In this document: positions 1-64,000 of the stretch, piece by piece
How positions within the stretch are numbered: the stretch's first letter is position 1
Layout of the letters: every line of letters begins with the position of its first letter
Assembly (NCBI GenBank): GCA_964404195.1
Contig: CAYOJC010000001.1
Coordinates: 57,940 to 121,939, forward strand
Direction of reading: 5' to 3'
Origin: an uncultured Syntrophobacteraceae bacterium
GTDB lineage: Bacteria > Desulfobacterota > Binatia > UBA9968
Length of the DNA stretch: 64,000 nucleotides
Notes under the pieces: generated by a model
Told to the model about the DNA's origin: nothing
Databases searched by the model: none
What the model saw: the letters and a program-made list of their open reading frames with translations, nothing else
Position numbers and translations under genes: made by a program

Positions 1-1
1 A

Positions 2-622
2 GCGAAGACGCGCGTGACCGAGGGTCCGCACGGCGAATCGCACGGGTTTTACGGCGATGAAAAAGAGGGGCTCGTCTTCAAAGTCAAATGTGTGACGCAC
101 AGAAAGAATCCGATCCATCAGGGACTGATCTGCAATTATATGGAAGACGGCGGCAAACGCATCACGCGCTCGGCGGTTTTGTGGGGCAAGTTAAAAAGTC
201 TCGGCACGCCCGGCGTGGTCGACGTCCGCTTTCCCGATCCGGGCTGCGGGCGCGAAATCTGCGTCGTCGCCGCCGATATCAAAGAACCGGGGCAGGTGAT
301 GCAGATCGTCGAGACGGTCTGGGGCGTCAACGCCATGGGGCCGAACTGGATCATCGTGGTCGACGCCGACGCCGATCTCGACGACTGGAACGATATTTGG
401 TGGCGCATTTATTCTAGAAGTGAGCCGCACCGCGACGTTTGGATCACGCCGCCGCGCCAGCACGGCGGGCACCAGCCGCTGGTGAAGCACGGCTTCACCT
501 CGCGCATCGCGATCGACGCGACCTCCAAGTTCAAGGGCGTGGAATTTCCCGAAGTGAACGACGTGAGCCGCGAGCTGACGCAGAAAGTCCTGAGACGGTG
601 GTCGGAGTTGGGCCTGGAGTAG
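2..622 (+). CDS. UbiD-family (prFMN-dependent) decarboxylase, C-terminal fragment; the 5' end lies upstream of the window
   Basis: The frame is open from the window edge. The translation aligns with the C-terminal region of the four complete UbiD paralogs in this window (…IVVDADADLDDWNDIWWRIYSRSEP… matches …IVVVDDDIDPTDLNEVIWAIGTRSNP…). Confidence 0.6.
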   Translation, partial: AKTRVTEGPHGESHGFYGDEKEGLVFKVKCVTHRKNPIHQGLICNYMEDGGKRITRSAVLWGKLKSLGTPGVVDVRFPDPGCGREICVVAADIKEPGQVMQIVETVWGVNAMGPNWIIVVDADADLDDWNDIWWRIYSRSEPHRDVWITPPRQHGGHQPLVKHGFTSRIAIDATSKFKGVEFPEVNDVSRELTQKVLRRWSELGLE

Positions 623-624
623 AT

Positions 625-775
625 CAGTGTGCGCGATGAATACTCACCACGAAGGACACGAAGTTGCGGAATCGACAAGAAAATATGATCTCACCACGAA
701 GCCCACGAAGGCCACGAAGGTTTGGGATATGAATAATTTTGAACTTCGTGTCCTTCGTGCCTTCGTGGTGAATCC
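625..775. repeat. REP/MITE-like element built from direct and inverted CACGAAGG/CCTTCGTG repeats
   Basis: caccacgaaggacacgaag … caccacgaagcccacgaaggccacgaagg … cttcgtgtccttcgtgccttcgtggtga. The same family occurs at 5479-5697 and 46630-46760. Confidence 0.5.
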
Positions 776-861
776 TACTTTTCTTATTTTGGTTGTGGCA
801 TTGCCGCGCTGGGCGCTTCGTGGTGAAAAGAACTTGAACCTGAAAAGTGGGAGACAGTCGA

Positions 862-3114
862 ATGGCGCATAAGGTTGTCGGGCGCTCGCTGCCCCGCGTC
901 GAGGGGGCGGCGAAGGTCAGCGGCGCGTTGAGTTACACGGCGGACATTCTTCGGCCCGGCTCTCTCTGGGGCAAAGTTCTGCGCAGCCCGCTGCCCCACG
1001 CGCGCATCCTTAATATAGATACCAGCCGGGCCATGAGCCTCCCCGGCGTGAAGGCGATCGTCACCGCCGCCGACATGAAAACGACGCTCGTCGGCGCGAC
1101 CTTGAGAGACATGCCGGTGATGGCGCGCGACCGCGTGCGCTTCGTCGGCGAGGAGATCGCCGCCGTCGCCGCCGTGGATGCCAACACGGCGGAAGAAGCG
1201 GTTGAATTGATCGACGTCGAATACGAAGATCTGCCGGCGGTTTTCGATCCGCTTGAGGCGATGAAGCCCGAGGCGCCCATCCTGCATCCGGATTACCCGA
1301 CTTATAAAGGACCGAAGACCATGGCGCTGGAACTCAAGAACGTCCAGACGCTCGTGCGCGGCCGGAAGGGCGAGATCGAAAAAGGCTTCGCCGAATCGGA
1401 TTTCATCTTCGAGAAAACTTATCGCACCCAGCTCGTGCACCAGGGCTACATCGAGCCTTACGCCTGCACGGTGGAAGTCGACGATCAGGGGCGCGTCGCC
1501 ATCTGGGTGGCGAACCAGGCGTTCTTCAAGCTCAGGCGCGTGCTGGCGGAATATTTGGAGCTTCCTCCGGAAGATATCACGATCTACCCAAGCAACATGG
1601 GCGGCTCGTTTGGCGCCAAAGATTTTCTGTTCCTGAATCCGGCGGCTTATTATCTCTCGAAAAAAACCGGCCGGCCCGTGCGCTTTGTGAAAAGCTACGG
1701 CGAAGAACTCGGAGCCACCACGCCGCGCCACTCCGCGGTGATCTCTCTCCGTGTCGGTGTAAAAAAGGACGGCCGCCTCTGGGCATGGGACGGAAAGACC
1801 TTCTACAACGGCGGCGCTTACGGCGCGTTCAAGCCCAACCCCAAAGGCTCGATGAGCGGCGCGTACATGGTCGCGGGCTCTTATAATATCCCCAACACGC
1901 GCCTCGAAGGGTATTGCGTTTACACCAATCAAGTCCCGTGCGGCTACTTCCGCGCGCCGGGGGAAGCCCAGACCCTGTTCGCGGTCGAAAGCCATATGGA
2001 CCTAATGGCCGAAGCGCTCGGCATGGATCCGATCGAGTTCCGCCGGCTGAACGCGCTGAAAGAAGGCGACACGCGCGCGACGGGCGAATCGCTGGAAGAT
2101 CCGCACTGCCTCGAAGTTCTCGATCGCGTGGCGAAAATTTCCGGATGGAAAAAGAAGCAAGCCAAAGCATCTGCCGAAAATAAATTAACCGGGCGCGGCG
2201 TGGCGCTCGGCGACCGCCACGTGGGCCACGGCGAGTCGAGCTTCGAATTGCTTCTCGAGCGCGGCGGAACGCTCCGGCTCTTGAGCGGCGTCGGTGATCA
2301 GGGGGTCGGCGCCTACACGATGCACCGCCAGGTCGCGGCCGAGCTGCTCGGAGTCAAGCCGGGCTTGATCGAGATCGAGGTCAGGGACACCTCCAACGCG
2401 CCATACGACCAGGGGATCAAGGGCGCCAGGGGGACGCACGTCGAGGGACAGGCGGTCGCGCGCGCGGCCGGCGCGTTGATCGACAATCTGCGTTCTCTCG
2501 CCGCGTCGCGATGGGGCGTGCCGGTCGAAAAGATTTCCTGGACCGATGGAGCCGCTCTCTTCAAAAACCACGGAAAAAGAAAAAAGCTGAGCTTGAAAGA
2601 ATTGGCGGGCCTTTCGGAAGCGCCGGTCAAGGGATTCGGCGAGTACACGGGACACAAGCCGCACGTCTATTCCTTTCAGGCGATCGTCGTCGACGCGGAG
2701 GTCGATCAGGAGACCGGCGCGGTCGAGTTGCAACACCTCTACTTCGTCTACGATGTCGGCACGATCATCAATCCGCTCAATCACCAGGGGCAGATCGAAG
2801 GCGGCATCGTCCAAGGCCTGGGCTACGCGCTGACCGAAGAGCTGAAAGTCGATGAAGGGCGCGTCACCACGGTGACGCTGGGCGATTACAAAATTCCCAA
2901 CATCGCCGACAATGTGCCGCTCACGACTTCGCTGGTTCAAGCGAAGGTCGGCCCCGGCCCGTTCGGCGCTAAGTCGGTGGCCGAGGCCGGAGTCAGCATC
3001 GTCGCGCCGGCGGTGGCGAACGCGGTCTACAACGCGACCGGCGTGCGGATCACTGAGCTGCCGGTCACCGCGGAAAAAATTATCGAGGGTCTCGCATGCC
3101 GTTCCAAAGTTTGA
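862..3114 (+). CDS. xanthine dehydrogenase/aldehyde oxidase-family molybdopterin-binding large subunit (copy 1)
   Basis: The protein is ~750 aa with an N-terminal a/b-hammerhead (RVEGAAKVSG..YTADI, LWGKVLRSPLPHARI) and the MoCo-domain motifs GGSFG, GYFRAPGE and GQGxxT. The ATG at 862 has a GGGAG RBS; the track start at 847 is a GTG. Confidence 0.85.
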   Translation: MAHKVVGRSLPRVEGAAKVSGALSYTADILRPGSLWGKVLRSPLPHARILNIDTSRAMSLPGVKAIVTAADMKTTLVGATLRDMPVMARDRVRFVGEEIAAVAAVDANTAEEAVELIDVEYEDLPAVFDPLEAMKPEAPILHPDYPTYKGPKTMALELKNVQTLVRGRKGEIEKGFAESDFIFEKTYRTQLVHQGYIEPYACTVEVDDQGRVAIWVANQAFFKLRRVLAEYLELPPEDITIYPSNMGGSFGAKDFLFLNPAAYYLSKKTGRPVRFVKSYGEELGATTPRHSAVISLRVGVKKDGRLWAWDGKTFYNGGAYGAFKPNPKGSMSGAYMVAGSYNIPNTRLEGYCVYTNQVPCGYFRAPGEAQTLFAVESHMDLMAEALGMDPIEFRRLNALKEGDTRATGESLEDPHCLEVLDRVAKISGWKKKQAKASAENKLTGRGVALGDRHVGHGESSFELLLERGGTLRLLSGVGDQGVGAYTMHRQVAAELLGVKPGLIEIEVRDTSNAPYDQGIKGARGTHVEGQAVARAAGALIDNLRSLAASRWGVPVEKISWTDGAALFKNHGKRKKLSLKELAGLSEAPVKGFGEYTGHKPHVYSFQAIVVDAEVDQETGAVELQHLYFVYDVGTIINPLNHQGQIEGGIVQGLGYALTEELKVDEGRVTTVTLGDYKIPNIADNVPLTTSLVQAKVGPGPFGAKSVAEAGVSIVAPAVANAVYNATGVRITELPVTAEKIIEGLACRSKV

Positions 3115-3176
3115 GAGAGTTCGTGCGCGAGTTTCACTTGTCACGACAATGGGACGCAACCCAGGGGGCTTTATGA
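3096..3176 (+). pseudogene. remnant of a UbiD 5' end (MPFQSLREFVREFHL…*) overlapping the XDH copy-1 stop
   Basis: gcatgccgttccaaagtttgagagagt (3092-3118) is 22/27 identical to the true UbiD start at 5749-5775 (gcatgccgttccaaagcctaagagatt; MPFQSLRDYL). Confidence 0.4.
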
Positions 3177-4732
3177 ACTGCTTGCGCATTGCGGCGTCTT
3201 TGTTGAGCGTATTTCTTGCCGTGGGTTTGTCCGAGGGAGCGGAGTCTCCGAGATACGGGGGGCGTTTGGTTTTTGGCCTGGCTAGAGACATCACCGGCCT
3301 GAATCCTTTCGTTCGCACCCGCTCAACCAACAAGTACGTACGGCAGATTGCCTACGAAGCGCTTTTCGACTACGACACAAAGGCTCAGCTCGTTCCGGCG
3401 CTTGCCGACTCCTGGACTGTTTCTCCCGATAGCAAGGTTTACACGATCAGGCTGCGGCGGGGGGTAAAATTTCACAACGGCGAGGAGCTGACCGCCGAAG
3501 ATGTGAAATGGAGCGCCGAATACGCCAAGGACCCCAAGAACGCGGCAACCGGAATCACCTTCTTGGAAAGAGTGCAGGCAGTGAGCGTCAAGGACAAGTA
3601 CACGGTGGAGTTCCTCCTAAAAGAGCCCCAGGCAATCTTTCTTAACCTGTTGGCATCCATGGAGGCCTCCTTCCCCGTTCTTCCCAAGGGGTCGGTGCCG
3701 GCTGCGCAGAGCAATTTGCCCAGTCCCCCTCCCGGGACCGGACCTTTTGAATTCAAAGAATACAAGCCGGCAAGAGAACTAGTCTTTGTGCGCAACAAAA
3801 ACTACTGGCAGAAAGGCCTTCCCTATCTCGACGAGCTGGTGCTCAAACCGGTGGAGGATGAGCAGGTTCGTTTTGCTTCGCTGCGCGCCGGGGACCTGGA
3901 TATGATCGAGCGAACCGCCTACGTATTCGTGAAGAAAATATTAAACAGAGAATACCCGGAGATCGGGGTTACAGAAGCCAAATATGCCGGCTTTCGGCGC
4001 CTGATATTCAACGTCGTGAATCCGCCCTTCAACGATCTCAAGCTGCGTCAGGCCGTGCTTTATGCTCTGGACAAAAAAGGCTACCTCGAAGGGGCCTTCT
4101 GGGGTCTTGGGGAGCCGGCGAACCAGGCGATTCCGACGGAGAGCCCCTGGTACGTCAAGCTGCCGGAGGCCAAGCGGGATTTGGCCAAGGTCAAGGCTCT
4201 TTTAAAGGAATCGAAAGCCGGCCCCGACTTTGAAGTGGAAATCCTGGCCCGGAGAGGGGAAGAGCCCGAGACCCAGATCCTTCGAGAGCAACTGACGACC
4301 GCCGGGATCAAAACCAGGATTGCGCTGCTGGAGAGCGCGGCGCGTGAGGCGCGGACCCGCGCAGGTGATTTTATGATAGTCCTGAGCGGGATGGATGTGC
4401 CCAACGATCCGGGGGACGATTATTCGGTGGAGTATGGCTGTAATCCCGAGGAAGTGTCGGCCAAACGACGAGGCCAGAACCAGGCCGGTTATTGCAATAA
4501 AGAATTCGACCGGCTGATGGCGGAGGCGTCGAAGATCCAGGATACGAAAAAGCGTTATGGGCTTTACGCCAATGCACTTGGGATTCTCAATCAAGAAATT
4601 CCGGCTATCTCCATGGCGTTCGTGCCGCGCTATTTCAGCTATCGACAGAAGGTGCGGGGCTTCAGGACCGACGGAGGCGATCGCTTCAACACGATCACTA
4701 CGGGACTTTCACGGGTTTGGATCGAACCTTAG
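3173..4732 (+). CDS. ABC transporter substrate-binding protein, family 5 (DppA/OppA-like), copy 1
   Basis: Signal peptide MNCLRIAASLLSVFLAVGLSEG, then RYGGRLVFGL…GLNPF…KFHNGEELTAEDV…PPGTGPF. An alternative ATG lies at 3149. It is paralogous to 20310, 25467(-) and 28635. Confidence 0.85.
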   Translation: MNCLRIAASLLSVFLAVGLSEGAESPRYGGRLVFGLARDITGLNPFVRTRSTNKYVRQIAYEALFDYDTKAQLVPALADSWTVSPDSKVYTIRLRRGVKFHNGEELTAEDVKWSAEYAKDPKNAATGITFLERVQAVSVKDKYTVEFLLKEPQAIFLNLLASMEASFPVLPKGSVPAAQSNLPSPPPGTGPFEFKEYKPARELVFVRNKNYWQKGLPYLDELVLKPVEDEQVRFASLRAGDLDMIERTAYVFVKKILNREYPEIGVTEAKYAGFRRLIFNVVNPPFNDLKLRQAVLYALDKKGYLEGAFWGLGEPANQAIPTESPWYVKLPEAKRDLAKVKALLKESKAGPDFEVEILARRGEEPETQILREQLTTAGIKTRIALLESAAREARTRAGDFMIVLSGMDVPNDPGDDYSVEYGCNPEEVSAKRRGQNQAGYCNKEFDRLMAEASKIQDTKKRYGLYANALGILNQEIPAISMAFVPRYFSYRQKVRGFRTDGGDRFNTITTGLSRVWIEP

Positions 4733-4759
4733 GTGGTCACTCGATAAAGGAGGATCAAG

Positions 4760-5479
4760 ATGCCAAAGCCGCCTGACGAATTCGTCGAAGAGCTTTTGCG
4801 CGGGAGGCTACCCCGTCGCGAGGAACGGCCGACTCGAGCGCTGATCGTTCAGGGAAAGCTCAGCAAAGAACAAGTGAAGCTATGGGTCAAGCAGCTTCAC
4901 TATTATCGCGTCAACGTGCCGCGCAAGGAGCTCTATATCCTGGCCAATTGCCCGATCAAAGAGATCCGGATGGAGCGATTGAAAAAGTATCTTGAAGAGG
5001 AGGACGATCGCGTGATGGGCGGGAAAGCCGGACCTCATGCCGAGCTGTGGGCCCAGTTGGGCGAAGGCCTGGGGATAAGCCGCGCGGAGATGGAAGACTT
5101 CGACGCCATGTGCCCGGAATACCGCCTCCTCGTCGACTCATGGGTCAACTACGCGCGCGATCACACTTGGCTGGGAGGCTCGGCCATGAGCTTCGATGAA
5201 GACGGCGGCACGGGGACCTCGGGCGAAGGAATGAACATGGCGCGGGCCTTGTCCAAATTCTACGGCGTTCCCGATTCGGGGTTGGCACATTTCACGCTCC
5301 ATTCCGAGCTTGACATCGAGCACGGCGCGTCGACCCACGACTTGATCCGAAAATACTCCCTTACGGACGAGCAACAGGAGGGCGTTCGCAACGCGGTCCG
5401 CTTCAAAAGAGCCTTCCATACGATGGAGGACCAGTGCATGCGGATCGCTTGCCGAATCGACCCGCAATTATATGCTTAG
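4760..5479 (+). CDS. PqqC-like (cofactor-independent oxygenase, haem-oxygenase-like fold) protein
   Basis: LSKEQVKLWVKQLHYYRVNVPRKELYILANCP and HAELWAQLGEGLGISRAEM align with the PqqC motifs TREQIQGWVANRFYYQ..IPLKDAAI.ANCP and IEAWLRLGEAVGLSRDDL. An AAAGGAGG RBS is present. No pqqA/B/D/E genes are nearby. Confidence 0.7.
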   Translation: MPKPPDEFVEELLRGRLPRREERPTRALIVQGKLSKEQVKLWVKQLHYYRVNVPRKELYILANCPIKEIRMERLKKYLEEEDDRVMGGKAGPHAELWAQLGEGLGISRAEMEDFDAMCPEYRLLVDSWVNYARDHTWLGGSAMSFDEDGGTGTSGEGMNMARALSKFYGVPDSGLAHFTLHSELDIEHGASTHDLIRKYSLTDEQQEGVRNAVRFKRAFHTMEDQCMRIACRIDPQLYA

Positions 5480-5697
5480 CCTGGATTATTCATCGACCGA
5501 GGAAAGATCGTGACACACTGTAGATGAGAAAAGCGTTCTTTGAGTCTTGGCGCGAGGACTTAAAAACTTCGTAACCTTCGTGCTCTTCGTGGTGATAAAC
5601 TTTTTGACCACGAAGGACACGAAGCACACGAAGGAAGAGGCGCAAAGAAAGAAGCCGTACCTCACGGAGAGGATGTATAACGGTGAATAATCCGGGC
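5479..5697. mobile_element. MITE-like element: 14-bp terminal inverted repeats (gcctggattattca / tgaataatccgggc) flanking a CACGAAGG hairpin
   Basis: The TIRs are 13/14 complementary. The core ccttcgtgctcttcgtggtg…accacgaaggacacgaagcacacgaagg is palindromic. The copy at 46630 starts with a similar TIR (ccggaatgattca). Confidence 0.45.
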
Positions 5698-5750
5698 TAG
5701 TTCGATTTGAATCGGGACAAACAGCGACCGGCAGACCTCGGAGACTTAGC

Positions 5751-7184
5751 ATGCCGTTCCAAAGCCTAAGAGATTACCTCAAGAAGGTCGAAGAGCACGG
5801 CGATCTTCTTAAGATCGACGGCGCGTCCCGCGAGGAGGAGATCGGCGCGCTGGCGGAAATCGTCGCGAGCACGGCCAAGCACCCGATGCTGCTCTTTGAC
5901 AACATCAAAGGATACCCCGCGGGATATCGCGTTTCGGCCAGCACGATGGGCGGCGTGCGCCGGATGGCTCTCGGCCTCGGCTTGGACCCGTCGCTCGCCA
6001 ATGTCGAGCTGGTAAAGGCATGGAAAGAGAAGCTCAAGACGTTCAAGCGGATCGAGCCGCGCGAAGTCGCCGACGGTCCGGTGCGGGAAAATGTTTTCTC
6101 CGGCGAAAAAATTGACTTGCTCAAATTCCCCGCGCCGAAGTGGCACGAACGCGACGGCGGCTACTACATCGGCACCGGCTGCTGCGTGATCACGCGCGAC
6201 CCCGACGATGGCTGGGTCAACATGGGCGTCTATCGCGTCGTGGTCCACGATAAGAAAACTCTCGGGATTTTTATCAACCACATCCAGCACGGCCGGCTCA
6301 TCGTCGAGAAGTACTGGTCGCAAGGAAAAAGTTGCCCGGTGATTATCTCTTTCGGACAAGACCCCGCGCTTTTTCTCGCCGCCGCGCAGCGCGAGCCGTG
6401 GGGCGTGGGCGAGCTCGACGTCGCGGGATGGCTTCGCGGCGAGCCGGTGGAAATTCTGAAAGGCGAGAGGACGGGTCTGCCGATTCCCGCGCACGCGGAG
6501 ATCGTCGTCGAAGGAGAGATCCCTCCGATCGAGAAAGAAGCGCGGCCCGAAGGGCCGTTCGGCGAGCGCACGGGTTACTACGCGACCGGGACGAGAAACG
6601 AGCCGGTCGTCCGCGTGTCGTCGCTGATGCACCGCAACGATCCGATCATCCAGGGTGATCCGCCGCTGAAGCCGGTGCCCGGCATGGACCACTTCGGCAT
6701 CCCGCTGCCCGCGGCGGGTGTGTGGTCGGCGTTGGAATCCGCCGGCATTCAAGACATCCGCGGGGTCTGGCTGCACGGCCCGTTCGCGACGGTGATCTCG
6801 CTCAAGCAGCGCTACGAAGGCCACGCGCGCCAGGCGGCGGCGATCGCGCTCGGCGCGCGCGCCACGGTGCACCTCGGAAGATTCGTCATTCTTGTCGACG
6901 ATGATATTGACCCGTCGGATCTCAGCGACGTCTTCTGGGCGGTCACGACGCGCTGCGATCCGGCGGAGCAAACGGAAGTCTTGAAAGGATTTCCGACGAG
7001 CGGCATCAATCCGCGCGTCGCGCCGGCGGACCGTGAAGAGGGACACTTTGTCTCTTCCAAGATGATCATCGACGCGTGCCGGCCGTACCGTTGGATCAAG
7101 GATTTTCCGGCGACGAACGTCATGAGCCCGGAGCTGAAAACGAAAGTAGCGGAGAAGTGGAAGCGATTGCTGGAGCGGCAGTGA
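5751..7184 (+). CDS. UbiD-family decarboxylase (copy 2)
   Basis: 477 aa. The N-terminus MPFQSLRDYL…LLFDNIKGYPAGYR matches the canonical UbiD PALLFENPKGY region, and the full-length architecture fits the family. Confidence 0.85.
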   Translation: MPFQSLRDYLKKVEEHGDLLKIDGASREEEIGALAEIVASTAKHPMLLFDNIKGYPAGYRVSASTMGGVRRMALGLGLDPSLANVELVKAWKEKLKTFKRIEPREVADGPVRENVFSGEKIDLLKFPAPKWHERDGGYYIGTGCCVITRDPDDGWVNMGVYRVVVHDKKTLGIFINHIQHGRLIVEKYWSQGKSCPVIISFGQDPALFLAAAQREPWGVGELDVAGWLRGEPVEILKGERTGLPIPAHAEIVVEGEIPPIEKEARPEGPFGERTGYYATGTRNEPVVRVSSLMHRNDPIIQGDPPLKPVPGMDHFGIPLPAAGVWSALESAGIQDIRGVWLHGPFATVISLKQRYEGHARQAAAIALGARATVHLGRFVILVDDDIDPSDLSDVFWAVTTRCDPAEQTEVLKGFPTSGINPRVAPADREEGHFVSSKMIIDACRPYRWIKDFPATNVMSPELKTKVAEKWKRLLERQ

Positions 7185-7278
7185 GTTTTCCATGCCGGCG
7201 ACCGTGCCGCGCGAGGCATCGCGTCCGGCTTCAAGGACGAATTATACAAACAAGCCCCGTGAGAAGAATGCAAGGCCA

Positions 7279-9531
7279 ATGGATTTTCTGACGATCGGCC
7301 AGCCGGTCCCGCGCGTCGACGGCCCCGCCAAGGTGAGCGGCGCGTGCGTTTACACGGCCGACGTTCCCGGCGCGGGAACGCTGTGGGGAAAATTTTATCG
7401 CAGCCCGCTGCCGCACGCGCGCATCCTGAACGTCGATACGGGAAAAGCCAAGAAAGTTCCCGGCGTCAAAGCCGTGATCTCCGCCGGCGACGTGTCGCCG
7501 CGGCGCGAGGGCTACACGCTGCAGGACAAGCCGATCTTCGCGCGGAAAAAAGTTTTATATTGCGGGGAAAAGGTCGCGGGAGTCGCGGCCGTCGATAAGG
7601 ACGCGGCGGAAGAGGCCGTCGCGTTGATCGAAGTCGAGTACGAAGAGCTGCCGGCGGTGTTCGATCCGCTCGAGGCGATGAAACCGGAAGCGCCCCTGCT
7701 TCACCCCGACTATGCCTCCTACCTTGGGCCGCCGAGCATGGCGCCGGATCTGAAAAACGTCCAGAGCGTGATGCGCGCCGCCAAAGGCGACACCGCCAGA
7801 GGATTCGCGGAATCGGACGAGATTTTTGAAAACTCTTTTCGCACGCAGATGGTCCACCAGGGCTTCATCGAGCCGCGCGCGTGCCGGGTCGAGATCGACC
7901 GCGACGGACGGATCCAGGTCTGGTTTTGCCATCAATCGAGCTTCAAGGTCCGCCGCTGGATGGCGACGCACCTCGGAATTGCCGAGGAGAAAATCGTCGT
8001 CCATCCGGTCGCGCTCGGCGGCTCGTTCGGCGGCAAAGAAGGCTATGAGGAGGCGCTCTGCACCTATTACCTGGCCGCGGCCGCCGGCAAGCCGGTGAAA
8101 GTGGTGGATAGCTACGCCGAGGAGCTGCTCGACGGCGAGCCGCGCCACGCGGCGGTAATCCGGCTTGGCACCGGCGTGAAGCGGGACGGCCGGCTGTGGG
8201 CGTGGGAGGGAAAGATATTTTACAACGGCGGCGCCTACGCCGCGCGAAAGCCCAGCCCGAAGGCCAACATGAGCGGCACCTTCATGCTGGCGGGCTCGTA
8301 CAACATCCTGCATACGCTCATGGAAGGCTACGCGGTTTACACCAATCAAATACCGTGCGGCTACTTTCGCGCGCCGGGAGAGCCGCAGACGCTCTTCGCC
8401 GTCGAATCACACGTCGACATGATCGCCGAAACCTTGGGCATCGATCCGCTCGAGTTTCGCTTGAAGAACGTGTTGCGCGCGGGAGATACGAGGGCGACGG
8501 GGGAGCCGCTCGCCGATCCGCGCGGCGCGGAAGCGCTCAGCGAGCTGGGAAAAATTTCGGCCTGGAAAAAAACTTCTCTAAAACCGACGCGAGGCCGGAA
8601 GCTCCGCGGGCGCGGGCTCGCCCTCGGCGACCGCCACGTGGGCCACGGCGAGTCCAGCGCCGAGATTTATCTCGAGCGCGACGGCGCGGTGCGCCTCGTC
8701 ACTTCCGTGAGAGATCAGGGCGTCGGCGCTTACACGATGCATCGCCAGGTCGCGGCGGAAACGTTGGGCATCGAGCCGGAGCGCGTTCGGGTCGAGATCA
8801 AAGGGACGGCCGACGGTCCTTACGACGAGGGCGTCCGGGGCGCCCGCGGCGCGCACGTCGAAGGCCGTGCGGTGTTGCGCGCGGCCGAAAACTTAATCGC
8901 ATGTCTCCGAAAACAGGCCGCGGCGTACTGGAGAGTCGACGCCGGCAAGGTCGAGTGGCAAGCGGGCAAGGCGTGGTTGGCGAACGGCCGAAAATCCAAA
9001 AACCTCGGACTTAACGATCTGGCCCGCATGATCGAAGCGCCGCTCAAAGGCTACGGCCATTACAAGGCCGAGAAAAAACCTTCGGTCTATTCCTTTCAGG
9101 CGATCGCCGCAGACGTCGAAGTCGACGCCGAAACCGGCGCAGCGCGCGTCGCGAAGCTCTATTTTACTTACGACGTGACCAAAGTCATCAATCCGGTCAT
9201 TCACCAGGGACAGATCGACGGCGCGATCGTCCAGGGATTGGGCTATTCGTTGATGGAGGAAATGGCCGTGGACGAAGGGCGGGTGCTCACGCTGAGCCTC
9301 GGCGATTACAAGATACCCAACATCAAAGACGTTCCGCCCCTCGTCACTTCTCTGGTGCAAGCCAAAAAAGGGCCCGGACCTTTCGGCGTGAAGGCCGTGG
9401 CGGAAGCGGGCATCAGCATCGTCGCTCCCGCGATCGCCAACGCCGTTTACAACGCGACCGGCGTGAGAATCACGGAGCTGCCGGTCACGGCGGAAAAAAT
9501 TCTCGCCGGTCTGGCGCGTCTTTCTAAATGA
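7279..9531 (+). CDS. xanthine dehydrogenase-family molybdopterin-binding large subunit (copy 2)
   Basis: It is paralogous to 862..3114 (PRVDGPAKVSGACVYTADV…GYFRAPGEPQTLFAVESH). The ATG at 7279 is in frame; the track ORF was extended upstream. Confidence 0.85.
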   Translation: MDFLTIGQPVPRVDGPAKVSGACVYTADVPGAGTLWGKFYRSPLPHARILNVDTGKAKKVPGVKAVISAGDVSPRREGYTLQDKPIFARKKVLYCGEKVAGVAAVDKDAAEEAVALIEVEYEELPAVFDPLEAMKPEAPLLHPDYASYLGPPSMAPDLKNVQSVMRAAKGDTARGFAESDEIFENSFRTQMVHQGFIEPRACRVEIDRDGRIQVWFCHQSSFKVRRWMATHLGIAEEKIVVHPVALGGSFGGKEGYEEALCTYYLAAAAGKPVKVVDSYAEELLDGEPRHAAVIRLGTGVKRDGRLWAWEGKIFYNGGAYAARKPSPKANMSGTFMLAGSYNILHTLMEGYAVYTNQIPCGYFRAPGEPQTLFAVESHVDMIAETLGIDPLEFRLKNVLRAGDTRATGEPLADPRGAEALSELGKISAWKKTSLKPTRGRKLRGRGLALGDRHVGHGESSAEIYLERDGAVRLVTSVRDQGVGAYTMHRQVAAETLGIEPERVRVEIKGTADGPYDEGVRGARGAHVEGRAVLRAAENLIACLRKQAAAYWRVDAGKVEWQAGKAWLANGRKSKNLGLNDLARMIEAPLKGYGHYKAEKKPSVYSFQAIAADVEVDAETGAARVAKLYFTYDVTKVINPVIHQGQIDGAIVQGLGYSLMEEMAVDEGRVLTLSLGDYKIPNIKDVPPLVTSLVQAKKGPGPFGVKAVAEAGISIVAPAIANAVYNATGVRITELPVTAEKILAGLARLSK

Positions 9532-10589
9532 ACATGGCGGTCCTTAAACCCGAAGAGCATGAGCGGATGGTGATGGAGTCGGTCCGCTTCGCCAAGGAAG
9601 AAGCGAAGCGGCGGCAACAGGCACCGGTGCAGATCAAGGCCGAGGAGATCCGCGCGCAGTTCGAAACGAATTCCCATCTCTATCTCGTCGATCCGCGGTT
9701 GGGCTTCAATCACCGGACGTTTCGCTTCTGGATCAACCGCATCCCCGCGGGCGAGGAAGAGGGGATGGGCTGGAAGACGCTCGGCCACCGCCACACGGTC
9801 GAGGCGGTGCTCCACGTGCTGCAAGGAACCGGCCACAGCATCGTCGACGGCGCGCGCTACGACTGGGCGCCGGGCGATTTTATCAGCGTGCCGATGTTTT
9901 CCTGGCACCGCCACGTGAACACCGGCGACGAAGATTTTATTTATCTGGCGGCGACCACCGGCCCGCTGTCGTTGTCTCTCGGATTGGCGGTCTACGAAGA
10001 CGAGCGGTATCCGGACTATTGGGTCTTCGGCCACAAGAGCGAGAGCGCGATGAAGTCGCTGATCCCCGGCGCGGACGACAGCACGCGCGTGCGCACTGCC
10101 GAGGAGGCGTCGCGGGAGCCGCTGAGCCCGACGGACGCCTATTACCGGCAGCACCTGTTGTTTTCCGGCGGCGAGGAGAAGCGCCGCCGCCAAAGCCGGG
10201 TGCTGGTGAAAGGGGCTCAAGTCGATTTCGAAAAGACCGCCATGGGACGCGTCCGTTATGTGATCGATCCGCGGACGGGCTTTCTCATGCGCGTCCTGGG
10301 GACGCTGTTGGCCGAGATCTCTCCGGGAAAACGCTCCGGCGCGCACCGGCATATGTACGAAGAGGTGAATTATGTCCTTTCAGGGCGCGGCTACAGCCTG
10401 ATCGAAGATCGGAGATACGACTGGGCGGCAGGCGACGTTCTTTGTATTCCGGTCTTCGGTTGGCATCAGCACTTCAACACCGGCAAGGAGCCGGCGCGGC
10501 TGTTGGTCCATCACAACCGGCCGCTGATGGAAAATCTGGGCTTCATGCACGTCGAACAAGGCGAAGAAGCAGAGGAGGAATCCTTATGA
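9528..10589 (+). CDS. bicupin dioxygenase, gentisate 1,2-dioxygenase-like
   Basis: Two cupin modules each carry His motifs (GHRHTVEAVLHVLQGTG…SWHRHVN and GAHRHMYEEVNYVLSGRG…GWHQHFN). The start ATG overlaps the XDH stop (ATGA). Confidence 0.7.
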   Translation: MNMAVLKPEEHERMVMESVRFAKEEAKRRQQAPVQIKAEEIRAQFETNSHLYLVDPRLGFNHRTFRFWINRIPAGEEEGMGWKTLGHRHTVEAVLHVLQGTGHSIVDGARYDWAPGDFISVPMFSWHRHVNTGDEDFIYLAATTGPLSLSLGLAVYEDERYPDYWVFGHKSESAMKSLIPGADDSTRVRTAEEASREPLSPTDAYYRQHLLFSGGEEKRRRQSRVLVKGAQVDFEKTAMGRVRYVIDPRTGFLMRVLGTLLAEISPGKRSGAHRHMYEEVNYVLSGRGYSLIEDRRYDWAAGDVLCIPVFGWHQHFNTGKEPARLLVHHNRPLMENLGFMHVEQGEEAEEESL

Positions 10590-11572
10590 GACGGACTCTA
10601 TACGTCGGCTTGCTGGCGTTGTGTTTTCTCCCGCAGCAGGTTCTTGCGGCGGAACGGGCCCTGCGCGTCTCCTATCCGTCTCCCGCCACCGTTTACCTGC
10701 CGCTCTGGGCGGCGAAAGAGGCGGGCTTTTTCGCCAAGCACAAGCTGGCCGTAGAACTGGTCCATGTGGGATCGTCGCCCATATCCCTCTCGGCTTTCCT
10801 GGCCGGTGAGATCGATATCCTGGGCGGCGGCGGCTCGGCCGTACCCAACGCGTTTCTTCAGGGTTTCCGCGATCTCCAGTTTTTCGCCTCCATGAACAAC
10901 AAGTTTGTCTTCTCGATCTATGCCCATCCGTCCATTTCAACCGCGGCGGAGCTTCGCGGCAAGAAGATCGGCGTGACGCGCCTGGGCGGCACGATGCACT
11001 TTGCCACTCGGTATTACCTCAAAGGGACGGGACTCGATCCTTACAAAGATGTCACGCTGGTGCAGGTCGGGAGGGCCGAAGACATCGTCACGGCGCTAGC
11101 GGGAGGGACCGTCGATGCGGGCACCATGTCTTTTCCGTTCGATCTCAAGACCAAGGAGTTGGGATACCGCGAGCTTGCCGATCTGAGCCAGAGCGGCGCG
11201 CGCTACGCGTCGTCCTCCTTTCTCGGCAAAAAACAGTTTCTTTTGGACAACCGTCTGCGCTTGGAAAGTTTTGTCAAGGCGATGATCGAGGCGATCCATT
11301 TCGTCAAGAGCCGGCCCCAGGAGGCAATAAAAATCCTCTCCCGCTATACCCGCCTTACCGACGTCAATACTCTCAAGAGCACCTTAGACCTTCACGTCGC
11401 AAAGATCTGGCCGCGAGTGCCTGAGATACAGCCGGAGGATCTCAAGCTGGTACTCGAAGAGCTGGGCGAAAGAAACCCCCGCGCGCGCGAGATCGCGCCG
11501 GCCGAGCTGATCCACGACCGGATCGTGAGGGATGTCGTCCAATCGGGCTTTGTCGAGCAGTTGTACAGATAG
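10586..11572 (+). CDS. periplasmic substrate-binding protein, NMT1/THI5-like (NitT/TauT SsuA/TauA family), copy 1
   Basis: Signal peptide MRRTLYVGLLALCFLPQQVLAA, then LRVSYPSPATVYLPLWAAKEAGFF. GAGGAGG RBS. The start overlaps the bicupin stop (ATGA). The track ORF 10019.. is an antisense-free upstream extension. Confidence 0.75.
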   Translation: MRRTLYVGLLALCFLPQQVLAAERALRVSYPSPATVYLPLWAAKEAGFFAKHKLAVELVHVGSSPISLSAFLAGEIDILGGGGSAVPNAFLQGFRDLQFFASMNNKFVFSIYAHPSISTAAELRGKKIGVTRLGGTMHFATRYYLKGTGLDPYKDVTLVQVGRAEDIVTALAGGTVDAGTMSFPFDLKTKELGYRELADLSQSGARYASSSFLGKKQFLLDNRLRLESFVKAMIEAIHFVKSRPQEAIKILSRYTRLTDVNTLKSTLDLHVAKIWPRVPEIQPEDLKLVLEELGERNPRAREIAPAELIHDRIVRDVVQSGFVEQLYR

Positions 11573-11595
11573 AAGGGGGTCGTGAAAAGCTGGCC

Positions 11596-13038
11596 ATGAA
11601 CACGGATCTGCGAGACTGGATCGTTGCGGTACAAGCCACCGGTGAGATCAAGACGCTCAGCGGCGCAGACTGGAACAGAGAGATCGGCACGCTGGTTGAG
11701 CTCAACGCCAAGGCGCGTGGGCCGGCCCTGCTCTTCGACGAGATCAGGGGCTACCCGGCGGGCTTCAGGCTGCTGGCCGGGGCGATGTCGAGCGCCAGAA
11801 GACTCGCCCTGACGCTTGGGCTTCCGCCCGATCTCGATGGGCTCGAACTCATCCGTTGCATGAAAGACAGCATGCGCGGCTGGAACGACCGCCTGGGTGA
11901 TTTTCCGCCGGTAGAGGTTCAAAGCGGCGTCGTCTTTGAAAACGTGGATGCCGAGGAAAAGACCAATCTGTTAAAGTTTCCATCCCCGCTTTGGCACGAA
12001 GAGGACGGCGGGCGCTATATCGGCACAGGCTCGGTTGCCATCATGCGAGACCCGGAAAGCGGCTGGATCAATCTAGGCACCTACAGGATCATGGTTCACG
12101 ATGAAAAGAGCGCCGGCATCTTCATGGCACCCGGCCACCATGGCGGAATCATCATGAAGAAATACTGGAAAGCGGGCAAACCCTGCCCGATTGCCGTCTC
12201 CGCCGGCCATCACCCGCTGATTTTTTTTGCCGGATCTTCTTCGCTTCCCGCGGAGACTTCGGAATACAACTACGTCGGTTCCATTCTGAAGGAGTCGGTG
12301 CCGGTCGTGATGGGACCCGTCACCGGGCTTCCGATTCCGGCCTACAGCGAAGTCGCATTCGAAGGCCACCTTTTTCCCGACGAAATGAAAACCGAGGGAA
12401 TATTCGGCGAATGGCCCGGCTACTACGTGAGCGAGGCCAAGCCGGAGCCGGTCATCCGGGTCAAGGCCGTGTATCACCGAAACGATCCGATTCTGCTCGG
12501 CGCCTGGCCCGGAAAACCACCCCACGACAGCACTTACCGAAACTCGATCATAAAGTCTGCAAGCCTTTGGGAGCTTCTCGAACGAGCGCGCATTCATGGC
12601 GTCACCGGCGTTTATCGCCCGGAGGCCGGGAGCGCAAATCTTTTGACGATCGTCAGGATCAAGCAGCTCTACGACGGCCACGCCCGCCAGGTGGGAACCG
12701 TAGCTTCGCAGCTTCTCCATCCGTCACATTCCACCCGCTATGTCATCGTCGTCGATGACGGCCTCGACATCACCAATCTTGAGGAGGTGATGTGGGCGGT
12801 CTGCACGCGCAGCGACCCGGCGCGCTCGATCGCCATCATTGACCAGACCCACGCCAACGCTCTCGACCCGATGGTTCGCTCACGCTATGACAAAGCGGCC
12901 GGCAACACGGCTTCCTGCGCGATCATCGACGCCTGCTGGCCCTACCGCGCGCTTGCCAAAGTCCCCAAGGTCGCAGAGTCGAGCGAGGAGTTTAAAAAAC
13001 AGGTCAAAGCCAAGTGGAGAGGAAAACTGTCTCTGTAA
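11596..13038 (+). CDS. UbiD-family decarboxylase (copy 3)
   Basis: 480 aa. GPALLFDEIRGYPAGFR and a UbiD-like C-terminus (VIVVDDGLDITNLEEVMWAV). Confidence 0.85.
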   Translation: MNTDLRDWIVAVQATGEIKTLSGADWNREIGTLVELNAKARGPALLFDEIRGYPAGFRLLAGAMSSARRLALTLGLPPDLDGLELIRCMKDSMRGWNDRLGDFPPVEVQSGVVFENVDAEEKTNLLKFPSPLWHEEDGGRYIGTGSVAIMRDPESGWINLGTYRIMVHDEKSAGIFMAPGHHGGIIMKKYWKAGKPCPIAVSAGHHPLIFFAGSSSLPAETSEYNYVGSILKESVPVVMGPVTGLPIPAYSEVAFEGHLFPDEMKTEGIFGEWPGYYVSEAKPEPVIRVKAVYHRNDPILLGAWPGKPPHDSTYRNSIIKSASLWELLERARIHGVTGVYRPEAGSANLLTIVRIKQLYDGHARQVGTVASQLLHPSHSTRYVIVVDDGLDITNLEEVMWAVCTRSDPARSIAIIDQTHANALDPMVRSRYDKAAGNTASCAIIDACWPYRALAKVPKVAESSEEFKKQVKAKWRGKLSL

Positions 13039-13052
13039 GCCGTTCTTTTTTA

Positions 13053-14246
13053 TCAGGTATGTTCTTTCTGGAGGAACCAATCGGTGGGGATCTCGTGGCC
13101 CAGCTCCAGGCGACGCGCGCCGGCGAGAATCCGCGCGCCGGTCGCCGCATGCTGGATGCCGAGGCCGATGTTGTTACAGTGAAAGGTGATCTCATCGTCC
13201 TTTCTCCTACCCTTGATTTTTCCCGTCAGCAGCTCGCCGAGCTCGTGCATCGAGGCCCAGTCGAGCTGCCGCGATTTTTTGTTGATGTTGCTCCCGACCG
13301 TATCCATCTTCTTCCCCATGACGAAGTCGCGCACCAGATCGCTCCCGCCGGAGAAGGGGCGCGCGTTGACGACGATGAGATCGCTGATCTTAAAGCTCGC
13401 CGCGTCCGCCTCGACGATGTTGATGCTGCCGAAATGCGCGCCTTCCTCGATCCAGCGCGCGCGAAAGACCGGCGTCAGAGAGGTCGTGGCGCTCAACACA
13501 ATTTCCGAACCGGGGCAAACGTCTTGCGGCTTATCGACTGGAACGATCTCGATTCCCGTGGCCCGCTCCATGCTGGCGGCGAAGGCTTTGCGGTGGCCGG
13601 CGTTGGGGCTGAACACTTTGACGCGCTTAAGCTTTCTCACCAGAGCGGCCGCCATCACCTGGCCCTCGGCCTGGAAACCAGTGCCAAAAAGGCCCAGCGT
13701 CTGAGCCTCCTTTCGCGCCAGGTGCTTGATCCCGACGGCGGAAGTCGCCGCCACGCGGTTTCTCTGCAGCGGTCCGAGCGGCAGAATGGCGAGCAGCTCG
13801 CCGCTTACGATATCGAAGAGAAGCATCATGCCCGTGTAGCGCCAGCCCGATCCAAGTGGCAGCTTTACGCTCCGCTTGACGCCGTTGACGACGGGGTTGG
13901 TGTCCGTCGTCGAGTCGATTTTCAGCGCCATGATGCCGCACTTCGGATAGCCGCCCGGAATGGTCTTGAGCCGATAGTTCAGCTCCTCGGTTCGCTTGGC
14001 GGCGCGAACCCACAGAGGGGACTGATGCGGATCGGCGTCGACCGGGAGATCGCGCAGCAGTTTCTTTGCCTTTCGGCTGACCTCAGCGGAAGCGCCGTAT
14101 TTGAGAAGCGGAATGCCGGTCTCGGTGCGCGGCGCGTTGATCGCCGCTCCTTTGCCCAACTCCGTGAAGGCCTCTTCCATCGCCTCGATGTAGCCCTTGA
14201 GATCCAGGGCCCGCAGGACCTCTTCCGTATTCAAGACCAGCGTCAT
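13053..14246 (-). CDS. ornithine cyclodeaminase/mu-crystallin family protein
   Basis: Rossmann motif LGLFGTGFQAEGQV and OCD-family architecture (~397 aa). It is the only minus-strand gene in the first 25 kb. The overlapping + ORF 13014..14390 is an R-rich artefact. Confidence 0.75.
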   Translation of the reverse strand: MTLVLNTEEVLRALDLKGYIEAMEEAFTELGKGAAINAPRTETGIPLLKYGASAEVSRKAKKLLRDLPVDADPHQSPLWVRAAKRTEELNYRLKTIPGGYPKCGIMALKIDSTTDTNPVVNGVKRSVKLPLGSGWRYTGMMLLFDIVSGELLAILPLGPLQRNRVAATSAVGIKHLARKEAQTLGLFGTGFQAEGQVMAAALVRKLKRVKVFSPNAGHRKAFAASMERATGIEIVPVDKPQDVCPGSEIVLSATTSLTPVFRARWIEEGAHFGSINIVEADAASFKISDLIVVNARPFSGGSDLVRDFVMGKKMDTVGSNINKKSRQLDWASMHELGELLTGKIKGRRKDDEITFHCNNIGLGIQHAATGARILAGARRLELGHEIPTDWFLQKEHT

Positions 14247-14352
14247 TTTGCCCCCGCCGGACGATTTTCCCGGTTTAAGATTTTTTCGTTTTCGCCGACC
14301 GGCTTTTTTATAGGCCAGCCTGGTCGGAAAGACAACCGATCTATTGACCGAT

Positions 14353-14428
14353 GCCGGCGCGGCTGTTGGTCCATCACAACCGGCCGCTGATGGAAAATCT
14401 GGGATTCATGCACGTCGAACAAGGCGAA
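14353..14428 (+). repeat. 76-bp remnant of the bicupin 3' end (75/76 identical to 10491-10566)
   Basis: Direct comparison of gccggcgcggctgttggtccatcacaaccggccgctgatggaaaatctggg[c/a]ttcatgcacgtcgaacaaggcgaa. It lies immediately upstream of NMT1-like SBP copy 2, in the same position as the intact bicupin relative to copy 1. Confidence 0.8.
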
Positions 14429-14435
14429 TCGAGCG

Positions 14436-15431
14436 ATGATTAAAATAACATTGTTTTTGCTCTACATGATTTTTCTACTCGCGCGCGCGGATATCTCCCT
14501 CGCGCAGAAGCGGCCGCTGCGGGCTTCTTATCCGGCGCCGACCACCGTGTATCTCCCTCTTTGGGTCGCCAAGGACGCAGGTTTTTTCACCAAGCAGGGC
14601 GTCGATGTCGAGCTGGTTCACGTCGGTTCTTCTCCGATCGCCATGGCCGCGTTTTTGGCCGGGGAGATCGACATCCTGGGCGGCGGCGGCTCGAGCGGCC
14701 CCAATGCCTATCTCAGGGGACAGCGCGACCTGGCGTTTTTCGTTTCGATGAACAACAAATTTGTCTTTTCCATCTATGGCCCACCGACGATGGCGAATCT
14801 GTCCGCCGTGCGCGGCAAGCGCATCGGCGTGACGCGCTTCGGCGGGACCATGGACTTCGCCACGCGCCATTTCCTGCGGCTCAGCGGGCTCGATCCCGCG
14901 CGCGACGTGGCGATGGTCCAGGTCGGCAGGGTGCAGGATATTCTGTCGGCGATGGCGGCGGGCTCGGTGGACGTCGGCACGATGGCGTTTCCCTACGATA
15001 TTAAAGCGAGGGAGAGCGGCTATCGCGAGCTCGCCGATCTCGCGCAGAGCGGAGCGCGTTACGCTTCGTCGTCTTTTTTGGGGAAGCGGCAATTTCTCGC
15101 GCAGCAGAAGCCCCGCATCGAGTCGTTCGTGCGTGGACTGATCGAGGCGATTCACTTTATCCGGACGCGGCGCGACGAAGGCATAAAAATTCTCGCGCGC
15201 TATACGCGCATGTCGGATATGAACATCCTGCAGCAGACCTACGATTTCCACAGCAGGGTGATCTGGCCCCGGGTGCCGGAGCTGCAGCCCGAGGATCTGA
15301 AGCTCGTCCTGGAAGAACTGGCGGACGCCAACCCCAAGGCGCGCGAGATCGATCCCGCGGAGCTGATTTACGGCGCCGCAATAAAAGACGTGGTCGCGAG
15401 CGGATTCGTCGAGAAGCTTTATGCGCGGTGA
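14436..15431 (+). CDS. NMT1/THI5-like periplasmic substrate-binding protein, copy 2
   Basis: Paralog of 10586..11572 (LRASYPAPTTVYLPLWVAKDAGFF…GGGGSSGPNAY). Confidence 0.75.
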   Translation: MIKITLFLLYMIFLLARADISLAQKRPLRASYPAPTTVYLPLWVAKDAGFFTKQGVDVELVHVGSSPIAMAAFLAGEIDILGGGGSSGPNAYLRGQRDLAFFVSMNNKFVFSIYGPPTMANLSAVRGKRIGVTRFGGTMDFATRHFLRLSGLDPARDVAMVQVGRVQDILSAMAAGSVDVGTMAFPYDIKARESGYRELADLAQSGARYASSSFLGKRQFLAQQKPRIESFVRGLIEAIHFIRTRRDEGIKILARYTRMSDMNILQQTYDFHSRVIWPRVPELQPEDLKLVLEELADANPKAREIDPAELIYGAAIKDVVASGFVEKLYAR

Positions 15432-16430
15432 GTTAAAGAAGGGCCCGCGAATCGCCTGGCTGCTTCTCTTGATCTGGATCGGGCCGATTCCAGCGAACGG
15501 CGCCGTTGCGCCGGCGCCGCTGCGGGTTTCGTACCCGGCGCCGACGGCTTCTCAGCTTCCTCTCTGGGTGGCCAAAGAATGGAAATTTTTCGACAAACAC
15601 GGCGTAGGCGTCGAGCTCGTCTACGTCGGCTCGTCGTCCATCGCCATCGCCGCGCTCTTAGCGGGAATCTGGACGTCGTCGCCGGCGGCGGGGTCGGCGG
15701 CATCGCCTCTTACCTGCAGGGCTATCGCGACCTGGCGCTCTTCGCCAGCTTGAACAACCGCTTGAATTTTTTCGTCTACGCGCATCCCTCGATCACAGAT
15801 CCGTCCGGACTTCGCGGCAAGCGGTTCGGCGTCAGCCGCTTCGGCGGCGTCGGCGATTTCGCGGCGCGTTATTTCTTGAAGCGCTCGGGTCTCGATCCGC
15901 GTAAGGACCTGGCCATGATCCAGGTGGGCAGCCAGTTGGAATTGACTCCGGCGCTGGCGCGCGGCGCCGTCGACGCGGGCACCGTATCGGTGCCGCAGAA
16001 CTTTGCAGCCAAGAAGCTGGGCTATCGAGAGCTGGCCGACTTGACGCAGAGCGGCGCGCGATACGCCTCGAACGCTTTTTTGGCCAAGAAGCAATTCCTC
16101 ATCGACAACAGAGCGCGCATGGAAACTTTCCTGCGGGCCGTGATCGAATCGATCCATTTCATTAAAACGCGCCGGCCGGAGGCTTTGAGCGTCCTCGCCC
16201 GTTATACGAGAACGAACGACACGGAAGCTTTGGGTTTGATTTACGACGAATACGTCCACAAGGTCTGGCCGCAGATCCCTGGAATCGAGCCCGAAGATTT
16301 GAAGGCGGTCTTTGAACAGCTGGGGGAAACCAATCCTAAAGCGCTGGAAGTCAATCCCGCCGAGCTGGTGTACGCGCCGCTCATGGATAATGTGGTCAAG
16401 TCGGGTTTTGTGAAGGAACTTTACCGCTGA
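15421..16430 (+). pseudogene. NMT1/THI5-like substrate-binding protein, copy 3, disrupted by a -1 frameshift near 15666
   Basis: Frame 1 (15421..15753) carries the N-terminus and frame 3 (15579..16430) the rest. Restoring one A in gggaa(a)tctg gives LLAGNLDVVAGGGVGGIASYLQGYRDL, which is collinear with the paralogs. This may be a true pseudogene or a homopolymer sequencing error. Confidence 0.6.
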
Positions 16431-17434
16431 TGGGAAGAACGCGAGTCATCGCCGCGATCATTTTTGCTTGGATCGCGATTGCCGCGGGCGGCGCGAGCGG
16501 CGCCGCTGCGCCGGCTTCTCTGCGCATCGCCTACCCGGCGCCGACCGCTTCTTTTCTTCCGCTCTGGACGGCCCAGGACGCAGGGTTTTTCAAGAAGCAC
16601 GATCTCGCGGTGGAAGTGATCCGGGTCGGATCCTCGACCCGCGGCATGGCCGCTTTGCTCGCGGGCCAGATCGACGTGCTCGCGGGCGGCGGCACCGGCG
16701 GCCTGGTGGCGCAGTTGCAAGGCTTCACCGATCTCGCGGTCTTCGGCACCAACGTGCATACTTGGGTGTTTTCGGTCTACACGGCGCCGTCGATCAAAGA
16801 CGTCGCGCAGCTCCGCGGCAAGAAGTTGGGCGTGACCCGGTTCGGCGGGACTATGGATTTCGCGGCGCGCCACTTTCTCAAAGGACAGGGGTTAGAGCCG
16901 GGGAAGGACGTCGTTCTGGTTCAGCTCGGCAGCGCGGCGGACATCGTCACCGCTTTGGCCAACGGAGTCGTCGATTCCGGGATGATGTCGGTCCCTTATG
17001 TGTTCGTCGCAAAAAGGTTGGGACTCCGGGAGCTGACCGATCTCTCCCAAACCGGGATACGCTACGCGCAGGCGGCGCTGGTTGCGAAGAGAAGTTTTCT
17101 GCGCGACAAACGGGAAGTTGTGACTCGGTTTATCAAGTCGCAGATCGAGGCGATTCATTTTTTAAAGACGCGTCCGGCCGACGGCATGCGCGTCCTGGGC
17201 CGCTATACGCGAACCGATGACGAGGAAATTTTGAAGCAGGCGTACCATTACCACGTGGACCGGCTGCTCTCGCGCGTTCCCGACATTCATCCGGACGATG
17301 TCAGATTATTGTTGGAGGAAGCCGCGCTCACCAATCTCAAAGCCAAGGGCGCGAATCCGCAGGATTTCATCGACGAGGGACCGGTGCGCGAAGTCGTGCG
17401 CTCCGGCTTCGTCGAGCAGCTTTACAAGAAATAA
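16430..17434 (+). CDS. NMT1/THI5-like periplasmic substrate-binding protein, copy 4
   Basis: LRIAYPAPTASFLPLWTAQDAGFF. The start overlaps the copy-3 stop (TGATG). Confidence 0.75.
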   Translation: MGRTRVIAAIIFAWIAIAAGGASGAAAPASLRIAYPAPTASFLPLWTAQDAGFFKKHDLAVEVIRVGSSTRGMAALLAGQIDVLAGGGTGGLVAQLQGFTDLAVFGTNVHTWVFSVYTAPSIKDVAQLRGKKLGVTRFGGTMDFAARHFLKGQGLEPGKDVVLVQLGSAADIVTALANGVVDSGMMSVPYVFVAKRLGLRELTDLSQTGIRYAQAALVAKRSFLRDKREVVTRFIKSQIEAIHFLKTRPADGMRVLGRYTRTDDEEILKQAYHYHVDRLLSRVPDIHPDDVRLLLEEAALTNLKAKGANPQDFIDEGPVREVVRSGFVEQLYKK

Positions 17435-17465
17435 CTTTGCGCGGGTAGTTTCCGAGGAGGAGACC

Positions 17466-18896
17466 ATGGATGACTTGAGAGCTTGGTTGAAAGAGATAGA
17501 CGCGCTGGGTCAACTGAAGCAGGTGAACGGCGCGTCAACGAACCTGGAGATCGGCGTGATCACGGAGATCAACGGACAGCGGAGGGGCCCGGCGCTTTTG
17601 TTCGACAACATACCGGGCTTTCAAAAAGGTTTCAGGATTTTGTCCGGTTCGAGCCTCAACGCCAAGAGGCTCGCCTTGACGCTCGGCTTCCGCGACATCG
17701 ACACCGACCGGCAGCTCATCTCGCGCCTCGAAGGAAAGATGAGCGAGTTCGAGCGCAAGGCGCGGGATTATCCCACGAAGGACGTTTCGAGCGGCTCCGT
17801 CTTGCAGAATCGACTTTCCGAGCAGCAAGTCGATCTGCTGAAATTTCCCGCGCCCAAGTGGCACGAGCACGACGGCGGCAACTATCTCGGCACGGGCTGC
17901 ATCGTCGTCACCAAGGATCCCGACAGCGGCAGGATCAACTTCGGGTCGTACCGGCTGATGGTGCAGGATAAAAAAACCGTCACGCTGCACATTTCTCCGG
18001 CGCATCACGGCGCGATCAACGTGAGAAAATATCACGAGCGCGGGGAAGCCGCGCCGGTCGCCGTTTCGTTAGGCCACCATCCGCTCTATCTCATCATCTC
18101 GGGCATGGGGATTTCCTACGGCATTTCGGAATACGAATATTTCGGCGCGGTGACGGGGGAATCCGCTGCGGTGATTCGCGGTGAGGCGACGGGATTGCCG
18201 ATTCCGGCGGCGAGCGAGATCGCCTTCGAAGGTTTCTGTCCTCCCGGCGAGTTGCGCGAAGAGGGGCCTTTCGGCGAATATACCGGCTACTATGCATCGG
18301 GCCGGGGCAAAGAGCCGATCATCGACGTCAAGGCGGTCTACCACAGGGACGATCCGATTATCCTCGGCGTGCCGCCGGGACGTCCGCCGCACGACTACTC
18401 TTACGCCAGCGTGCTGATGAAATCCGTCAACGTCAAAGAGTCGCTCGTCAAAGACGGCATCCCGGACGTCAAAGGCGTGTGGTTTCACGAGGCGGCCGGT
18501 GTGAATTTTTTCGGCGTCGTGTCCATACGCCAGAGATATCCCGGTCACGCGCGCCAGGCGGGCCACGTCGCGGCGCAGTGCCAGGCGGCGGGAAATCACC
18601 TGGGCCGCTACATCGTCGTCGTGGACGACGATATCGATCCGACGGATCTGAATGAAGTCATCTGGGCGATCGGAACCAGGTCCAATCCGGAAAAGGATAT
18701 CGACTTGATCCGCAACACCTACACGAGCCCGCTCGATCCGATCTATTCCAGGGAGAAAAAAGGCGGCTTCGGCACTCGCGCGGTCATCGATGCCTGCAAG
18801 CCCTACGATTGGATCAACGAATTTCCCAAGGTCGCGTCGACGAGCGCGGAGGAAAGAAAAAAAGTGCTGACGAAGTGGAAACAGCTCTTCGAATAG
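17466..18896 (+). CDS. UbiD-family decarboxylase (copy 4)
   Basis: MDDLRAW…GPALLFDNIPGFQKGFR. GAGGAGGA RBS. The track ORF 17298.. is an upstream extension. Confidence 0.85.
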   Translation: MDDLRAWLKEIDALGQLKQVNGASTNLEIGVITEINGQRRGPALLFDNIPGFQKGFRILSGSSLNAKRLALTLGFRDIDTDRQLISRLEGKMSEFERKARDYPTKDVSSGSVLQNRLSEQQVDLLKFPAPKWHEHDGGNYLGTGCIVVTKDPDSGRINFGSYRLMVQDKKTVTLHISPAHHGAINVRKYHERGEAAPVAVSLGHHPLYLIISGMGISYGISEYEYFGAVTGESAAVIRGEATGLPIPAASEIAFEGFCPPGELREEGPFGEYTGYYASGRGKEPIIDVKAVYHRDDPIILGVPPGRPPHDYSYASVLMKSVNVKESLVKDGIPDVKGVWFHEAAGVNFFGVVSIRQRYPGHARQAGHVAAQCQAAGNHLGRYIVVVDDDIDPTDLNEVIWAIGTRSNPEKDIDLIRNTYTSPLDPIYSREKKGGFGTRAVIDACKPYDWINEFPKVASTSAEERKKVLTKWKQLFE

Positions 18897-19093
18897 ACTC
18901 TGAGAGTGTGTGAGAAAATTCGTTCATGGTTCGACAAGCTCACCACGAGCGGAATAGCGTAGATGGTAATTCAAGCACTTATCCGTTTGTCCTGAGCTTG
19001 TTGAAGGGCGATCGGCAATTTTTTCACACATTCTGAGAGGATCTCCTATGGACCGGGAAACGATCGGTCGCATTATCGTGAGGCCATTCTTTT

Positions 19094-20194
19094 ATGAAAT
19101 ATGCTAGCGACCAAAGAGTAGACACCTATCGCGACTGGCAGGCGGCGCAAAAAATCCCGATCAACAGGGGATTTTTTATCGGAGACTTGAAAAAAGTGGA
19201 AGTGGCTCCCTGGGATCTCAAGGGCGGGCTGGGGGCATTCATCAACCTCGAGGGCACCGGCGAGGCCAACGATGCCTACGTATGCGAGATCCCGCCCGGA
19301 AACCAATTAAGACCGCAAAAACACCTCTTCGAGGAGATGGTCTTCATCGTCGACGGACACGGCGCGACCTCCGTCTGGCAGGAAAACGGCAAGAAGCACA
19401 TCTTCGAGTGGCATCCCGGCAGTTTATTTGCGATTCCGCTCAATGCCAGGTACCAGCACTTCAACGGACAGGGAAACGCCCCGGCGCGGTATTTTGCCGT
19501 GACCAACGCTCCTTTTATGATGAATCTGTTCCACAACCTGGATTTCATCTTCGATAACGTGTTCACTTTTACGGACCGCTTTTCGACCGAGGAGGACGAC
19601 TATTTCAGCGGCGAAGGGCAGTTGTGGGGAGACAAGCTGTCGGTCAACCTCGTCCCGGATACGCGAAAAATCCGGCTCTATGAAAAAAAAGCGCGCGGCG
19701 CCGGAGGGAATAGGCAAGTCTTATTCGACCTCGCCGGCAATACCATGATGGCTCACATCTCGGAATTCGGCGTCGGCTCCTACAAGAAGGCGCACCGCCA
19801 CGGTCCGGGGGCTCACGTGACCATTTTAAGCGGCCAGGGCTACTCTCTTTTATGGCCGGAAGGAAAAGAGCCGGCGCGCGTGGACTGGAAACCCGGCAGC
19901 GTCGTGGTACCGCCGAACCAGTGGTTTCACCAGCATTTCAACACCAGCGCCGAGCCGGTCCGCTATCTGGCGCTCCGCTGGAACAGTTGGCGTTATCGTT
20001 TTCCCATATTCAAAAACGAAAACACACCGACGGACAAAAGTGTCAAAGAGGGAGGCACGCAGATCGAGTACGAAGATGAAGACCCGAAGATTCACGAATT
20101 GTTCGAAGCCGCTCTCGTAAAGGCGGGGGCCCCATGCAGGATGGGCGCCGCGGTGCCCTGGTGCACGCAGAAGGAAGCTGCGCGGGCGGTCTGA
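19094..20194 (+). CDS. bicupin-fold protein (paralog family A, copy 1)
   Basis: 366 aa. The C-terminal cupin has KAHRHGPGAHVTILSGQGYS…PPNQWFHQHFN. Close paralogs lie at 21899 and 27155(-). Confidence 0.65.
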   Translation: MKYASDQRVDTYRDWQAAQKIPINRGFFIGDLKKVEVAPWDLKGGLGAFINLEGTGEANDAYVCEIPPGNQLRPQKHLFEEMVFIVDGHGATSVWQENGKKHIFEWHPGSLFAIPLNARYQHFNGQGNAPARYFAVTNAPFMMNLFHNLDFIFDNVFTFTDRFSTEEDDYFSGEGQLWGDKLSVNLVPDTRKIRLYEKKARGAGGNRQVLFDLAGNTMMAHISEFGVGSYKKAHRHGPGAHVTILSGQGYSLLWPEGKEPARVDWKPGSVVVPPNQWFHQHFNTSAEPVRYLALRWNSWRYRFPIFKNENTPTDKSVKEGGTQIEYEDEDPKIHELFEAALVKAGAPCRMGAAVPWCTQKEAARAV

Positions 20195-20199
20195 TCACC

Positions 20200-20250
20200 C
20201 ACCGTTTGCCCTTCGACAAGCTCAGGGCGAACGGTGGCGAGTTTTTTTCC
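20200..20250 (+). terminator. REP hairpin doubling as an intrinsic terminator after the bicupin copy-1 gene
   Basis: The 13-bp stem caccgtttgccct/agggcgaacggtg (20200-20236) is followed by gcgagttttttt. Confidence 0.45.
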
Positions 20251-20278
20251 GTTCGTGCTGAGCGTGTCGAAGCACGAA
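20200..20278. repeat. REP-like composite element (hairpin A 'FDKLRANG-type' plus hairpin B ttcgtgct…agcacgaa)
   Basis: Two palindromes. The same pair, inverted, lies at 27044-27150 downstream of the bicupin copy-3 gene. Degenerate remnants lie at 18900-19020. Confidence 0.55.
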
Positions 20279-20309
20279 GATGTGACACGTTCGTTTCAGG
20301 AGATTTTTT

Positions 20310-21860
20310 ATGATGCACGTTCTCGTCGCCGTTTCGACATTTTTATTTTTCGCCGCTTCCGCTCCCGCCGCGGAAGCGCCCCGCTATGGAGGGCGGCTGG
20401 TTTTCGGCATTCGCAGCGATATCTCCTCCCTGAATCCTTTTCTCCGCACCAGCTCCACCAACTACTACGTGCGCGGTCTGGCCTACGAGGCGCTCCTGGA
20501 TTTCGACAAGACTGGAAAATTGGTGCCATCGCTGGCGCAGTCCTGGAGTGTATCTCCCGACGGCAAAAGCTACACCTTCAAGCTCAGGACAGGCGTAAGA
20601 TTCCATAACGGAAAGGAATTGTCCGCCGAGGATGTGAAGTGGAGCGCGGATTATGCGCTCGACCCCAAGAACGCGGCATCGGGGTTTACGATCTTGAAAC
20701 ACCTGCAAGCGGTCAACGTCAAGGACAGCCTCACCGTAGAGTTCGTTCTGAAGCAGCCGATGGGCGCATTTCTCAATCTGCTCGCGACGGTCCGCGCCTT
20801 TCCGATTATTCCGAAGGAGTCGCTCCCGGAAGGAACGGCCAGGGTGCTGAGTCCCCCTCCCGGCACGGGCCCTTTTATATTCAAGGAACACAAGCCGGCG
20901 CGGGAAATGGTCTTCGCGCGCAACAAAAACTACTGGCAAAAAGGTCTCCCCTACCTGGACGAGCTGGTGCTGAAGACGGTGGTGGAGGACCAGGTCCGTT
21001 TCATCTCCGTGCGCAGCGGCGATCTGGATATGATCGAGAGAACTCCCTACGCCGCTATCCGAAAGCTGCTCACGGGCGGATCTCCCGACCTCAAGACTAC
21101 CGAGGTCAAATACGCCGGCTATCGCCGCCTGCTTTTCAACGTCGCCGATCCGCCGTTCAACAATCTCAAATTGCGCCAGGCGGTGCTCTATGCCCTGGAC
21201 AAAAGGAAGTATATCGAAGGGGCGTTCTGGGGCTTTGGACAGCCGGTGGATCAGGTGTTTCCCCAGGAGAGTCCCTGGAAGGTGAAGCTCGCTGAGATTA
21301 AACCGGATCCGGCCAAGGCGAGGGCGCTGTTGAAAGAGGCCGGCCTCGGGCCGGATGTGGAAGTCGAGCTTTCGGGGCTAAAGTCGGAGGAAGAAGAGCT
21401 GCAAGTCATTCAACAGCAATTGGTCGGCGCCGGCTTCAAGGCAAAAGTTTTAGTCCTGGAAAGAGGCGCGCGGGGGTCGCGCGAGAGCCGGGGCGATTTC
21501 ATGATGGTGCTCAGCGGAAGCGATATCCCCAATGACCCGGAAGAGGAGTACCCGAGCGAGTTCGGGTGCGCCGAGGAAGAGGTCAAGGCCAAAAATCGGA
21601 CCGAGAACACGTCCGGCTACTGCAACCCGGAGGTGGACCGGCTGCTGGCGGAGGCGTCGAAGACCATGGATCATAAAAAACGCTACGAGGTTTTTGCTCG
21701 GGTCACCCGCATCCTTCACGAGGAAATACCGGGCATCCCTTTGGTCTTCGTGCCGCGCTTTTTCACCTACCAAAATAAAGTGAGAGGATTCGAGACCGAC
21801 TTCGACGGCCGCTTCAATTTGACTACGGCCGGTTTTTCCCGGGTATGGATAGCGCGGTGA
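20310..21860 (+). CDS. ABC transporter substrate-binding protein, family 5 (DppA-like), copy 2
   Basis: MMHVLVAVSTFLFFAASAPAAEAPRYGGRLVFGIRSDISSLNPF. GGAG RBS. Confidence 0.85.
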   Translation: MMHVLVAVSTFLFFAASAPAAEAPRYGGRLVFGIRSDISSLNPFLRTSSTNYYVRGLAYEALLDFDKTGKLVPSLAQSWSVSPDGKSYTFKLRTGVRFHNGKELSAEDVKWSADYALDPKNAASGFTILKHLQAVNVKDSLTVEFVLKQPMGAFLNLLATVRAFPIIPKESLPEGTARVLSPPPGTGPFIFKEHKPAREMVFARNKNYWQKGLPYLDELVLKTVVEDQVRFISVRSGDLDMIERTPYAAIRKLLTGGSPDLKTTEVKYAGYRRLLFNVADPPFNNLKLRQAVLYALDKRKYIEGAFWGFGQPVDQVFPQESPWKVKLAEIKPDPAKARALLKEAGLGPDVEVELSGLKSEEEELQVIQQQLVGAGFKAKVLVLERGARGSRESRGDFMMVLSGSDIPNDPEEEYPSEFGCAEEEVKAKNRTENTSGYCNPEVDRLLAEASKTMDHKKRYEVFARVTRILHEEIPGIPLVFVPRFFTYQNKVRGFETDFDGRFNLTTAGFSRVWIAR

Positions 21861-21898
21861 CGCGCAGAGCAGAGCGCGGGCAGAATGGGGGATAAGAT

Positions 21899-23026
21899 AT
21901 GAGCGACTTCGACAGGCTGATGAATGCATTGCAGCAGACGGGCTATCATCAGTGGATGAAGAGCGAGGGACTCCCCGTGGTCGTCGGTCACGGCGTCGAG
22001 GATGTCCGCGACATAAAACTTCTTCCCTGGCGGCGCACCGGCGGCCTGGGCGCCTTCGTTCATCTCCACGGGATGGAAGGGGTCACCGGCATGTACGTAG
22101 CCGAAATCCCGCCCGGAGCGGCATTGGAGCCGGAAAGACACATCTATGAAGAGCTCATCTGCATCCTCGACGGGCAGGGAGCGACGGAAGTCTGGCAGGA
22201 GGGCAAGAAAAAAAGTCTCTTCGAGTGGGGACGCATGAGCCTCTTTTCCCCGCCGCTCAACAGTTGGCATCGATTGATCAACGGAGGACGGGAGCCGGTC
22301 AAGTTTTTGGCCGTGACGAACGCGCCGATGATTTTGGACGCTTACCGCAACTCCGAGTTCGTTTTTAACAACTCGTTTGTGTTTTCGGACCGCTTTGCCG
22401 GAGAAGAGGGTTATTTCAACGTGGGCCAAAAACGCTACGCGAGCGGAAACGCCAACGTCTGGGAGACCAACTTCGTTCCCGACATTCTTGCGGCGCGCGT
22501 GGACGAACACGAGTCGAAAGGAACCGGGGTCAAGCTGACCCAGTTTCAGATGACGGGAAATTCGATGATCGCCCATGTGGCTCACTGGCCCGCCGCCCGC
22601 TATCAAAAGGCGCATTATCATGGGCCCGGCGCCGTTCTGCTGGGCCTGGAATCGGAAGGTTACGTGATCATGTGGTCCAAAGACCTGGGTGTCAGACCTT
22701 ACCAGAACGGGCATGCAGAAGAGGTGTTGGAGTTGAAATGGAAAGCGGGGAGCATCTATTGCCCCCCGGGCGGCTGGTTTCACCAACACTTCAATACCGC
22801 GGGGAAGCCCGCGCGCCACATCGCGCTCCGCTACAGCGGGAGGAATCACCCCACGGGTCTTTTGCTGGCCGGCAAGCGCCATGAAGACGGAACGACGACA
22901 TCCATTAAGAGAGGCGGTACGTTAATCGAATACGAAGACGAAGACCCTGAGATTCGCCGGCGATTTGAAGCCGCATTGAAACAGGAAGGAGTGCGGTCGG
23001 ACATGCCGCAGGTCGCGTACGCATAG
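21899..23026 (+). CDS. bicupin-fold protein (paralog family A, copy 2)
   Basis: 375 aa. KAHYHGPGAVLLGLESEGY…PPGGWFHQHFN. Confidence 0.65.
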   Translation: MSDFDRLMNALQQTGYHQWMKSEGLPVVVGHGVEDVRDIKLLPWRRTGGLGAFVHLHGMEGVTGMYVAEIPPGAALEPERHIYEELICILDGQGATEVWQEGKKKSLFEWGRMSLFSPPLNSWHRLINGGREPVKFLAVTNAPMILDAYRNSEFVFNNSFVFSDRFAGEEGYFNVGQKRYASGNANVWETNFVPDILAARVDEHESKGTGVKLTQFQMTGNSMIAHVAHWPAARYQKAHYHGPGAVLLGLESEGYVIMWSKDLGVRPYQNGHAEEVLELKWKAGSIYCPPGGWFHQHFNTAGKPARHIALRYSGRNHPTGLLLAGKRHEDGTTTSIKRGGTLIEYEDEDPEIRRRFEAALKQEGVRSDMPQVAYA

Positions 23027-23030
23027 GAAA

Positions 23031-23111
23031 ATGGAGTGTTGGAGTAAAGGAGTATTGGAGTGTTGGGTCTCAAGCGGTACTCCATCCCTCCACCACTCCA
23101 ATACTCCAACT
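23031..23111. promoter_or_regulatory. cluster of direct and inverted GGAGTNTTGGAGT repeats forming an ~18-bp imperfect stem
   Basis: ggagtgttggagt (23033-45), ggagtattggagtgttgg (23049-66) and the inverted ccaccactccaatactcc (23091-108). It sits between the bicupin copy-2 stop and the XDH copy-3 start, and is low in GC relative to its surroundings. Confidence 0.35.
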
Positions 23112-23140
23112 CATGACAACGCTGATGAGGAAATAGCAGC

Positions 23141-25390
23141 ATGGCTAAATTTCGTGTCATCGGCCGACCGCTTGAACGCGAGGACGGGCTGGGGAAAGTC
23201 AACGGCGAGGCGCGCTACACGGCCGACGTGATCCGTCCGGGGACGCTCTGGGGCAAAGTTTTGCGGAGCCCTTTGCCGCACGCGCGCATTATCAATATAG
23301 ACACGAGCCGGGCGAAGGCGTTGCCCGGCGTCAAAGCCGTCATCACCGCCGCGGACGTGAGCCCGAAGTTGATCGGCCATACGTTCCCCGATTCGCCGGC
23401 GCTGGCGCGCGAGCGCGTGCGTTTTGTCGGCGACAAAGTCGCCGCCGTCGCCGCCGTGGACAAGGACATCGCCGAAGAGGCGGTGAGTCTGATCGACGTG
23501 GAGTACGACGAGCTGCCGGCGGTCTTCGATCCGCTGGAGGCGATGAAGCCCGACGCGCCTCTGATCCATCCGGATTACGCGAGTTATAATCTGCCAAAGA
23601 GCAAGGCGCCGGAGCGCCGCAACGTGCAGAACATGCTGACCGCCGGGAAGGGTAACGTCGAGCAGGGCTTCGCCGAATCGGACAAAATATTCGAGCATAC
23701 GTTCCGCACGCAGATGGTGCACCAGGGCTACATCGAGCCCAACACGTGCTCGGTGGAGATCGACGGCGAAGGCAGAGTTTTAGTCTGGGCAGCGACGCAG
23801 TCGCCCTTCAGCGTGCGCGATCAAATGGCGCACTACCTGGAGGTGCCAAAGGACCGGGTGATCCTGCACCCGGTGGTCGTCGGCGGATCGTTCGGCGGCA
23901 AGGATTACTTGACCGACATTCCCCTCGCCTATTATTTAGCCAGGGCGACCGGCAAGCCCGTCCGTTTCGTCAGGACTTATGCGGAGGAGCTGATGGCCGC
24001 CTCGCCGCGCCATCCTTCGATCATTGTTCTTCGCACCGGCATCAAAAGCGACGGCCGCTTGTGGGCGCGGGAAGCGCGGGTGATCTATAACGGCGGCGCT
24101 TACGGCGCCTTCAAGCCGAGCCCGCCGGCGCACATGAGCGGCGGACTGACAATGGGCGGCGCGTACCGCGTTCCCCACACCCGCCACGAAAGTATGTGTG
24201 TCTATACGAATCAGGTTCCGGGCGGTTACATGCGCGCCTCAGGCGAGTTGCAGACTGTCTTCGCGACCGAGACACACATGGACATGATCGCGCACGAATT
24301 AAAAATAGATCCGTTGGAGTTTCGCTTCATGAACGCGTTGGTCGAGGGCGATTCCAATTACGCCGGCTTCGAGTATCGGGACATCAAGTGCCGCGAAGTG
24401 CTCGAACGCGCGCGGAAGGTTTGGAAAAAACCCAGGTTGAAGCCGCAGAAACCGGGAAATTTGACCGGCCGCGGCATCGCGTTGACGTGCCGGCACATTG
24501 GCCAGGGTCAGTCTGAAGCCGAGCTCCTGCTGGGAAAAGACGGAAACGTCCGGCTCAACGTCGGGATTCTCGACGTCGGCACCGGAGTTCACGTCATCCA
24601 AAAGCAGATCGTAGCGGAGATTCTCGGCATCGAGCCGGAGCGCGTCAGCGTCGAAGTGCCGGACACGAACCACGCGCCCTATCACGACGGAATCAAGGGG
24701 CAGGGCGCGACGCACGTCATCGGCCAAGGGGTCGCGCGCGCGACGCAGGCGCTGATCGAAAGTTTGAAGGCGCGCGCGGCAATTCAATGGGAAGTCGAGC
24801 CCGCGCAGGTCGAATGGAAGGACGGCGGCGTTCATCTCATCACCGGCAAGCAAAGGCTCGATCTCAAGCAGCTCGCGGCGCTGGCGCCCGGCGAGCCGGG
24901 CCGCGGCTTTGCATATTACGATGGACGGATACGACCGCGGGAGCACATCTTTCAGGCGGCGATCTCGGATGTCGAAGTCGACCGTGACACCGGACAGGTC
25001 GAGGTGAGGCGAATGAGCACGTTCCACGATGTCTCGGTGGTCATCAATCCAACCACGCACCAGGGGCAGATCGAAGGCGGGATGATGCAAGGACTGGGAA
25101 TGGCTTTATGCGAGGAGATCGTCCTCGACGAGGGGCGCGTGACGACGCTGACGCTGGGCGATTACAAGATGCTCACGGCGCGCGATATCCCGGCGCGCGA
25201 GACCACGCTCGTTCACGGCGCCACGCATGGACCGGGCCCGTTCAACGCCAAACCGGCGGCCGAGCACGCCATCACGCCGATTCCTCCGGCGGTGGGAAAT
25301 GCGGTTTTCAATGCGACCGGCGTTCGGCTTACCAGCCTGCCGATAACGGCGGAGAAGGTCCACCAGGGACTAAAAAAGCCGTGCTCGTGA
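23141..25390 (+). CDS. xanthine dehydrogenase-family molybdopterin-binding large subunit (copy 3)
   Basis: MAKFRVIGRPLEREDGLGKVNGEARYTADV…GGYMRASGELQTVFATETH. 749 aa. Confidence 0.85.
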   Translation: MAKFRVIGRPLEREDGLGKVNGEARYTADVIRPGTLWGKVLRSPLPHARIINIDTSRAKALPGVKAVITAADVSPKLIGHTFPDSPALARERVRFVGDKVAAVAAVDKDIAEEAVSLIDVEYDELPAVFDPLEAMKPDAPLIHPDYASYNLPKSKAPERRNVQNMLTAGKGNVEQGFAESDKIFEHTFRTQMVHQGYIEPNTCSVEIDGEGRVLVWAATQSPFSVRDQMAHYLEVPKDRVILHPVVVGGSFGGKDYLTDIPLAYYLARATGKPVRFVRTYAEELMAASPRHPSIIVLRTGIKSDGRLWAREARVIYNGGAYGAFKPSPPAHMSGGLTMGGAYRVPHTRHESMCVYTNQVPGGYMRASGELQTVFATETHMDMIAHELKIDPLEFRFMNALVEGDSNYAGFEYRDIKCREVLERARKVWKKPRLKPQKPGNLTGRGIALTCRHIGQGQSEAELLLGKDGNVRLNVGILDVGTGVHVIQKQIVAEILGIEPERVSVEVPDTNHAPYHDGIKGQGATHVIGQGVARATQALIESLKARAAIQWEVEPAQVEWKDGGVHLITGKQRLDLKQLAALAPGEPGRGFAYYDGRIRPREHIFQAAISDVEVDRDTGQVEVRRMSTFHDVSVVINPTTHQGQIEGGMMQGLGMALCEEIVLDEGRVTTLTLGDYKMLTARDIPARETTLVHGATHGPGPFNAKPAAEHAITPIPPAVGNAVFNATGVRLTSLPITAEKVHQGLKKPCS

Positions 25391-25466
25391 TCGTGGCTCG
25401 TGCTCGTGCCGAAAAAACGAACACGAAACTTTGTAGGCCGCCTTCGAAGTGACACGAACACGTTTT

Positions 25467-27011
25467 CTACGGCGCGATCCAAACCCGGGAAAAACCCGCC
25501 GTCGTCATGTTGAAGCGGCCGTCCCAGTCGGTTTCGAAGCCGCGCACCTTCTTATGATACGTGTAGTAGCGCGGGATAAACGCCAGCGGGATTTCCGGAA
25601 CTTCTTCGTTGACGATGCGCACCACCTTGGCCCAGACTTCGTAGCGCTTCTTGGGGTCGATGGTCTTCGCCGCCTCCGCCATCAAGCGGTCCACTTCTTT
25701 GTTGCAATAGCCGGACGAATTCTCGCCGCGTTTTTTCGCTTTGACCTCGTCCTCGTTGCAGCTAAGCTCTCCGGGATATTCCATGCCCAGTTCGGTCGGC
25801 ACGTCGCTGCCGCTCAGAATCATCATGAAATCGCCCCTGCTTTCACGCGTCTCGCGCGCGCCTCTTTCCAATATCGTGACTTTGGTTTTTATCCCCGCCG
25901 AGGACAACAGGCTCTGAATCACTTGCAGTTCCTCGCCTTCGGTCTGCAAGCCCATCAGCTCGACTTCGAGGTTGGGCGAAACGCCCGCTTCCTTGAGGAG
26001 CGCCTTGACCTTTTCCAGGTCGCGCTTCACCTCGGGAAGTTTCATGTGCCAGGGACTCTCCTTCGGAACCAACTGGTCCGCGGGCTCGCCCAGTCCCCAG
26101 AACGCGCCTTCGATAAATTGTTTTTTGTCGAGCGCGTAGCGCACCGCCTGGCGCAGCTTTAAATTATTAAACGGCGGATCCACGACGTTAAACAGCATGC
26201 GGCGAAAGCCGGCGTACTTAGCCTCGGTTGCCCTGAGATCGGGATATTCCCCTTTGAGAACGCTCCGCACGGAACCGTAAGCCGTTCTTTCAACCATATC
26301 GACGTCGCCGGCGCGCACCGAGGTGAAGCGGACCGTCTCGTCGCGAATCGGGCGCAGGACCAGCTCGTCGAGATAGGGAAGCCCCTTATGCCAGTAATCC
26401 GCGTGGCGCATGAAGACGATCTCCCGGTCGGGTTTGTAGTCTTTGAACGCGAACGGGCCCGTTCCCGGCGGCATCGTTTGCGCGCGCGGATCGGTAATCG
26501 ACCCTTCAGGCACGATGGGAAACGGACGGATCGAACCCAGCGTGGCCAAAAAAGCCGAATCGACTTCCTTCATTACGAACTCGACGGTGTACTTGTCCTT
26601 GACGTTGACCGCGCCGACGTTTCGGAGCGGAACCAGACCGGTGGGGGCGTTCTTCGGATCCATGGCGTAGGCGACGCTCCATTTCACGTCCGCCGCGGTC
26701 ATCTCCTTGCCGTTGTGGAATTTGACCCCGCGCCGCAAGTTGAAGGTATAAAGTTTTCCGTCGGGCGAAACTTTCCACGACGTGGCGAGCGCGGGGACCA
26801 TCTTGCTGTCCTTGTCGAAGTCGATCAGCGGCTCGTAAACGATGCCGCGCACGGCGAAATTCGTGGATGTGGTGCGCTGGAAGGGATTGACCGCCGTAAT
26901 GTCGTTGCGCAGTCCTAAAATAAGACGGCCGCCACGCCGCGGAGTTTCCGCGGCGTGCGCGGAGGCGGTGAAAAGTAAAAGCGTCAAACCGGCGACGATG
27001 ATGTGGATCAT
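25467..27011 (-). CDS. ABC transporter substrate-binding protein, family 5 (DppA-like), copy 3
   Basis: MIHIIVAGLTLLLFTASAHAAETPRRGGRLILGL. GGAG RBS. The track ORF is extended to 27428. Confidence 0.8.
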   Translation of the reverse strand: MIHIIVAGLTLLLFTASAHAAETPRRGGRLILGLRNDITAVNPFQRTTSTNFAVRGIVYEPLIDFDKDSKMVPALATSWKVSPDGKLYTFNLRRGVKFHNGKEMTAADVKWSVAYAMDPKNAPTGLVPLRNVGAVNVKDKYTVEFVMKEVDSAFLATLGSIRPFPIVPEGSITDPRAQTMPPGTGPFAFKDYKPDREIVFMRHADYWHKGLPYLDELVLRPIRDETVRFTSVRAGDVDMVERTAYGSVRSVLKGEYPDLRATEAKYAGFRRMLFNVVDPPFNNLKLRQAVRYALDKKQFIEGAFWGLGEPADQLVPKESPWHMKLPEVKRDLEKVKALLKEAGVSPNLEVELMGLQTEGEELQVIQSLLSSAGIKTKVTILERGARETRESRGDFMMILSGSDVPTELGMEYPGELSCNEDEVKAKKRGENSSGYCNKEVDRLMAEAAKTIDPKKRYEVWAKVVRIVNEEVPEIPLAFIPRYYTYHKKVRGFETDWDGRFNMTTAGFSRVWIAP

Positions 27012-27043
27012 AAAAAATCTCCTGAAAGGAACTTGTCGGCATC

Positions 27044-27150
27044 TTCGTGCTTCGACAGGCTCAGCACAAACGGAAAAATGAACCTCGCCACCGTTCGCCC
27101 TGAGCCCTTCGGCTTCGCTCGGGACAGGCCCGTCGAAGGGTGAACGGTGG
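27044..27150. repeat. REP-like composite element, an inverted copy of 20200-20278
   Basis: Hairpin B is ttcgtgct…agcacaaa (27044-70). Hairpin A is gccaccgttcgccct…agggtgaacggtgg (27087-150). On the minus strand it is followed by a T-run (catttttcc). Confidence 0.5.
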
Positions 27151-27154
27151 GTTG

Positions 27155-28258
27155 TCAGACCGCGCGAGCGGCTTCCTTCTGCGTGCACCAGGGAATGGCG
27201 TGCCCCATGCGGCAGCGCGCCGACGCCTTGGCCAAAGCTTCCTCGAACACGGCATGAATTCTCCGATCTTCGTCCTCGTATTCGATCTGCGCGCCGCCCT
27301 GCTTGACGCTTTTGTCGGTCGGCGCGTCCTCGTGATTGAACATCGAGAAACGGTAGCGCCAGGTGTTCCAGCGAAGCGCCAGGTAGCGCGCCGGGTCGGC
27401 GCTGGAGTTGAAGTGCTGGTGGAACCATTGGTTGGGCGGCACGACGACGCTGCCCGGCTTCCAGTCGACGCGCATCCGCTCTTTGCCTTCCGGCCAGAGC
27501 AGCGAGTAGCCCTGGCCGGTGAGGATGATGACGTGCGCGCCGGGGCCGTGGCGATGCGCTTTCTTGTAGGTGCCGACGCTGAACTCCGATATGTGCGACA
27601 TCATGATGTTGCCGGCGAGGTCGAACATGACGTGGCGGTTGCCGCCTGCCCCGCGTGCCGGCTTGTCGTAAAGCGGTACCGTGTAGACGTCGGGAACGAA
27701 GTTGACGGAGAGCTTGTCGCCCCAGAGCTGACCGACGCCGCTGAAGTAATCGTTTTCTTCCTCCGGATTGAAGCGGTCGAGAAAAGCGTAATCCGCGTTG
27801 AAGACGAAATCGACGTTATGAAACAAGCTCAGCATGAAAGGCGCGTTGGTCACGGCGAAGTAACGCACCGGCGCGTTGCCCTGGCCGTTGAAGTGTTGGT
27901 ACGAGGCGTTCAAAGGGATGGCAAAGAGGCTGCCGGGATGCCATTCGAAGGTGTGTTTCCTCCCGTCTTTTTGCCAGATGGTGGTGGCCCCGTGGCCTTC
28001 CACGATGAAAACCATCTCTTCATAGAGGTGCCTCTGCGGCTTGAGCGACTTCCCCGGCGGAATGACGCACACGTAGCCGTCGTTGGTCCCTCCCGTGCCG
28101 TCGAGATTAATGAACGCTCCCAGGCCGCCCTTGAGATCCCAGGGCGCGACTTCGACTTTGCGCAGGTCCTCGATGAAAAATCCCCGGTGGATGGGAATTT
28201 TCTGCGCGATCTGCCAGGTCTCGTACGTATCGATCATCTGATCGTCGGTGTATTTCAT
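27155..28258 (-). CDS. bicupin-fold protein (paralog family A, copy 3)
   Basis: MKYTDDQMIDTYETWQIAQKIPIHRGFF… is ~80% identical to copy 1. GGAGG RBS 7 nt upstream of the ATG at 28258. Confidence 0.65.
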   Translation of the reverse strand: MKYTDDQMIDTYETWQIAQKIPIHRGFFIEDLRKVEVAPWDLKGGLGAFINLDGTGGTNDGYVCVIPPGKSLKPQRHLYEEMVFIVEGHGATTIWQKDGRKHTFEWHPGSLFAIPLNASYQHFNGQGNAPVRYFAVTNAPFMLSLFHNVDFVFNADYAFLDRFNPEEENDYFSGVGQLWGDKLSVNFVPDVYTVPLYDKPARGAGGNRHVMFDLAGNIMMSHISEFSVGTYKKAHRHGPGAHVIILTGQGYSLLWPEGKERMRVDWKPGSVVVPPNQWFHQHFNSSADPARYLALRWNTWRYRFSMFNHEDAPTDKSVKQGGAQIEYEDEDRRIHAVFEEALAKASARCRMGHAIPWCTQKEAARAV

Positions 28259-28373
28259 AAACTTCCGCCTCCTCGCTAATCCAAATCGACAAATAGTTTC
28301 GGATCGATCCTTTGTGGAAGAGATCTCTTCCACTCATGAGTTCTTGAATGAAATCATCCGGCGGCTTAGGCAT
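28259..28373 (-). pseudogene. 5' remnant of a second PqqC-like gene (MPKPPDDFIQELMSGR…)
   Basis: The first ~16 codons match the 4760 PqqC-like start (MPKPPDEFVEELLRGR) at both protein and DNA level. The frame then diverges and runs into the bicupin gene. Confidence 0.45.
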
Positions 28374-28448
28374 GGTCTGACCGTTGGTAAGCTTTAACAG
28401 CCGATCGGCAAAGCTCCGGCCCGGCGACCTTGGTAGGCACAGCTATCA

Positions 28449-28476
28449 AAATGGGTTTGGTTTGGCAAGCGGAGGT
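28449..28476. promoter_or_regulatory. 9-bp inverted repeat GGTTTGGCA-N10-TGCCAAACC in the divergent intergenic region
   Basis: A perfect palindrome lies between the minus-strand bicupin/PqqC-remnant genes and plus-strand SBP copy 4. A TATAAA lies ~100 bp downstream. Confidence 0.3.
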
Positions 28477-28634
28477 CTGCCAAACCGGTCCACGATGACT
28501 GTGCGGGAAGCCCTCGTCGGACGCCGTAAGATGACCTGCGTCTTCCGCCTTGGTCCTCTTGCACCGATTTCACCCTGAGTATAAAAGATATGCCTACTGA
28601 ACGTCCTGACACCGGCAAACAAAGGGGGGTCCCA

Positions 28635-30179
28635 ATGAAACTCTTCTGTCTGTTGATTTCGCTGATCTGTTCGGCGGTTCCCTCATGGAGCGGGGCGCAG
28701 GAGAAGCCCCGATCCGGAGGCACGCTCAACGTGGGGATTCACGCCGACCTGTACGGACTGAACCCGTTCGTGCGCATGCGCTCGATCGACCGCAACATTC
28801 GGGCGCTGGTCTATGAGAGCCTGGTCATGATCGACGGCAAAGGCGAGGTGAAGCCGTTTCTGGCCGAGTCGTGGAAAATCTCTCCCGACGGCAAGGAATA
28901 TACTTTCGTTCTCCGCAAAGGAGTGAAATTTCACAACGGCGAGGAGATGACCGCCGAAGATATCAAGTGGGCGGTGGAATACGCCAAGGACCCGCAGCAC
29001 GGCGCGACGGCCAAGCCCAACCTCGACGACGTGGATGCGGTCCGCGTGGTGGACAAATATACCGTTCGGTTCGTCATGAAGCGGCCGGTGGTTTCGTTTC
29101 TCCCGGGGCTCAGCGAATTGGGCGTGCTCTTTGTACTGCCCAAGAATTCCATCCCCACGGGACAGACCAAAGTCCAGGCGATGCCGCCGGGCACCGGCCC
29201 GTTCGCCTTCAAAGAATGGCGCGCCGGCTCGCACGCGACCTTCGAGCGCCACAAGGACTACTGGCAAAAAGGCTATCCTTATCTCGACCGGGTCGTGCTG
29301 AAGCCGGTGCCGGACGCCTCGGCGCGGCTCGCGGCGCTCCGGGCCGGCGATCTCCATATCATCACACGCCTTCCTTCGCAGTGGGTGGCCAAGGTCCAGA
29401 AGGGCGAAATGCCCGAGGTCTCGCTGGTGGCGGCCAAGTACGCCGGCATGAGAGAGCTGTATTTAAATACGGTCCGGCCGCCGTTCGACAATCCCAAGAT
29501 CCGCCAGGCCGTCGTTTATGCCGTGGACAAGCAAAAACTTCTCGAAGGCGCGTATTGGGGCCAGGGAGAAGCGGCGGAAGAGCGCTTTTACAAGGGATCG
29601 CCGTGGAACTTCGGCTTCCCGGAAAGAAAGCGCGACCTGGCAAAATCCAAGGCGCTTCTTAAGGAGGCCGGCTACAAAGGCGAAAAAATCGTCTTCGTTT
29701 CGCGCCAGGGTCAGGATGAAGTCGCGTTCATAGTCCCTATGTTGCAGGAGGCCGGTCTGAATGTGGTGGTGGAGACGCTCGAAGCCGGCACGTATCGGAC
29801 CCGCTCCCGCACCGGCGACTATGACATGAGCCCAGGCGGCGGCGACCTGCCCGCCGATCCCGCGCAGATCGCGGTCGAGTTCATGTGCGACGAGGAGTCG
29901 GTCAAGCTCAAAGCCCGCGATAACAATCGCACGGGCTACTGCAACAAGCAGTTGGACGCGCTGGTGAACCAAGCGGACGGCACGCTCGATCCGAAAAAAC
30001 GAAAAGAGATTTACAAAAAGGCGTTCGAAATTCTCTACAACGAGACGCCGGAAGTATTTCTCGCGTTCGAGCACCGTTATTTCGGCGTCCATCCGACCGT
30101 GCGCGGCTTCGTAACGGATAATAACGAATCCCTGGACACCGCAGAGGGAGGAATCTTCAGGGTTTGGCTGACGAAATAG
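28635..30179 (+). CDS. ABC transporter substrate-binding protein, family 5 (DppA-like), copy 4
   Basis: MKLFCLLISLICSAVPSWSGAQEKPRSGGTLNVGIHADLYGLNPF. AAGGGGGG RBS. The more divergent paralog; it is the one directly upstream of the permease genes. Confidence 0.8.
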   Translation: MKLFCLLISLICSAVPSWSGAQEKPRSGGTLNVGIHADLYGLNPFVRMRSIDRNIRALVYESLVMIDGKGEVKPFLAESWKISPDGKEYTFVLRKGVKFHNGEEMTAEDIKWAVEYAKDPQHGATAKPNLDDVDAVRVVDKYTVRFVMKRPVVSFLPGLSELGVLFVLPKNSIPTGQTKVQAMPPGTGPFAFKEWRAGSHATFERHKDYWQKGYPYLDRVVLKPVPDASARLAALRAGDLHIITRLPSQWVAKVQKGEMPEVSLVAAKYAGMRELYLNTVRPPFDNPKIRQAVVYAVDKQKLLEGAYWGQGEAAEERFYKGSPWNFGFPERKRDLAKSKALLKEAGYKGEKIVFVSRQGQDEVAFIVPMLQEAGLNVVVETLEAGTYRTRSRTGDYDMSPGGGDLPADPAQIAVEFMCDEESVKLKARDNNRTGYCNKQLDALVNQADGTLDPKKRKEIYKKAFEILYNETPEVFLAFEHRYFGVHPTVRGFVTDNNESLDTAEGGIFRVWLTK

Positions 30180-30254
30180 AGGCGAAGGGTTTCCGAAGAA
30201 ACATTTTGCTCGTAGGCGGCATGTGAACCGTTCAGGAATGAAAAGCTGGCCGGC

Positions 30255-31202
30255 GTGATTCTCTACATTCTCAGACGACTCCTTCAACTGATCCCGGTTC
30301 TTTTTATCGCCTCGTTCATTGTTTTTTTTATTATTCATCTGATCCCGGGCGACCCGGTCGAGATCATGCTCGGCGAGGAGCGCTACGACCGGGCGCAGTA
30401 CGAGATTCTGCGTAAAAAAATGAATCTCGACCAGCCGATATACGTCCAGTACCTGACTTGGCTCGGACGCGTCGCGCAAGGAGACCTGGGACAATCGCTG
30501 CGCACGCAGCGGCCCGTCCTCGACACCGTCGTCGAGCGCTTTCCCGCCACGCTTTATCTCGCCCTCGCCTCTCTCATCATAGGCATCGTGATCGCGATCC
30601 CCGCCGGAACACTGGCGGCCGTGAAGCAAAACACTGTCTACGATTACGGCGCCATGGGCTTTGCGCTGTTCGGCATCGCCGTGCCTAATTTTTTTTTCGC
30701 GCTCTTGTTGATCCTGGGCTTCGGCCTTTACCTGGGCTGGTTTCCGACGCTCGGCTACATCGACCCCTCGGCCAACTTCCCGCGCTTTCTCTGGCATCTC
30801 ACGCTGCCGGCCCTGGTGTTGGGAACCGATCTGGCTTCAACGGTGACCCGCTACGTGCGCGCGGAAATGCTCGAGCAGCTCCGGCTCGACTACGTGCGCA
30901 CGGCCAGAGCCAAGGGCGTGCCGCGCCGGCTGGTCATCTATAAACACACGCTGAAGAATTCTTTGATCTCGGCCACGACCGTCATCGGTCTTCAGGTGGG
31001 CCGGCTGCTCGGTGGCTCTACGATCATTGAGACGGTCTTTGCCTGGCCCGGCGTCGCGCGCCTGGTCCTGGAGGCGGTTTACTCGCGCGACTACCCGCTC
31101 CTGCAGGGCGCGGTCTTGTTTCTGGCGTTCACGTACGTGGGCGTGAATCTGGTCGTCGACGTGCTATACAAATGGCTGGACCCGCGCATCTCGCTTAAAT
31201 GA
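30255..31202 (+). CDS. ABC transporter permease (DppB/OppB-like)
   Basis: MILYILRRLLQLIPVLF (GTG start) and multi-TM composition. The stop/start overlaps the next gene. Confidence 0.85.
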   Translation: MILYILRRLLQLIPVLFIASFIVFFIIHLIPGDPVEIMLGEERYDRAQYEILRKKMNLDQPIYVQYLTWLGRVAQGDLGQSLRTQRPVLDTVVERFPATLYLALASLIIGIVIAIPAGTLAAVKQNTVYDYGAMGFALFGIAVPNFFFALLLILGFGLYLGWFPTLGYIDPSANFPRFLWHLTLPALVLGTDLASTVTRYVRAEMLEQLRLDYVRTARAKGVPRRLVIYKHTLKNSLISATTVIGLQVGRLLGGSTIIETVFAWPGVARLVLEAVYSRDYPLLQGAVLFLAFTYVGVNLVVDVLYKWLDPRISLK

Positions 31203-32110
31203 TTACGGCAGAAAGAGAAAAACTTCCCGGGGAACTCCCCGCCGCGACCGAGCTCGGCGCGCTCGGGCAGCGCGTGGGCGCGTCGCTGGTCATTCTCTTG
31301 CGCAATCGGCTCGCAGCTCTGGGGCTGTTCCTCGTCCTCTTGGTTTTGCTCACCGCGCTGTTTGCGCCCTACTTGATAACCCACGATCCGTTCCAAATGA
31401 ATCTGCCCGACCGCCTCAAAGGTTCCTCCGCCGAGCACCTGCTGGGAACCGACATCTACGGCCGGGATATATTAACCCGCCTTATCCTCGGCTCCCGGAT
31501 CGCCATGCGCGTCGCTTTCGGCGCGGTTCTTCTCGCGGTTCTGATCGGGGTCCCCGTAGGCGCCGTCTCGGCGTACGCGGGGGGCTGGACGGACGCCGTG
31601 GTGATGAGGTTCGTCGACGCATTTCTCGCCTTTCCCGGAAGGCTTCTTGCTATTGCGTTGGTGGCCGCCATGGGACCGAGCTTTCTAACCTTTTATTTGG
31701 CGATCGGCTTGACTTCGATACCCGGATATATCCGCGTGGTGCGCGCCACCGTCCTATCGCAAAAAGAGCGGGAATACGTCGAAGCGGCGCGCATGACGGG
31801 CGAGTTCGAATTCCGGATTCTTTTCTTCCAGATACTTCCCAACTGCATCGCGCCGATTCTGGTGCTTGTCAGTCTCGATTTCGCGCACGCCATACTCGTG
31901 GAGTCCTCGCTGAGTTTTCTAGGATTGGGCTTTCCGCCTCCAGCGCCAAGCTGGGGCCTGATGCTCAGCGAAGCGCGCGGGTATATGGAACTCGCGCCTC
32001 ACGTTGCCATTTTCCCGGGTCTGGTGATCTCGCTCGCCATCCTGGGCTTCAATCTTCTCGGCGATGGACTGCGGGATATTTTCGACCCGCGCCAATACGA
32101 ACGGCAATGA
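31199..32110 (+). CDS. ABC transporter permease (DppC/OppC-like)
   Basis: An EAA-like loop and TM-rich sequence. The ATGA overlap indicates translational coupling. Confidence 0.85.
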   Translation: MITAEREKLPGELPAATELGALGQRVGASLVILLRNRLAALGLFLVLLVLLTALFAPYLITHDPFQMNLPDRLKGSSAEHLLGTDIYGRDILTRLILGSRIAMRVAFGAVLLAVLIGVPVGAVSAYAGGWTDAVVMRFVDAFLAFPGRLLAIALVAAMGPSFLTFYLAIGLTSIPGYIRVVRATVLSQKEREYVEAARMTGEFEFRILFFQILPNCIAPILVLVSLDFAHAILVESSLSFLGLGFPPPAPSWGLMLSEARGYMELAPHVAIFPGLVISLAILGFNLLGDGLRDIFDPRQYERQ

Positions 32111-33078
32111 GCGATCCACTGCTCCAGGTCAGAGACCTCACGGTCCAGTTTCAGATAGGGCGCGGCACTCTGATCGCCGTGGATCATGTTTCCTTCACCA
32201 TCCGGGAAAAAGAAACTCTGGGCATCGTCGGCGAAACCGGTTGCGGCAAGAGCGCAACCGCGCTCGCCATCCTTCGCCTCATCGCCTCGCCGCCCGGCGA
32301 GATCGCCGGCGGGCAGATTCTTTTCGAAGGCGAAGATCTGTTGAAGAAGAGCGAGAGAGAGATGGAGAAAATCCGCGGCCGTCGGATATCCATGATCTTT
32401 CAGGAGCCCATGACCTCGCTCAATCCCTCTTTTACCGTCGGCGAGCAGATTGCCGAATGCTATCGGATTCACCTGGGCCACTCCAACAAGGTCGCGCTCG
32501 ACTGGTCCCAGCATATTCTCAGCTCGGTGCGCGTTCCCTCTCCCCGGACCGTCATGGCGCGCTACCCTCATGAGCTCTCCGGCGGCATGCGCCAGCGGGT
32601 GATGATCGCGATGGCGCTCGCCTGCCAGCCCAAGCTGCTGATCGCCGACGAGCCGACCACCGCCCTGGACGTGACCATCCAGGCGCAGATTTTAGAATTG
32701 CTGGAAGAGCTGCAGGAGAAAATGGGCATGGCGCTGCTCTTCATCTCTCATAACCTGGGCGTCGTCGCCCGCCTGTGCGACCGGATCGGCGTCATGTATG
32801 CGGGCTCGCTCGTGGAGCTGGCCGACAAGCGGGAACTGTTCACTTCGCCGCTTCACCCTTACACGATCGGACTCTTGCACGCGTTTCCGCGCCCCGAACG
32901 GCGCGACGAACCGCTGCGCGCGATTCCCGGCAACGTTTGCAATCTGCTCGACGCGCCGAGCGGCTGCCGGTTTCATCCGCGCTGCTTCAAGGCGAGAGAG
33001 ATCTGCAAGGCCGACGTTCCTCCCTTTGAGAAAAAATCCGACAACCACAGGGTCGCCTGTTACTTTCCCGGTGAATGA
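32107..33078 (+). CDS. ABC transporter ATP-binding protein (DppD-like)
   Basis: Walker A GETGCGKS, signature LSGGMRQR, Walker [13 protein letters not shown], and an oligopeptide-type C-terminal extension. Confidence 0.85.
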
Positions 33079-34049
33079 TGCCGCTTCTCGAAGTCAAAGG
33101 CCTGACGAAGTACTACGACCTCAGCGGCGATCCGCTGAGCCGTCTGTTCCGCGGCACCAAGCTGCTCAAAGCGGTCGATCATATCAACTTCTCGATCGAC
33201 GAAGGCGAGACCTTCGGGCTGGTCGGCGAAAGCGGCTGCGGAAAATCGACCACCGCGCGCCTTATCACGCGCTTGATCGAGACGACCGAAGGAGAAGTGA
33301 TTTTTCAGAACCGAAACATTCTTAGCCTGCCGAAGAAGCGAGTCCGGGAAATCAGGAGCGATATCCAGATGGTCTTTCAGGACCCATTCGCGTCGCTGAA
33401 TCCGCGCATGAAGGTCCTGGAGATCGTCGGCCGGCCGGTGACGCTTTATCAGGGACTCAAGGGGAAAAAGAAACTCGACACGGTCGCCGAGCTTCTAGGA
33501 CTGGTCGGACTCCAGCCGGAGGCCATGCACCGCTATCCGCACGAATTCAGCGGCGGGCAGCGCCAGCGGATCGGCATCGCGCGCGCTCTGGCGGCGAACC
33601 CAAAGCTGATCATCGCCGACGAGCCGGTATCTTCTTTGGACGTTTCGGTCCAGGCGCAAGTTTTGAATCTGTTCAAGAAGCTGCAAAAGGAACTGAAGCT
33701 CACGATGCTCTTCATCTCGCACGACCTCAACGTCGTCGAGTACCTCGCCGACACCGTCGCCGTGATGTACGCGGGAAAGATCATGGAGATCGCGCCCGTG
33801 CAGGAGATTTTTCAATTCCCCAAGCACCCGTACACTCAGGGCCTGATGGCCTCCAACCTGACTCCCGATTCCTTCGAAGTCAAAAAGACGCCCACGCTGA
33901 GGGGCGAAGTCCTTCTGCCGCTGAATCCTCCTCCCGGCTGCCGCCTCGAGCCGCGCTGCCCGATTCGCGTCGAGCGCTGCAAGACCATCGAGCCTCCGCT
34001 CGAACAAAAACGCCCCGGCCACTCTGCCGCGTGTCACGAAGTGACGTGA
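33075..34049 (+). CDS. ABC transporter ATP-binding protein (DppF-like)
   Basis: GESGCGKST, FSGGQRQR, LIIADEPVSSLD. Confidence 0.85.
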   Translation: MMPLLEVKGLTKYYDLSGDPLSRLFRGTKLLKAVDHINFSIDEGETFGLVGESGCGKSTTARLITRLIETTEGEVIFQNRNILSLPKKRVREIRSDIQMVFQDPFASLNPRMKVLEIVGRPVTLYQGLKGKKKLDTVAELLGLVGLQPEAMHRYPHEFSGGQRQRIGIARALAANPKLIIADEPVSSLDVSVQAQVLNLFKKLQKELKLTMLFISHDLNVVEYLADTVAVMYAGKIMEIAPVQEIFQFPKHPYTQGLMASNLTPDSFEVKKTPTLRGEVLLPLNPPPGCRLEPRCPIRVERCKTIEPPLEQKRPGHSAACHEVT

Positions 34050-34095
34050 CGACGGGGTTAAAAAGTAGAATGTCCCTTTTTTCCCGCTTCTTTTG

Positions 34096-34932
34096 TTAGC
34101 CCGCCTTCTTAGGATACGAGAAGACTACATCGCGCGGGCACCAAATTGCTGCGGTATCGTCGCCGAGGGCAACTGTTCTTCCGGCGAGAAACTCCATACC
34201 AACCCAGGCGCAAACCAATGCGTCCAAGGCATCTTCGTACCTCTTTAAATAAACCAATTTCTGTACACTTCCCTCCGCGGGTATCGGGATGTTTAGCGGT
34301 CCGAATGCAGCTGCGAGGGCGCTGTGAATCGCAACAAACTCGGTGAGCAGAGCCTGAATGCGCTGCAGGAGCGTGAACGATGGCCAATAGTCGCGCGACT
34401 TGGAGACTTTGTAGGGTATCCGACGCGAACGCTTCAGCAACGAGAGCAGCGCCGGATGTGGATACACCTCGAGCATACATGGCGCGCCGGCGACGGAAGT
34501 CCCCACCGTGGCGAGTGGGTAGCCGGCTGCGCCGAACGCATTCGAAAGAGCAGCGCCAAGTGGCCCCGGTCGCTTCTGATTAGGACTGTGTGCTGAACAC
34601 CAACACGCTCCGAACTCTGTGGAAATGGCATCGTCTGCTCGTCGCCGGCAAGAAATCGAGACTGTTGCGACAGGCATGTCGATGGTAATGATGTCGATGG
34701 TACATCCAGCAAGCTGCTGCGCAGCTGCGAGCAGCTTGACCACATCTGGAACGCCACCGTGGAAGGTGGGTAGGTCCCAATCAATGCTCCACCCACGCGC
34801 GAGCGCGAGAAATTCATCGTAACTTGGGGCTGCCGCAACGTACCGCCATCCAGATTCCTCGGAGCGAACGACCGCCACGCCACTTGGTTCGGTGGTCGTC
34901 CAGGCCGCGTCGATAGCAAGTATTGTGGGCAT
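34096..34932 (-). CDS. DUF429-family protein (predicted RNase H-like fold)
   Basis: MPTILAIDAAW…ITIDMPV…EVYPHPAL are collinear with the DUF429 family motifs. It is separated from the upstream gene by 34 bp. Confidence 0.6.
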   Translation of the reverse strand: MPTILAIDAAWTTTEPSGVAVVRSEESGWRYVAAAPSYDEFLALARGWSIDWDLPTFHGGVPDVVKLLAAAQQLAGCTIDIITIDMPVATVSISCRRRADDAISTEFGACWCSAHSPNQKRPGPLGAALSNAFGAAGYPLATVGTSVAGAPCMLEVYPHPALLSLLKRSRRIPYKVSKSRDYWPSFTLLQRIQALLTEFVAIHSALAAAFGPLNIPIPAEGSVQKLVYLKRYEDALDALVCAWVGMEFLAGRTVALGDDTAAIWCPRDVVFSYPKKAG

Positions 34933-34965
34933 ATGAGGGGTACTGGGTCGCGCTAACGTCCAAAG

Positions 34966-35913
34966 TCACCGGCCCGCTGTAAGCGGGTCCGGTGCACTGG
35001 TGGGTTGGGCATTGCCTTCGTAGGCGGCGATCGTCCAGCTACAACCGGGATTGACGCCGTTACCGTCGTCATCCTCGAACTTTGTACGCAAACCCGACCG
35101 AGCTTTCATGACCTTCATCTTCTTCGCAGGCGAGAACTCCGCCGGCAGCAGTTGCGTATCGTCGCTTAGTTGGCTCAACAGTCCGAGGTAATGCCGCGTA
35201 TTTTTCTGTTTTGCGGGATCGCCATGCATGTGCTGAAGTCCCGCCTCGATGACTGCGGGTGATAAGAAGTGAGACCAGTTTAGGCACCACCGCACCTCCG
35301 GCTGTTCGGTCGAATCTTTTCTCGGTATCGGCATGCAGTGTAACGGGGAGGACCGCGGCAGATTGTTAGGTCCCGTGTTCCCAAGCAACGACGAAACCAC
35401 AACCTCCTCCGCTTCAGGCAAGAGGACACAACCGGTCCATTGTTGGTTTTCCTCGTCAATTCGCAATCGCTTAAACGCGTTGCTGAGGAAAATCTGGGCC
35501 ACCTCGTCAGCGCAGAAGTCCCCAATACCAATCGAGCCGCGCAACGGAAACTTCTCGGCAAAGAAAATCTCCATCAAGAGTATCGACGCGAACACGAAGC
35601 GATATGCTGACTTGACATCGACCGGATAGGACACCAGCACAAGCGTGTCGAAGACGAACTGACCGTACTCGAAATTAGGTTCAGGTTCGTTGGGACTCCC
35701 CGGCACCGCTCTAGGAGAAAACATGTGCCCTCTAGCGTGACTGATTAGCTCTGCATACCTCGTAGTAGTGCTCTCCAGCCCTTCTCGGGTCTGAATCCGG
35801 TCAGCAAAACCCAACACATCAACCATAGCAATGAGTCGGTTCTCAATATACATATGGTGCTCGATGAGGCGGTGCCCAACGTATAGCGTTTTATCCCCAA
35901 AGCCTGGAAGCAA
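34966..35913 (-). CDS. hypothetical protein with weak class-III nucleotidyl-cyclase/GGDEF-fold-like motifs
   Basis: IAMVDVLGFADRI, FVFDTLVLVS and RGSIGIGDF are weakly reminiscent of the cyclase metal-binding and GxGxHxG segments. There is no confident family assignment. GC is lower than the surroundings. Confidence 0.4.
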   Translation of the reverse strand: MLPGFGDKTLYVGHRLIEHHMYIENRLIAMVDVLGFADRIQTREGLESTTTRYAELISHARGHMFSPRAVPGSPNEPEPNFEYGQFVFDTLVLVSYPVDVKSAYRFVFASILLMEIFFAEKFPLRGSIGIGDFCADEVAQIFLSNAFKRLRIDEENQQWTGCVLLPEAEEVVVSSLLGNTGPNNLPRSSPLHCMPIPRKDSTEQPEVRWCLNWSHFLSPAVIEAGLQHMHGDPAKQKNTRHYLGLLSQLSDDTQLLPAEFSPAKKMKVMKARSGLRTKFEDDDGNGVNPGCSWTIAAYEGNAQPTSAPDPLTAGR

Positions 35914-36211
35914 TCAAGCCTCGGATAGGTTGGCGAAGTGGCGACGGGGGGATAAAACGTGTTGGACTAAACCGCGAAGCAGCGCGTCAGTTGCGGCTAT
36001 GCGGATTGTAAAGTGACGCAGCGGCGCAGAGTGGAGTGCTGTGTTGGCAATCGAACGGCGTGTGGGTGAAGGTCGAGTTCGACGCTGATAGATTTTCCGT
36101 GATTACCACGGTGCCATGGGGTTTGGCAGCCACTTCTTGGTGTCGGCAGACACACCTGTGCGAAGAGGGCAAGTTGAGAGTTAAAGAAGCACAAGAGCCG
36201 TTGAGTTTTTC

Positions 36212-37387
36212 TCATGAGGAATCCCATTGGGGTGAGTACGGCAGCGCTGGCAGATCAGCGACGACGATCATGGTTCCCTTCTGGCAACGAGGGCAGCGGG
36301 AAAGGTCGATGCCGGTGATCTCCCGCAAAAGGTCTTGGGCTGATCTGTTGGGAAGTTGGGGCAAGGCGGGATTAAGTCCCAACAGCTTGCGGCATTGAGG
36401 GAGAGCTTGCTTCTTGGAGCGGTTAGCGAGAAAGCCGAAGTGACGGACGCGCATGAAGCCATCGGGCAAGACGTGCAGCAAGAAGCGGCGGATAAATTCT
36501 TGGGCATCGAGGGTGAGGGTCTTCTTTCGATCCCCGTCTTTTCGATCTCTATAGCTCAAGATGACCTGGCCGTTTTGCGCGTTGAGGATGCGGTCGTTGG
36601 ACAGAGCCACGCGGTGAGTGTAGCGGCCGAGGTAATCAAGCACGGTCTGTGGAGAACCGAACGGCTTTTTCGCGTAGACGACCCAGCTCTTTTGGCGTGA
36701 TGCTTTGATCTCGTTGTCGGCCGCTGGGATTTTTCCTTTATCACAGGCCTGTTGTAACAGACCCAGAAACTTTCCACGAAAGACCTGGCTCAGAGCTGTG
36801 ACCGGGAACAGAAAGTTTTTGCGCGCCGAGATCCAGCGGCTGCCATCGAATGACAGAGCGCCTGCGGGGACGAGACAGTGTAGATGGAAATGATCTTTGA
36901 GCGTTTGATCCCAGGTATGGAGCACGGCGGTAATGCCCACCGTTGCGCCAAAGCGCCTTTGGCCGAACTCCAGGAGCGTTTCACTGACGGCTTTGAACAG
37001 AAGAGCCAACAGAATCTTTTTGTGGGCGAGAATCAGAGGATTAAATTCATGCGGCAAGGTGAAGACCAGATGGAAGTATCCCACCGGCAAAAGCTCAGAG
37101 GTTTGCCTCTCTAGCCACTTGGCCTTGGCCAGCGACTGGCATTTCGGGCAGTGGCGGTTACGGCAGGAGTTATAGGTCGGGTGCTCAAAACCGCAAGTGT
37201 CGCACTTCTTTAGATGCCCTCCCAGCTCTTGGGTGCGGCAGACCTCAACGGCCCGCATCACCTTTTTGTGGGAGGCCGGCAAACGATGCGCACGGCGGTA
37301 GCTCTCCCCGTGGCTACGAAAGATATCGGCCAGCTCGGGGCGCGCCTTTTTTTCTCCTGCCGCCCGCGCATGAGCGAGAGGCAGCAA
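36212..37387 (-). CDS. IS91-family transposase (HUH endonuclease, rolling-circle)
   Basis: Zn-binding N-terminus (CDTCGFEH…CRNRHCPKCQ) and the HUH motif AVLHTWDQTLKDHFHLHCLVP. Confidence 0.85.
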   Translation of the reverse strand: MLPLAHARAAGEKKARPELADIFRSHGESYRRAHRLPASHKKVMRAVEVCRTQELGGHLKKCDTCGFEHPTYNSCRNRHCPKCQSLAKAKWLERQTSELLPVGYFHLVFTLPHEFNPLILAHKKILLALLFKAVSETLLEFGQRRFGATVGITAVLHTWDQTLKDHFHLHCLVPAGALSFDGSRWISARKNFLFPVTALSQVFRGKFLGLLQQACDKGKIPAADNEIKASRQKSWVVYAKKPFGSPQTVLDYLGRYTHRVALSNDRILNAQNGQVILSYRDRKDGDRKKTLTLDAQEFIRRFLLHVLPDGFMRVRHFGFLANRSKKQALPQCRKLLGLNPALPQLPNRSAQDLLREITGIDLSRCPRCQKGTMIVVADLPALPYSPQWDSS

Positions 37388-37402
37388 AGATCAAGGCGCC
37401 TT

Positions 37403-38239
37403 TCAGTCAGGGAATCTCAACAGGTCCAGCGGATTCGCCGTGCTTGTGAGTTTGTGCTGGCGGATCTGCAAATAACGCTGGGTGCTCTGAAGAGAGTTGT
37501 GACCCAACAGCGTCTTAATGGTCACCAGATCCACCCCGGCTTCTAACAGATGCGTGGCAAAGCAGTGGCGCAGCGTGTGGATGCCGTGGCCTTTTTGGAT
37601 GCCGGCCTTCAGCTTGGCAAGATTGTAAATGCGCTGGGCGTAGTCGATCGAAAGCGGACCGCCCTTTCGGTTGGGAAAAAGCCACGTTGGGGAACGGTGC
37701 TCTTTCCAATACGAGCGCAGCTCGGTCAACAGCCGGTGGGACAAAATCGTGTAACGGTCTTTTCTCCCCTTGCCTTGCTCCACCTTAACCATCATCCGTT
37801 CGCTGTCGATGTCGCTCACTTTGAGCCGCACCAGCTCACTTACCCGAAGCCCCGTCGCATAGGCCGTCATCAAAAGACAGCGGTCGCGAAGCTTGCCGTT
37901 GGCACAACGCAAACGCTCCACTTCCTTCTGGCTTAATACCTCCGGCAATCGCCAGCTCCCTTTTCGCGGTGGCAAAAACAACTTCTCTTCATTCCATCCC
38001 AGAATCTGGTGATAGAAAAACTTCATCCCCGAGATCGCCACGTTGCGCGAACTCGGCGAGAGGCCCCGCTCTTTGAGGTGCAACAGATAAGAGCGAATCT
38101 GCTCTTGAGTGAGCTGATGCGGTGACTGACGGAAATGCTTGACCAGTCCCACCATCGCTGAAACGTAGGACTGCTCGGTCCTGGGCGAGAAGTTGCGCAG
38201 CCTCATCTCCTCGATCATCTTGGTCCGTAGTGCTCCCAT
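37403..38239 (-). CDS. tyrosine site-specific recombinase (phage-integrase family) associated with IS91
   Basis: C-terminal catalytic region HTLRHCFATHLLEAGVDLVTIKTLLGHNSLQSTQRYL (R..HxxR..Y). Confidence 0.85.
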   Translation of the reverse strand: MGALRTKMIEEMRLRNFSPRTEQSYVSAMVGLVKHFRQSPHQLTQEQIRSYLLHLKERGLSPSSRNVAISGMKFFYHQILGWNEEKLFLPPRKGSWRLPEVLSQKEVERLRCANGKLRDRCLLMTAYATGLRVSELVRLKVSDIDSERMMVKVEQGKGRKDRYTILSHRLLTELRSYWKEHRSPTWLFPNRKGGPLSIDYAQRIYNLAKLKAGIQKGHGIHTLRHCFATHLLEAGVDLVTIKTLLGHNSLQSTQRYLQIRQHKLTSTANPLDLLRFPD

Positions 38240-38714
38240 AACAAACCCTCCTTGGATTTAAATTTGGGAGCGAGGGTATCACAGGGAACACTGATCGATG
38301 AGATGATCTGAATGAGTCAGGAACGTGAATAGAAAACGAGAAGGTGAGTGAAAAGCACTGGCTCTACAGAAGCAGAGCCACCGCGAAGCGGTTTAGTTCA
38401 ACTATTAATTGAACAGGTCAATCTATCCCCATCCGACAGTTTCGAAATTCGGGGCAATTCTACAATCCTTCCCGCCTCTTAACAACAAAAACACTTCCCC
38501 GACAAACACTGCAAATATGTCAGCCTTTGCCGTTACCGTCGGACAGTGATCGAAGAGGCCTTGGGCAATCCTTTTTAAATTTGGACCAGCCATAGACCGT
38601 TTCTTAATGGGTGGATTGAAAAGCTTGGGCAAGCAATACTCCAAACCGAACCTGCACGTCAAGCGGCACGCGGCTGGTCTCGTAGACGTCCCCGCAATAG
38701 GAACAAGCGTCGCG

Positions 38715-39416
38715 CTACTGTTCGCTGAGCCGCTTTACCTGAGAAAAGAGATTTCCGGCCGTGATGACGGAGGAGGGGTTTACGGGCAATCCGGCTGCCT
38801 CTAAAGCTTCAGCGACCCATGTATTGCAGTTTCTAAACAGGTGAAACTTTTCTCGCGCCGGATAGAAGCGGCTGTTCGGAAAAAGCCCTTGCCGGGACTC
38901 TTCCGGCGTTCCCGACCGCAGGAACGAGTCGGACACGAACTGAGTCAATCGCTGATATCCCTCTGCGGAAAGCGTGAGCCCATAAATCTCCGCGCCGCGA
39001 AAATGATCCTCAACGGCGCCGTCGAAGGCCGTGACGTGCACAACACTGCCGCCGGAAAAGAAAGCGGCCTTGATCGCCAATCCTATTCCGGCGTCGGGAG
39101 TCAGGTAAAAGTCCCGGTCGCCCCATCCGATCTCCAGGTTCTCTCCGGGCAAGTCTTGAGCCTCCGGTAAAAGACCGGAAGGAATGTCCGCTTTGCTGAT
39201 AGCGATCCCGGTGTGCCAGCCATAATTGACGACCAAGACGCGTTTCCCCGTTTCTCCGGGAGCCGGCCGCGCGAAGGGTTGTTCGACGGCCGTCGCGCAA
39301 GCGGAAAGAAAAACGAAAAGAAAGGTTGCACAAAATGCTTTCCGCGCCGGATACCAATAAGAAAGATCGTTTGCTCTGTCCCGTATTTTATCTCGAATAT
39401 TCATAGTTCCAATCAC
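38715..39416 (-). CDS. hypothetical lipoprotein
   Basis: Signal plus lipobox (FVFLSAC). No confident family assignment. Confidence 0.4.
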   Translation of the reverse strand: MIGTMNIRDKIRDRANDLSYWYPARKAFCATFLFVFLSACATAVEQPFARPAPGETGKRVLVVNYGWHTGIAISKADIPSGLLPEAQDLPGENLEIGWGDRDFYLTPDAGIGLAIKAAFFSGGSVVHVTAFDGAVEDHFRGAEIYGLTLSAEGYQRLTQFVSDSFLRSGTPEESRQGLFPNSRFYPAREKFHLFRNCNTWVAEALEAAGLPVNPSSVITAGNLFSQVKRLSEQ

Positions 39417-39438
39417 GTCAGCATGCTACCTTAAAAGT

Positions 39439-39900
39439 ATGCACGCTCTTGAGCTTAAGGTTCCGCCTCTCGCATTTGTTCTTTTCATAGCGCTGCTCAT
39501 GTGGCTGGTCACATGGGCCGTACCCCAACTCGGATTCGCCTTTCCCGGACGCGCTGTCGTCGTAGTGGCTCTCGCTGTCGCCGGAACAATCACAATCGTC
39601 TTAGGCGTTGCGTCGTTCAGGCGGGCAAGAACGACTCTCAACCCCATGAAGCCCGAGTCATCGACTTCTTTGGTTGTTTCCGGCGTCTACAAGTTTACGC
39701 GGAACCCGATGTACCTGGGGGTTCTTTTGGTCTTGGCCGGGTGGGCGGTTTTCTTGTCGAACTTGCCTGCGTCCCTTCTGCTTCCTGCTTTCGTCCTCTA
39801 CATGAACCGCTTTCAAATCGAACCTGAGGAGAGGGCGCTCAGGTCCAAGTTTCCGGAGAAGTTCTTGGCGTATCAATGTCGGGCACGCAGGTGGCTGTGA
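39439..39900 (+). CDS. isoprenylcysteine carboxyl methyltransferase/phospholipid methyltransferase-family membrane protein
   Basis: Several TM helices and the ICMT/PEMT motif SGVYKFTRNPMYLG. Confidence 0.7.
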   Translation: MHALELKVPPLAFVLFIALLMWLVTWAVPQLGFAFPGRAVVVVALAVAGTITIVLGVASFRRARTTLNPMKPESSTSLVVSGVYKFTRNPMYLGVLLVLAGWAVFLSNLPASLLLPAFVLYMNRFQIEPEERALRSKFPEKFLAYQCRARRWL

Positions 39901-39930
39901 GCCGTAACCGTAAGATGTTATCGTATCCTC

Positions 39931-40833
39931 ATGTCCCATCACGAAAGTCCAAAGATTCGCCGCGTCGAAACCAGCCTCCTAAACATCGCCTATGAAGAGC
40001 GCGGACCGAGCGGCGGTTTTCCGGTTATTCTTCTACACGGATGGCCGGATGATGTTCGCACGTGGGACGGCGTGGTCGCGACATTGAATGACGCGGGTTT
40101 TCGCACGATCGCGCTCTACCTGCGCGGCTTCGGCCCGACGCGATTTCGCGATGGCTCGACGATGCGAAGCGGTCAGTTGTCGGCGTTGGGCGGCGACGTG
40201 ATTGAGATGGCGCAGGCGCTCGGTTTGGATCGCTTCGCCATCGTCGGGCACGACTGGGGCGCGCGCGCCGCTTATATCGCGGCGACCGAGCTTAGTGAGC
40301 GCGTCACGCGGCTCGTTGCGATTTCAGTCGGCTACGGCACGAACAGTTCGGACCAGCAACTGCCACTGACTCAAGTCAAGAATTACTGGTACCACTGGTA
40401 CTTTTCCTTGCCGCGCGGCATCGAGCTGGTGAGAAACGCGCGGCGCGAGCTTGGCAAATTCATGTGGCGGACCTGGTCGCCGACGTGGCAATTCTCCGAG
40501 TCCGACTATTCCGAGACCGCGGCTTCGTTCGAGAACCCGGATTGGGCGGACGTGACGATCCACTCTTACCGCCACCGCTGGGGACTCGCCGAGGGCGATC
40601 CGCGCTATGCGGATCTTGAGCGTCGATTGGCATTGCTGCCGCAGATCTCTATTCAAACGCTTGTCCTGCACGGCGGCGCGGACGCGTGCAATGATCCGGC
40701 GACTTCCGCCGGCAAGGAAATTTTTTTCACCGGCCGCTACGAGCGCAAGCTGTTGCCAAACCTCGGCCACTTTCCGCAGCGTGAGAATCCCAAAATCGTA
40801 GCCCAAGAGATCATCGCCTGGCTGCGAAGTTAA
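39931..40833 (+). CDS. alpha/beta-fold hydrolase (epoxide hydrolase/haloalkane dehalogenase-like)
   Basis: HGWPDDVRTW oxyanion region and GHDWGA nucleophile elbow. Confidence 0.8.
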   Translation: MSHHESPKIRRVETSLLNIAYEERGPSGGFPVILLHGWPDDVRTWDGVVATLNDAGFRTIALYLRGFGPTRFRDGSTMRSGQLSALGGDVIEMAQALGLDRFAIVGHDWGARAAYIAATELSERVTRLVAISVGYGTNSSDQQLPLTQVKNYWYHWYFSLPRGIELVRNARRELGKFMWRTWSPTWQFSESDYSETAASFENPDWADVTIHSYRHRWGLAEGDPRYADLERRLALLPQISIQTLVLHGGADACNDPATSAGKEIFFTGRYERKLLPNLGHFPQRENPKIVAQEIIAWLRS

Positions 40834-40852
40834 ATCCAGGAGAGAATCTGAA

Positions 40853-41392
40853 TTGATCACGACTCCGATTCTCATTCTTCCCGGCCTGGGAAATTCCGGC
40901 CCCGATCACTGGCAGAGCTTGTGGGAAGCGGCAGATCCCGCGATTCGCCGCGTGGTCCAACACGACTGGAATCGTCCCGATCCCGCGGAATGGCTGGAGA
41001 CGTTGCATCGGCACATCATCGGCCGCGAAGCGCCGCCGGTTTTAGTCGCGCACAGTCTCGGCTGCACGTTGGTCGCGCACTACGCGAAAAACTTGGCGCA
41101 CCCAATCAAAGGCGCGTTACTGGTCTCTCCATCAGACGTGGATTCGCCGGCGCACACACCCGACGAGGCGCGGGGCTTTAGCCCGATGCCTCTCGCTCGA
41201 TTTTCCTTTCCCAGCATCGTGGTCGCGAGCACGAACGATCCTTACGTCGAGCTGGAACGCGCGAAATTTTTTGCCGAGCGCTGGGACAGCCGTTGGGTGA
41301 CCATAAAGGAAGGCGGCCACCTCAACGCCGCTTCAGGATTGGGCGCCTGGCCGGAAGGCAGGAAATTGCTCAACGAGTTGCTAAGCCAATGA
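40853..41392 (+). CDS. RBBP9/YdeN-like serine hydrolase (alpha/beta fold)
   Basis: ~180 aa. LILPGLGNSGPDHW…VAHSLGC. Confidence 0.6.
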   Translation: MITTPILILPGLGNSGPDHWQSLWEAADPAIRRVVQHDWNRPDPAEWLETLHRHIIGREAPPVLVAHSLGCTLVAHYAKNLAHPIKGALLVSPSDVDSPAHTPDEARGFSPMPLARFSFPSIVVASTNDPYVELERAKFFAERWDSRWVTIKEGGHLNAASGLGAWPEGRKLLNELLSQ

Positions 41393-41404
41393 CGCGATGC
41401 ATTC

Positions 41405-42265
41405 TCACATCGCCGCGACGAGAATCCGAATTCCGACGAAGGCAAGAGCGACGGCCAGCCCTCGAATGATCCAGTCGCCGTGAATGCGATCCGACAGGGC
41501 TGCCCCGACCGGCGCTCCAATTATGACGCCGATACCCAGAGCTATCGTCCGCCTCACTCCATGCGTGAAGGCGCCGGTTACAACATGCACGAGCGTGCCG
41601 GTAAAGGCCATGACGGCCAAAATAAACTGCGAAGTCGCGGTGGCAATGTGCACCGGAAAGTTAAGTACGTTCACCAGAACGGGAACATGGATAAAGCCCC
41701 CGCCCACACCCAGCAAACTCGAAACATAACCTACCAGAAAGCTTACGCCCACCCCGATTGCAGGATTATAATTAAATTTGTAGGCATGACCCTCGCCGTC
41801 AACGAGTTCTCGCGTCGTGTAAGAAAGGGAGTTCTTCATAGCTCGGCCACCCAAGCCGGTTATTCCCAGTTGTGAAGCCGCCTTGGGATACATCAAGAGG
41901 TAGATCGACGCCAAAATCATCAAGACACCGAAGACCGAATCAAAAAGGCTGCGGGGTATATAGACCGTCGTGAGCGCGCCCAAAATGGCGCCGGGAACGG
42001 TAGCCAGCGAAAAAATGAAACCCGACTTGTAGTCGATGCGCTTCTTGCGTCCATAGGCGACAGAGCCCGCCGCGGCATTTAAAAACACCACCGCTAAAGA
42101 AATACTGACGATGATTTCGGGCGGCTCTTTCGGATATAGCAACAACAGCAGCGGAACCAACACGAAGCCGCCGCCGGCCCCGATGAGCGTTCCATAAGCG
42201 CCGAGGACAAATCCGGCCGGAATCAGCCACCAATACTGCTCGAACGAGCTCAACACCTCAGCCAT
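41405..42265 (-). CDS. TauE/SafE (DUF81) family anion/sulfite exporter
   Basis: Two 4-TM repeats, each with a GxGGG motif (GAGGGFVLVPLL and GVGGGFIHVPVL). Confidence 0.8.
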   Translation of the reverse strand: MAEVLSSFEQYWWLIPAGFVLGAYGTLIGAGGGFVLVPLLLLLYPKEPPEIIVSISLAVVFLNAAAGSVAYGRKKRIDYKSGFIFSLATVPGAILGALTTVYIPRSLFDSVFGVLMILASIYLLMYPKAASQLGITGLGGRAMKNSLSYTTRELVDGEGHAYKFNYNPAIGVGVSFLVGYVSSLLGVGGGFIHVPVLVNVLNFPVHIATATSQFILAVMAFTGTLVHVVTGAFTHGVRRTIALGIGVIIGAPVGAALSDRIHGDWIIRGLAVALAFVGIRILVAAM

Positions 42266-42438
42266 TTTGGATTTATCGAATCTCGGATTGCAGCATCTTC
42301 GATCTATTGAAGAGACACTTCGGTGAGTGAGACCCTACGCCACAAAATTTTCCGACGAGCCGGACGTCACTCCGATGCGCTAAAATTTCACTGTAATTTA
42401 CTACAGAAGAGCGAAGCCCGAAAGTATAGGCGCCTTAC

Positions 42439-44220
42439 TCACCGCATCTGCACGACCACGTCCACCAGCGCCGGCTTGCCGCTTTTCACGATTTTGATCG
42501 CGTCGCGCAGCGCTTTGGCGAGATCTTTCGGATCGGTCACCGGGCCGGCGCCCCAGACGCCGTAGGATTTTGCGTTGGCGGCGAAGTCGACGGCGGGATC
42601 TTCGATGCGGATGCCGACGGTTTTGTTTTCCACCGGGCGGTGGCGCGCTATGGCGACGCGCTCCTGGTGCTCTTCGTCGTTGAAGTAAGAACGGTTGCTG
42701 CAGACCACGACCAGGAGCGGAATCTGGTGGTGCACCGCGGTCCAAAGAGCGCTGATGGTGAACAACAAGCAGCCGTCGGGCTGGATGTCGACGCAGAATT
42801 TCCCCGAGCCTTTGTGCGCTAGCGCCGCCCCTAAGGACGCCGGCAAACCGTAACCCAGGCCGCCACCTTTATACTTGCCCAGAATCTGGTTGAACCTGGT
42901 CGCGGGCATGTAAAGATTTTCTTTTCCCTGTGAGCTGCCATTGGTCAACACCCAGTCTTCGCCTTTCAACGCCTCGGCCAGCTCCGTGTAGATTCGCGTC
43001 ATCGCAATCGGCTTCTCGTCCCACTTGGCTTTCAGCTCTTTGTCCAGAGCAGCCTTTTTCTGCTCGTGAATCTTGCCCCAATCGGCGCGCCGCTTGTCGA
43101 TCTCGCCTTGTGACGCGGCAAGCTTCTTCTCCGCCTTCAAACGCCGTACCAGCTCGGGCAGGAAAACCGCGGTGTCCGCCATGATCATGAGATCGGCTTC
43201 CCGGAGCTTGTTGAAGTCCGTCGCCCAGGCGCGCACGAGCAGATCGTCGAGCGCGACATTGATGACCTTGGCGTTGGCCGGCATCAAGGGAATCGGCCGC
43301 CGATTGCCTCCCTCCTGCGCTCTCTTGGTCGTGGCGCCCTCGAGATCGGGAACGTCGAGCGCCAGGATGAGATCCGCTTGCGGAATGACTTTGTCGGCTT
43401 GTCCGGTAAGATTCAGCGGATGCTGCACGGGAAAATTGAGCCTGCCGAGTTGGTCCAGCACCGGCGCGGCGAGCATTTCGGCCAATTCGCCCAGCGCTTT
43501 GAAACCGGCTTCTTTCCTGCCGACCCAGTCCGCCAGGATCACCGGCCGCTTCGCTTCGAGCAGCATCTTAATTGTTTTCTCGAATCCTTCTTCCGGCGCC
43601 TGTAACGGCAGCGGCGCGGGATAGCGATCCAGCGACACGGAAGGAACGTCGCCGTCGAGCTTCTTCTCCTGCACGTCGCCGTCGTAGCAGATGTAAACCG
43701 GTCCCTGCGGATCGGTAGTGGCCAAACGGTAAGCGCGGATAAAAGAATCCGGCACCGCCTCGACGCTCGCCGGCTGGTCGTCCCACTTGCAGAAGTCGCG
43801 AACCAGATTGCCTTGCACGTTCGCCGTATGAACCCAATCGATCCATGGCCGGCGGTTGGCGGTGTCCATCGGGCCGGTGCCGCCGAGAACGATGACGGGC
43901 AATCGGTCGGCCCAGGCATTGTAAATCGCCATCGAAGCATGCTGCAGGCCGACCACGTTGTGCACCGCCGCGGCCATCGGTCTCCCCTTGGCGCGCGCGT
44001 AGCCGTGCGCGAAGGCCACGGCGATCTCTTCGTGGTTGCAAAGTATAATTTCGGGCGCGCGGTTGCCGCCGTAGTTGACGAGCGAATCGTGCAACCCGCG
44101 GAACGTGGCTCCGGGATTGATCGCGATGTACTCGATCTCGAAAGCTTTGAGTAGGTCGACGATCACGTCGGAGCCCCATTCGGCCCGGGGTTTCTCGACT
44201 ATTCGCGCTGCTTTGCTCAT
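42439..44220 (-). CDS. thiamine-diphosphate-dependent enzyme (acetolactate synthase large subunit/benzoylformate decarboxylase/Xsc-like)
   Basis: 593 aa. TPP-enzyme N-terminal Pyr domain (CNHEEIAVAFAHGYARAKGRP…VIVLGGTG) and C-terminal PP domain (GGGLGYGLPASLGAAL). Confidence 0.8.
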   Translation of the reverse strand: MSKAARIVEKPRAEWGSDVIVDLLKAFEIEYIAINPGATFRGLHDSLVNYGGNRAPEIILCNHEEIAVAFAHGYARAKGRPMAAAVHNVVGLQHASMAIYNAWADRLPVIVLGGTGPMDTANRRPWIDWVHTANVQGNLVRDFCKWDDQPASVEAVPDSFIRAYRLATTDPQGPVYICYDGDVQEKKLDGDVPSVSLDRYPAPLPLQAPEEGFEKTIKMLLEAKRPVILADWVGRKEAGFKALGELAEMLAAPVLDQLGRLNFPVQHPLNLTGQADKVIPQADLILALDVPDLEGATTKRAQEGGNRRPIPLMPANAKVINVALDDLLVRAWATDFNKLREADLMIMADTAVFLPELVRRLKAEKKLAASQGEIDKRRADWGKIHEQKKAALDKELKAKWDEKPIAMTRIYTELAEALKGEDWVLTNGSSQGKENLYMPATRFNQILGKYKGGGLGYGLPASLGAALAHKGSGKFCVDIQPDGCLLFTISALWTAVHHQIPLLVVVCSNRSYFNDEEHQERVAIARHRPVENKTVGIRIEDPAVDFAANAKSYGVWGAGPVTDPKDLAKALRDAIKIVKSGKPALVDVVVQMR

Positions 44221-44376
44221 GTCAATAGCTCCTTATGAATTCATCGGCTGCGGTCGTTTCGTTGGCACCATATTCTAAGAATTTGCCCGTGGCAAGCGAG
44301 ATGAAGTCTCCTCGCTTCCCGTCGCGTTGACGAAGCGCGCGCCGCGAAGTAAGTTCCGCTCAGAGGGAGATCGCGC

Positions 44377-45651
44377 ATGAATAAAGAAAAGGTCTACGAC
44401 GACCTGCTGTCCGGCATCGAAGGCGATCGCACCGAGCTGGTCGATCTCTGTCTCAAGCTCGGCAATATCCCGAGCCATCACGGCAAAGAAAGAAAAGTGG
44501 GCGAGGCCGTGCTCGCGTGGCTCACAGAATGCGGCATTCACGGCGCGCTTCAATTCATCACCGACGAGAGCGTCAACGCGGTGGCAACGATGCCGGGCAG
44601 CGGCGACGGGACCAGCCTGATCCTCAACGCGCATATGGATACCGGACCCGAATTGGGACCCGACGCCACGGAGGCCGACAAGAAAATCGACGGCGCGTGG
44701 ACGGAGGGCGAGCTCATCTTCGGCCGAGGAGTGATCAACGACAAGGCGCAGCTTTGCGCGTTCATGATCGCGGCGCGAGCGATCCAAAGGTCCGGAATTC
44801 GCTTGCGCGGCGATCTCACGATCACGGCGGTGGCGTTCGAGACCGGCGCGCCGTCGATCGACGAGTATCAAGGCGTCAATTTTCCCGGCGAGGGCTTCGG
44901 CACCAAATGGGTCGTCGACCGCGGAGTCACGGCGGACTACGCGCTCGTGGGCGAGACTTCCGGCTTCGGCATCGTCCGCGCAGAGTGCGGCGCCGTCTGG
45001 CTCAAGGTGCGGGTGAAAGGAAAAGAGGTCTACACGCCGCGCTTCGAGCGCGGCGCGTCGATCCAGGAAAATCCCAACGCCTTCGCCAAGGCGGCGCACG
45101 TGATCCTGGCGCTTGAGGAATGGGCGGTCCGGTACCAGCAGAAAGAAAAACTGGAGTTAGAAGGCGGCGCGATCGTCCCCAAGGCGCAGATAATGAATAT
45201 CCGCGGCAATAACGAGATCAGTCAGGCGAGCCCCTTCTGCGACATCTATATGGATATCCGCCTTGTTCCCGGCAAAAAGCCCGAAGCGGTCAAGAAAGAC
45301 GTCGCGCGCGCGGTGCGCGCGTTGGGCATCGAGTGCGAGGTCTCCGCGTTTCAATATTCGCGCGGCCATATCGCCGAGAATGCCGAGGCGCTGATTTCCG
45401 CGCTCACCGATGCGCACCGTTACGTTTTCGGGACCGAGCCGCCACTGCCGCCTTCCGCCGAAGTGAGCATGTGGCGCGATCTCAACGTCTTCAACGAGGT
45501 CGGCATCCCCTCGGTCTGCTACGGCCCGCCGCGGCAGCGAGACCCGTTCAGCGGCGCGGGCAATCGCGCGATGAAAATCTCCGACCTCGTCGCCGCGACG
45601 AAAGTCTACGCGCTGACGGCATTGCTTGTTTGCGGAGTGTCGGACCGCTGA
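44377..45651 (+). CDS. M20-family metallopeptidase/deacylase (ArgE/DapE-like)
   Basis: NAHMDTG…GRGVINDK…GETSG metal-ligand motifs. 424 aa. Confidence 0.75.
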   Translation: MNKEKVYDDLLSGIEGDRTELVDLCLKLGNIPSHHGKERKVGEAVLAWLTECGIHGALQFITDESVNAVATMPGSGDGTSLILNAHMDTGPELGPDATEADKKIDGAWTEGELIFGRGVINDKAQLCAFMIAARAIQRSGIRLRGDLTITAVAFETGAPSIDEYQGVNFPGEGFGTKWVVDRGVTADYALVGETSGFGIVRAECGAVWLKVRVKGKEVYTPRFERGASIQENPNAFAKAAHVILALEEWAVRYQQKEKLELEGGAIVPKAQIMNIRGNNEISQASPFCDIYMDIRLVPGKKPEAVKKDVARAVRALGIECEVSAFQYSRGHIAENAEALISALTDAHRYVFGTEPPLPPSAEVSMWRDLNVFNEVGIPSVCYGPPRQRDPFSGAGNRAMKISDLVAATKVYALTALLVCGVSDR

Positions 45652-46131
45652 AAAAGGCCCATCTACCATAGCCCGCCACCGGCGGGCGTTCAGATAGTTG
45701 CGCGTCGAAACGCGACAATCTTGACGCTTGCCGGTGGGCAAGCTATGCGACGTACTAGAAGAGTACGCCTGCGCTCAGCCCGTCCTGAGCGAAGCCGAAG
45801 GATCGATTTCTCGCGCGCCTTGTAGCTGGAACCTTTTTGACCGGTCTGAAAAAGTCATTGACGAATCGTCTGCGCGAGCGGGCCGCCTCGCGCCGAAGGG
45901 GGGCCTGTTCCGAAGCAGCGAGACGTCCGACACTGAAGTCTCTCAGATACAGTGCGGATTCAAGCAGACACTTCGAGACAGAACGGCAGAGACCCATCGG
46001 CTCGCGCGGAGGAGCAGGCCCCTCTTCGGCGCGCATCCTATAATGGAGCGTGACAATTATAAATTGCAGTAGCCGATTGCGTGTGTTAAGGCACACTCGT
46101 TGTCGTAGCTCGGGACGAAGGAGGGCAAACT

Positions 46132-46629
46132 ATGGGAATTAAGATCAAAAGAACCGGCCACTTAGTATTGCGCGTCAAAGATATCGAGCGCTCGAAAAAA
46201 TTCTTCACCGAAGTCCTGGGACTACCCGTAGTCGGCGAGGCGCCCAACGGCATGCTCTTCTTCAGCCCCGACGTCGAAGCGAACCATCATCTGCTGGCGA
46301 TCCGCCAGGCCGCCGACGGCGCGCGCATGCCCGACCACGAGCAGGTCGGCATGGAACACGTCGCGTACGAGCTGGGTTCATTTGCCGAGCTGCAAGAGGC
46401 CTATCGGATTTTTAAGGCGAACAACGTCAAGTTCAAGCACGTCGTCTTTCACGGCATCACCAAGAGCATTTATTTTTACGATCCCGACGACAACTTGCTG
46501 GAAGTTTACTGCAACGTGCCGCCGGAGGAGTATCGCAAAACCGTTAAAAATCCATATGGGCTTTACGGCGACATCTCAGCCGAGCTGGAAGGCGAACAAC
46601 CGCAGAAGCCCGGCACCGTAGCGCCGTAA
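46132..46629 (+). CDS. VOC-family protein (glyoxalase/extradiol dioxygenase fold)
   Basis: GHLVLRVKDIERSKKFFTEVLGL…HVAYEL. AAGGAGGG RBS. A palindrome gtgtgttaaggcacac and a TATAAT lie upstream. Confidence 0.75.
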   Translation: MGIKIKRTGHLVLRVKDIERSKKFFTEVLGLPVVGEAPNGMLFFSPDVEANHHLLAIRQAADGARMPDHEQVGMEHVAYELGSFAELQEAYRIFKANNVKFKHVVFHGITKSIYFYDPDDNLLEVYCNVPPEEYRKTVKNPYGLYGDISAELEGEQPQKPGTVAP

Positions 46630-46760
46630 CCGGAATGATTCAAACTTCGTGTGCTTCGTGCTCTTCGTGGTGAGAGGATTTTAACCACGAAGGATCGGCC
46701 TTAAAAACTGTGGCTGATCCGTCCTCTGGCGGACACGAAGGTCTCGAAGGAAGACAACAT
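46630..46760. repeat. REP/MITE-like CACGAAGG element (third copy)
   Basis: ccggaatgattcaaacttcgtgtgcttcgtgctcttcgtggtgag…aaccacgaagg, directly after the VOC stop. Confidence 0.45.
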
Positions 46761-46807
46761 GACTCGCGCAAAGGCGCAAAGGGCGCCAAAGGAAACCTGG
46801 AGTTTTT

Positions 46808-47776
46808 ATGATGGAGCCGCTGCCGAGAGGCGCTAATTTCCAGCGCTGCAAAATACTCTGGGAAATAGGTCTGCAGATCGCGGGGAATCCCGCTACGCCT
46901 TACTACGGCAACCGCGACATGTGTATCGCCGTCGGCGCGGGCTCGGGCGAAAATTTTCAGCCGTGGCTGCGCATGGCGACGGGATCGCCGCATCTCGCGC
47001 ACGCCGTCTGCGACGGAAGCTTGGAGATGGCGATGGTGAATCCCTCGGGGTTTCTCACGCAGGCGTACCGCGGCAGAGGACTTTTTCCCGAGCCGCTGCC
47101 GGTCCGCGTTCTCGCGATTTATCCCTCGTGGGACCGTTTTGTGTATGTCTTCCATCCGCGCACCGGCTTGAATTCGCTGGCTGAGATCAAAACGAAACGT
47201 TATCCATTACGGTTGTCCATCCGCGAGGACCCGCACCATTCGACGCGCGTGCTGGTGGATCAAACGCTTGCCGCGTACGGCTTCACGCTTGCCGATATCG
47301 AATCGTGGGGCGGAAGCCTGCAGCTCAACGGCGGTCCGGGGGATCAAAGACGGCTCGATGCGTTGCGCGCGGGAACCATCGACGCGATCTTCGACGAAGG
47401 CCTGGTGCTCTGGTTCGACGAAGCGCTCGCCGCCGGCATGCGGCCGGTTCCGCTCGATGAGACGGCGTTCAAAAAACTGGAAGCGATCGGCTGGCGCAGA
47501 GTCACCATCCCAGTCGGGCGCTTTCCTCATCTCAAGTCGGACTACGTCTGCTTGGACTACGGCGGCTGGCCGCTCTACACGCGCGCCTCATTGCCGGACG
47601 AGGATGCCTACAAAGTTTGCGACGCGATTCACGCGCGCCAAAAAGAAATTTACTGGGAAGATTCTTTCACGGGCATCGGCCAATTAGGCCAGGACACCGA
47701 CGCGACTCCGCGTGACGTGCCGCTGCATCCGGGCGCGGCGAAATGGTACACGGAGCACGGCTTTAAAATCTCTTGA
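46808..47776 (+). CDS. TAXI-family (TRAP-transporter solute-receptor-like) protein without a signal peptide
   Basis: The C-terminal LHPGAAKWYTEHG resembles the TAXI signature LHPGAxKYYKE. There is no N-terminal hydrophobic signal. Confidence 0.4.
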   Translation: MMEPLPRGANFQRCKILWEIGLQIAGNPATPYYGNRDMCIAVGAGSGENFQPWLRMATGSPHLAHAVCDGSLEMAMVNPSGFLTQAYRGRGLFPEPLPVRVLAIYPSWDRFVYVFHPRTGLNSLAEIKTKRYPLRLSIREDPHHSTRVLVDQTLAAYGFTLADIESWGGSLQLNGGPGDQRRLDALRAGTIDAIFDEGLVLWFDEALAAGMRPVPLDETAFKKLEAIGWRRVTIPVGRFPHLKSDYVCLDYGGWPLYTRASLPDEDAYKVCDAIHARQKEIYWEDSFTGIGQLGQDTDATPRDVPLHPGAAKWYTEHGFKIS

Positions 47777-47839
47777 GGTAGGGGCGGTTCGCGAACCGCC
47801 CCTACGCCTGCCATGGGCCTGTCGTCCGCGTTTGTTAAT

Positions 47840-49063
47840 TTATCTGTTTTCGACGCGCTCTCTCAGCGATTCGAGCGTCGGGAGAATCGGGCGCAGCTCC
47901 TCTTCCGAGACTCGAATGGCGGAGGGCTGTTTGAGGCCGTGGCCCGTGATGGTGCAGACAACCAGTTCATTCTGCTGAATCACTCCCTGCCGTCTCAGTT
48001 TCCCCGCAGCCCCGACGGAGATCGCGCCCGCAGGCTCGGCAAAGATTCCGGCAAGTCGCGCCAGCAGCGATTGAGCTTCTAAGATTTCGTCGTCGCTCAG
48101 CGTCACTGCCGTGCCGTTTGAAGCGCGGATCGCGGCGAGAGTCCGCCGGCCGAGGGCGGCCGGATTCCCCACCTGGATGCTTTCCGCGACCGTGTCCCTC
48201 GCCGTAACCGGCTCCACTTCATCGAGCCCTTTCTCCAAGGAGCGAACGATGGGCGCCGCCGCCGCGCTCTGGGCCGCGACCAAACGCGGAATTTTCTCTA
48301 TCCAGCCGAGCTTGTGAAACTCATTGTACCCCTTCCACATGGCGCATATCCCGGCGCCGCCCGCCGTGGGATGGATGACCCAGTCGGGCATTTCACCGTC
48401 CAGTTGATCGAGCATCTCATAGGCGTAAGATTTCTTTCCTTCGTTCCGGTACGGATTGCTCGACAGGCAGTCGTACCAGCCGAACTCCTGCAGCGCTTCC
48501 TGGTAAAGCCGCGCGACTTCATCGTCGAAACTTCCCTGGACCACCACGACGGTCGCGCCGTAGGCAGCGGCTTGCAGAACTTTCGACGCGGAGGTTCCTT
48601 GGGGAACCATGACGACGCTTTTTAAGCCGGCGGCAGCGGCATAGGCGGCGACCGACGCGGCCGCATTCCCGGTCGAGATAACAGCCGCGGTCGAGAAGCC
48701 CAGTTCTTTGGCTCGCGATATGCCGACCGCATTGCTCCGATCTTTCAGCGAGCCCGTCGGTAGGAGCGTATCGTTTTTCAGAAAGAGCCGAGGAAGCGCT
48801 AATTTTTCCGACAGTCGGGAGGATTGAACTAACGGCGTGCAGCCTTCGCCCAAAGAAACGATGTTGGAGTGGTCTTCAACCGGGAGAAATTCGAACCAGC
48901 GCCAGATGCTGCGCTCTTTTCTCTTGCGGATCTCCGATAGCTGCGGATTTCCGATCTCAAGAATGACTTCCAGGACCGCGCCGCAAGAGAAACATTTGAA
49001 TGTCGTCCAGGAGGGAGATTTCCATCCGCACTTGGGACAGCGAAGCGCAGCGATCCTTCCCAC
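47840..49063 (-). CDS. threonine synthase-like PLP-dependent enzyme with an N-terminal zinc ribbon
   Basis: CPKCGW…CFSCG ribbon, PLP-lysine region PTGSLKDRS, and Trp-synthase-beta fold motifs. Proposed GTG start at 49063, 2 nt after the ferritin-like stop. The track start at 49183 would overlap the upstream gene by 119 nt. Confidence 0.65.
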   Translation of the reverse strand: MGRIAALRCPKCGWKSPSWTTFKCFSCGAVLEVILEIGNPQLSEIRKRKERSIWRWFEFLPVEDHSNIVSLGEGCTPLVQSSRLSEKLALPRLFLKNDTLLPTGSLKDRSNAVGISRAKELGFSTAAVISTGNAAASVAAYAAAAGLKSVVMVPQGTSASKVLQAAAYGATVVVVQGSFDDEVARLYQEALQEFGWYDCLSSNPYRNEGKKSYAYEMLDQLDGEMPDWVIHPTAGGAGICAMWKGYNEFHKLGWIEKIPRLVAAQSAAAAPIVRSLEKGLDEVEPVTARDTVAESIQVGNPAALGRRTLAAIRASNGTAVTLSDDEILEAQSLLARLAGIFAEPAGAISVGAAGKLRRQGVIQQNELVVCTITGHGLKQPSAIRVSEEELRPILPTLESLRERVENR

Positions 49064-49064
49064 C

Positions 49065-49721
49065 TTACCAAATCGCTTTCCCCATCGCCCAACGGTCGAG
49101 GCTGGCGAGATATTCGCGGAACAAGACCATGCGCATCGCCACGGCGCGGCGCACGCGATCTTGACGCTCGTTCGTAGTGGCATAACGTTTGAGAAATTCT
49201 TGCGGGATGCTGCCGTGCTCCGCCTCGTCCTCGGTGATCCGGCGATACGGCTGTTTGATCCAGTCCGGCACGGCGGGCGAATTGAGGCACATCTGGATCA
49301 AGTAGTACGCCACGGTCTCGCCGGCGAGCGAAAGACCGGCAACACGCTCGCAGGTCTCGCCCAGCCCTTCCATCGCGTTGAACATCGCAATCTGCGCCGG
49401 CAGCGGCTTGTAGTCAAAAGGATCGTGGCCGAGATCCTGAATTCTTTTCGACAGGAGTCCGGCGTGAGTCATCTCCTCGTGCGCCGACTCGGCCATCGTC
49501 GCCTTGACGTCCAATTCCGGAGTCGTCTTAAGCCACGTGCCGTAGAGATCCGCCGCTCGGAGCTCGTTGAACAGACGGCTCTTCATCACGCGGATGCGCT
49601 CCGCGTCGCTTGAGAGCGGGATATAGCTGTAAGCCGGCGGGGCGCCGTCGAGCGCGCGACAGAACTCGTAGATCGGTATCAGCAGCTCTTTGACGAACTC
49701 TTCGCTGTTCATAGACTCCAC
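49065..49721 (-). CDS. ferritin-like diiron-carboxylate protein
   Basis: Two ExxH motifs (AESAHEEMTH and EDEAEHG) plus additional Glu ligands. 218 aa. Confidence 0.6.
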   Translation of the reverse strand: MESMNSEEFVKELLIPIYEFCRALDGAPPAYSYIPLSSDAERIRVMKSRLFNELRAADLYGTWLKTTPELDVKATMAESAHEEMTHAGLLSKRIQDLGHDPFDYKPLPAQIAMFNAMEGLGETCERVAGLSLAGETVAYYLIQMCLNSPAVPDWIKQPYRRITEDEAEHGSIPQEFLKRYATTNERQDRVRRAVAMRMVLFREYLASLDRWAMGKAIW

Positions 49722-49779
49722 CCTCTTCGTTTTGCCTTTTTACGGGCGCGATAAATCGCGCCCCTACACATTTGCCTTT

Positions 49780-50289
49780 TTACCGTTTTCTTTGCTCCAG
49801 CTCGCGCAGCGATTTGTTCAACTCTTCCTCCAGATCGCCGACGTCGAAGCCGGCGGCGCGCGCGCCGTCGAGAATCGCGATCGAGATCATCGTGAGATCG
49901 AGGCATTCTTTCGGCGGCGCGTCGTCCCGATGGTCGAACAGATAATGATCGACGCGCTGTTTGAGAGTTAGAAAATCTCTCAGGCAGACGACCGGCGGCA
50001 GATCGCCGAGCGGCCCCGTGTTCGCCGTCGACGGCTCGAAGGCGACGCCGCCCGGATCGACCAAAGCGATCTGTCGGCCGTCTTCGAATTGAAGAACCAG
50101 ATAGGCGTCTTTGGTTTCCGGATGTACTTTTTCCTCGAACGCTTTCACGTCGCGCCAGTTTAGCCGTACGCTCTTGCCCGAAGCGACGTCGAGAAGGGTC
50201 GAACTTTCCTCGTCGTACAACGCAGCCTGACGGTGGCGTTGCGCCCACTCTTGCACTTTCTGTTTTGCCTGGTCAATAGGTTCGAGCAC
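49780..50289 (-). CDS. hypothetical protein
   Basis: It is the first gene of a minus-strand three-gene operon that is divergent from the NRPS genes. No motif was recognised. Confidence 0.35.
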   Translation of the reverse strand: MLEPIDQAKQKVQEWAQRHRQAALYDEESSTLLDVASGKSVRLNWRDVKAFEEKVHPETKDAYLVLQFEDGRQIALVDPGGVAFEPSTANTGPLGDLPPVVCLRDFLTLKQRVDHYLFDHRDDAPPKECLDLTMISIAILDGARAAGFDVGDLEEELNKSLRELEQRKR

Positions 50290-50317
50290 CGCTCGATTTT
50301 AGCACTTTCATAGCGGA

Positions 50318-50347
50318 TTGACATAACACGCCGACATCGGATATTTT
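50318..50347 (+). promoter_or_regulatory. candidate sigma70-type promoter for the NRPS operon (TTGACA-N17/18-ATATTT)
   Basis: A perfect -35 hexamer at 50318-50323 and an AT-rich -10 at ~50341-50347, 28 nt before the ATG at 50375. It lies in a divergent intergenic region. Confidence 0.3.
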
Positions 50348-50374
50348 TCGTCTGTTGTCTCCCGGCAAATCACA

Positions 50375-53300
50375 ATGACCAAGGCTGTTGCTCTTTCCAA
50401 ATCGCGCGAATCCCGGACTCTTCACCGCATTCTTCAAAAATGGGCTGAGCTGACTCCCGAAGCGATCGCCATCGCGGCGCCCGGCCGCGCGCCGCTGACC
50501 TATCGCCGCCTGTTCGCCCACGTCGAGACCGTGATCGAGAGTCTCAATGCGGCGGGCGTCGGACCGAACGATCGCGTCGTCGTCGCCCTTCCCGACGGCC
50601 CTGAGACGGCCGTCGCTTTTCTCGCCGTCGCCGCGGCGGCGAGCTGCGTTCCGCTCAATCCCGCGTATCGCGCCGGCGAGCTGACTTCTTATATGGCGCA
50701 TCTCGGCGCCAAGGCCTTGATCGCTCCCGCAGAGACCGATTCTCATGCGCGGACGGTCGCTCGCTCTCTCGGCATTCCGGTCCTTGAGCTGTCCACTCTG
50801 CCGCACGCCGAGGCGGGCTTGTTCAAACTTTCCGGCGCGGCCAACGCGCGCGCGGCGCGCAGCGGCTTCGCGGCGCCGGACGACGTTGCTTTGATGCTCT
50901 ACACTTCCGGCACCACGTCGAATCCGAAGCTCGTTCCGCTCACGCAGGCAAACCTGTGCGCGTCCGCGCGGAACATCCGCGCGGCGCTCGAGCTGACTCA
51001 GGCAGACCGTTGTCTCAACGTGATGCCGCTTTTTCACATTCACGGGCTCGTCGGCGCCGTTCTTTCTTCGCTCGCCGCGGGCGCGAGCGTGATTTGTCCT
51101 CCGGGATTTAACGCGCCGAAGATCTTCGAATGGCTCGAAGAATTTCGCCCGACCTGGTACACGGCTGTGCCGACGATACATCAATCTATTCTCGTCCGAG
51201 CGGCGGCGAACCGCGAAATCATCGCGCGCTCGGAGTTGCGATTCATCCGCTCGTGCTCCGCTCCGCTGCCTGCGCGGCTGGCGTCGGAGTTGGAAACAAC
51301 CTTCGCCGTTCCGGTAATCGATTCCTACGGCATGACCGAGGCCTGTCATCAGATCGCGAGCACGCCGCCGGGCAGGCGAAAGCCCGGCTCGGTCGGCGTG
51401 GCGGCGGGGCCGGAGATCGCGATCATCGACGAAACGGGAGGCCGATTGCCGGCCGAAGCCGACGGCGAGATCGCGATCCGCGGCGCAAACGTCATGTCAG
51501 GCTACGATGGAGCGCCGGAAATCCATCGGCAGACATTTACCGGCGACTGGTTCAGAACCGGCGATCTAGGTCACATCGATGGCGAAGGCTACCTGTTTAT
51601 CACTGGGCGCTTGAAGGAAATCATCAACCGCGCCGGAGAAAAGATTTCTCCGGCGGAAGTCGAAGAGGCGCTGCTCGCGCACCCGGCCGTGAAAGAGGCG
51701 GTTGTCTTTGCGATGCCCCATCCCGAGCTCGGAGAAGAAATAGCCGCCGCCGCGGTGCTGCGCGCCAACGTCTCCGCCACGGGAAAAGAAATTCAAGAAT
51801 TCGCGGCGAAACGGCTGGCCGATTTCAAAGTTCCGTCGCGGGTCGTTTTCGTCGCGGCGATCCCGACCGGCGCAACCGGAAAAGTCGAGCGGCTGAAATT
51901 GGCCGAACAACTCGCTTTGCTCCCTGAATCGATCGACGTAATGGCTGACTACGTTTCGCCGCGCACGCCGCTGGAAAATCAACTCGCGGATCTCTGGAGC
52001 GAAGTCCTCGGCGTGGCGCGCGTGGGAATCCACGACAACTTTTTCGCGCTCGGCGGCGATTCCATTCTCGCGGCGCAATTGTTGAGCCGCATACGCGCCA
52101 AGCTAAACGCCGAAATTTCGTTTGTCTCTTTCTTCGACGCGCCGACCATCGCCGGCATCGCCGCCTTGCTCCAAAGCGCGCCGCGGCCGGCGGCGGCGCT
52201 TGACGGCATCGCCCGCTCGCAGGACGGCGACGCGCCTCCGCTCTCCTACGCTCAAGAGCGCATGTGGTTCCTGGATCAGCTCGATCCCGGCAATCCCGCC
52301 TACAACCGTCCGACCGGCTATCGTCTCCACGGCCCTCTCGATGCCGCCGTGCTCGAGCGCTGCCTGGGAGAAATCGTCGAGCGCCACGAAGTCTTGCGAA
52401 CCACGTTCTCATCGAGAGACGGACTTCCTTTTCAAGTTGTCTCGCGCGACCCGTCCCTATCGTTTGAAATCGTCGATCTCAAAGAATTGCCCGGGGCCCG
52501 ACGCCGGATGGAGTCGGAGCGTTTGGCCGCCGCAGAAGCCCAGCGCCCGTTCGATTTGGCGAAAGGGCCGCTGTTGCGCGCCACGCTGATAGCGTTACAC
52601 GAAACGGAACACATTCTTCTCCTGGTCACGCACCACATCGTCTTCGACGGCTGGTCCGAAGCGATCTTCCTCCGCGAGCTGACAACCCTCTACGAGGCGT
52701 TCGCTCGGGGCGAGCCGTCGCCGCTTCCGGCGCTTCCTACGCAATATGTCGACTACACCGTCTGGCAACGCCGGCGGCTGCACGGCAGAATTTTCGAAGA
52801 CCAGCTCTCCTACTGGAAGCGGCAACTCTCAGGCGCCGCGGTTCTCGACCTGCCGACCGACCGGCCGCGGCCCGCCGTTCAAACCTTCCGCGGCGCGAAA
52901 AAATTTGCCGCGTTCCCAAAAAATCTTGTCGAGGAGCTGAAAGCTCTCAGCCGGCGCGAAGGGGCGACGCTGTTCATGACGCTTTTGGCGGCGTTCCAGA
53001 CTCTGCTCCATCGATACACGGGACAAGATGACATCGTGGTGGGGTCGCCGATCGCGGGCCGGACCCTCCCTGAGCTCGAAGGGCTGATCGGAGTGTTTAT
53101 CAACACGCTCGTCTTGCGCGGCAACTTGTCGGGGAATCCCACATTCACGGAGCTACTGGCGCGCGTGCGCAAAGCGGCTTTGGAGGCCTACGAACACCAG
53201 GAGCTGCCGTTTGAAAAACTAGTGGAGGAACTGCGACCGGATCGCGATCCCGGACGCACTCCCCTGTTTCAAGTGATGTTCGTTTTCGAGAACACGCCCA

Positions 53301-55462
53301 GGGCGGCGCTGAACATCGGCGGCCTGGAGGCCGCTCCCTTCGAAGCCGACACCGGCGCTGCGAAGTTCGACCTGACGCTCTCGATTGCGGAAGCAGGCGG
53401 CTCGCTTGAAGCGACGTTGGAGTACAACACCGATCTTTTCGAACCGGCTACCGTCCGTCGCATGTCGGATCACTTTCAGACTCTGCTCGAAGGCATGGTT
53501 GCCAATCCGGAGCAGCGGCTCTCGGAGCTACCAATGCTCACCGAAGCGGAGAAACATCGATTGGTCGTCGAGTGGAACGACACGAAGAGAGACTATCCGC
53601 AAGACAAGTGCATCCACGAGCTTTTCGAAGAACAAGCGGAGCGGACGCCCGAGGCGACGGCCGTGGTCTTCGAGGAGAGGCATCTAATCTACCGGGAGCT
53701 GAATCGACGCGCCAACCAGGTGGCGCATCATCTGCGAAAGCTCGGAGTCAAGCCGGACGGCTTGGTGGGCCTCTACATGGAGCGCTCGTTGGAAATGGTC
53801 GTCGGGCTTTTGGGAATTCTCAAAGCCGGCGGCGCGTATGTGCCGTTAGACTCCGCTTATCCAAAAAAACGCCTGGCGTTCATGCTGGCTGAAACGCAGC
53901 CGACCCTGGTCATCGCCGATCGGCCGCCGGCGGATGATTTTCCGGAATTCGACGGGCAGGTGCTTTGCCTGGACCGTGACGAAAGCAAATACGCAGGCGA
54001 GGAAGAAAAAAATCCGGAACCGGCCGCGGGACCGGACAATCTGGCTTATATCATGTATACCTCCGGCTCCACGGGAAAGCCGAAGGGAGTCCTTATCCGT
54101 CACGCGGGAGTGGTCAACTATTTTTTCTATCTTCGTGAAACCTACAATCTCAACGGCGGCGACACGGTCCTGCAACTCCCGCCGATTTCATTCGACGCCT
54201 CGGTCCGGGACCTGCTCGGCCCGCTGACCGCGGGCGCGCGCGTGGTCCTCGTCAACGACTTCGACGCCCGGGCGCCCTCGGCGCTTCTCTCTGAAATCAG
54301 AAAGCGCCGGGTGACCTGTCTTCTAAGCGTCGTGCCTACGATGTTGAACGCGCTCCTCGAGGCGGCGCTCGATCGGCCGCGCGTCGATACGATGCGGCTT
54401 ATCCTCGTGAGCGGCGATGCGCTCAGCATGAGCAGTTGCCTAAAGGCAAAGGAAGTATTCGGGCACGACGTAGGGATTGTAAACCAATATGGGCCGACCG
54501 AAACGACTTTAACCTCTAGCTACCATCGTGTTGTCGATGACGATAGCGATCGCGACATCGCCCCGCTGGGGAAACCCATCCCGACCGCGCGAATATATAT
54601 TTTGGACCGTGATCTACAGATCGTGCCGACCGGAGTTGCCGGCGAATTGCACATCGGCGGCGCCGGTCTGGCGCGCGGCTACCTCAACTCTCCCGCGCTC
54701 ACCGCGGAGAAATTCATTCCCAATCCCTTCAGCGACGAGCCCGGCGCCCGCCTCTACAAGACCGGAGATCTCGCGCGCTATCTGCCCGACGGCAACATCG
54801 AATTCCTCGGACGCCTGGATACTCAGGTCAAGATCCGCGGCTTTCGCGTCGAGCCGGGAGAGATCGAGGCGGCGCTGGTAAAGCACCACGCCGTGCGCGC
54901 GGCGGCCGTCGCGGCGCGCGAGGAAGCTTCGACGGGCAGGCGGCTGGTCGCCTATGTCGTTCCGACCGGAACGCAAGTTCCCGCCGCCGAGCTGCGCGAT
55001 TTCCTAAAATCCAGACTACCCGACTACATGGTTCCGTCGGCCTTCGTCGCGCTCGCGGCCTTGCCGCTGACCCCGAATGGAAAAATCGACCGCCGCGCGC
55101 TGCCGGCGCCGGACCGGAGCAGGCCCTTCGACTTCGCTCAGGACAGGCCGGAACTAAAAAACACCTTCGTCGCGCCGCGCAATGCGCTCGAGACAACGCT
55201 CGCAGCCATTTGGGCCCAGGTGCTTGGGCTCGAGCAAGTCGGAGTGCATGACAACTTTTTCGATCTGGGAGGCCATTCGCTGTTGGCGACTCAGGTCATC
55301 TCGCGGGTGCGTGAGGCCCGTCGGGTAGAGGTAAATCTCAGGACCTTCTTTGAGAGACCGACGGTCGCCGGCCTCGCCGAGGTCATTGAGCGAGCCAAAG
55401 ACAGCGACGCCGAAAGCGCGACGCCTAAAATCCCCCGGGTTTCACGGCGGTCGCAACCATGA
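50375..55462 (+). CDS. NRPS: fatty-acyl-AMP-ligase-like A domain, T, C, A, T (loading plus module 1)
   Basis: Acyl-CoA-synthetase-type motifs (MLYTSGTTSNPK, YGMTEA, WFRTGDLG) and a GGDS T domain (~52050). The C domain has HHIVFDGWS (~52630). The NRPS A domain has YTSGSTGKPKG (~54060), NQYGPTE and YKTGDLARY. The second T domain has LGGHSL (~55268). Confidence 0.9.
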   Translation: MTKAVALSKSRESRTLHRILQKWAELTPEAIAIAAPGRAPLTYRRLFAHVETVIESLNAAGVGPNDRVVVALPDGPETAVAFLAVAAAASCVPLNPAYRAGELTSYMAHLGAKALIAPAETDSHARTVARSLGIPVLELSTLPHAEAGLFKLSGAANARAARSGFAAPDDVALMLYTSGTTSNPKLVPLTQANLCASARNIRAALELTQADRCLNVMPLFHIHGLVGAVLSSLAAGASVICPPGFNAPKIFEWLEEFRPTWYTAVPTIHQSILVRAAANREIIARSELRFIRSCSAPLPARLASELETTFAVPVIDSYGMTEACHQIASTPPGRRKPGSVGVAAGPEIAIIDETGGRLPAEADGEIAIRGANVMSGYDGAPEIHRQTFTGDWFRTGDLGHIDGEGYLFITGRLKEIINRAGEKISPAEVEEALLAHPAVKEAVVFAMPHPELGEEIAAAAVLRANVSATGKEIQEFAAKRLADFKVPSRVVFVAAIPTGATGKVERLKLAEQLALLPESIDVMADYVSPRTPLENQLADLWSEVLGVARVGIHDNFFALGGDSILAAQLLSRIRAKLNAEISFVSFFDAPTIAGIAALLQSAPRPAAALDGIARSQDGDAPPLSYAQERMWFLDQLDPGNPAYNRPTGYRLHGPLDAAVLERCLGEIVERHEVLRTTFSSRDGLPFQVVSRDPSLSFEIVDLKELPGARRRMESERLAAAEAQRPFDLAKGPLLRATLIALHETEHILLLVTHHIVFDGWSEAIFLRELTTLYEAFARGEPSPLPALPTQYVDYTVWQRRRLHGRIFEDQLSYWKRQLSGAAVLDLPTDRPRPAVQTFRGAKKFAAFPKNLVEELKALSRREGATLFMTLLAAFQTLLHRYTGQDDIVVGSPIAGRTLPELEGLIGVFINTLVLRGNLSGNPTFTELLARVRKAALEAYEHQELPFEKLVEELRPDRDPGRTPLFQVMFVFENTPRAALNIGGLEAAPFEADTGAAKFDLTLSIAEAGGSLEATLEYNTDLFEPATVRRMSDHFQTLLEGMVANPEQRLSELPMLTEAEKHRLVVEWNDTKRDYPQDKCIHELFEEQAERTPEATAVVFEERHLIYRELNRRANQVAHHLRKLGVKPDGLVGLYMERSLEMVVGLLGILKAGGAYVPLDSAYPKKRLAFMLAETQPTLVIADRPPADDFPEFDGQVLCLDRDESKYAGEEEKNPEPAAGPDNLAYIMYTSGSTGKPKGVLIRHAGVVNYFFYLRETYNLNGGDTVLQLPPISFDASVRDLLGPLTAGARVVLVNDFDARAPSALLSEIRKRRVTCLLSVVPTMLNALLEAALDRPRVDTMRLILVSGDALSMSSCLKAKEVFGHDVGIVNQYGPTETTLTSSYHRVVDDDSDRDIAPLGKPIPTARIYILDRDLQIVPTGVAGELHIGGAGLARGYLNSPALTAEKFIPNPFSDEPGARLYKTGDLARYLPDGNIEFLGRLDTQVKIRGFRVEPGEIEAALVKHHAVRAAAVAAREEASTGRRLVAYVVPTGTQVPAAELRDFLKSRLPDYMVPSAFVALAALPLTPNGKIDRRALPAPDRSRPFDFAQDRPELKNTFVAPRNALETTLAAIWAQVLGLEQVGVHDNFFDLGGHSLLATQVISRVREARRVEVNLRTFFERPTVAGLAEVIERAKDSDAESATPKIPRVSRRSQP
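55121..55149 (+). repeat. in-frame REP-like mini-insertion (encodes FDFAQDRP) in the A-T linker of the NRPS, flanked by an AGGCC direct repeat
   Basis: The paralogs read PAPDPTRPELGNPF. This gene reads PAPDRSRP-FDFAQDRP-ELKNTF. The DNA is aggcc|cttcgacttcgctcaggac|aggcc. Confidence 0.5.
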
Positions 55463-55544
55463 AGTTGTCCTGATAAGCAGTGATCCATATGAGAGAATTC
55501 TTGCGCGTGCCTGAACAACTTCCCGCGGAGCAGAAGATCATCCG
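55393..55544 (+). repeat. ~150-bp perfect direct repeat, copy 1, spanning the 3' end of the T domain, the 17-nt spacer and the 5' end of the next A-T gene
   Basis: Identical to 57379-57530. Similarity continues at ~95% for a further ≥170 bp. Confidence 0.85.
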
Positions 55545-57447
55545 GGCGAAGTGCTTCCATCCGAGCGGGAGCTTCATCGAGTTCACGAGGGACGAGGTGG
55601 AGCAGGCCATTGCGGGCCGTTTCGAAAAGATCGCGCGGCTCCATCCGTATCGCCTCGCCGTAAAGACGAGAAAGCGGGCGCTCACCTACGATGATTTGAA
55701 CCAGGCGGCCAATCGTGTGGCACATGCCCTTATTGAACGGCGCGGCGAAGCCAACGAACCGATCGCGCTGCTGCTCGAAAACGACGCGTCGATGATCGCC
55801 GCGATTCTCGGCGTGCTGAAGGCCGGGAAGATGTACGTGCCGCTGGATATTTCGCATCCGCGTGCGAGCATCGCATACATCTTAGAGGATTCTGAGGCAG
55901 GCGTCATCGCGACCAACAACAGAAATCTTCCGTTGGCTCGCGAATTGGCTCACTCTGAGCGCCAAGTCGTCAACGTCGATGAGATCGATTCCAATTCCCC
56001 GGCCCCGAACCCTAACTTAAACATTTCTCCGGATAGTCCCGCTAATATCCTTTACACTTCCGGCTCGACCGGACAACCTAAGGGGGTCGTCCAAAATCAC
56101 CGCAACGTGCTCCATGAAATCATGAACTACACCAACGGCGTTCACATCTGCGCCGACGATCGGCTCATTCTTGTTTCTTCTCCGAGCTTCTCCGGCACCG
56201 TGAGAACCGTTTACGGCGCGCTTCTAAACGGCGTCGGCCTGTATCCGTTCGACGTCAGAGAAGAAGGGCTGGCGCGCCTGGCCGAGTGGATGATCCGGCA
56301 AGGGATTACCATTTACCGCTCGGTCCCCGCGATCTTTCGCCACTTTCTCGGCGCGTCGAAAGAAAATCAAAATTTTTCCGACGTTCGCGTAGTCTACTTA
56401 GCGGGCGATTCGGTTTCCAAAGACGATGTGGAGTCGTATAAAAAATATTTTTCGCAGAAATGTATTTTGGTGAACAGCATGGGCTTGTCGGAAACCCTGA
56501 CCTGCCGATGGTATTTCCTCGATAAAGACACCCACGTTCCCGCCGGCGCGGTTCCCGTAGGCTATCCGGTCCCCGACATGGACGTCGTTTTGCTCGACGA
56601 TGACGGCAAAGAACTCGGCTTCGATCAGGCCGGCGAGATTGCAATTAAAAGTCTCTACCTTTCTTCCGGTTATTGGCGGAACCCGGAGCTGACCGCGGCC
56701 GCCTTTTCCGCCGGGGTCGATGGGGCAAGCCGGCTCTATCGCACCGGCGATCTCGGCCGGATGTCGCCCGACGGCTGCCTCGATCATCTTGGGCGCAAAG
56801 ACTTCCAGGTAAAAATCAGAGGGCACCGCATCGAAGTCAGCGCGATCGAGACGGCGCTGCTCGAGCTGGGTACAATCAAGGAAGCCGTCGTTGTGGCATG
56901 GGTCTACGCGCCCACGGACCCTTCGACCGCGCTCGGGACGGATTTGCGCCTGGCGGCTTATGTGGTTCCCCGCAAGCAACCGGGACCGGCCGTCAGCTCG
57001 CTCAGGAATTTCCTAAGAGAAAAGCTGCCGGACTATATGATCCCTGCGGTCTTTGTTCTGCTCGACGCCCTGCCGCTGACGCCAAACGGGAAAGTCGACC
57101 GCCTTGCGCTGCCGGCGCCGGATCCAACCAGGCCCGAGCTGGGAAATCCTTTCGTGGCCCCTCGATCCTCTATCGAGGAGATGATAGCCGGCATTTGGTC
57201 TCAGGTTCTTGGGCTGGAGCGGGTCGGAGTGCACGATAACTTTTTCGATTTGGGAGGCCATTCTCTGTTGGCGACTCAGGTCATCTCGCGCGTGTGGGAG
57301 ACTTATGAGATCGAGTTGTCCATGCGGAGCTTCTTCGAAGCGGCGACGGTCGCCGGAATCGCCGAGGCAATTCAGAAAGCCAAAGACAGCGACGCCGAAA
57401 GCGCGACGCCTAAAATCCCCCGGGTTTCACGGCGGTCGCAACCATGA
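55480..57447 (+). CDS. free-standing NRPS A-T didomain protein (copy 1)
   Basis: A3 ILYTSGSTGQPKGV, a divergent A5 NSMGLSETL, A7 YRTGDLG, A8 GRKDFQVKIRGHRIE, A10 PLTPNGKVDR, and a T domain LGGHSLLATQV. There is no C domain. GTG start; an alternative ATG lies at 55489. Confidence 0.85.
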   Translation: MIHMREFLRVPEQLPAEQKIIRAKCFHPSGSFIEFTRDEVEQAIAGRFEKIARLHPYRLAVKTRKRALTYDDLNQAANRVAHALIERRGEANEPIALLLENDASMIAAILGVLKAGKMYVPLDISHPRASIAYILEDSEAGVIATNNRNLPLARELAHSERQVVNVDEIDSNSPAPNPNLNISPDSPANILYTSGSTGQPKGVVQNHRNVLHEIMNYTNGVHICADDRLILVSSPSFSGTVRTVYGALLNGVGLYPFDVREEGLARLAEWMIRQGITIYRSVPAIFRHFLGASKENQNFSDVRVVYLAGDSVSKDDVESYKKYFSQKCILVNSMGLSETLTCRWYFLDKDTHVPAGAVPVGYPVPDMDVVLLDDDGKELGFDQAGEIAIKSLYLSSGYWRNPELTAAAFSAGVDGASRLYRTGDLGRMSPDGCLDHLGRKDFQVKIRGHRIEVSAIETALLELGTIKEAVVVAWVYAPTDPSTALGTDLRLAAYVVPRKQPGPAVSSLRNFLREKLPDYMIPAVFVLLDALPLTPNGKVDRLALPAPDPTRPELGNPFVAPRSSIEEMIAGIWSQVLGLERVGVHDNFFDLGGHSLLATQVISRVWETYEIELSMRSFFEAATVAGIAEAIQKAKDSDAESATPKIPRVSRRSQP

Positions 57448-57530
57448 AGTTGTCCTGATAAGCAGTGATCCATATGAGAGAATTCTTGCGCGTGCCTGAA
57501 CAACTTCCCGCGGAGCAGAAGATCATCCGC
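57379..57530 (+). repeat. ~150-bp perfect direct repeat, copy 2 (tandem-duplication junction)
   Basis: See 55393-55544. Confidence 0.85.
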
Positions 57531-59525
57531 GCGAAGTGCTTCCATCCGAGCGGGAGCTTCATCGAGTTCACGAAGGACGAGGTGGAGCAGGCCATTGCGC
57601 GCCGTTTCGAAAAGATCGCGCGGCTCCATCCGCATCGCCTCGCCTTAAAGACGAGAAAGCGGGCGCTCACCTACGATGATTTGAACCAGGCGGCCAACCG
57701 TGTGGCGCGCGCCATTCTTAAACGGCGCGGCGAAGGCAATGAGCCGATCGCGCTGCTACTGGAAAACGATGCGCCGATAATTGCGGCGATTCTCGGCGTG
57801 CTGAAGGCCGGGAAGATGTACGTGCCGCTGGATATTTCGTATCCGCGCGCGAGTCTCGCCCACATTTTAGAGGATTCCGGGGCCGGCGTCGTCGTGACCG
57901 ACACCGGAAGTTTTTCGTCGGCTAACGAGTTGGCTCACTCCGGGCTCCAGCTTGTCAACCTCGACGACATCGACGGCAACTCTCCCGCCCCGAATCCGGA
58001 CTTAACCATTTCACCGGAGAGCCTTGTCTATATCCTGTACACTTCCGGCTCGACCGGAAAACCCAAGGGCGTCGTCCACAATCACCGCAACGTGCTCCAT
58101 GAGATCATGAACTACACCAACGCCGTTCACATCGGCGTAGACGACCGGCTGGCGCTTCTTTCTTCTCCCAGCTTCGCCGATGCCGTGAGGACCACCTACG
58201 GCGCCCTGCTCAACGGCGCCGGCCTGTACCCGTTGAATATCAGAGCGGAGGGCTTGGCCCATTTGGGCGATTGGTTGATCGAGCAAGAGATTACCATTTA
58301 CCGCTCGGTGCCGGCGGTCTTTCGCCAGTTTGCCGGCGCCTTGACGGACAATGAGAACTTTCCCCGCCTGCGCGCCATCTACTCGGCGGGCGACACCGTC
58401 TCCAAGCACGATATAGATCTGTACAAAAAACATTTCTCCCCGCACTGTATTTTCGTCAACGGTCTGGGCGCGAGCGAGTGCCTGACCTTTTGTTGGCAAT
58501 TCTTCGACAAGCAGACTCGGATTTCCCACAGCACCGTTCCTGTCGGCCATGCGATAGAGGACATGGAAATTCTTTTGCTCGACGAAGACGGGAACCGAGT
58601 CGGTTTCGATCAAGTCGGAGAAATAACGATCGAGAGCCGCTACCTTTCACCCGGTTATTGGCGCAAGCCGGAGCTCACGGCGGCCGCCTTTTCCGATGCC
58701 AAAGGGGGAAGCGAACGAACTTACCGGACCGGCGACCTCGGCCGCATGTCGTCCGATGGCTGCCTGGAACACCTTGGGCGAAAAGACTTCCAGGTAAAAA
58801 TCAGAGGGTACCGCATCGAAGTGATCGAGATCGAGACTGCGCTGCTCGGCCTTGAGACGATCAAGGCGGCCGTTGTTGTCGCGCGCGAAAACGGTTCCGG
58901 CGATCCTTCGACCGGGCTCCCTTCGATTAACTCAGGGCTTGACCCCTCGACAGGCTCGGGACTAAAGGCTGTCGAGGGGGCCTGCCCTGAGGCCCCTCGA
59001 AGGGTCGAAGGCAGGACAGACCTGCGCTTAGTTGCTTATCTGGTTCCCCATGAGCGACCGGGGCCCGACGTCCATTCGCTCCGGCGCGCCCTCGAAGAGC
59101 GACTACCGGACTATATGATTCCTTCGGCTTTTGTTCTGCTGGATTCCTTGCCGCTGACGCCAAACGGGAAAGTCGACCGCCGTTCGCTGCCGGCCCCGGA
59201 TCCAACCAGGCCCGAGCTGGGAAATCCTTTCGTGGCGCCTCGTTCTCCGATCGAGGATACGCTCGCAAACATTTGCTCTCAGGTTCTTGGGCTGGAGCGA
59301 GTCGGAGTGCATGACAACTTTTTCGATCTCGGAGGCCATTCTCTTCTGGCGACTCAGGTCATCTCGCGCGTGCTGGACGCCTTTCGGATCGAGCTGTCTC
59401 TGCGGAGCTTCTTCGAGGCGCCGACGGTCGCCGGAATCGCCGAGGGAATTCAGAAAGCCAAGGAGCGCGACGCCGAAAGCACGCCGCCTAAGATATCCCG
59501 GGTGCCAAGGAGTCGCCTCGCATAA
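57465..59525 (+). CDS. free-standing NRPS A-T didomain protein (copy 2, diverged)
   Basis: The same architecture as 55480..57447. The N-terminal 50 aa are nearly identical; the A-domain core is ~75% identical. The C-terminal tail differs (…KERDAESTPPKISRVPRSRLA). Confidence 0.85.
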   Translation: MIHMREFLRVPEQLPAEQKIIRAKCFHPSGSFIEFTKDEVEQAIARRFEKIARLHPHRLALKTRKRALTYDDLNQAANRVARAILKRRGEGNEPIALLLENDAPIIAAILGVLKAGKMYVPLDISYPRASLAHILEDSGAGVVVTDTGSFSSANELAHSGLQLVNLDDIDGNSPAPNPDLTISPESLVYILYTSGSTGKPKGVVHNHRNVLHEIMNYTNAVHIGVDDRLALLSSPSFADAVRTTYGALLNGAGLYPLNIRAEGLAHLGDWLIEQEITIYRSVPAVFRQFAGALTDNENFPRLRAIYSAGDTVSKHDIDLYKKHFSPHCIFVNGLGASECLTFCWQFFDKQTRISHSTVPVGHAIEDMEILLLDEDGNRVGFDQVGEITIESRYLSPGYWRKPELTAAAFSDAKGGSERTYRTGDLGRMSSDGCLEHLGRKDFQVKIRGYRIEVIEIETALLGLETIKAAVVVARENGSGDPSTGLPSINSGLDPSTGSGLKAVEGACPEAPRRVEGRTDLRLVAYLVPHERPGPDVHSLRRALEERLPDYMIPSAFVLLDSLPLTPNGKVDRRSLPAPDPTRPELGNPFVAPRSPIEDTLANICSQVLGLERVGVHDNFFDLGGHSLLATQVISRVLDAFRIELSLRSFFEAPTVAGIAEGIQKAKERDAESTPPKISRVPRSRLA
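58915..59020 (+). repeat. in-frame ~93-105-nt REP-like double-hairpin insertion inside the A domain (between A9 and A10) of A-T copy 2
   Basis: It adds GLPSINSGLDPSTGSGLKAVEGACPEAPRRVEGR relative to the paralog. It contains the 11-bp palindrome cccctcgacag…ctgtcgagggg (58943-58979) and a second stem gcctgcc…ggcagg. Confidence 0.5.
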
Positions 59526-59592
59526 AGCCGCCCTTATGAAAATCGCCGGTAGTTTAGAAGGATCGAAGGGCGCAGGAGACCCGGACGAAACG

Positions 59593-62500
59593 ATGAAAAA
59601 AGAAATCGTTGTTTTTCCCACCTCGTTCGCCCAGCAACGTCTGTGGTTCCTGGATCAACTGGAGCCGGGCAACTCGACCTACAACATCGCCCAGGCCTTC
59701 AGGCTCAGCGGCCGGCTTCAGCCGGAAGCGCTCGAGCGAAGCTTGAATGAGATCGTACGGCGCCATGAAACTCTGCACACCACGTTCGTCGAGATCGAGG
59801 GCGAACCCATGCAGATCATCGGCGCGCCGTCGCACCAGCCGCTCAACGTCATCAACCTTTTGGGGATTCCCGCCGGCGAGCGGGAGAGCGAAGCTGGGCG
59901 ATTGCTCGAAGCCGAGGCGCATCGGCCGTTCGACTTGGCCAAGGGACCCCTATTTCGCGCCGTTCTCTTCAGGCTGGACGAAGAAGAAAATATTCTGCTG
60001 TTCGTCATGCATCACATTGTGTCGGACGGCTGGTCCATGTCGGTGCTCTATCGCGAGCTCTCCGCTCTCTACGAGGCGTTTTGCCGGGGCAAGGTCGCGT
60101 CCTTGCCGGAGCTTCCGATCCAGTACGCGGACTTTGCCGTTTGGCAGCGTGAATATCTCGCGGGAGGCATTATCGAAGCCGAGCTCGAATACTGGAAAAA
60201 ACAACTCGCGGGGATGCCTCGTGGCTTGACGTTCCCCGGAGATCCCGATCGACCTCCCGTTCTCAGCCGGCAAGCCGCGCGGCAGTCATTCTCGCTGTCG
60301 AAGATTTTATCCGATGCGTTGAGAGCGCTCGGCCGCCAGGGAGAGGCGACGCATTTCATGACGCTGTTGGCGGCATTTTACGTCTGGCTCCGGCGTTATA
60401 CAGGACAGGAAGACATCGTCATCGGAAGCCCGGTTGCCGGTCGGAATCGCGCCGAGATCGAGGGACTGATCGGTTTTTTCGTCAACACCTTGCTTTTGCG
60501 GGCCGACCTTTCCGGCGATATCACGTTTCGCGAGCTGCTTTCGCAAGTGCGAACGGTGAGTCTGGAGGCGCTGACCAACCAGAACGTCCCTTACGAAAAG
60601 CTGGTCGCGGCACTGCCCCGGCGGAGCGCGCGCCAGGACGCTCTCGTCCAGGCCGCTTTTGCATTTCAGACCGGGACCGCGCCGCTGCGCCTCAGCGGAC
60701 TGACAACCCGCCGCATGAACATAAAACCGGGCGCCGCCAAGCTTGAGTTGACTCTCTTCATGTGGGACGAAGCGGAAGGACTCGCCGGCGCGCTGGAATA
60801 CGACACCGGTCTGTTTAACGATCGCGCCGCCACCGCAATGATCGAGGATTTCCACAAATTGCTGGAGGCGATCGTCGCCGGTCCCGAACGCCGCTTGTCG
60901 GAATTGGCGCCGGTGATCGCGCCAACCGCAAGACCCGATAAAAAGCGCGAGCCCGACATCTACGAACGCGCCAACTTGACGAAGAATCAGCTTCTTGTCT
61001 GGCTAGGTCAGAAGCTCCAGCCGGAAGTCCCGCTCTACAATGTCGCCGTGACCTTCGAATTTTCCGGGAAGATCGACCCGCTCCACTTCCGCAAAGCGTT
61101 TCAAACGCTCGTCGATTCCAGCGACGCGCTGCGCACCGCGATCGAGGAAACGGGCGGCGTGCCGCAACAAAAAGTGCTGGACCGTCTTCCTTACGAGATG
61201 GAATACCTTGACTTCTCGGCGCTTACCGATCCCGAGGCCGCCCTCGATGAATGGGCGGAGCGCCGCTGCCGCGTCCTGTTCGATTTGCGCGACCGCCTGT
61301 TCGATTCGGCGCTGCTCAAAATCGCCGAAGACCGGTTCGTCTGGTATTGGTGCCAGCACCACATCGTCACAGACGGAGCGGCCATCTTGCTGATTTACCG
61401 CCGCATGTCGGAGCTCTACGGCCGCTCGCTCGACGGGCGCCTGGAAGACGTCGTCGCGCTGCCGCAGTTTCAGGACTACATCGAGCACGAGCGGGAGCAG
61501 CGCGCTTCTCCGCGCTACGCCGAAACGGAAGCCTATTGGGAAAAACAGCTCGCGGAAAAAGCCGAGCCTTTGAACTTCTACGGCGGCCGCCAAACGGAGC
61601 GGACGGCGCGAGTCGAAAGGCTCTCGTTCGATTTGGGCGCCCGTCGGACGCAGGGGCTAAAGACGATCGCCGGCAGCAAAGAGATTTTCAGCGCGACGGA
61701 ACATGCATCGGTCTTCAACGTTTTGGCGGCGGCCCTCTTTGCCTATCTTTATCGGATCCATGGCGACCGGCGGCTCTCCATCGGCGTTCCGTTTCAAAAC
61801 CGGGCCAAAGTTTTCAGCGAGACGATCGGCCTTTTCATGGAGGTTTTTCCTCTGCAAATCGCCCTGGAAGAAAACGACAGCTTTCTTTCCGTCATCCAGA
61901 AAATTCGCGCCGGGATGTCCGAGATCCGCGCCTTCCGCGGAATTACGCTGGCAAACTCTCCGAGCAATAGGCTTTATGACGTCCTCCTGAACTATCACAC
62001 GGCGAGATTTTCCCGCTTTCACGGCATGCCCATGCGGCAGCGATGGATTCACACCGGATATGAAAACGATGCTTTGGCGCTGCAAGTGCGCGACTTCGAG
62101 GGCGCCGGCAGCTTCGTTTTGGATTTCGATTTTCATTGCGACGTTTTCAGTGAAGCGGAGCGCGGCCAGGCGATGCGCCATTTTCTCAAGGTTCTGGAAA
62201 GTTTTTTGGAAGATCCGGCCCAACCGTTACATAACGTAAGTCTTCTCACCTCGGAAGAAAAACAGCGCATCCTGGTGGAGTTCAACCGCTCGACGTGGAA
62301 ACCGTGCGGCGCGCAGGTGCTGCCGCGGCTCTTCGAGGCGCAGGCGCGGAAAACGCCCGGTCGCGTGGCGCTTGCCGTCGAAGACCAGACGCTGACCTAC
62401 GCGGCGTTGAATTCCCGCGCCAACCAGGTCGCCCGCTATCTCAGATCTCTTGGAGTCGGCGCGGAAGCCATCGTGGCCCTATGCGCGGAACCCTCGCCCG

Positions 62501-64000
62501 CGATGCTCGTGGGCATCTTGGGAATCCTCAAGGCCGGCGGCGCCTATCTTCCTCTCGATCCGCAATATCCCAAAGAGCGGTTGGAATTTATGCTTCAGGA
62601 CACGAGCGCGCCTTTCCTTGTGACCGAGAATAAATTGTCTGTCTCCTATCCTCATCTTGCCGGCATCGCCGCGCCTACTGTCGTCTATCTGGACGACGAC
62701 CGGGACGTCATCGCGAAACAGAACGAAGAAAACTTCGACGCCGGAACAACGCCCGGCAATCTCGCTTACGTGATTTATACTTCGGGCAGCACCGGGACGC
62801 CCAAGGGCGTCATGATCGAGCACGGCGCGATTTGCAATCGGGCGCAATGGGGAGGCGAATTTTACGGCTTGAACGAGTCGGACCGGGTGTTGCAAAAGTC
62901 TTCTTTGGCCTTCGACGCTTCGGTCTGGGAAATTTTCGAGCCGCTTTTGGCGGGAGCCCGCATCGTCATGGCCCGCCCCGGCGGCCGGCAGAATCTCGCT
63001 TACCTGGCCGAATTGATGGCCGAACAAAAAGTCACCGTCGCCGAATTCGCGCCTTCGACGCTGCGCGCGCTGTTGGAGGAAGGAAGCATCGCCCGTTGCA
63101 AGTCGCTGAAACGCGTCTTCTCGGGCGGCGAGGTTTTGACCGCCGAGCTCGAAAAAATGTTTTTCGAGCGGCTATCGGCCGAGTTGGTCAACACCTACGG
63201 CCCGACGGAGGCCTCGGTCGACGTCGCGCACTGGAAGTGCGAGGCCGGGATCGCCCAACGCAACGTCCCGATCGGAAGGCCCGTTGCCGGCATGCAAATC
63301 TATATTCTCGACGCGCGGCTTCAACCGGTGCCGGTCGGCGTGCCGGGCGAGCTGCTGATCGGCGGCGTGGGCGTCGCCCGCGGATATCTGAACCGCCCCG
63401 AGCTTAGCGCCGAGAAATTCGTTGCCAATACGATCAGCGGCGAGCCGGGCGCGCGGCTTTACAAGACCGGAGATCGGGCGCGCTACCTGCCGGACGGCAA
63501 CATTGAATTTCTCGGCCGCATCGACGACCAGGTAAAAATCCGCGGCTTTCGCATCGAGCCGGGCGAGATCGAGGCGATGCTCTCCCGGCACGCCGCAGTG
63601 AGGGAGGGCGTAGTCGTGGCGCGAGGGGATGCGACGGGAGAGAAGCGCCTCGTGGCCTATGTCGTACCCCACAGAGGCCGGACTCCCGCAACCGCTGACC
63701 TGCGGAGCTTTCTCAGATCGAAGTTGCCCGAGTATATGGTGCCTTCAGCTTTCATCTTGCTGGAGGCCCTGCCAAGGACTCCTCACGGCAAGTTGGACCG
63801 CCGGGCGCTGCCGGCGCCCGACCAGATCAGGCCCGAGCTGGAAACAACGTTTGTTGCCCCCCAGACTCCGGTGGAAAAAGTGCTTGCAGGGATCTTCGCC
63901 GACGTTCTTGGCATAGAGCGGGTCGGAATCCACGACGACTTCTTCGAGCTGGGCGGCCATTCTTTACTGGCGACGCTGGTCGTCTCCCGGATACGCGCCG
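59593..64000 (+). CDS. NRPS beginning with two consecutive C domains followed by A-T (C-C-A-T…); the 3' end lies beyond the window
   Basis: Frame 1 is open from the ATG at 59593 to the window end. The first C domain has MHHIVSDGWS (~60010). The second has CQHHIVTDGAA (~61360). The A domain has YTSGSTGTPKG (~62780), NTYGPTE and YKTGDRARY. The T domain has LGGHSLLATL (~63950). Confidence 0.85.
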   Translation, partial: MKKEIVVFPTSFAQQRLWFLDQLEPGNSTYNIAQAFRLSGRLQPEALERSLNEIVRRHETLHTTFVEIEGEPMQIIGAPSHQPLNVINLLGIPAGERESEAGRLLEAEAHRPFDLAKGPLFRAVLFRLDEEENILLFVMHHIVSDGWSMSVLYRELSALYEAFCRGKVASLPELPIQYADFAVWQREYLAGGIIEAELEYWKKQLAGMPRGLTFPGDPDRPPVLSRQAARQSFSLSKILSDALRALGRQGEATHFMTLLAAFYVWLRRYTGQEDIVIGSPVAGRNRAEIEGLIGFFVNTLLLRADLSGDITFRELLSQVRTVSLEALTNQNVPYEKLVAALPRRSARQDALVQAAFAFQTGTAPLRLSGLTTRRMNIKPGAAKLELTLFMWDEAEGLAGALEYDTGLFNDRAATAMIEDFHKLLEAIVAGPERRLSELAPVIAPTARPDKKREPDIYERANLTKNQLLVWLGQKLQPEVPLYNVAVTFEFSGKIDPLHFRKAFQTLVDSSDALRTAIEETGGVPQQKVLDRLPYEMEYLDFSALTDPEAALDEWAERRCRVLFDLRDRLFDSALLKIAEDRFVWYWCQHHIVTDGAAILLIYRRMSELYGRSLDGRLEDVVALPQFQDYIEHEREQRASPRYAETEAYWEKQLAEKAEPLNFYGGRQTERTARVERLSFDLGARRTQGLKTIAGSKEIFSATEHASVFNVLAAALFAYLYRIHGDRRLSIGVPFQNRAKVFSETIGLFMEVFPLQIALEENDSFLSVIQKIRAGMSEIRAFRGITLANSPSNRLYDVLLNYHTARFSRFHGMPMRQRWIHTGYENDALALQVRDFEGAGSFVLDFDFHCDVFSEAERGQAMRHFLKVLESFLEDPAQPLHNVSLLTSEEKQRILVEFNRSTWKPCGAQVLPRLFEAQARKTPGRVALAVEDQTLTYAALNSRANQVARYLRSLGVGAEAIVALCAEPSPAMLVGILGILKAGGAYLPLDPQYPKERLEFMLQDTSAPFLVTENKLSVSYPHLAGIAAPTVVYLDDDRDVIAKQNEENFDAGTTPGNLAYVIYTSGSTGTPKGVMIEHGAICNRAQWGGEFYGLNESDRVLQKSSLAFDASVWEIFEPLLAGARIVMARPGGRQNLAYLAELMAEQKVTVAEFAPSTLRALLEEGSIARCKSLKRVFSGGEVLTAELEKMFFERLSAELVNTYGPTEASVDVAHWKCEAGIAQRNVPIGRPVAGMQIYILDARLQPVPVGVPGELLIGGVGVARGYLNRPELSAEKFVANTISGEPGARLYKTGDRARYLPDGNIEFLGRIDDQVKIRGFRIEPGEIEAMLSRHAAVREGVVVARGDATGEKRLVAYVVPHRGRTPATADLRSFLRSKLPEYMVPSAFILLEALPRTPHGKLDRRALPAPDQIRPELETTFVAPQTPVEKVLAGIFADVLGIERVGIHDDFFELGGHSLLATLVVSRIRA

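Follow-up and report, generated by a model that had tools for sequence, protein, structure and literature searches.

Duplicated XDH-1/UbiD-2 junction in Binatia as the probable scar of a two-gene insertion

Genes and features of the locus

The window, by which we mean the whole 64-kb stretch of DNA that was analysed (64,000 nucleotides), carries a gene cluster of UbiD-type decarboxylases, XDH-family hydroxylases, bicupins and many binding proteins. The features of the part considered here are as follows.

862..3114, + strand: XDH-1, large molybdopterin-binding subunit of the xanthine dehydrogenase / aldehyde oxidase family (Pfam Ald_Xan_dh_C, MoCoBD_1, MoCoBD_2)
3094..3120, + strand: left junction copy, with the last XDH-1 codons, the stop (3112-3114) and an apparent relic of the first 8 UbiD-2 codons; 16/16 exact, 22/27 in register
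3096..3176, + strand: apparent relic ORF of 26 codons, MPFQSLREFVREFHLSRQWDATQGAL followed by a stop, opened by what would be the old UbiD-2 ATG; its stop overlaps the start of the binding-protein gene at 3173 (ATGA)
3173..4732, + strand: family-5 periplasmic solute-binding protein, 519 aa (Pfam SBP_bac_5, E 1.5e-84); inserted gene 1
4760..5479, + strand: PqqC/TenA-like protein of the 'iron-containing redox enzyme' family, 239 aa (Pfam Haem_oxygenas_2, TENA_THI-4); inserted gene 2
5479..5697, no strand: MITE-like element of 219 nt, with inverted ends GCCTGGATTATTCA / TGAATAATCCGGGC and TA duplicated at 5477-5478 and 5698-5699
5749..5775, + strand: right junction copy, carrying the working UbiD-2 start
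5751..7184, + strand: UbiD-2, homologue of UbiD-family (prenylated-FMN type) decarboxylases, 477 aa (Pfam UbiD_N, UbiD, UbiD_C)

Orthologues of XDH-1 in Binatia contigs are 74-91% identical and those of UbiD-2 72-94%. XDH-1 has an alternative GTG start at 847. UbiD-2 starts at 5751 with MPFQSLRDYL, and the other UbiD paralogues begin MNTDLRDW and MDDLRAW. An exact-sequence look-up of UbiD-2 returned just two short contigs with 133 nt upstream. The family-5 binding protein has a signal-peptide-like N-terminus; its gene occurs at the same place in four of the related loci compared (L005, L014, L020, L021) and has its own purine-rich site (GGGGG or AGGAGG) closely 5'. The conserved start is the ATG at 3173, not 3149. 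Among 86 homologues of the PqqC-like protein, the closest in sequence share the gene context of the window, in which no second PqqC-like gene was found. XDH-2 and a bicupin gene, also in the window, overlap by ATGA. There was no match in an Rfam scan of 500-7500 (E<=0.1), and a promoter and terminator scan of 2900-5900 gave sites no commoner than in shuffles. No match came from a literature search combining Binatia and UbiD.

An earlier note on this DNA had claimed that the UbiD-2 start recurs at the end of XDH-1, and it does. The 16-nt sequence GCATGCCGTTCCAAAG has two exact copies, one at 3094-3109 and one at 5749-5764, and with 3094-3120 set in register against 5749-5775 the match is 22 of 27 bases; similarity beyond that is background. 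The note had also proposed a check against chance level, and by itself the repeat does not exceed it: with up to 3 mismatches, 0.74 matches are expected in the window, and two or more occurred in 14 of 100 shuffles. The repeat is nevertheless real, and we accept it because of its exact placement on a stop/start pair and the comparison with related genomes rather than because of the statistics.

The MITE-like element sits in the TA of the PqqC-like stop codon. Its 14-nt ends match at 13 positions (89% complementary over 19 nt when TA is counted), and its inner hairpin is built from 9-nt CACGAAGGA units. The site is empty in L005, L013, L014 and L020, where 8-56 nt separate the PqqC-like stop from the UbiD-2 ATG. 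Terminal inverted repeats, a small non-coding body, a target duplication and an empty site in orthologous loci are among the features by which MITEs are recognised, and in these and in its size the element is like MITEs with TA duplication (IS630 / Tc1-mariner type). Where it departs from them, within the sequence covered, is in the multiple genomic copies that MITEs also have: its ends occur once in the 64 kb of the window, and of the 97 loci just L001 and L002, both same-sequence contigs, contain the element. No transposon was identified as its parent. Arrays of the inner CACGAAG hairpin recur at 640-790 and elsewhere.

The insertion of this element is a separate event, later than that of the two genes. 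The earlier note had counted the MITE as part of one inserted segment beginning at 3149. The two genes do appear to be inserted at the junction, but the first of them starts at 3173, and the MITE has its own inverted ends and TA duplication and is absent from the four loci with an empty site.

The junction in related genomes

As the earlier note had predicted, there are relatives in which XDH-1 and UbiD-2 adjoin. The XDH-1 orthologue is followed directly by the UbiD-2 orthologue in eight Candidatus Binatia contigs (L003, L007, L016, L017, L022, L023, L024, L027), which are independent, come from different samples and have both genes at full length. The adjoining UbiD gene is the orthologue of UbiD-2, with 87% identity in nucleotides. 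In these contigs the two genes overlap by 19 nt, so that the UbiD-2 ATG falls within XDH-1, out of frame with it and in the repeated sequence (ATGCCGTTCCAAAGCCTGA). The XDH stop comes 16-18 nt past this ATG, and a GAGG, which is weaker or missing in L024, stands 9-13 nt 5' of it. The UbiD-2 orthologues of two of the eight, L024 and L027, make up a separate clade with 72-73% identity to the protein of the window. Assembly collapse is unlikely to account for the uninterrupted contigs, since the repeat is 27 nt long and the record titles of several of them (L003, L007) contain 'k141', which we take to mean MEGAHIT assembly at k=141. UbiD homologues of about 50% identity (L029-L094) share no XDH context and are uninformative.

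The tail of XDH-1 is native. Its uninterrupted orthologues end ...CRSKA or ...CLSKA before the stop, and the paralogue XDH-2 ends GLARLSK; the earlier note had derived the last residues (CRSKV) from the overlap with UbiD-2, which these endings contradict. Judging by them, the first five UbiD-2 codons appear to have been born inside the XDH tail and not the reverse. Since the tail is native, the UbiD-2 start must have arisen while UbiD-2 abutted XDH-1, so we infer that the uninterrupted state is the older one. The UbiD-2 orthologue of L096 (78% identical) has a different context and still starts MPFQSLRD, and that of L025 and L026 begins MPFPSFREFL.

The order XDH-1, relic, family-5 binding protein, PqqC-like gene, UbiD-2 is shared by the window, L005, L014, L020 and L021, and is present in part in L013, L015 and L019 and also in four JGI contigs. 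In the window and at least four other loci the two genes stand between two copies of the junction, of which the left still terminates XDH-1 and the right still begins UbiD-2. Recognisable decayed versions of the left copy stand at the same place in L005, L014, L020 and L018.

Block-by-block identity places the end of homology between left copy and uninterrupted-junction consensus at about 24-27 nt past the ATG, some 50 nt before the first inserted gene. A point against a duplication is that only 5-8 nt of it (GAGAGAG), past the XDH-1 stop, are not explained by XDH coding. For the right copies, homology to the consensus begins about 8-18 nt before the ATG. In the window, some 13-18 nt 5' of the right copy (about 5736-5748, GGAGACTTAGC) may descend from the XDH-1 tail, in decayed form, and still contain the ribosome-binding site. 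The likeness to the XDH tail upstream of the right-copy ATG has p=0.014 in L020 and is borderline in L018 (0.05) and L014 (0.09), and it could be due in part to the need for a ribosome-binding site. It was not significant in the window (8/17 bases, p=0.19) or L005, and the duplication that we claim for the window itself is therefore limited to 27 nt.

Since the pair of binding-protein and PqqC-like genes is common to two clades about 25% diverged in XDH-1, it appears to be old rather than recent. Secondary loss does happen: L018 lacks the two genes but retains both copies of the junction, separated by 57 nt. The uninterrupted L016 and the inserted L020 differ by the module and are 94-97% identical on both flanks, so a change of state took place recently. 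In L020 the affinity shifts over the final 60 nt of XDH-1, with 51/60 matches to L014 versus 42/60 to L016. We infer the direction of this change, and whole-allele exchange via long homologous flanks would give the same pattern. Uninterrupted and inserted states are interleaved in the gene trees of both XDH-1 and UbiD-2; these neighbour-joining trees are mutually incongruent and bootstrap values on the re-rooted trees may be misplaced, and they are used only for this coarse statement. A mosaic test of the window by sliding identity against L003 and L005 showed no clear breakpoint, all three being roughly equidistant in UbiD-2.

The 26-codon ORF reported in the earlier note is present, and its overlap with XDH-1 is the last 19 nt of that gene. 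The homologous ATG opens ORFs of 22-26 codons in the window, L014 and L020, and in each of them the stop overlaps the binding-protein start as ATGA. At the same site the ATG is replaced by AGG in L005, together with a frame shift, and by ATC in L018, and the peptides of L014 and L020 differ from that of the window after residue 7. A conserved small protein at 3096 would have spoken against the note's reading; the loss of the ATG in two loci and the differing peptides between clades argue against such a protein. Comparison of these ORFs indicates that the relic is probably a by-product and no conserved gene.

Origin of the duplicated junction

We consider it highly probable that the repeat is a scar, left when an overlapping XDH-1/UbiD-2 pair was split by a two-gene insertion that duplicated the junction, and that it is not a working element. 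The earlier note's overall reading, an insertion into an ancestral XDH-UbiD junction, is thus supported with the corrections given above. The ancestor would have had XDH-1 and UbiD-2 as an overlapping pair with 19 nt shared between two frames, the ribosome-binding site (GAGG) and first codons of UbiD-2 (ATG CCG TTC CAA AG...) lying within the last XDH-1 codons in the other frame. A module of about 2.4 kb, consisting of the family-5 binding-protein and PqqC-like genes, would then have been inserted at the overlap, presumably once, and the stretch of junction duplicated with it would have measured some 27 nt at the least, perhaps roughly 40-50 nt. The structure would have survived because only an insertion that duplicates the overlap keeps both genes whole. 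Thereafter the left copy would have served just as the XDH-1 C-terminus and stop and the right copy just as the UbiD-2 start, leaving the ORF at 3096 as an orphaned UbiD-2 start that runs into the new spacer. The MITE-like element would have entered the TA of the PqqC-like stop codon later, in the lineage of the window. Two junction copies and homologous flanks would then permit repeated loss or exchange of the module among Binatia, and the module does appear to have been lost or exchanged repeatedly among these lineages since, the loss presumably being mediated by the repeat.

Stop/start overlaps are common in bacterial operons and can couple translation. The uninterrupted relatives resemble such pairs in sequence, the only level at which the likeness is drawn, with the UbiD-2 start and GAGG inside the XDH-1 end and 19 nt shared out of frame; the window differs in that XDH-1 and UbiD-2 have been pulled apart. 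Translational coupling by overlap has an engineered example (PMC4966725). The locus is also like deletions between short imperfect direct repeats: imperfect copies of at least 27 nt flank 2.6 kb, and in close relatives precisely this flanked DNA is missing and one hybrid junction takes its place (L016 versus L020; L003 versus the window), a pattern that allele exchange would also give. An engineered analogue comes from chloroplast genomes, in which imperfect direct repeats are resolved (PMC4966725).

Direct repeats flanking inserted DNA are likewise a feature of transposon target-site duplication. We rejected this for the 2.4-kb segment, as the repeat is at least 27 nt long and imperfect (22/27), versus 2-15 nt, exact and directly at the element ends, whereas the left copy stops about 50 nt short of the first inserted gene. 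Of the inserted DNA, just the 219-nt element has the structure of a transposon with target duplication. Pfam found only the SBP_bac_5 and PqqC-like domains in the segment and no transposase, and there is no inverted repeat at its borders. Nor did Pfam detect an integrase or recombinase in the genes scanned, which lie between 14 and 14390, and this speaks against a reading of the copies as attL/attR. Campbell-type single crossover or homology-facilitated illegitimate recombination leaves an insert flanked by a duplicated piece of the target without transposase or integrase. The present case differs from these in that no donor molecule or locus was found here. The distant PqqC-like homologues (71-73% identical) did not yield a donor of the module and are in other, shuffled contexts: L095 has NMT1-SBP5-PqqC-UbiD-4-like, L096 has PqqC-cupin-UbiD-2, and the context in L097 is unrelated.

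Statistics of the window alone would suit a chance match of 16 nt that coincided with a stop and a start codon and reflects no common history, with about 0.7 matches expected per window and the observed count reached in 14/100 shuffles. A few other exact pairs of 16-17 nt in the window (for example 2346/53740) may be chance. However, eight related contigs use precisely this sequence as XDH-1 end and UbiD-2 start together, and the decayed left copies of L005, L014, L020 and L018 stand at the same place. The uninterrupted junctions rule chance similarity out for us, and we give it a negligible probability. It is very unlikely, if less extremely so, that the four-gene order XDH-1, binding protein, PqqC-like gene, UbiD-2 is original and that the uninterrupted loci are deletions between fortuitously similar stretches. 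In its favour, inserted loci are known from both main clades and from contigs with a PqqC-like protein of just 77% identity; L018 shows that deletions happen; and the uninterrupted L003 and L024 adjoin insertion-bearing relatives in the XDH-1 tree. Yet an original four-gene order leaves the origin of the similarity unexplained and has to contend with a native XDH tail. All insertion-bearing genomes have the UbiD-2 start within a copy of that tail, and tail-like sequence precedes it in L020, L014 and L018. This requires an earlier abutting state, and the separate clade of L024 and L027 is uninterrupted.

The relic at 3096 could instead be the stump of a different, deleted UbiD paralogue that once lay 3' of XDH-1 (its full gene would start MPFQSLREFVREF). 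Differences past the 16-nt core look coding-like (AGT/AGC, TTG/CTA, E/D, F/Y, V/L), as under divergence with selection, and a UbiD-2 orthologue starting MPFPSFREFL exists in L025 and L026. But none of the five left copies has a UbiD remnant beyond the point, 24-27 nt past the ATG, at which homology stops, the match to UbiD-2 beyond GAGAGA is at chance level, the other paralogues start differently, and the gene directly after XDH-1 in uninterrupted genomes is the UbiD-2 orthologue. We regard such a stump as extremely improbable. Co-option of the relic, which is compatible with a scar origin, is unlikely without being far-fetched: a short upstream ORF would be translated from the old UbiD-2 site, and its ATGA would couple the binding protein to XDH-1. 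All three ORFs of 22-26 codons end exactly in the ATGA overlap. However, L014 and L020 are not independent, and in GC-rich DNA one of three frames may well stay open for about 20 codons; L005 lacks the ATG and is frame-shifted, L018 has ATC, the peptides are unrelated past residue 7, and the binding-protein gene has its own purine-rich site. There is a small but appreciable chance of a broader proposal, in which the junction would be a recurrent recombination site, the pair a reversible cassette gained and lost precisely without harm to XDH-1 or UbiD-2, and the orphan start reused as a uORF coupling the binding protein to XDH-1.

Meaning for the Binatia cluster

The duplicated junction is most probably an ordinary rearrangement scar and reveals no new kind of system. 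The 26-codon ORF at 3096 should not be called a gene in annotation. The locus offers a natural example of how overlapping genes can be split: a split requires duplication of the overlap, and the extra copy is a record of it. The locus is also part of a multi-paralogue catabolic cluster that is reshuffled among uncultured Binatia, with modules that differ even where the flanks are 94-97% identical, and this is relevant to reading gene-content differences between metagenome-assembled genomes.

The duplicated junction in the window

The sequence GCATGCCGTTCCAAAG has two exact occurrences in the window. One (3094-3109) lies in the final codons of XDH-1, a xanthine dehydrogenase-family large-subunit gene, and the other (5749-5764) at the start of UbiD-2, a UbiD-family decarboxylase homologue. 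Extended without gaps to 3120 and 5775, the copies agree at 22 of 27 bases, and beyond that they are unrelated. The duplicated XDH-stop/UbiD-start sequence reported in the earlier note is therefore present. Judged alone, this repeat does not exceed chance: the window should hold about 0.7 matches at three or fewer mismatches, and 14 of 100 shuffles gave at least two.

Gene order in the window around the two junction copies
14-622: C-terminal part of another UbiD gene, at the window's beginning
Between 14-622 and XDH-1: hairpin-rich spacer
862-3114: XDH-1, XDH-family large subunit (Pfam Ald_Xan_dh_C, MoCoBD_1, MoCoBD_2)
After XDH-1, before the binding-protein gene: relic, an orphaned UbiD-2 start
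3173-4732: family-5 solute-binding protein gene
4760-5479: PqqC/TenA-like 'iron-containing redox enzyme' gene
5479-5697: MITE-like element, 219 nt, between the PqqC-like gene and UbiD-2
5751-7184: UbiD-2
7192-9531: second XDH gene, XDH-2
Downstream of XDH-2: bicupin gene, NMT1-type binding-protein genes and two further UbiD genes

There were no Rfam matches in window 500-7500, and promoter-like or terminator-like sites showed no excess over shuffles.

Uninterrupted relatives and the order of events

Scanning with XDH-1, one genome per species, gave ten loci; seven belong to Candidatus Binatia MAGs. The UbiD-2 metagenome scan gave 14 orthologous loci (L015-L028), 13 of which are 72-91% identical over the full length and one partial (L028, 94%), as well as a group about 50% identical without shared context. 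The uninterrupted arrangement that had been predicted exists in eight loci (L003, L007, L016, L017, L022, L023, L024 and L027), where the XDH-1 orthologue directly abuts that of UbiD-2. In these loci UbiD-2 begins with an ATG inside the coding frame of XDH-1, whose stop follows 16-18 nt after that ATG, so that the two genes share 19 nt in different frames, as in L003: GGTTTGGC ATGCCGTTCCAAAGCC TGA GAGACTATCTC. The window's inserted arrangement recurs in L005, L014, L020 and L021, in partial contigs L013, L015 and L019, and in four JGI contigs known from gene lists only. In a more distant orthologous locus, L026 (6435-7000; also L025), XDH-1 (tail EKILRGLTKII*) is separated from UbiD-2 (start MPFPSFREFL) by 565 nt of repeat-rich spacer.

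The XDH-1 tail is native XDH sequence: XDH-2 ends in GLARLSK*, XDH-1 in GLACRSKV* and the uninterrupted orthologues in CRSKA*, CLSKA* and similar. Read in another frame, the XDH tail gives the first five codons of UbiD-2 (MPFQS), and this start is kept in all insertion-bearing genomes and even in L096, a related locus with a different context; UbiD-2 must therefore have gained its start while abutting XDH-1. In the other UbiD paralogues the family's LR(D/A)W motif stands right at the start. The uninterrupted state thus appears to be the older, with the binding-protein/PqqC-like pair inserted later, as the earlier note had proposed for that pair.

The note's inclusion of the MITE in the same insertion did not hold. 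The element has 14-nt inverted ends, a duplicated TA (5477-5478 and 5698-5699) and an internal CACGAAGGA hairpin, and it passed most MITE tests, copy number excepted. Its position, in the TA of the PqqC-like stop codon, and its absence from L005, L013, L014 and L020 make it a separate, later insertion. Several intergenic spacers (640-790, 5563-5635, 25390-25450 and ~46654) carry arrays of the 9-nt CACGAAGGA / CTTCGTG unit that fold into long hairpins, a dispersed hairpin repeat family; one array lies within this element.

The 26-codon ORF described at ATG 3096 is present, and its end at 3174-3176 overlaps the binding-protein start (ATGA). It is not conserved as a real small protein: the homologous start codon is AGG in L005, which also has a frame shift, and ATC in L018, and the L014 and L020 peptides depart from the window's after residue 7. 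The exact ATGA ending also occurs in L014 and L020. The case for translational coupling to the binding-protein gene is nevertheless weak, because only two independent lineages are involved and a separate purine-rich site precedes that gene.

Extent, mechanism and later history

All junction copies were aligned on the ATG and compared with the consensus of uninterrupted junctions. Left copies, at the XDH-1 end, resemble it to ~24-27 nt past the ATG (a stretch that takes in the XDH-1 stop and GAGAG) and are unrelated beyond. In right copies, at the UbiD-2 start, similarity begins ~8-18 nt before the ATG, where they are similar, in register, to the XDH tail (in L020, AATTCCCTGAGGTC corresponds to AATTCTCAGAGGTC). 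This upstream likeness reaches significance in L020 (p = 0.014); it is borderline in L018 and L014, and in the window it is not significant. Part of it may be owed to the requirement for a ribosome-binding site. Because it is significant in L020 only, the part of the window taken as firmly duplicated is 3094-3120 and 5749-5775; the original duplication probably spanned ~40-50 nt.

The ancestral state would be an ordinary overlapping gene pair, and the present one an insertion between duplicated pieces of the target. Insertion into such a junction spares both genes only when it duplicates the overlap together with the ribosome-binding site, which explains the surviving structure. The inserted segment did not pass the tests for transposon target duplication or for integrase-mediated integration, and searches for a recombinase, inverted ends and a donor locus for the two-gene segment found none. 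We presume that the insertion was closer to homology-anchored or Campbell-type integration than to transposition.

The insertion is old: the XDH-1 tree has two main clades (~76% protein identity between them), and both contain the inserted state, with left copies and spacers that are recognisably related. Both gene trees interleave inserted and uninterrupted loci. Uninterrupted L016 and inserted L020 share 94-97% nucleotide identity across XDH-1, UbiD-2 and 3.5 kb downstream. Affinity switches over the final 60 nt of XDH-1, where L020 matches L014 better than L016 (51/60 versus 42/60), and further upstream the affinity is reversed (91% to L016, 77% to L014). L018 (480-600) has lost the two inserted genes and kept both junction copies, 57 nt apart, and is an imprecise secondary deletion; all that remains of the insert is 7 nt (ACCACNC) shared with the left spacer of L020. 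We infer that the module was lost repeatedly, through removal of the DNA between the two junction copies or close by, and/or that alleles were exchanged by way of the homologous flanks; any single event may have run in either direction. Such losses are like deletions between short imperfect direct repeats, of which an engineered analogue is available (PMC4966725).

Other rearrangements and features

The stretch 14353-14428 is a 76-nt copy of 10490-10565 (75/76 identical, sharp borders), the 3' coding end of the bicupin gene (...PARLLVHHNRPLMENLGFMHVEQGE), just upstream of the second NMT1-type binding-protein gene (14436-15431). The genes following the two copies are merely 71-75% alike, and the tail is single in L003. 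It is a second duplicated-junction scar. Between UbiD-3 and this relic, 13014-14390 holds a 458-codon ORF with no Pfam match, opposite a 397-codon ORF (13053-14246); the stretch is absent from L003, and either strand could be the coding one, if any.

XDH-2 is present or absent depending on the relative. The bicupin gene directly follows UbiD-2 in L003 (13600-13700) and L015 (1443-1458), L014 has an SBP_bac_1 gene in place of XDH-2, and L005 has ~1.1-1.2 kb of extra DNA on either side of it. The Binatia MAG locus L004 (12232-16850) is without UbiD-2, XDH-2, the bicupin gene and UbiD-3; its order is XDH-1, an NMT1-type gene matching window 15520-16433, then UbiD-4 and XDH-3 orthologues.

Window 50375-59525 is a non-ribosomal-peptide-synthetase-like region. 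Its 1695-aa protein contains one condensation domain and two stretches each of the adenylation (AMP-binding) and carrier (PP-binding) type, and is followed by two tandem paralogous adenylation-carrier genes (55480-57447 and 57465-59525). Their exact repeats of up to 152 nt suggest recent duplication or gene conversion.

The observation of a duplicated junction is confirmed, and its interpretation is supported with corrections. The junction is an ordinary rearrangement scar, well documented, in a fast-shuffling catabolic cluster of uncultured Binatia.

Follow-up and report, generated by a model that had tools for sequence, protein, structure and literature searches.

A repeated bicupin gene end in a mosaic-like Binatia catabolic locus and its probable origin by recombination

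The bicupin locus and its repeat

The window, i.e., the whole 64,000-nt stretch of an uncultured Binatia bacterium's DNA analyzed here, includes a locus with genes of only four Pfam families (Cupin_2, NMT1, UbiD, and OCD_Mu_crystall), and no polymorphic toxin or immunity genes were found among the Pfam assignments there. The features of the locus are as follows:

9528–10589, plus strand: bicupin gene, gentisate 1,2-dioxygenase-like, 353 aa, intact (Pfam Cupin_2, two matched stretches)
10490–10565, plus strand: R1, first copy of the 76-nt repeat
10566–14352, no strand assigned: separating segment of 3,787 bp, consisting of the B-type tail, SBP1, UbiD-b, OCD, and the OCD spacer (gene order in relatives, Pfam)
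10586–11572, plus strand: SBP1, NMT1/NitT-TauT-type substrate-binding protein of the rare SBP1 type (Pfam, homologues)
11596–13038, plus strand: UbiD-family decarboxylase "b", UbiD-b (Pfam)
13053–14246, minus strand: ornithine cyclodeaminase/mu-crystallin (OCD) gene, 397 aa (Pfam, homologues)
14247–14352, no strand assigned: native upstream spacer of OCD, common to the related locus L050
14351–14443, plus strand: remnant ORF of 30 codons, M-PARLLVHHNRPLMENLGFMHVEQGE-SSDD* (translation)
14353–14428, plus strand: R2, second copy of the repeat
14353–14359, plus strand: GCCGGCG, 7-nt microhomology at the junction of the spacer and the bicupin 3′ end (comparison with L050)
14436–15431, plus strand: SBP2, native downstream neighbor of the bicupin (Pfam, gene order in relatives)

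Several bicupin homologues are labeled gentisate 1,2-dioxygenase at JGI. They are 348–350 aa long and most end with ...VEQGE[SAWC]S[DN]E/D, like the GESSDD* of the remnant ORF, while the window bicupin has the minority B-type tail ...VEQGEEAEEESL*, its TGA overlapping the ATG of SBP1 (ATGA). SBP2 is followed by SBP3 (frameshifted), SBP4, and UbiD-c, in the same order as in the relatives. The first-pass annotation had described the OCD gene as lying in the intervening space on the opposite strand; the gene is indeed on the minus strand, but SBP1 and the UbiD gene, which share that space, had been left out.

R1 and R2 are direct copies, R2 lying 3.9 kb downstream, with 75 of 76 positions identical, the sole mismatch being C at 10541 against A at 14404. 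They are the only sites of the repeat in the window with up to 3 mismatches allowed, and chance is ruled out as its source, with 0 matches expected from 100 dinucleotide-preserving shuffles. A one-mismatch repeat of the bicupin 3′ region at 14353–14428 had already been noticed, but its first copy was placed one base off: 10491–10566 compared with 14353–14428 base by base without offset gives 55 mismatches. Nor are these the last 25 codons of the gene, as first described. R1 consists of the last base of codon 321 and codons 322–346 (PARLLVHHNRPLMENLGFMHVEQGE) of 353, after which the reading frame continues for 7 further codons (EAEEESL) to the stop. The distance from the end of R2 to the ATG of SBP2 (14436) is 7 nt, and that from the end of R1 to the ATG of SBP1 (10586) is 20 nt. 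The ATG of the remnant ORF is supplied by the spacer, and its TAA overlaps the start of SBP2 by 8 nt, as the bicupin and SBP genes do in the relative P0001. There is no visible Shine-Dalgarno sequence before this ATG, which makes expression of the remnant ORF as such improbable.

L002 and L011, two JGI contigs from separate assemblies, are roughly 0.3–1% different from the window outside a few divergent patches, and each has both copies with identical boundaries and its own SNPs. The structure is real, and the repeat is no product of faulty assembly.

Two alternative gene ends in related loci

About 17 related loci have one bicupin (72–93% identical) with an SBP2-type gene directly after it and do not contain the 3,787-bp segment. 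The 50-kb contig of the closest relative, in which SBP1, UbiD-b, and OCD are missing, is colinear with the window on either side. In 18 metagenome loci, the repeat is followed by T[CG][GC]AG[CT][GA]ATGA, which agrees with the DNA after R2 and not with that after R1. The right flank of R2, TCGAGCGATGA, is the post-repeat DNA (...GESSD[DE]*) of the related loci, and the corresponding sequence of L055, CCGAGCGATGA, matches it closely. The direct succession of bicupin and SBP2-type gene and the matching post-repeat DNA in the relatives argue that R2 is the native bicupin end, displaced yet still joined to its native neighbor SBP2. Indeed, R2 with SSDD* lies downstream of the segment, attached to SBP2 with the 8-nt overlap kept. 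Two parts of the earlier description were thereby borne out: R2 is a true bicupin 3′ fragment, and it stands where the bicupin natively stands relative to SBP2. No second bicupin was found at this locus in the relatives (about 40 loci), and no second repeat copy outside the window, L002, and L011, the other fetched repeat-bearing loci giving one match each at up to 22 mismatches. The displaced end is a single one, confined to the window population, with no array of several orphan ends.

The bicupin gene body is conserved, while its tail and the linked downstream gene differ by lineage. The common tail, ...GESSD[DE]*, is found at about 17 loci in front of an SBP2-type gene. The rare one, ...GEEAEE(ESL/GAP)*, precedes an SBP1-type gene in the window, L045, L072, and L073, and SBP1-type proteins are rare. 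Since the adjacency of this tail and SBP1 recurs in the latter three loci at 80–95% DNA identity, the arrangement after R1 reads as an old, rare alternative and not a recent one. L045 has the junction of repeat, tail, and SBP1 but not R2, UbiD-b, or OCD. Its divergence from the window is about 5% in the tail and SBP1 and about 16% in the bicupin, the similarity being 84% before the repeat and 95% after it. Derivation of L045 from a window-type locus by deletion through SBP1/SBP3 recombination found no support, its SBP1 3′ end being SBP2-like (VVASGFVERLYGK) and not SBP3-like.

The SBP1 gene of the window is chimeric, with a breakpoint near 11481–11496. Positions 10566–11480 are 95.2% identical to L045, as opposed to 72% for 11481–11566; the latter stretch is about 92% identical to L055, which has this 3′ end in front of UbiD-b. 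Because SBP1 is itself chimeric, at least two recombination events would be required at the locus. The UbiD-b/OCD pair has other neighbors elsewhere (L050; L052, directly after UbiD-a; and L055). SBP1 and SBP2 share 66% of their protein sequence, about 71% of their DNA, and 42% of third codon positions, i.e., these are saturated. If the remnant were as old as the SBP1/SBP2 split, one mismatch or none in 76 nt would have a probability of about 1e-10. Taken together, the SBP1/SBP2 divergence, the single-bicupin relatives, and the old tail-plus-SBP1 type identify the locus, on sequence comparison, as a mosaic in which two old alternative versions are placed in tandem. Exact-protein look-ups with SBP2, the bicupin, OCD, SBP1, UbiD-c, and SBP4 returned the same arrangement or nothing; as no conspecific empty-site or donor genome was found, the polarity was inferred by parsimony from more distant lineages.

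The junction, its age, and the origin of the arrangement

The left edge of R2 was compared with L050, the one reference relative for the state of the spacer before the junction. Window and L050 are 94% identical in DNA across UbiD-b, OCD, and the spacer, and colinear up to 14359–14362. The motif GCCGGCG is common to the native spacer of L050, which then reads on as GGGAGACTATCATG, and to the start of the repeat, since it also begins R1 (10490–10496); across the window, the heptamer occurs about 8e-4 times per position and strand. Past GCCGGCG, a -10 element of its own and another SBP gene follow in L050. The spacer carries TTGACC at 14344–14349, and L050 has TTGACC-N17-TATCAT (10/12 match), while no promoter-like site was predicted in the window at 14150–14550, in front of SBP2. 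By this comparison, the left edge of R2 is a putative illegitimate junction at GCCGGCG which cuts a promoter-like site intact in L050, and the alignment shows its apparent -10 element to have been removed by the junction. The upstream regions in the other OCD contigs (L052, L053, and L054) are unrelated to the OCD spacer of the window, and the spacer-to-R2 junction shares only 7–10 nt with any alternative path.

The lineage-specific CGGCTGTTG (Arg-Leu-Leu) is present in R1 as well as in R2. Most other lineages show Arg-Phe-Leu there; L055 also has Arg-Leu-Leu, in different codons. The copies differ from each other at 1 of 76 positions, and L012, L013, and L045 differ from them at 6–8 of 76, which dates the event, by sequence divergence, as much younger than the 6–16% split from the nearest other lineages. 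The recency proposed by the first-pass annotation thus stands relative to the other divergences at the locus, whereas its "ongoing homogenisation" is not required, nor is it clearly demonstrated. Because L045 shares the junction of repeat, tail, and SBP1 despite its divergence of about 5%/16%, the near-identity of the copies could understate the age of the arrangement, conversion having kept them alike.

The explanation we favor, at a probability of roughly 0.75, is that a 3.8-kb module recombined in between the bicupin and its native neighbor and displaced the native 3′ end. The ancestral, common state would have been a bicupin (...VEQGESSD[DE]*) overlapping the start of an SBP2-type gene, then SBP3, SBP4, and UbiD-c. 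Behind bicupin codon 346, the module would have brought in the alternative tail, SBP1, UbiD-b, OCD, and the OCD spacer, parts which are all found in other arrangements in related Binatia. The spacer would have been joined illegitimately to the bicupin at GCCGGCG, 76 nt upstream of the point where the tails diverge, so that the last 76 nt of the shared bicupin sequence are present twice. The right end of the repeat would be no new junction but the old point at which the two tail-plus-SBP versions lose homology. The event was presumably homology-assisted and could have proceeded by illegitimate recombination facilitated by homology, by one crossover involving a circular intermediate, or by a template switch in repair or replication. 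The bicupin remains intact, with a different tail. SBP2, SBP3, SBP4, and UbiD-c, in comparison, would be uncoupled from bicupin transcription and translation and now lie behind a spacer whose promoter-like site has lost its -10 element. Moreover, the 76-bp direct repeats bracket the 3.8-kb module and could mediate its loss or amplification.

The first-pass annotation had instead proposed that a [bicupin]-[SBP] cassette was recently duplicated in place and its second bicupin later deleted down to a 76-bp scar. This reading, including the variant of a two-bicupin tandem trimmed between GCCGGCG sites, accounts for a bicupin 3′ end before each of two paralogous SBP genes, and a microhomology-mediated deletion would produce a junction no different from that of a direct illegitimate join. 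It is nevertheless unlikely: a unit duplicated at one time should not combine a remnant that is 99% identical (75 of 76) with SBP genes at 66% protein and about 71% DNA identity and saturated synonymous sites. Furthermore, the tails after R1 and R2 are two old alternative types; the second "cassette" runs into SBP3, SBP4, and UbiD-c exactly like the single cassette of the relatives; none of about 40 related loci has two bicupins or an intermediate state; and nothing points to a complete second bicupin at 14353 in the past. A mis-assembly of two co-occurring strains or alleles through the shared 76 bp, which the same annotation had allowed for, is hardly credible. The source is metagenomic, the locus has several natural arrangements, and Logan contigs, built with k = 31, do break at the repeat: contigs from several SRA runs begin or end at 10511, 14374, and 14382, which are the first or last unique 31-mers given the repeat and its single mismatch. 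However, such contigs cross the spacer-to-R2 junction (to 14382) in several runs, L002 and L011, from other samples, share both junctions with the window and each carry both copies with strain-specific SNPs, and the 7–10 nt shared by spacer and bicupin are too short for a false de Bruijn join.

A rearrangement that occurred no later than the split from the L045 lineage, with its copies held near-identical by repeated gene conversion, would agree with the R-tail-SBP1 junction shared with L045 at 5–16% divergence, with frequent recombination of SBP paralogues at the locus, and with the derived A at repeat position 52, present in every R2 copy and in R1 of L002. Yet L045 is without R2, UbiD-b, and OCD, and the remaining variants of the three strains each occur in a single copy (position 6 of R2 in L002, position 64 of R1 in L011, and position 73 of R1 in L002). 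The R1 of L002 lies within a 600-bp imported patch, which explains its changes without conversion, and a 76-bp tract is near the lower limit for efficient RecA-dependent conversion; we therefore consider this history quite improbable. Conservation of the 76 nt for a function in the SBP2 leader (RNA structure, small protein, or regulatory site) is very unlikely, even though the 30-codon ORF has an ATG and a stop overlapping the SBP2 start. The RNA fold is no more stable than that of shuffled sequences (z = 0.30), no Rfam match was found in 9000–19000, the ORF is without a visible Shine-Dalgarno sequence, and recency explains the identity of R1 and R2, the strains differing in R2 at the background rate. 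A mobile element that integrated site-specifically into the bicupin 3′ end, bringing a replacement end and leaving an attL/attR-like duplication, would fit the discrete 3.8-kb segment between direct repeats and the target gene kept intact with a new tail. It has next to nothing else in its favor, since no integrase, transposase, or excisionase is present in the segment, where SBP1, UbiD-b, and OCD fill 10586–14246 and leave no room for one; the left junction falls inside a native spacer/promoter common to L050, and the GC content (about 0.57–0.63) is similar to that of the flanks.

Comparison with known 3′-end displacements

Module recombination with displacement of the native end resembles processes known from other loci. 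In rhs loci, the C-terminal "tips" are displaced, for which homologous recombination with circular intermediates was proposed (Jackson et al., 2009; PMC2935791). Here as there, a conserved 5′ body gains an alternative 3′ end with linked genes, and the old 3′ end with its linked gene is pushed downstream with a short core stretch in front (PMC2935791). In contrast to the toxin tips and immunity genes of rhs, the genes concerned here encode a bicupin dioxygenase and binding proteins, a decarboxylase, and OCD; there is one displaced end and no array; and the displaced piece is almost all conserved core (76 nt) plus 4 tail codons. Displacement of T6SS effectors in Vibrio cholerae leaves orphan immunity genes and 3′ effector ends, and homology-facilitated illegitimate recombination was proposed as its route (Kirchberger et al., 2017; PMC5361080). 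The common points are an incoming module with a conserved upstream anchor and a non-homologous end joined illegitimately, and an ancestral downstream gene which is kept but moved back, in some cases along with the 3′ end of the former gene (PMC5361080). However, the present locus has no competitive or immunity logic, and the anchor side is not assignable.

Homology-facilitated illegitimate recombination is known from experiments in Acinetobacter, S. pneumoniae, P. stutzeri, and E. coli conjugation (PMC3240628; references in PMC5361080). It has one homologous and one illegitimate end, the latter corresponding here to the 7-nt match GCCGGCG. As opposed to the experiments, in which recipient DNA is usually deleted, 76 nt are duplicated here, and the process itself is not directly visible in sequence. 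Such illegitimate joins typically involve a few GC-rich matching bases. Prophages and islands that integrate into a gene 3′ end also duplicate it, e.g., e14 or phage 21 in the icd gene of E. coli. The likeness lies in the gene left intact with a slightly changed end, the displaced 3′ fragment at the far side of the insert, and the flanking direct repeats; the difference is that no mobile-element gene is present here and that a native promoter region holds the junction.

We regard the arrangement as an ordinary scar of bacterial gene shuffling, a new case of the known 3′-end displacement by illegitimate recombination, which leaves general concepts unchanged. It is an unlikely, more far-reaching possibility that the Binatia bicupin-SBP locus is a hotspot of module exchange, with rhs/T6SS-like 3′-end displacement acting on catabolic genes and the 76-nt end functionally retained. 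If so, alternative transport and decarboxylase modules would replace one another downstream of a conserved dioxygenase gene, and the 76-nt end would serve as a ribosome-binding leader of SBP2, a 30-codon coupling ORF, or a recombination handle for module loss or amplification. Read as an ordinary scar, the locus is a cleanly resolved case with an outgroup "empty site" and a pre-junction reference sequence. It illustrates how a catabolic cluster in uncultured soil/sediment Binatia may be rebuilt by homologous and microhomology-mediated recombination among paralogous binding-protein genes, and it corrects the tempting misreading of near-identical fragments as a recent cassette duplication. The 76-bp direct repeat also deserves attention in practice, as assemblies with short k break at it and it may cause the three-gene module to be lost or amplified.

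The 76-nt repeat in the assemblies

A 76-nt sequence stands twice in the window in the same orientation, as R1 (10490–10565) and R2 (14353–14428); the copies are identical at 75 of 76 positions, with the sole mismatch a C at 10541 versus an A at 14404. No match of this kind was found in 100 shuffles of the window, and similarity drops abruptly at both sides beyond the 76 nt. R1 covers codons 322–346 of the 353-codon bicupin (gentisate 1,2-dioxygenase-like) ORF, and R2 ends 7 nt before the start codon of SBP2, an NMT1-type substrate-binding protein gene. The pair of near-identical bicupin 3′ sequences described in the first-pass annotation is thereby confirmed, also in two other contigs (below), albeit with its first interval shifted by one base; R1 is not the last 25 codons of the gene as proposed there, since seven more codons (EAEEESL) and the stop follow it. 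The OCD gene, said to fill the space between the copies, is indeed there, together with SBP1 and UbiD-b, making three genes. The layout of the locus is as follows.

Gene layout around the repeat (window positions)
5751–7184, UbiD-a, UbiD-family decarboxylase
7192–9531, molybdenum hydroxylase large subunit
9528–10589, bicupin, containing R1
10586–11572, SBP1 (NMT1 type)
11596–13038, UbiD-b
13053–14246, minus strand, OCD (ornithine cyclodeaminase/mu-crystallin family)
14247–14352, spacer, 106 nt
14353–14428, R2
14436–15431, SBP2
about 15421–16430, SBP3 (frameshifted)
16430–17434, SBP4
17466–18896, UbiD-c

Mis-assembly as the source of the second copy was not borne out. Logan contigs of several SRA runs span either R1 to R2 or R2 to UbiD-c. 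They end at 10511, 14374 and 14382, where, with k = 31 as used by Logan, the repeat with its one mismatch leaves the first or last 31-mer that is unique. Moreover, both copies occur with the same boundaries and their own SNPs in two JGI contigs from other samples, L002 (Ga0364934_0002409) and L011 (Ga0210377_10002773); apart from a few divergent patches, these are ~0.3–1% different from the window. With no more than 7–10 nt in common between spacer and bicupin, the spacer-to-R2 junction is not a false join made by an assembler. Short patches of 4–11% divergence between these otherwise near-identical strains (L011 at 6575–6873 and 7174–7473; L002 at 8074–8373 and 10174–10773, window positions) resemble tracts brought in from other lineages by homologous recombination.

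The native bicupin end and the segment between the copies

Bicupin homologues are numerous in uncultured Binatia, and nearly all are 348–350 aa long and end in ...VEQGE[SAWC]S[DN]E/D. The short ORF holding R2 ends in ...VEQGESSDD, the intact bicupin of the window in ...VEQGEEAEEESL. In the closest relative (92% identical; contigs of 50 and 28 kb), the gene order is UbiD, Mo-hydroxylase, bicupin, SBP, SBP, SBP, UbiD, cupin, SBP_bac_5, cupin, Mo-hydroxylase, colinear with the window minus SBP1, UbiD-b and OCD; the 8-nt overlap between its bicupin and the SBP gene that follows recurs between the R2-containing ORF and SBP2. Among 39 metagenome loci, an SBP2-type gene comes directly 3′ of the bicupin in ~17 whose sequence extends far enough downstream. 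The sequence 3′ of the repeat is TCGAGCGATGA or a close variant in 18 loci, matching that after R2 and unlike that after R1; a Binatia MAG locus, L055, reads CCGAGCGATGA at the same place. Judged from these relatives' post-repeat sequence and SBP2-type neighbor, R2 and its right flank are the original end of the bicupin, still in its original surroundings, so the earlier view that R2 is a genuine piece of bicupin at its native site holds.

Comparison with related loci indicates that the segment between R1 and R2 was pieced together from modules that already existed. L045, L073 and L072 also have the EAEEE-type tail with an SBP1-type gene behind it, at 80–95% DNA identity; this combination is old and rare, an alternative to the SSD[DE] tail with SBP2. 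(The L072 sequence, ENA contig ERZ27280116 k141_3970503, ends at about 1140–1198 in an Illumina adapter, AGATCGGAAGAGCACACGTCTGAACTCCAGTCAC.) The module of UbiD-b, OCD and spacer has other neighbors elsewhere: in L050 (94% DNA identity) the next genes are an SBP gene of another kind (NMT1_3 type) and then an SBP4-like gene; in L052 the UbiD-b/OCD part comes directly after UbiD-a; and in L055 UbiD-b follows an SBP2-like gene sharing its last ~25 codons with SBP1 of the window. SBP1 itself is chimeric, being 95% identical to L045 (also L073) up to 11480 and from 11481 only 72% identical to these but ~92% to L055, which has this 3′ end in front of UbiD-b; the recombination breakpoint lies within 11481–11496. 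OCD in L055 is reduced to a 41-codon C-terminal fragment (L055 11459–11581) between UbiD-b and SBP4, another deletion scar at the same locus.

Junctions, age and possible mechanism

L050 and the window match throughout the OCD spacer as far as ...CTATTGACCGAT GCCGGCG, after which L050 reads GGGAGACTATCATG... and the window CGGCTGTTGG..., that is, bicupin sequence. The same heptamer, whose frequency in the window is ~8e-4 per position and strand, also opens R1. With the heptamer at both the divergence point and the R1 start, R2 was evidently joined illegitimately on its left side, at a GC-rich microhomology of 7 nt. On its right, the repeat does not end at a new junction but where the two old tail types stop being homologous. 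In L050, the junction spot lies between the hexamers of a good sigma-70-like site, TTGACC-N17-TATCAT (10/12), pointing to the downstream SBP gene. The window keeps the −35 hexamer (14344–14349) with the −10 replaced by TGGTCC, and no promoter-like site was predicted at its junction.

The first-pass annotation explained the two copies by a recent duplication of a [bicupin]-[SBP] cassette. This core of the interpretation is rejected, as SBP1 and SBP2 share 66% protein, ~71% DNA and 42% third-codon-position identity versus 75/76 in the repeat; the probability that a neutral scar as old as their split would be 75/76 identical is about 1e-10. Deletion of a second bicupin down to a scar is neither needed nor supported. 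The proposed recency of the event, on the other hand, stands: the copies differ at 1 of 76 positions from each other versus 6–8 of 76 from the nearest other lineages (L012, L013, L045). Both copies carry CGGCTGTTG (Arg-Leu-Leu), whereas most homologues have Arg-Phe-Leu and L055 encodes Arg-Leu-Leu with different codons, which traces the two to a single bicupin allele of this lineage. Ongoing homogenization was the alternative offered in the first-pass annotation. Variants in the three strains (window, L002 and L011) are mostly private to one copy; the exception is repeat position 52, with A in every R2 copy and in the R1 of L002, which sits within a 600-bp imported patch. A single recent event appears to fit these variants better than long-term homogenization.

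The signature is a junction at a microhomology on one side, a boundary where homology ends on the other, and 76 duplicated nucleotides; neither mobile-element genes nor a compositional anomaly were found in the segment. It may reflect a homology-assisted illegitimate event, for which homology-facilitated illegitimate recombination, single-crossover integration of a circular intermediate, or template switching in repair or replication are candidates. A single crossover via a circular intermediate has been proposed for rhs tips (PMC2935791). The outcome follows the same pattern as C-terminal displacement in rhs loci (PMC2935791) and displacement of T6SS effector-immunity modules (PMC5361080), here as a single event in a catabolic cluster. 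The locus is a further example of an already known kind of recombination scar.

Downstream genes and paralogous surroundings

As a consequence, the bicupin would stay intact with an alternative tail, while SBP2, SBP3, SBP4 and UbiD-c would be uncoupled from it behind a spacer whose promoter-like site is broken. The stretch in front of the SBP2 start codon is presumably still the native one, supplied by R2. R2 also yields a 30-codon ORF (14351–14443) with an ATG from the spacer and no visible Shine-Dalgarno sequence; R2 showed no significant RNA structure (z = 0.30), and no Rfam match was found in 9000–19000. SBP3 is frameshifted near 15665–15672, leaving ORFs for its N-terminal (15421–15753) and C-terminal (15579–16430) parts. 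L013 has the gene intact; the frameshift recurs in two Logan assemblies, with the same 283-aa call. L011 (about 8848–9860) is without window positions 15574–16473, which fuses the SBP3 signal peptide in frame to SBP4. Both changes are compatible with relaxed selection downstream. In L012 (3741–3997 versus window 15548 and 17177), the SBP array seems to skip from the beginning of SBP3 to the end of SBP4, representing either a further deletion between paralogues or a contig chimera.

The wider region has three paralogous Mo-hydroxylase large-subunit genes (847–3114, 7192–9531 and 23141–25390) and a duplicated, inverted cupin/SBP_bac_5 block (19.1–21.9 kb versus 25.5–28.3 kb), which, with three UbiD and four NMT1-type SBP genes, make up a highly paralogous aromatic-acid-type catabolic island. 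A 39-nt inverted repeat (20244–20282/27040–27078; 95% complementary) adjoins two SBP_bac_5 paralogues whose genes are only 71–78% alike; it could be a regulatory or leader element that has been conserved. Finally, about 52000–64000 contains internally repeated units of ~2 kb (repeat families D1, D3, D8–D10 and D20); a motif in the D20 sequence prompted the tentative guess that they may be nonribosomal peptide synthetase-like modules.

Follow-up and report, generated by a model that had tools for sequence, protein, structure and literature searches.

The window, a 64,000-nt stretch of contig CAYOJC010000001.1 from an uncultured Binatia bacterium, encodes four paralogous substrate-binding proteins (SBPs) of the NMT1/NMT1_2 type, set out 1+3 (Table 1). 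The preliminary description had listed four tandem binding proteins. The number was right, but the series is not tandem: a UbiD-family decarboxylase gene and an oppositely oriented ornithine cyclodeaminase (OCD) gene part copy 1 from copies 2–4. The overlapping stops and starts it reported are present, with 4 nt (ATGA) shared by the bicupin gene and copy 1, 11 nt by copies 2 and 3, and 1 nt by copies 3 and 4. UbiD 3 starts 23 nt downstream of copy 1, and UbiD 4 starts 28 nt downstream of copy 4.

Table 1. Features around the four NMT1-type SBP genes, in positions of the window
Feature	Coordinates	Strand	Basis or remark
UbiD-family decarboxylase 2, orthogroup U2	5751..7184	+	Pfam
Molybdenum hydroxylase large subunit 2 (XDH/CoxL family)	7192..9531	+	Pfam
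Bicupin, gentisate/5-aminosalicylate 1,2-dioxygenase-like	9528..10589	+	Pfam Cupin_2 x2
76-nt direct repeat, left copy (3' end of bicupin gene)	10490..10565	+	
NMT1-type SBP copy 1, 328 aa	10586..11572	+	Pfam NMT1_2 61.9 bits, NMT1 58.7 bits
UbiD-family (prFMN) decarboxylase 3, orthogroup U4	11596..13038	+	Pfam UbiD_N/UbiD/UbiD_C
Ornithine cyclodeaminase/mu-crystallin family gene	13053..14246	-	Pfam OCD_Mu_crystall 119.6 bits; breaks SBP series
76-nt direct repeat, right copy (fossil bicupin 3' end, non-coding gap upstream of copy 2)	14353..14428	+	
NMT1-type SBP copy 2, 331 aa	14436..15431	+	Pfam; orthogroup clustering
NMT1-type SBP copy 3, frameshifted	15421..16430	+	Pfam; ORFs 15421-15753 and 15579-16430
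NMT1-type SBP copy 4, 334 aa	16430..17434	+	Pfam NMT1 63.8 bits
UbiD-family decarboxylase 4, orthogroup U3	17463..18896	+	Pfam
Family-5 SBP, one of four in the island	20310..21860	+	Pfam SBP_bac_5
Other three family-5 SBP ORFs	2912-4732, 25467-27428, 28590-30179	+, -, +	Pfam SBP_bac_5
DppB/DppC/DppD/DppF-type permeases and ATPases	30255..34049	+	Pfam BPD_transp_1(+N), OppC_N, ABC_tran, oligo_HPY

The bicupin matched the NCBIfam models AminoSalDhMabB and gentisate_1_2, both below cut-off, and the gentisate dioxygenase structure 3bu7 at 96 bits. The best solved relative of UbiD 2, UbiD 3, and UbiD 4 is PhdA, a phenazine-1-carboxylate decarboxylase (7PDA), with scores of 431, 347, and 331 bits, respectively; UbiD 4 and UbiD 3 are 46% identical. 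UbiD 2 is preceded by a family-5 SBP gene and a TenA/PqqC-like gene and followed by a molybdenum cofactor (MoCo) subunit gene. No UbiX gene was found in the window. Molybdenum large subunit 2 has paralogs at 847–3114 and 23141–25390, and its best PDB match is the alpha subunit of 4-hydroxybenzoyl-CoA reductase (274 bits). No Fe-S or FAD subunit genes were found near these large subunits, and gene gaps at 1–34 kb never exceeded 300 nt. The family-5 SBPs scored 270–286 bits with SBP_bac_5, and DppBCDF is their natural partner. Rightwards, the island ends with the Dpp genes and mobile-element genes.

All four NMT1-type copies scored above the Pfam cut-offs, with 42–64 bits for NMT1 (cut-off 20.5) and 31–62 bits for NMT1_2 (cut-off 24.7). 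At E ≤ 0.01, Pfam otherwise reported only Phosphonate-bd, OpuAC (weakly, in copy 4), and, in copy 2, one chance match under the threshold; no TctC-type domain was among them. Pairwise identity was 46–65%, close to the 50–60% given earlier. Copies 1 and 2 belong to one orthogroup (65% identical), and copy 2 and its ortholog in L004 had a dN/dS of 0.21. Identity to any characterized or solved SBP was at most 21%, and NCBIfam scores were far under every cut-off; SsuA_fam gave 75.8 bits for copy 1 (cut-off 163.5), and PRK11553 gave 26–28 bits (cut-off 299), so the proteins do not qualify as SsuA/TauA sulfonate-binding equivalogs. The AlphaFold 2 model of copy 1 had a pLDDT of 89.2 and a pTM of 0.84. 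Foldseek searches with it returned 3qsl, ThiY (3ix1), TauA, SsuA, and PqqT as top matches (TM 0.69–0.75), with E-values of 1e-14 to 6e-20 for the first four. The SBP-fold enzymes DszB and Thi5 were also among the structural neighbors. The model thus indicates that the SBPs share the two-lobe type II periplasmic binding-protein fold.

Signal peptides, already mentioned in the preliminary description, were recognized in 4/4 copies by eye and hydropathy, a heuristic rather than a trained predictor. Each copy has a hydrophobic N-terminal segment with an AXA-like end just before a conserved LRVSYPA strand, and 46 relatives have the same export-signal pattern. The signal peptide of copy 1 is MRRTLYVGLLALCFLPQQVLA/AE. 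The four SBPs are therefore predicted to be Sec-exported periplasmic proteins. The mature proteins contain no Cys (explicit for copy 1), and no catalytic motif is conserved. Invariant residues are S63 S64, G81 G82, R132 G134 G135, Q160 G162, P184, and R206 Y207. A ligand-pocket comparison of the paralogs, which had been proposed as a check, found candidate orthogroup-specific loop positions interleaved with this scaffold (60–65, 80–85, 102–108, 136–137, 163–164, 181–186, and 205–210). They fall in beta-alpha loops and hinge strands of the AlphaFold 2 model, the pocket being assigned from secondary structure rather than coordinates. In the model, paralog divergence appears to gather in loops lining the cleft of this fold, around the invariant residues.

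Copy 3 is split by a single-base deletion, as previously described: there is one net -1 frameshift, and once a base is added, the frame runs on without further stops and gives 336 aa. The deletion had been placed in a GGGAAAT run at 15663–15668, but the letters there are GGGAAT, and the lost base lies elsewhere. Comparison with L037 and orthologs showed that a C has gone from between 15659 and 15660, CTCTT[C]AGCGGGAAT, where there is no homopolymer. L037, with 99.7% DNA identity, retains this C, and its copy 3 is intact (336 aa). In the window, a premature stop lies at 15751–15753, and the downstream ORF (15579–16430) has no signal peptide. On the source contig, NCBI annotates copy 3 as a fragment of 226 aa. 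L001 and L038 carry the same deletion, which was seen in at least three sequencing runs and on two SNP backgrounds. A third strain (L039) has lost copy 3 via a crossover between copies 3 and 4, leaving a c3/c4 fusion. A protein cluster census was part of the allele evidence. The frame is broken relative to intact orthologs and alleles, and the lesion is reproduced in independent data, as expected of a pseudogene. The frameshift is a real segregating allele in the population. Of the two explanations offered earlier, a homopolymer error is contradicted by the loss of a lone C in at least three runs, and decay in progress is borne out by the recurrence of the deletion in independent runs and by intact alleles and the deletion-fusion coexisting in the same population. 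The repaired copy 3 had a dN/dS of 0.13, indicating that the loss was recent.

The two copies of the 76-nt repeat match at 75/76 nt and bracket the block of copy 1, UbiD 3, and the OCD gene. In L004, the bicupin gene is still directly upstream of the copy 2 ortholog. In L002, the pair of a copy 1-type SBP followed by a UbiD 3-type gene is found again, with an OCD remnant at the equivalent place. The SBP set turns over by birth and death. Copy 1 arrived together with UbiD 3, in a block flanked by the repeats, and copy 3 is now being lost, with intact, frameshifted, and recombination-deleted alleles in one population.

The preliminary description missed the context of the SBPs, which are parts of cupin–SBP–UbiD catabolic modules conserved across Binatia. 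The SBP family always occurs within a conserved island containing PhdA-like UbiD genes, bicupin dioxygenases, molybdenum hydroxylase large subunits, and family-5 SBPs, with four UbiD orthogroups per island. By its gene content this is a breakdown island, shared by uncultured Binatia from soil. Its repeated unit has the order cupin, one to five NMT1 genes, UbiD, with tight or overlapping spacing; as many as four or five NMT1 paralogs follow one another in one module (L013–L015). Across 15 non-redundant loci with 52 NMT1 ORFs, the next gene downstream was NMT1 in 24 cases, UbiD in 15, and a family-5 SBP in 5; the next gene upstream was NMT1 in 24 and a cupin in 13. The pairing between SBP and UbiD orthogroups is stable: c4-type and c3-type SBPs went with U3 (6/6 and 4/4), and OG5, OG3, and OG1 with U1 (7/7, 4/4, and 8/9).

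No TauB/TauC-type ATPase or permease was found in the window, as the preliminary description had noted. Pfam BPD_transp_1 and ABC_tran matches were confined to DppBCDF, in a scan of candidate ORFs of at least 200 aa (the longest per stretch) plus gap ORFs, with shorter ORFs overlapping matched genes left out. A phmmer search with E. coli TauB and TauC against all window ORFs of at least 60 aa matched only DppD/F. The orphan state extends to related loci: TauB/TauC occurred near the SBP subfamily in 0 of ~94 loci (about 18 genome and 79 metagenome loci, with flanks up to 10 kb). The 79 metagenome loci (394 kb, 177 NMT1 ORFs) had neither an ABC ATPase nor TauC. L027 served as a positive control, where the search did pick up an ABC ATPase along with a TauC-like ORF. 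The Dpp-type system is indeed the only importer of the binding-protein-dependent kind in the window; the implication that it lacks SBPs of its own did not hold, as four family-5 SBPs are encoded there.

We propose, with a probability of roughly 0.55, that the SBPs are periplasmic receptors for (hetero)aromatic carboxylates used by the adjoining decarboxylases and that their membrane components are encoded elsewhere. The substrate class is suggested by the PhdA-like UbiD neighbors (331–431 bits), which leave specificity unfixed. The four cluster-F fold proteins would be capture components of catabolic modules, not a self-contained transporter. Each might bind one aromatic or N-heteroaromatic carboxylic acid, out of a series on which the adjacent decarboxylases act, and pass it to distal membrane components common to many SBPs, most likely a single NitT/TauT-type permease/ATPase pair. 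The same arrangement of many specificity subunits with one shared core may hold for the family-5 SBPs, of which there are four to a single DppBCDF set, and for the three molybdenum large subunits without Fe-S/FAD subunit genes.

The lack of a linked permease would also fit a non-transport periplasmic role, in which the proteins act as ligand sensors docking on a chemoreceptor or histidine kinase, buffer toxic redox-active aromatic acids by sequestering them, or act as SBP-fold enzymes, such as their structural neighbors DszB and Thi5. Orphan TTT SBPs have been suggested to act in sensing (PMC5994714; PMC11113362). However, no sensor kinase or chemoreceptor gene recurred in the islands, among related genome loci and the 79 metagenome loci, and the only regulator seen was of the cytoplasmic GntR/FCD type. 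The SBP genes lie close to or overlap cytoplasmic catabolic genes, which suits substrate supply, and the mature proteins lack both Cys and a conserved catalytic motif. We regard such a role as unlikely.

Cross-family pairing of the NMT1-type SBPs with the island's DppBCDF is less probable still. In its favor, the window has no other importer that depends on binding proteins, and Dpp alone among permease types recurs at island borders (L015, L016, L024, and L086). However, its four family-5 SBPs are already present, and we know of no demonstrated case of a cluster-F SBP working with a PepT-family permease. In L015 and L016, DppB is immediately preceded by an NMT1-like gene, but this gene belongs to a different family, and its product, having no signal peptide, is cytoplasmic. 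In L032–L035, this cytoplasmic-type gene is followed by a family-5 SBP gene, not by DppB.

An ordinary sulfonate, nitrate, or taurine ABC transporter, with its permease and ATPase just outside the window and copy 3 intact apart from a sequencing error, is very improbable and already largely refuted. The NMT1 domain, the SsuA_fam similarity, and the existence of intact copy 3 alleles agree with it. However, the SsuA_fam score (76 bits) is less than half the cut-off, TauB/TauC was missing from all of the ~94 related loci (flanks up to 10 kb), and the recurrent lone-C deletion is no sequencing error. On the left, as L032 shows, the island goes on (further SBPs, enzymes, and a GntR regulator), and the right side has Dpp and mobile-element genes.

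A thiamine function is the least credible. The top structural matches do include Thi5 and ThiY, and TenA/PqqC-like genes occur in the island, but these adjoin family-5 SBPs rather than NMT1 SBPs. Thi5 is a cytoplasmic enzyme that needs a conserved active site with a Cys-rich motif. The suggestion of THI5-like enzymes (HMP-P synthases) was rejected, as all four copies carry signal peptides, mature copy 1 is Cys-free, and Thi5 similarity is at the fold level only; at E ≤ 0.001, phmmer matched neither Thi5 nor ThiY. ThiY-type pyrimidine salvage SBPs were likewise rejected: an Rfam scan of the whole window gave no TPP riboswitch or any other family, and the window's only permease/ATPase genes are Dpp, with no thiXZ.

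The proposed receptors can be compared with several known systems. Like the NitT/TauT SBPs SsuA, TauA, ThiY, and PqqT, they have the cluster-F two-lobe fold, score above the NMT1/NMT1_2 gathering thresholds, and are apparently exported. In contrast to them, they share at most 21% identity with any solved member, fall below every NCBIfam cut-off, are never found with TauB/TauC, and lie inside cupin–SBP–UbiD modules. The flanking UbiDs link the locus to the PhdA system of Mycobacterium fortuitum, which differs in that the island here has four UbiD orthogroups, no UbiX in the window, and a putative substrate. For the term combinations tried, no literature precedent was found for PhdA-like UbiDs linked with periplasmic SBPs, bicupins, and MoCo subunits. 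ABC-type SBP-dependent uptake of o-phthalate is tied to catabolic genes in Burkholderia and Rhodococcus (PatDABC) (PMC13040137). If our proposal holds, both cases combine SBP-dependent aromatic carboxylate uptake with adjacent catabolic genes, but the o-phthalate systems encode SBP, permease, and ATPase together, whereas only SBPs are encoded here. The gene for TphC lies within a catabolic operon and its membrane parts TpiBA lie elsewhere (PMC8556258), and lineage-specific expansion leaves most TTT SBPs orphan (PMC5994714). Like TphC and the orphan TTT (Bug) SBPs, the proteins studied here are encoded within aromatic-acid catabolic genes and would use distal shared membrane components. They differ in having the NMT1 fold and no TctC-type domain, in presumably having an ABC rather than a TTT membrane partner, and in occurring in Binatia and Acidiferrales rather than Proteobacteria. 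The resemblance to the TTT orphan SBPs is thus one of genomic logic, not of ancestry.

The four NMT1-type solute-binding protein (SBP) genes, copies 1–4 (c1–c4), lie in a catabolic island of UbiD, cupin, molybdenum hydroxylase (MoCo) and SBP genes. Their products shared 46–65% pairwise identity, with c1 and c2 the closest pair (65%). The preliminary description presented them as four tandem genes, which was incorrect, as a UbiD gene and an opposite-strand OCD/mu-crystallin gene separate c1 from c2–c4. The overlapping stop/starts it reported were real at three junctions: bicupin/c1 (4 nt), c2/c3 (11 nt) and c3/c4 (1 nt). Signal peptides were predicted on all four, as it had stated. A basic and hydrophobic segment was followed by an AXA-like site and a conserved LRVSYPA strand, and 46 relatives from other genomes had the same layout.

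Features of the window, ordered by position
Feature	Position	Remark
UbiD gene	14-622	partial
MoCo large subunit	847-3114	XDH/CoxL family
TenA / Haem_oxygenase_2 / PqqC-like gene	4760-5479	PqqC model 76 bits, below cut-off
UbiD gene	5751-7184	
MoCo large subunit	7192-9531	XDH/CoxL family
NMT1 SBP copy 1	10586-11572	NMT1/NMT1_2 domains
UbiD decarboxylase gene	11596-13038	after c1
OCD/mu-crystallin gene	13053-14246	opposite strand, between c1 block and c2–c4
NMT1 SBP copy 2	14436-15431	NMT1/NMT1_2 domains
NMT1 SBP copy 3	15421-16430	NMT1/NMT1_2 domains; broken into two ORFs
NMT1 SBP copy 4	16430-17434	NMT1/NMT1_2 domains
Second UbiD gene of the SBP stretch	17463-18896	after c4
MoCo large subunit	23141-25390	XDH/CoxL family
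DppBCDF	30255-34049	
Cupin/bicupin genes, four		in first 34 kb
Family-5 SBP genes, four		in first 34 kb, as are the four NMT1 SBPs

The structure of c1 was modeled using AlphaFold2 (pLDDT 89, pTM 0.84). The model resembled cluster-F binding proteins (3qsl, ThiY, a thiamine binder, TauA, SsuA, CmpA, PqqT) with TM of ~0.7–0.75 and 13–21% identity, and also the SBP-fold enzymes Thi5 and DszB. At the sequence level, 3qsl alone was reached (E = 3e-10). Residues S63, S64, G81, G82, R132, G134, G135, Q160, G162, P184, R206 and Y207 were invariant over five SBP orthogroups. Judged from the secondary structure of the model, not from coordinates, these residues fall on hinge strands and beta-alpha loops, the elements lining the cleft in proteins of this fold. 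Positions 60–65, 80–85, 102–108, 136–137, 163–164, 181–186 and 205–210, interleaved with them, are orthogroup-specific. On the same secondary-structure basis, the cleft would hold a common anchor, plausibly for a carboxylate, with variable walls. In fold, domain and predicted export, c1–c4 are NitT/TauT-type SBPs; they are not in a NitT/TauT operon, they reached no equivalog threshold, and every NCBIfam score was far under its cut-off.

Candidate window ORFs of at least 200 aa and ORFs in the gaps were scanned with Pfam. Binding-protein-dependent permease and ABC ATPase domains were found solely in DppBCDF, whose natural partners are the four family-5 SBPs. E. coli TauB and TauC were used as phmmer queries against all ORFs of at least 60 aa in the window and 35 loci. 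TauB matched only DppD/F and one ATPase of locus L027, and the sole TauC match was a partial permease of L027, the positive control for the TauC search. These results confirmed the earlier observation that the window has no TauB/TauC-type permease or ATPase. In 79 metagenome loci (394 kb) containing 177 NMT1 ORFs or fragments, 50 cupins, 42 UbiDs, 19 MoCo subunits and 12 SBP5s (family-5 SBPs), there were no ABC ATPases and no TauC-type permeases. When ~115 loci were scanned by hydropathy for recurrent membrane proteins, the only ones seen were Dpp-type permeases, at some island borders, besides sporadic MFS proteins. UbiX, CoxS-like and TauB/C proteins were also sought in small gap ORFs of the window, which gave one glyoxalase-fold protein and nothing else. 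As the related loci lack TauB/TauC too, the orphan state is a trait of the whole SBP subfamily and not a window-edge effect. The window also contains a lone NMT1_3 (TAXI-like) binding protein gene (46808-47776) with no adjacent permease gene and a glyoxalase-fold gene upstream (46132-46629).

Gene types recur, mosaic-like, throughout the first 34 kb of the window. The same gene mix was found in MAGs labelled Candidatus Binatia, Acidiferrales, Verrucomicrobiia and 'Deltaproteobacteria'. In 15 non-redundant loci, NMT1 runs typically had a cupin before them (13 cases) and a UbiD after them (15 cases). Clustering gave four UbiD orthogroups (U1–U4) and about nine SBP orthogroups, which were stably linked. 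The c4-type and c3-type SBPs were followed by U3 UbiDs in 6/6 and 4/4 loci, respectively, whereas SBP orthogroups OG5, OG3 and OG1 were followed by U1 UbiDs in 7/7, 4/4 and 8/9. The c1-type SBP directly preceded a U4 UbiD in the window and in related locus L002. The best solved relative of three of the UbiDs was PhdA (PDB 7PDA), the phenazine-1-carboxylate decarboxylase of Mycobacterium fortuitum (PMC10850782), with 431 bits for UbiD#2 (U2), 347 for UbiD#3 (U4) and 331 for UbiD#4 (U3). The bicupin was gentisate/5-aminosalicylate dioxygenase-like, and the nearest relatives of the MoCo subunits were 4-hydroxybenzoyl-CoA reductase alpha and N-heterocycle hydroxylases.

Several other features of the islands were observed. 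The three MoCo large subunits have no Fe-S or FAD subunit gene in the island, as in related loci, and the island (first 34 kb of the window) has no gaps of sufficient size for these genes or UbiX. Like the SBPs, the MoCo large subunits appear dependent on partners encoded elsewhere. The order SBP5, TenA-like gene, UbiD (U2 type) recurred in the window, L003–L006 and L008–L012. In an Acidiferrales MAG and another MAG (L005:7899-8876 and L006:8951-9982), an SBP_bac_1/6/8/11 SBP was located between the UbiD/MoCo genes and the NMT1 SBP, so binding proteins of three structural classes occur together in the islands. At the right island border, an IS91-family Y2 transposase and a phage-type integrase (36212-37387(-) and 37403-38239(-)) lie just past the Dpp genes, DUF429 and an unassigned ORF. 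Three large NRPS-type genes at 50375-59525 (domains A-T-C-A-T, A-T and A-T) appear unrelated to the island.

The best-supported reading is that c1–c4 are periplasmic receptors for (hetero)aromatic carboxylates with membrane partners elsewhere. Encoded by genes tightly spaced with, or overlapping, the catabolic genes of their own module, they would capture these acids for the adjoining PhdA-like decarboxylases. Translocation would probably proceed via membrane components that are encoded elsewhere and common to many SBPs.

Other readings were weighed against it. The SBPs may have a periplasmic role other than transport, which we consider unlikely. It is quite improbable that they supply the island's own Dpp permease. 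The NMT1 SBPs would then bypass NitT/TauT permeases and feed this permease or a yet-unrecognised partner, as a plug-in array of three SBP families (NMT1, family 5 and, in relatives, SBP_bac_1/6) on one translocator importing phenazine-like heteroaromatic acids; we give this wider proposal equally little credence. In L015/L016, an NMT1-like gene immediately precedes DppB; it was considered as proof of Dpp use and rejected. Its family (P0121-P0240) has no signal peptide, the gene follows a split TPP enzyme, and in L032–L035 an SBP5 gene comes next. An ordinary sulfonate/nitrate transporter with its permease immediately outside the window is very improbable. The leftward flank, represented by L032, a related contig that shares a protein with the source contig, is further island and encodes two additional NMT1 SBPs besides a GntR/FCD regulator, a glyoxalase, a luciferase-like monooxygenase and a cupin, and the orphan state extends throughout the subfamily. 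The suggestion of THI5-like enzymes was not supported and a thiamine-related role is scarcely credible, because the mature SBPs have no Cys, they are predicted to be exported, and the window gave no riboswitch in an Rfam scan.

Distinct from c1–c4, an NMT1/THI5-like family of 329 aa was found at L016:1398-2477(-), L032:9433-10422 and L034:1205-2194 (all outside the window, with protein P0146 linking them to the same source contig). It was always located after a split TPP-dependent enzyme and before an SBP5 gene or DppB. Lacking a signal peptide, it is presumably cytoplasmic, and it may be an SBP-fold enzyme.

The frameshift in c3 was compared with other alleles. The ortholog sequence is CTCTTCAGCGGCAAT (LFSGN), and that of the window is CTCTT-AGCGGGAAT. 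A Logan contig from run SRR30681685 (L037) was 99.7% identical to window 14571-18944 and contained c3 as an intact 336-aa gene. It differed from the window by 12 substitutions and exactly one indel, an extra C between 15659 and 15660, indicating that the lesion is the loss of this lone C. The deletion had been assigned to a GGGAAAT run (15663-15668); the run is actually GGGAAT, and the lost base is not in it. The same deletion was present in a Logan contig of SRR6868923 (2 samples), 100% identical to the window, and in a contig of SRR30681686 (L038) with an L037-like SNP background. That the lost base is a lone C, missing in contigs of independent runs, argues against the proposed homopolymer error. 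Programmed frameshifting at G GGA AT was also rejected; the site is not a slippery heptamer and lies downstream of the deletion, and the reading frame is kept in orthologs and sister alleles. The c3 90% cluster contained intact 336–337-aa forms on 12 contigs and a truncated 283-aa product on 3. For c3 on the source contig (176,534 bp), the NCBI call is a fragment of 226 aa. The dN/dS of repaired c3 against its L004 ortholog was 0.13, as low as that of its neighbours (0.13–0.21), indicating that inactivation was recent.

Lesions were also found in other genomes. The c4 ortholog at L003:11996-12987 had a -1 frameshift in CAGGGC, whereas its 99.7%-identical counterpart in L004 was intact. An NMT1 paralog at L008:4375-5397 contained a nonsense codon (LLAN*IDVL), and the paralogs at L010:4744-5765 and L006:12255-13113 had other frameshifts and a truncation. 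MoCo and bicupin (cupin) genes were fragmented in L003, L004 and L006. Islands of this kind often carry pseudogenes. With the deletion reproducible, intact alleles coexisting and independent lesions in other MAGs, the alternative offered earlier, decay in progress, was right, as part of birth-and-death turnover. L039 (JGI Ga0210377_10002773), from a sister strain with 98.7% identity to the window, carries a c3/c4 hybrid (L039:8848-9861, ~window 15421-17434) produced by unequal crossover near 15505/16505. The hybrid joins the signal peptide of c3 to the mature domain of c4, and the mature domain of c3 was lost. Copy 3 is thus a clean natural snapshot of paralog loss, with intact, frameshifted and recombination-deleted alleles in one population.

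A 76-nt direct repeat (75/76 identical) at 10490-10565, the bicupin 3' end, and 14353-14428, upstream of c2, flanks the c1–UbiD#3–OCD block. The second repeat is a non-coding fossil of the bicupin 3' end, and the pair marks where a module was recently inserted. In L004, the bicupin–c2 junction is undisturbed, and L002 has the order c1-type SBP, U4, OCD remnant, c4-type SBP. Together, these results indicated that c1 came as a module with its UbiD and not through a new tandem duplication of c2.

There is demand for UbiD/prFMN (de)carboxylases as biocatalysts, but most of them lack a known substrate. The pairing of each UbiD orthogroup with its own predicted exported binding protein offers a route to substrates. 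As the SBPs are small soluble proteins, screening them for ligands by thermal shift or ITC would lead directly to the substrates of the four PhdA-like decarboxylases, which are uncharacterised, and to those of the whole catabolic island in the uncultured class Binatia.

Aromatic acids are known to enter cells by SBP-dependent ABC systems, as in ABC-type uptake of o-phthalate (PMC13040137). The closest functional precedent for c1–c4 is TphC, an SBP of the TTT/Bug family, whose gene lies within the terephthalate catabolic operon, with tpiBA located elsewhere (PMC8556258). Orphan Bug/TTT SBPs follow the same logic more generally (PMC5994714). In the literature searched, we found no prior description of this logic for NMT1-type SBPs, PhdA-like UbiD modules or Binatia. 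The orphan SBP inside a catabolic operon, known for the TTT/Bug family, is here extended to NMT1-type SBPs of the NitT/TauT ABC family.
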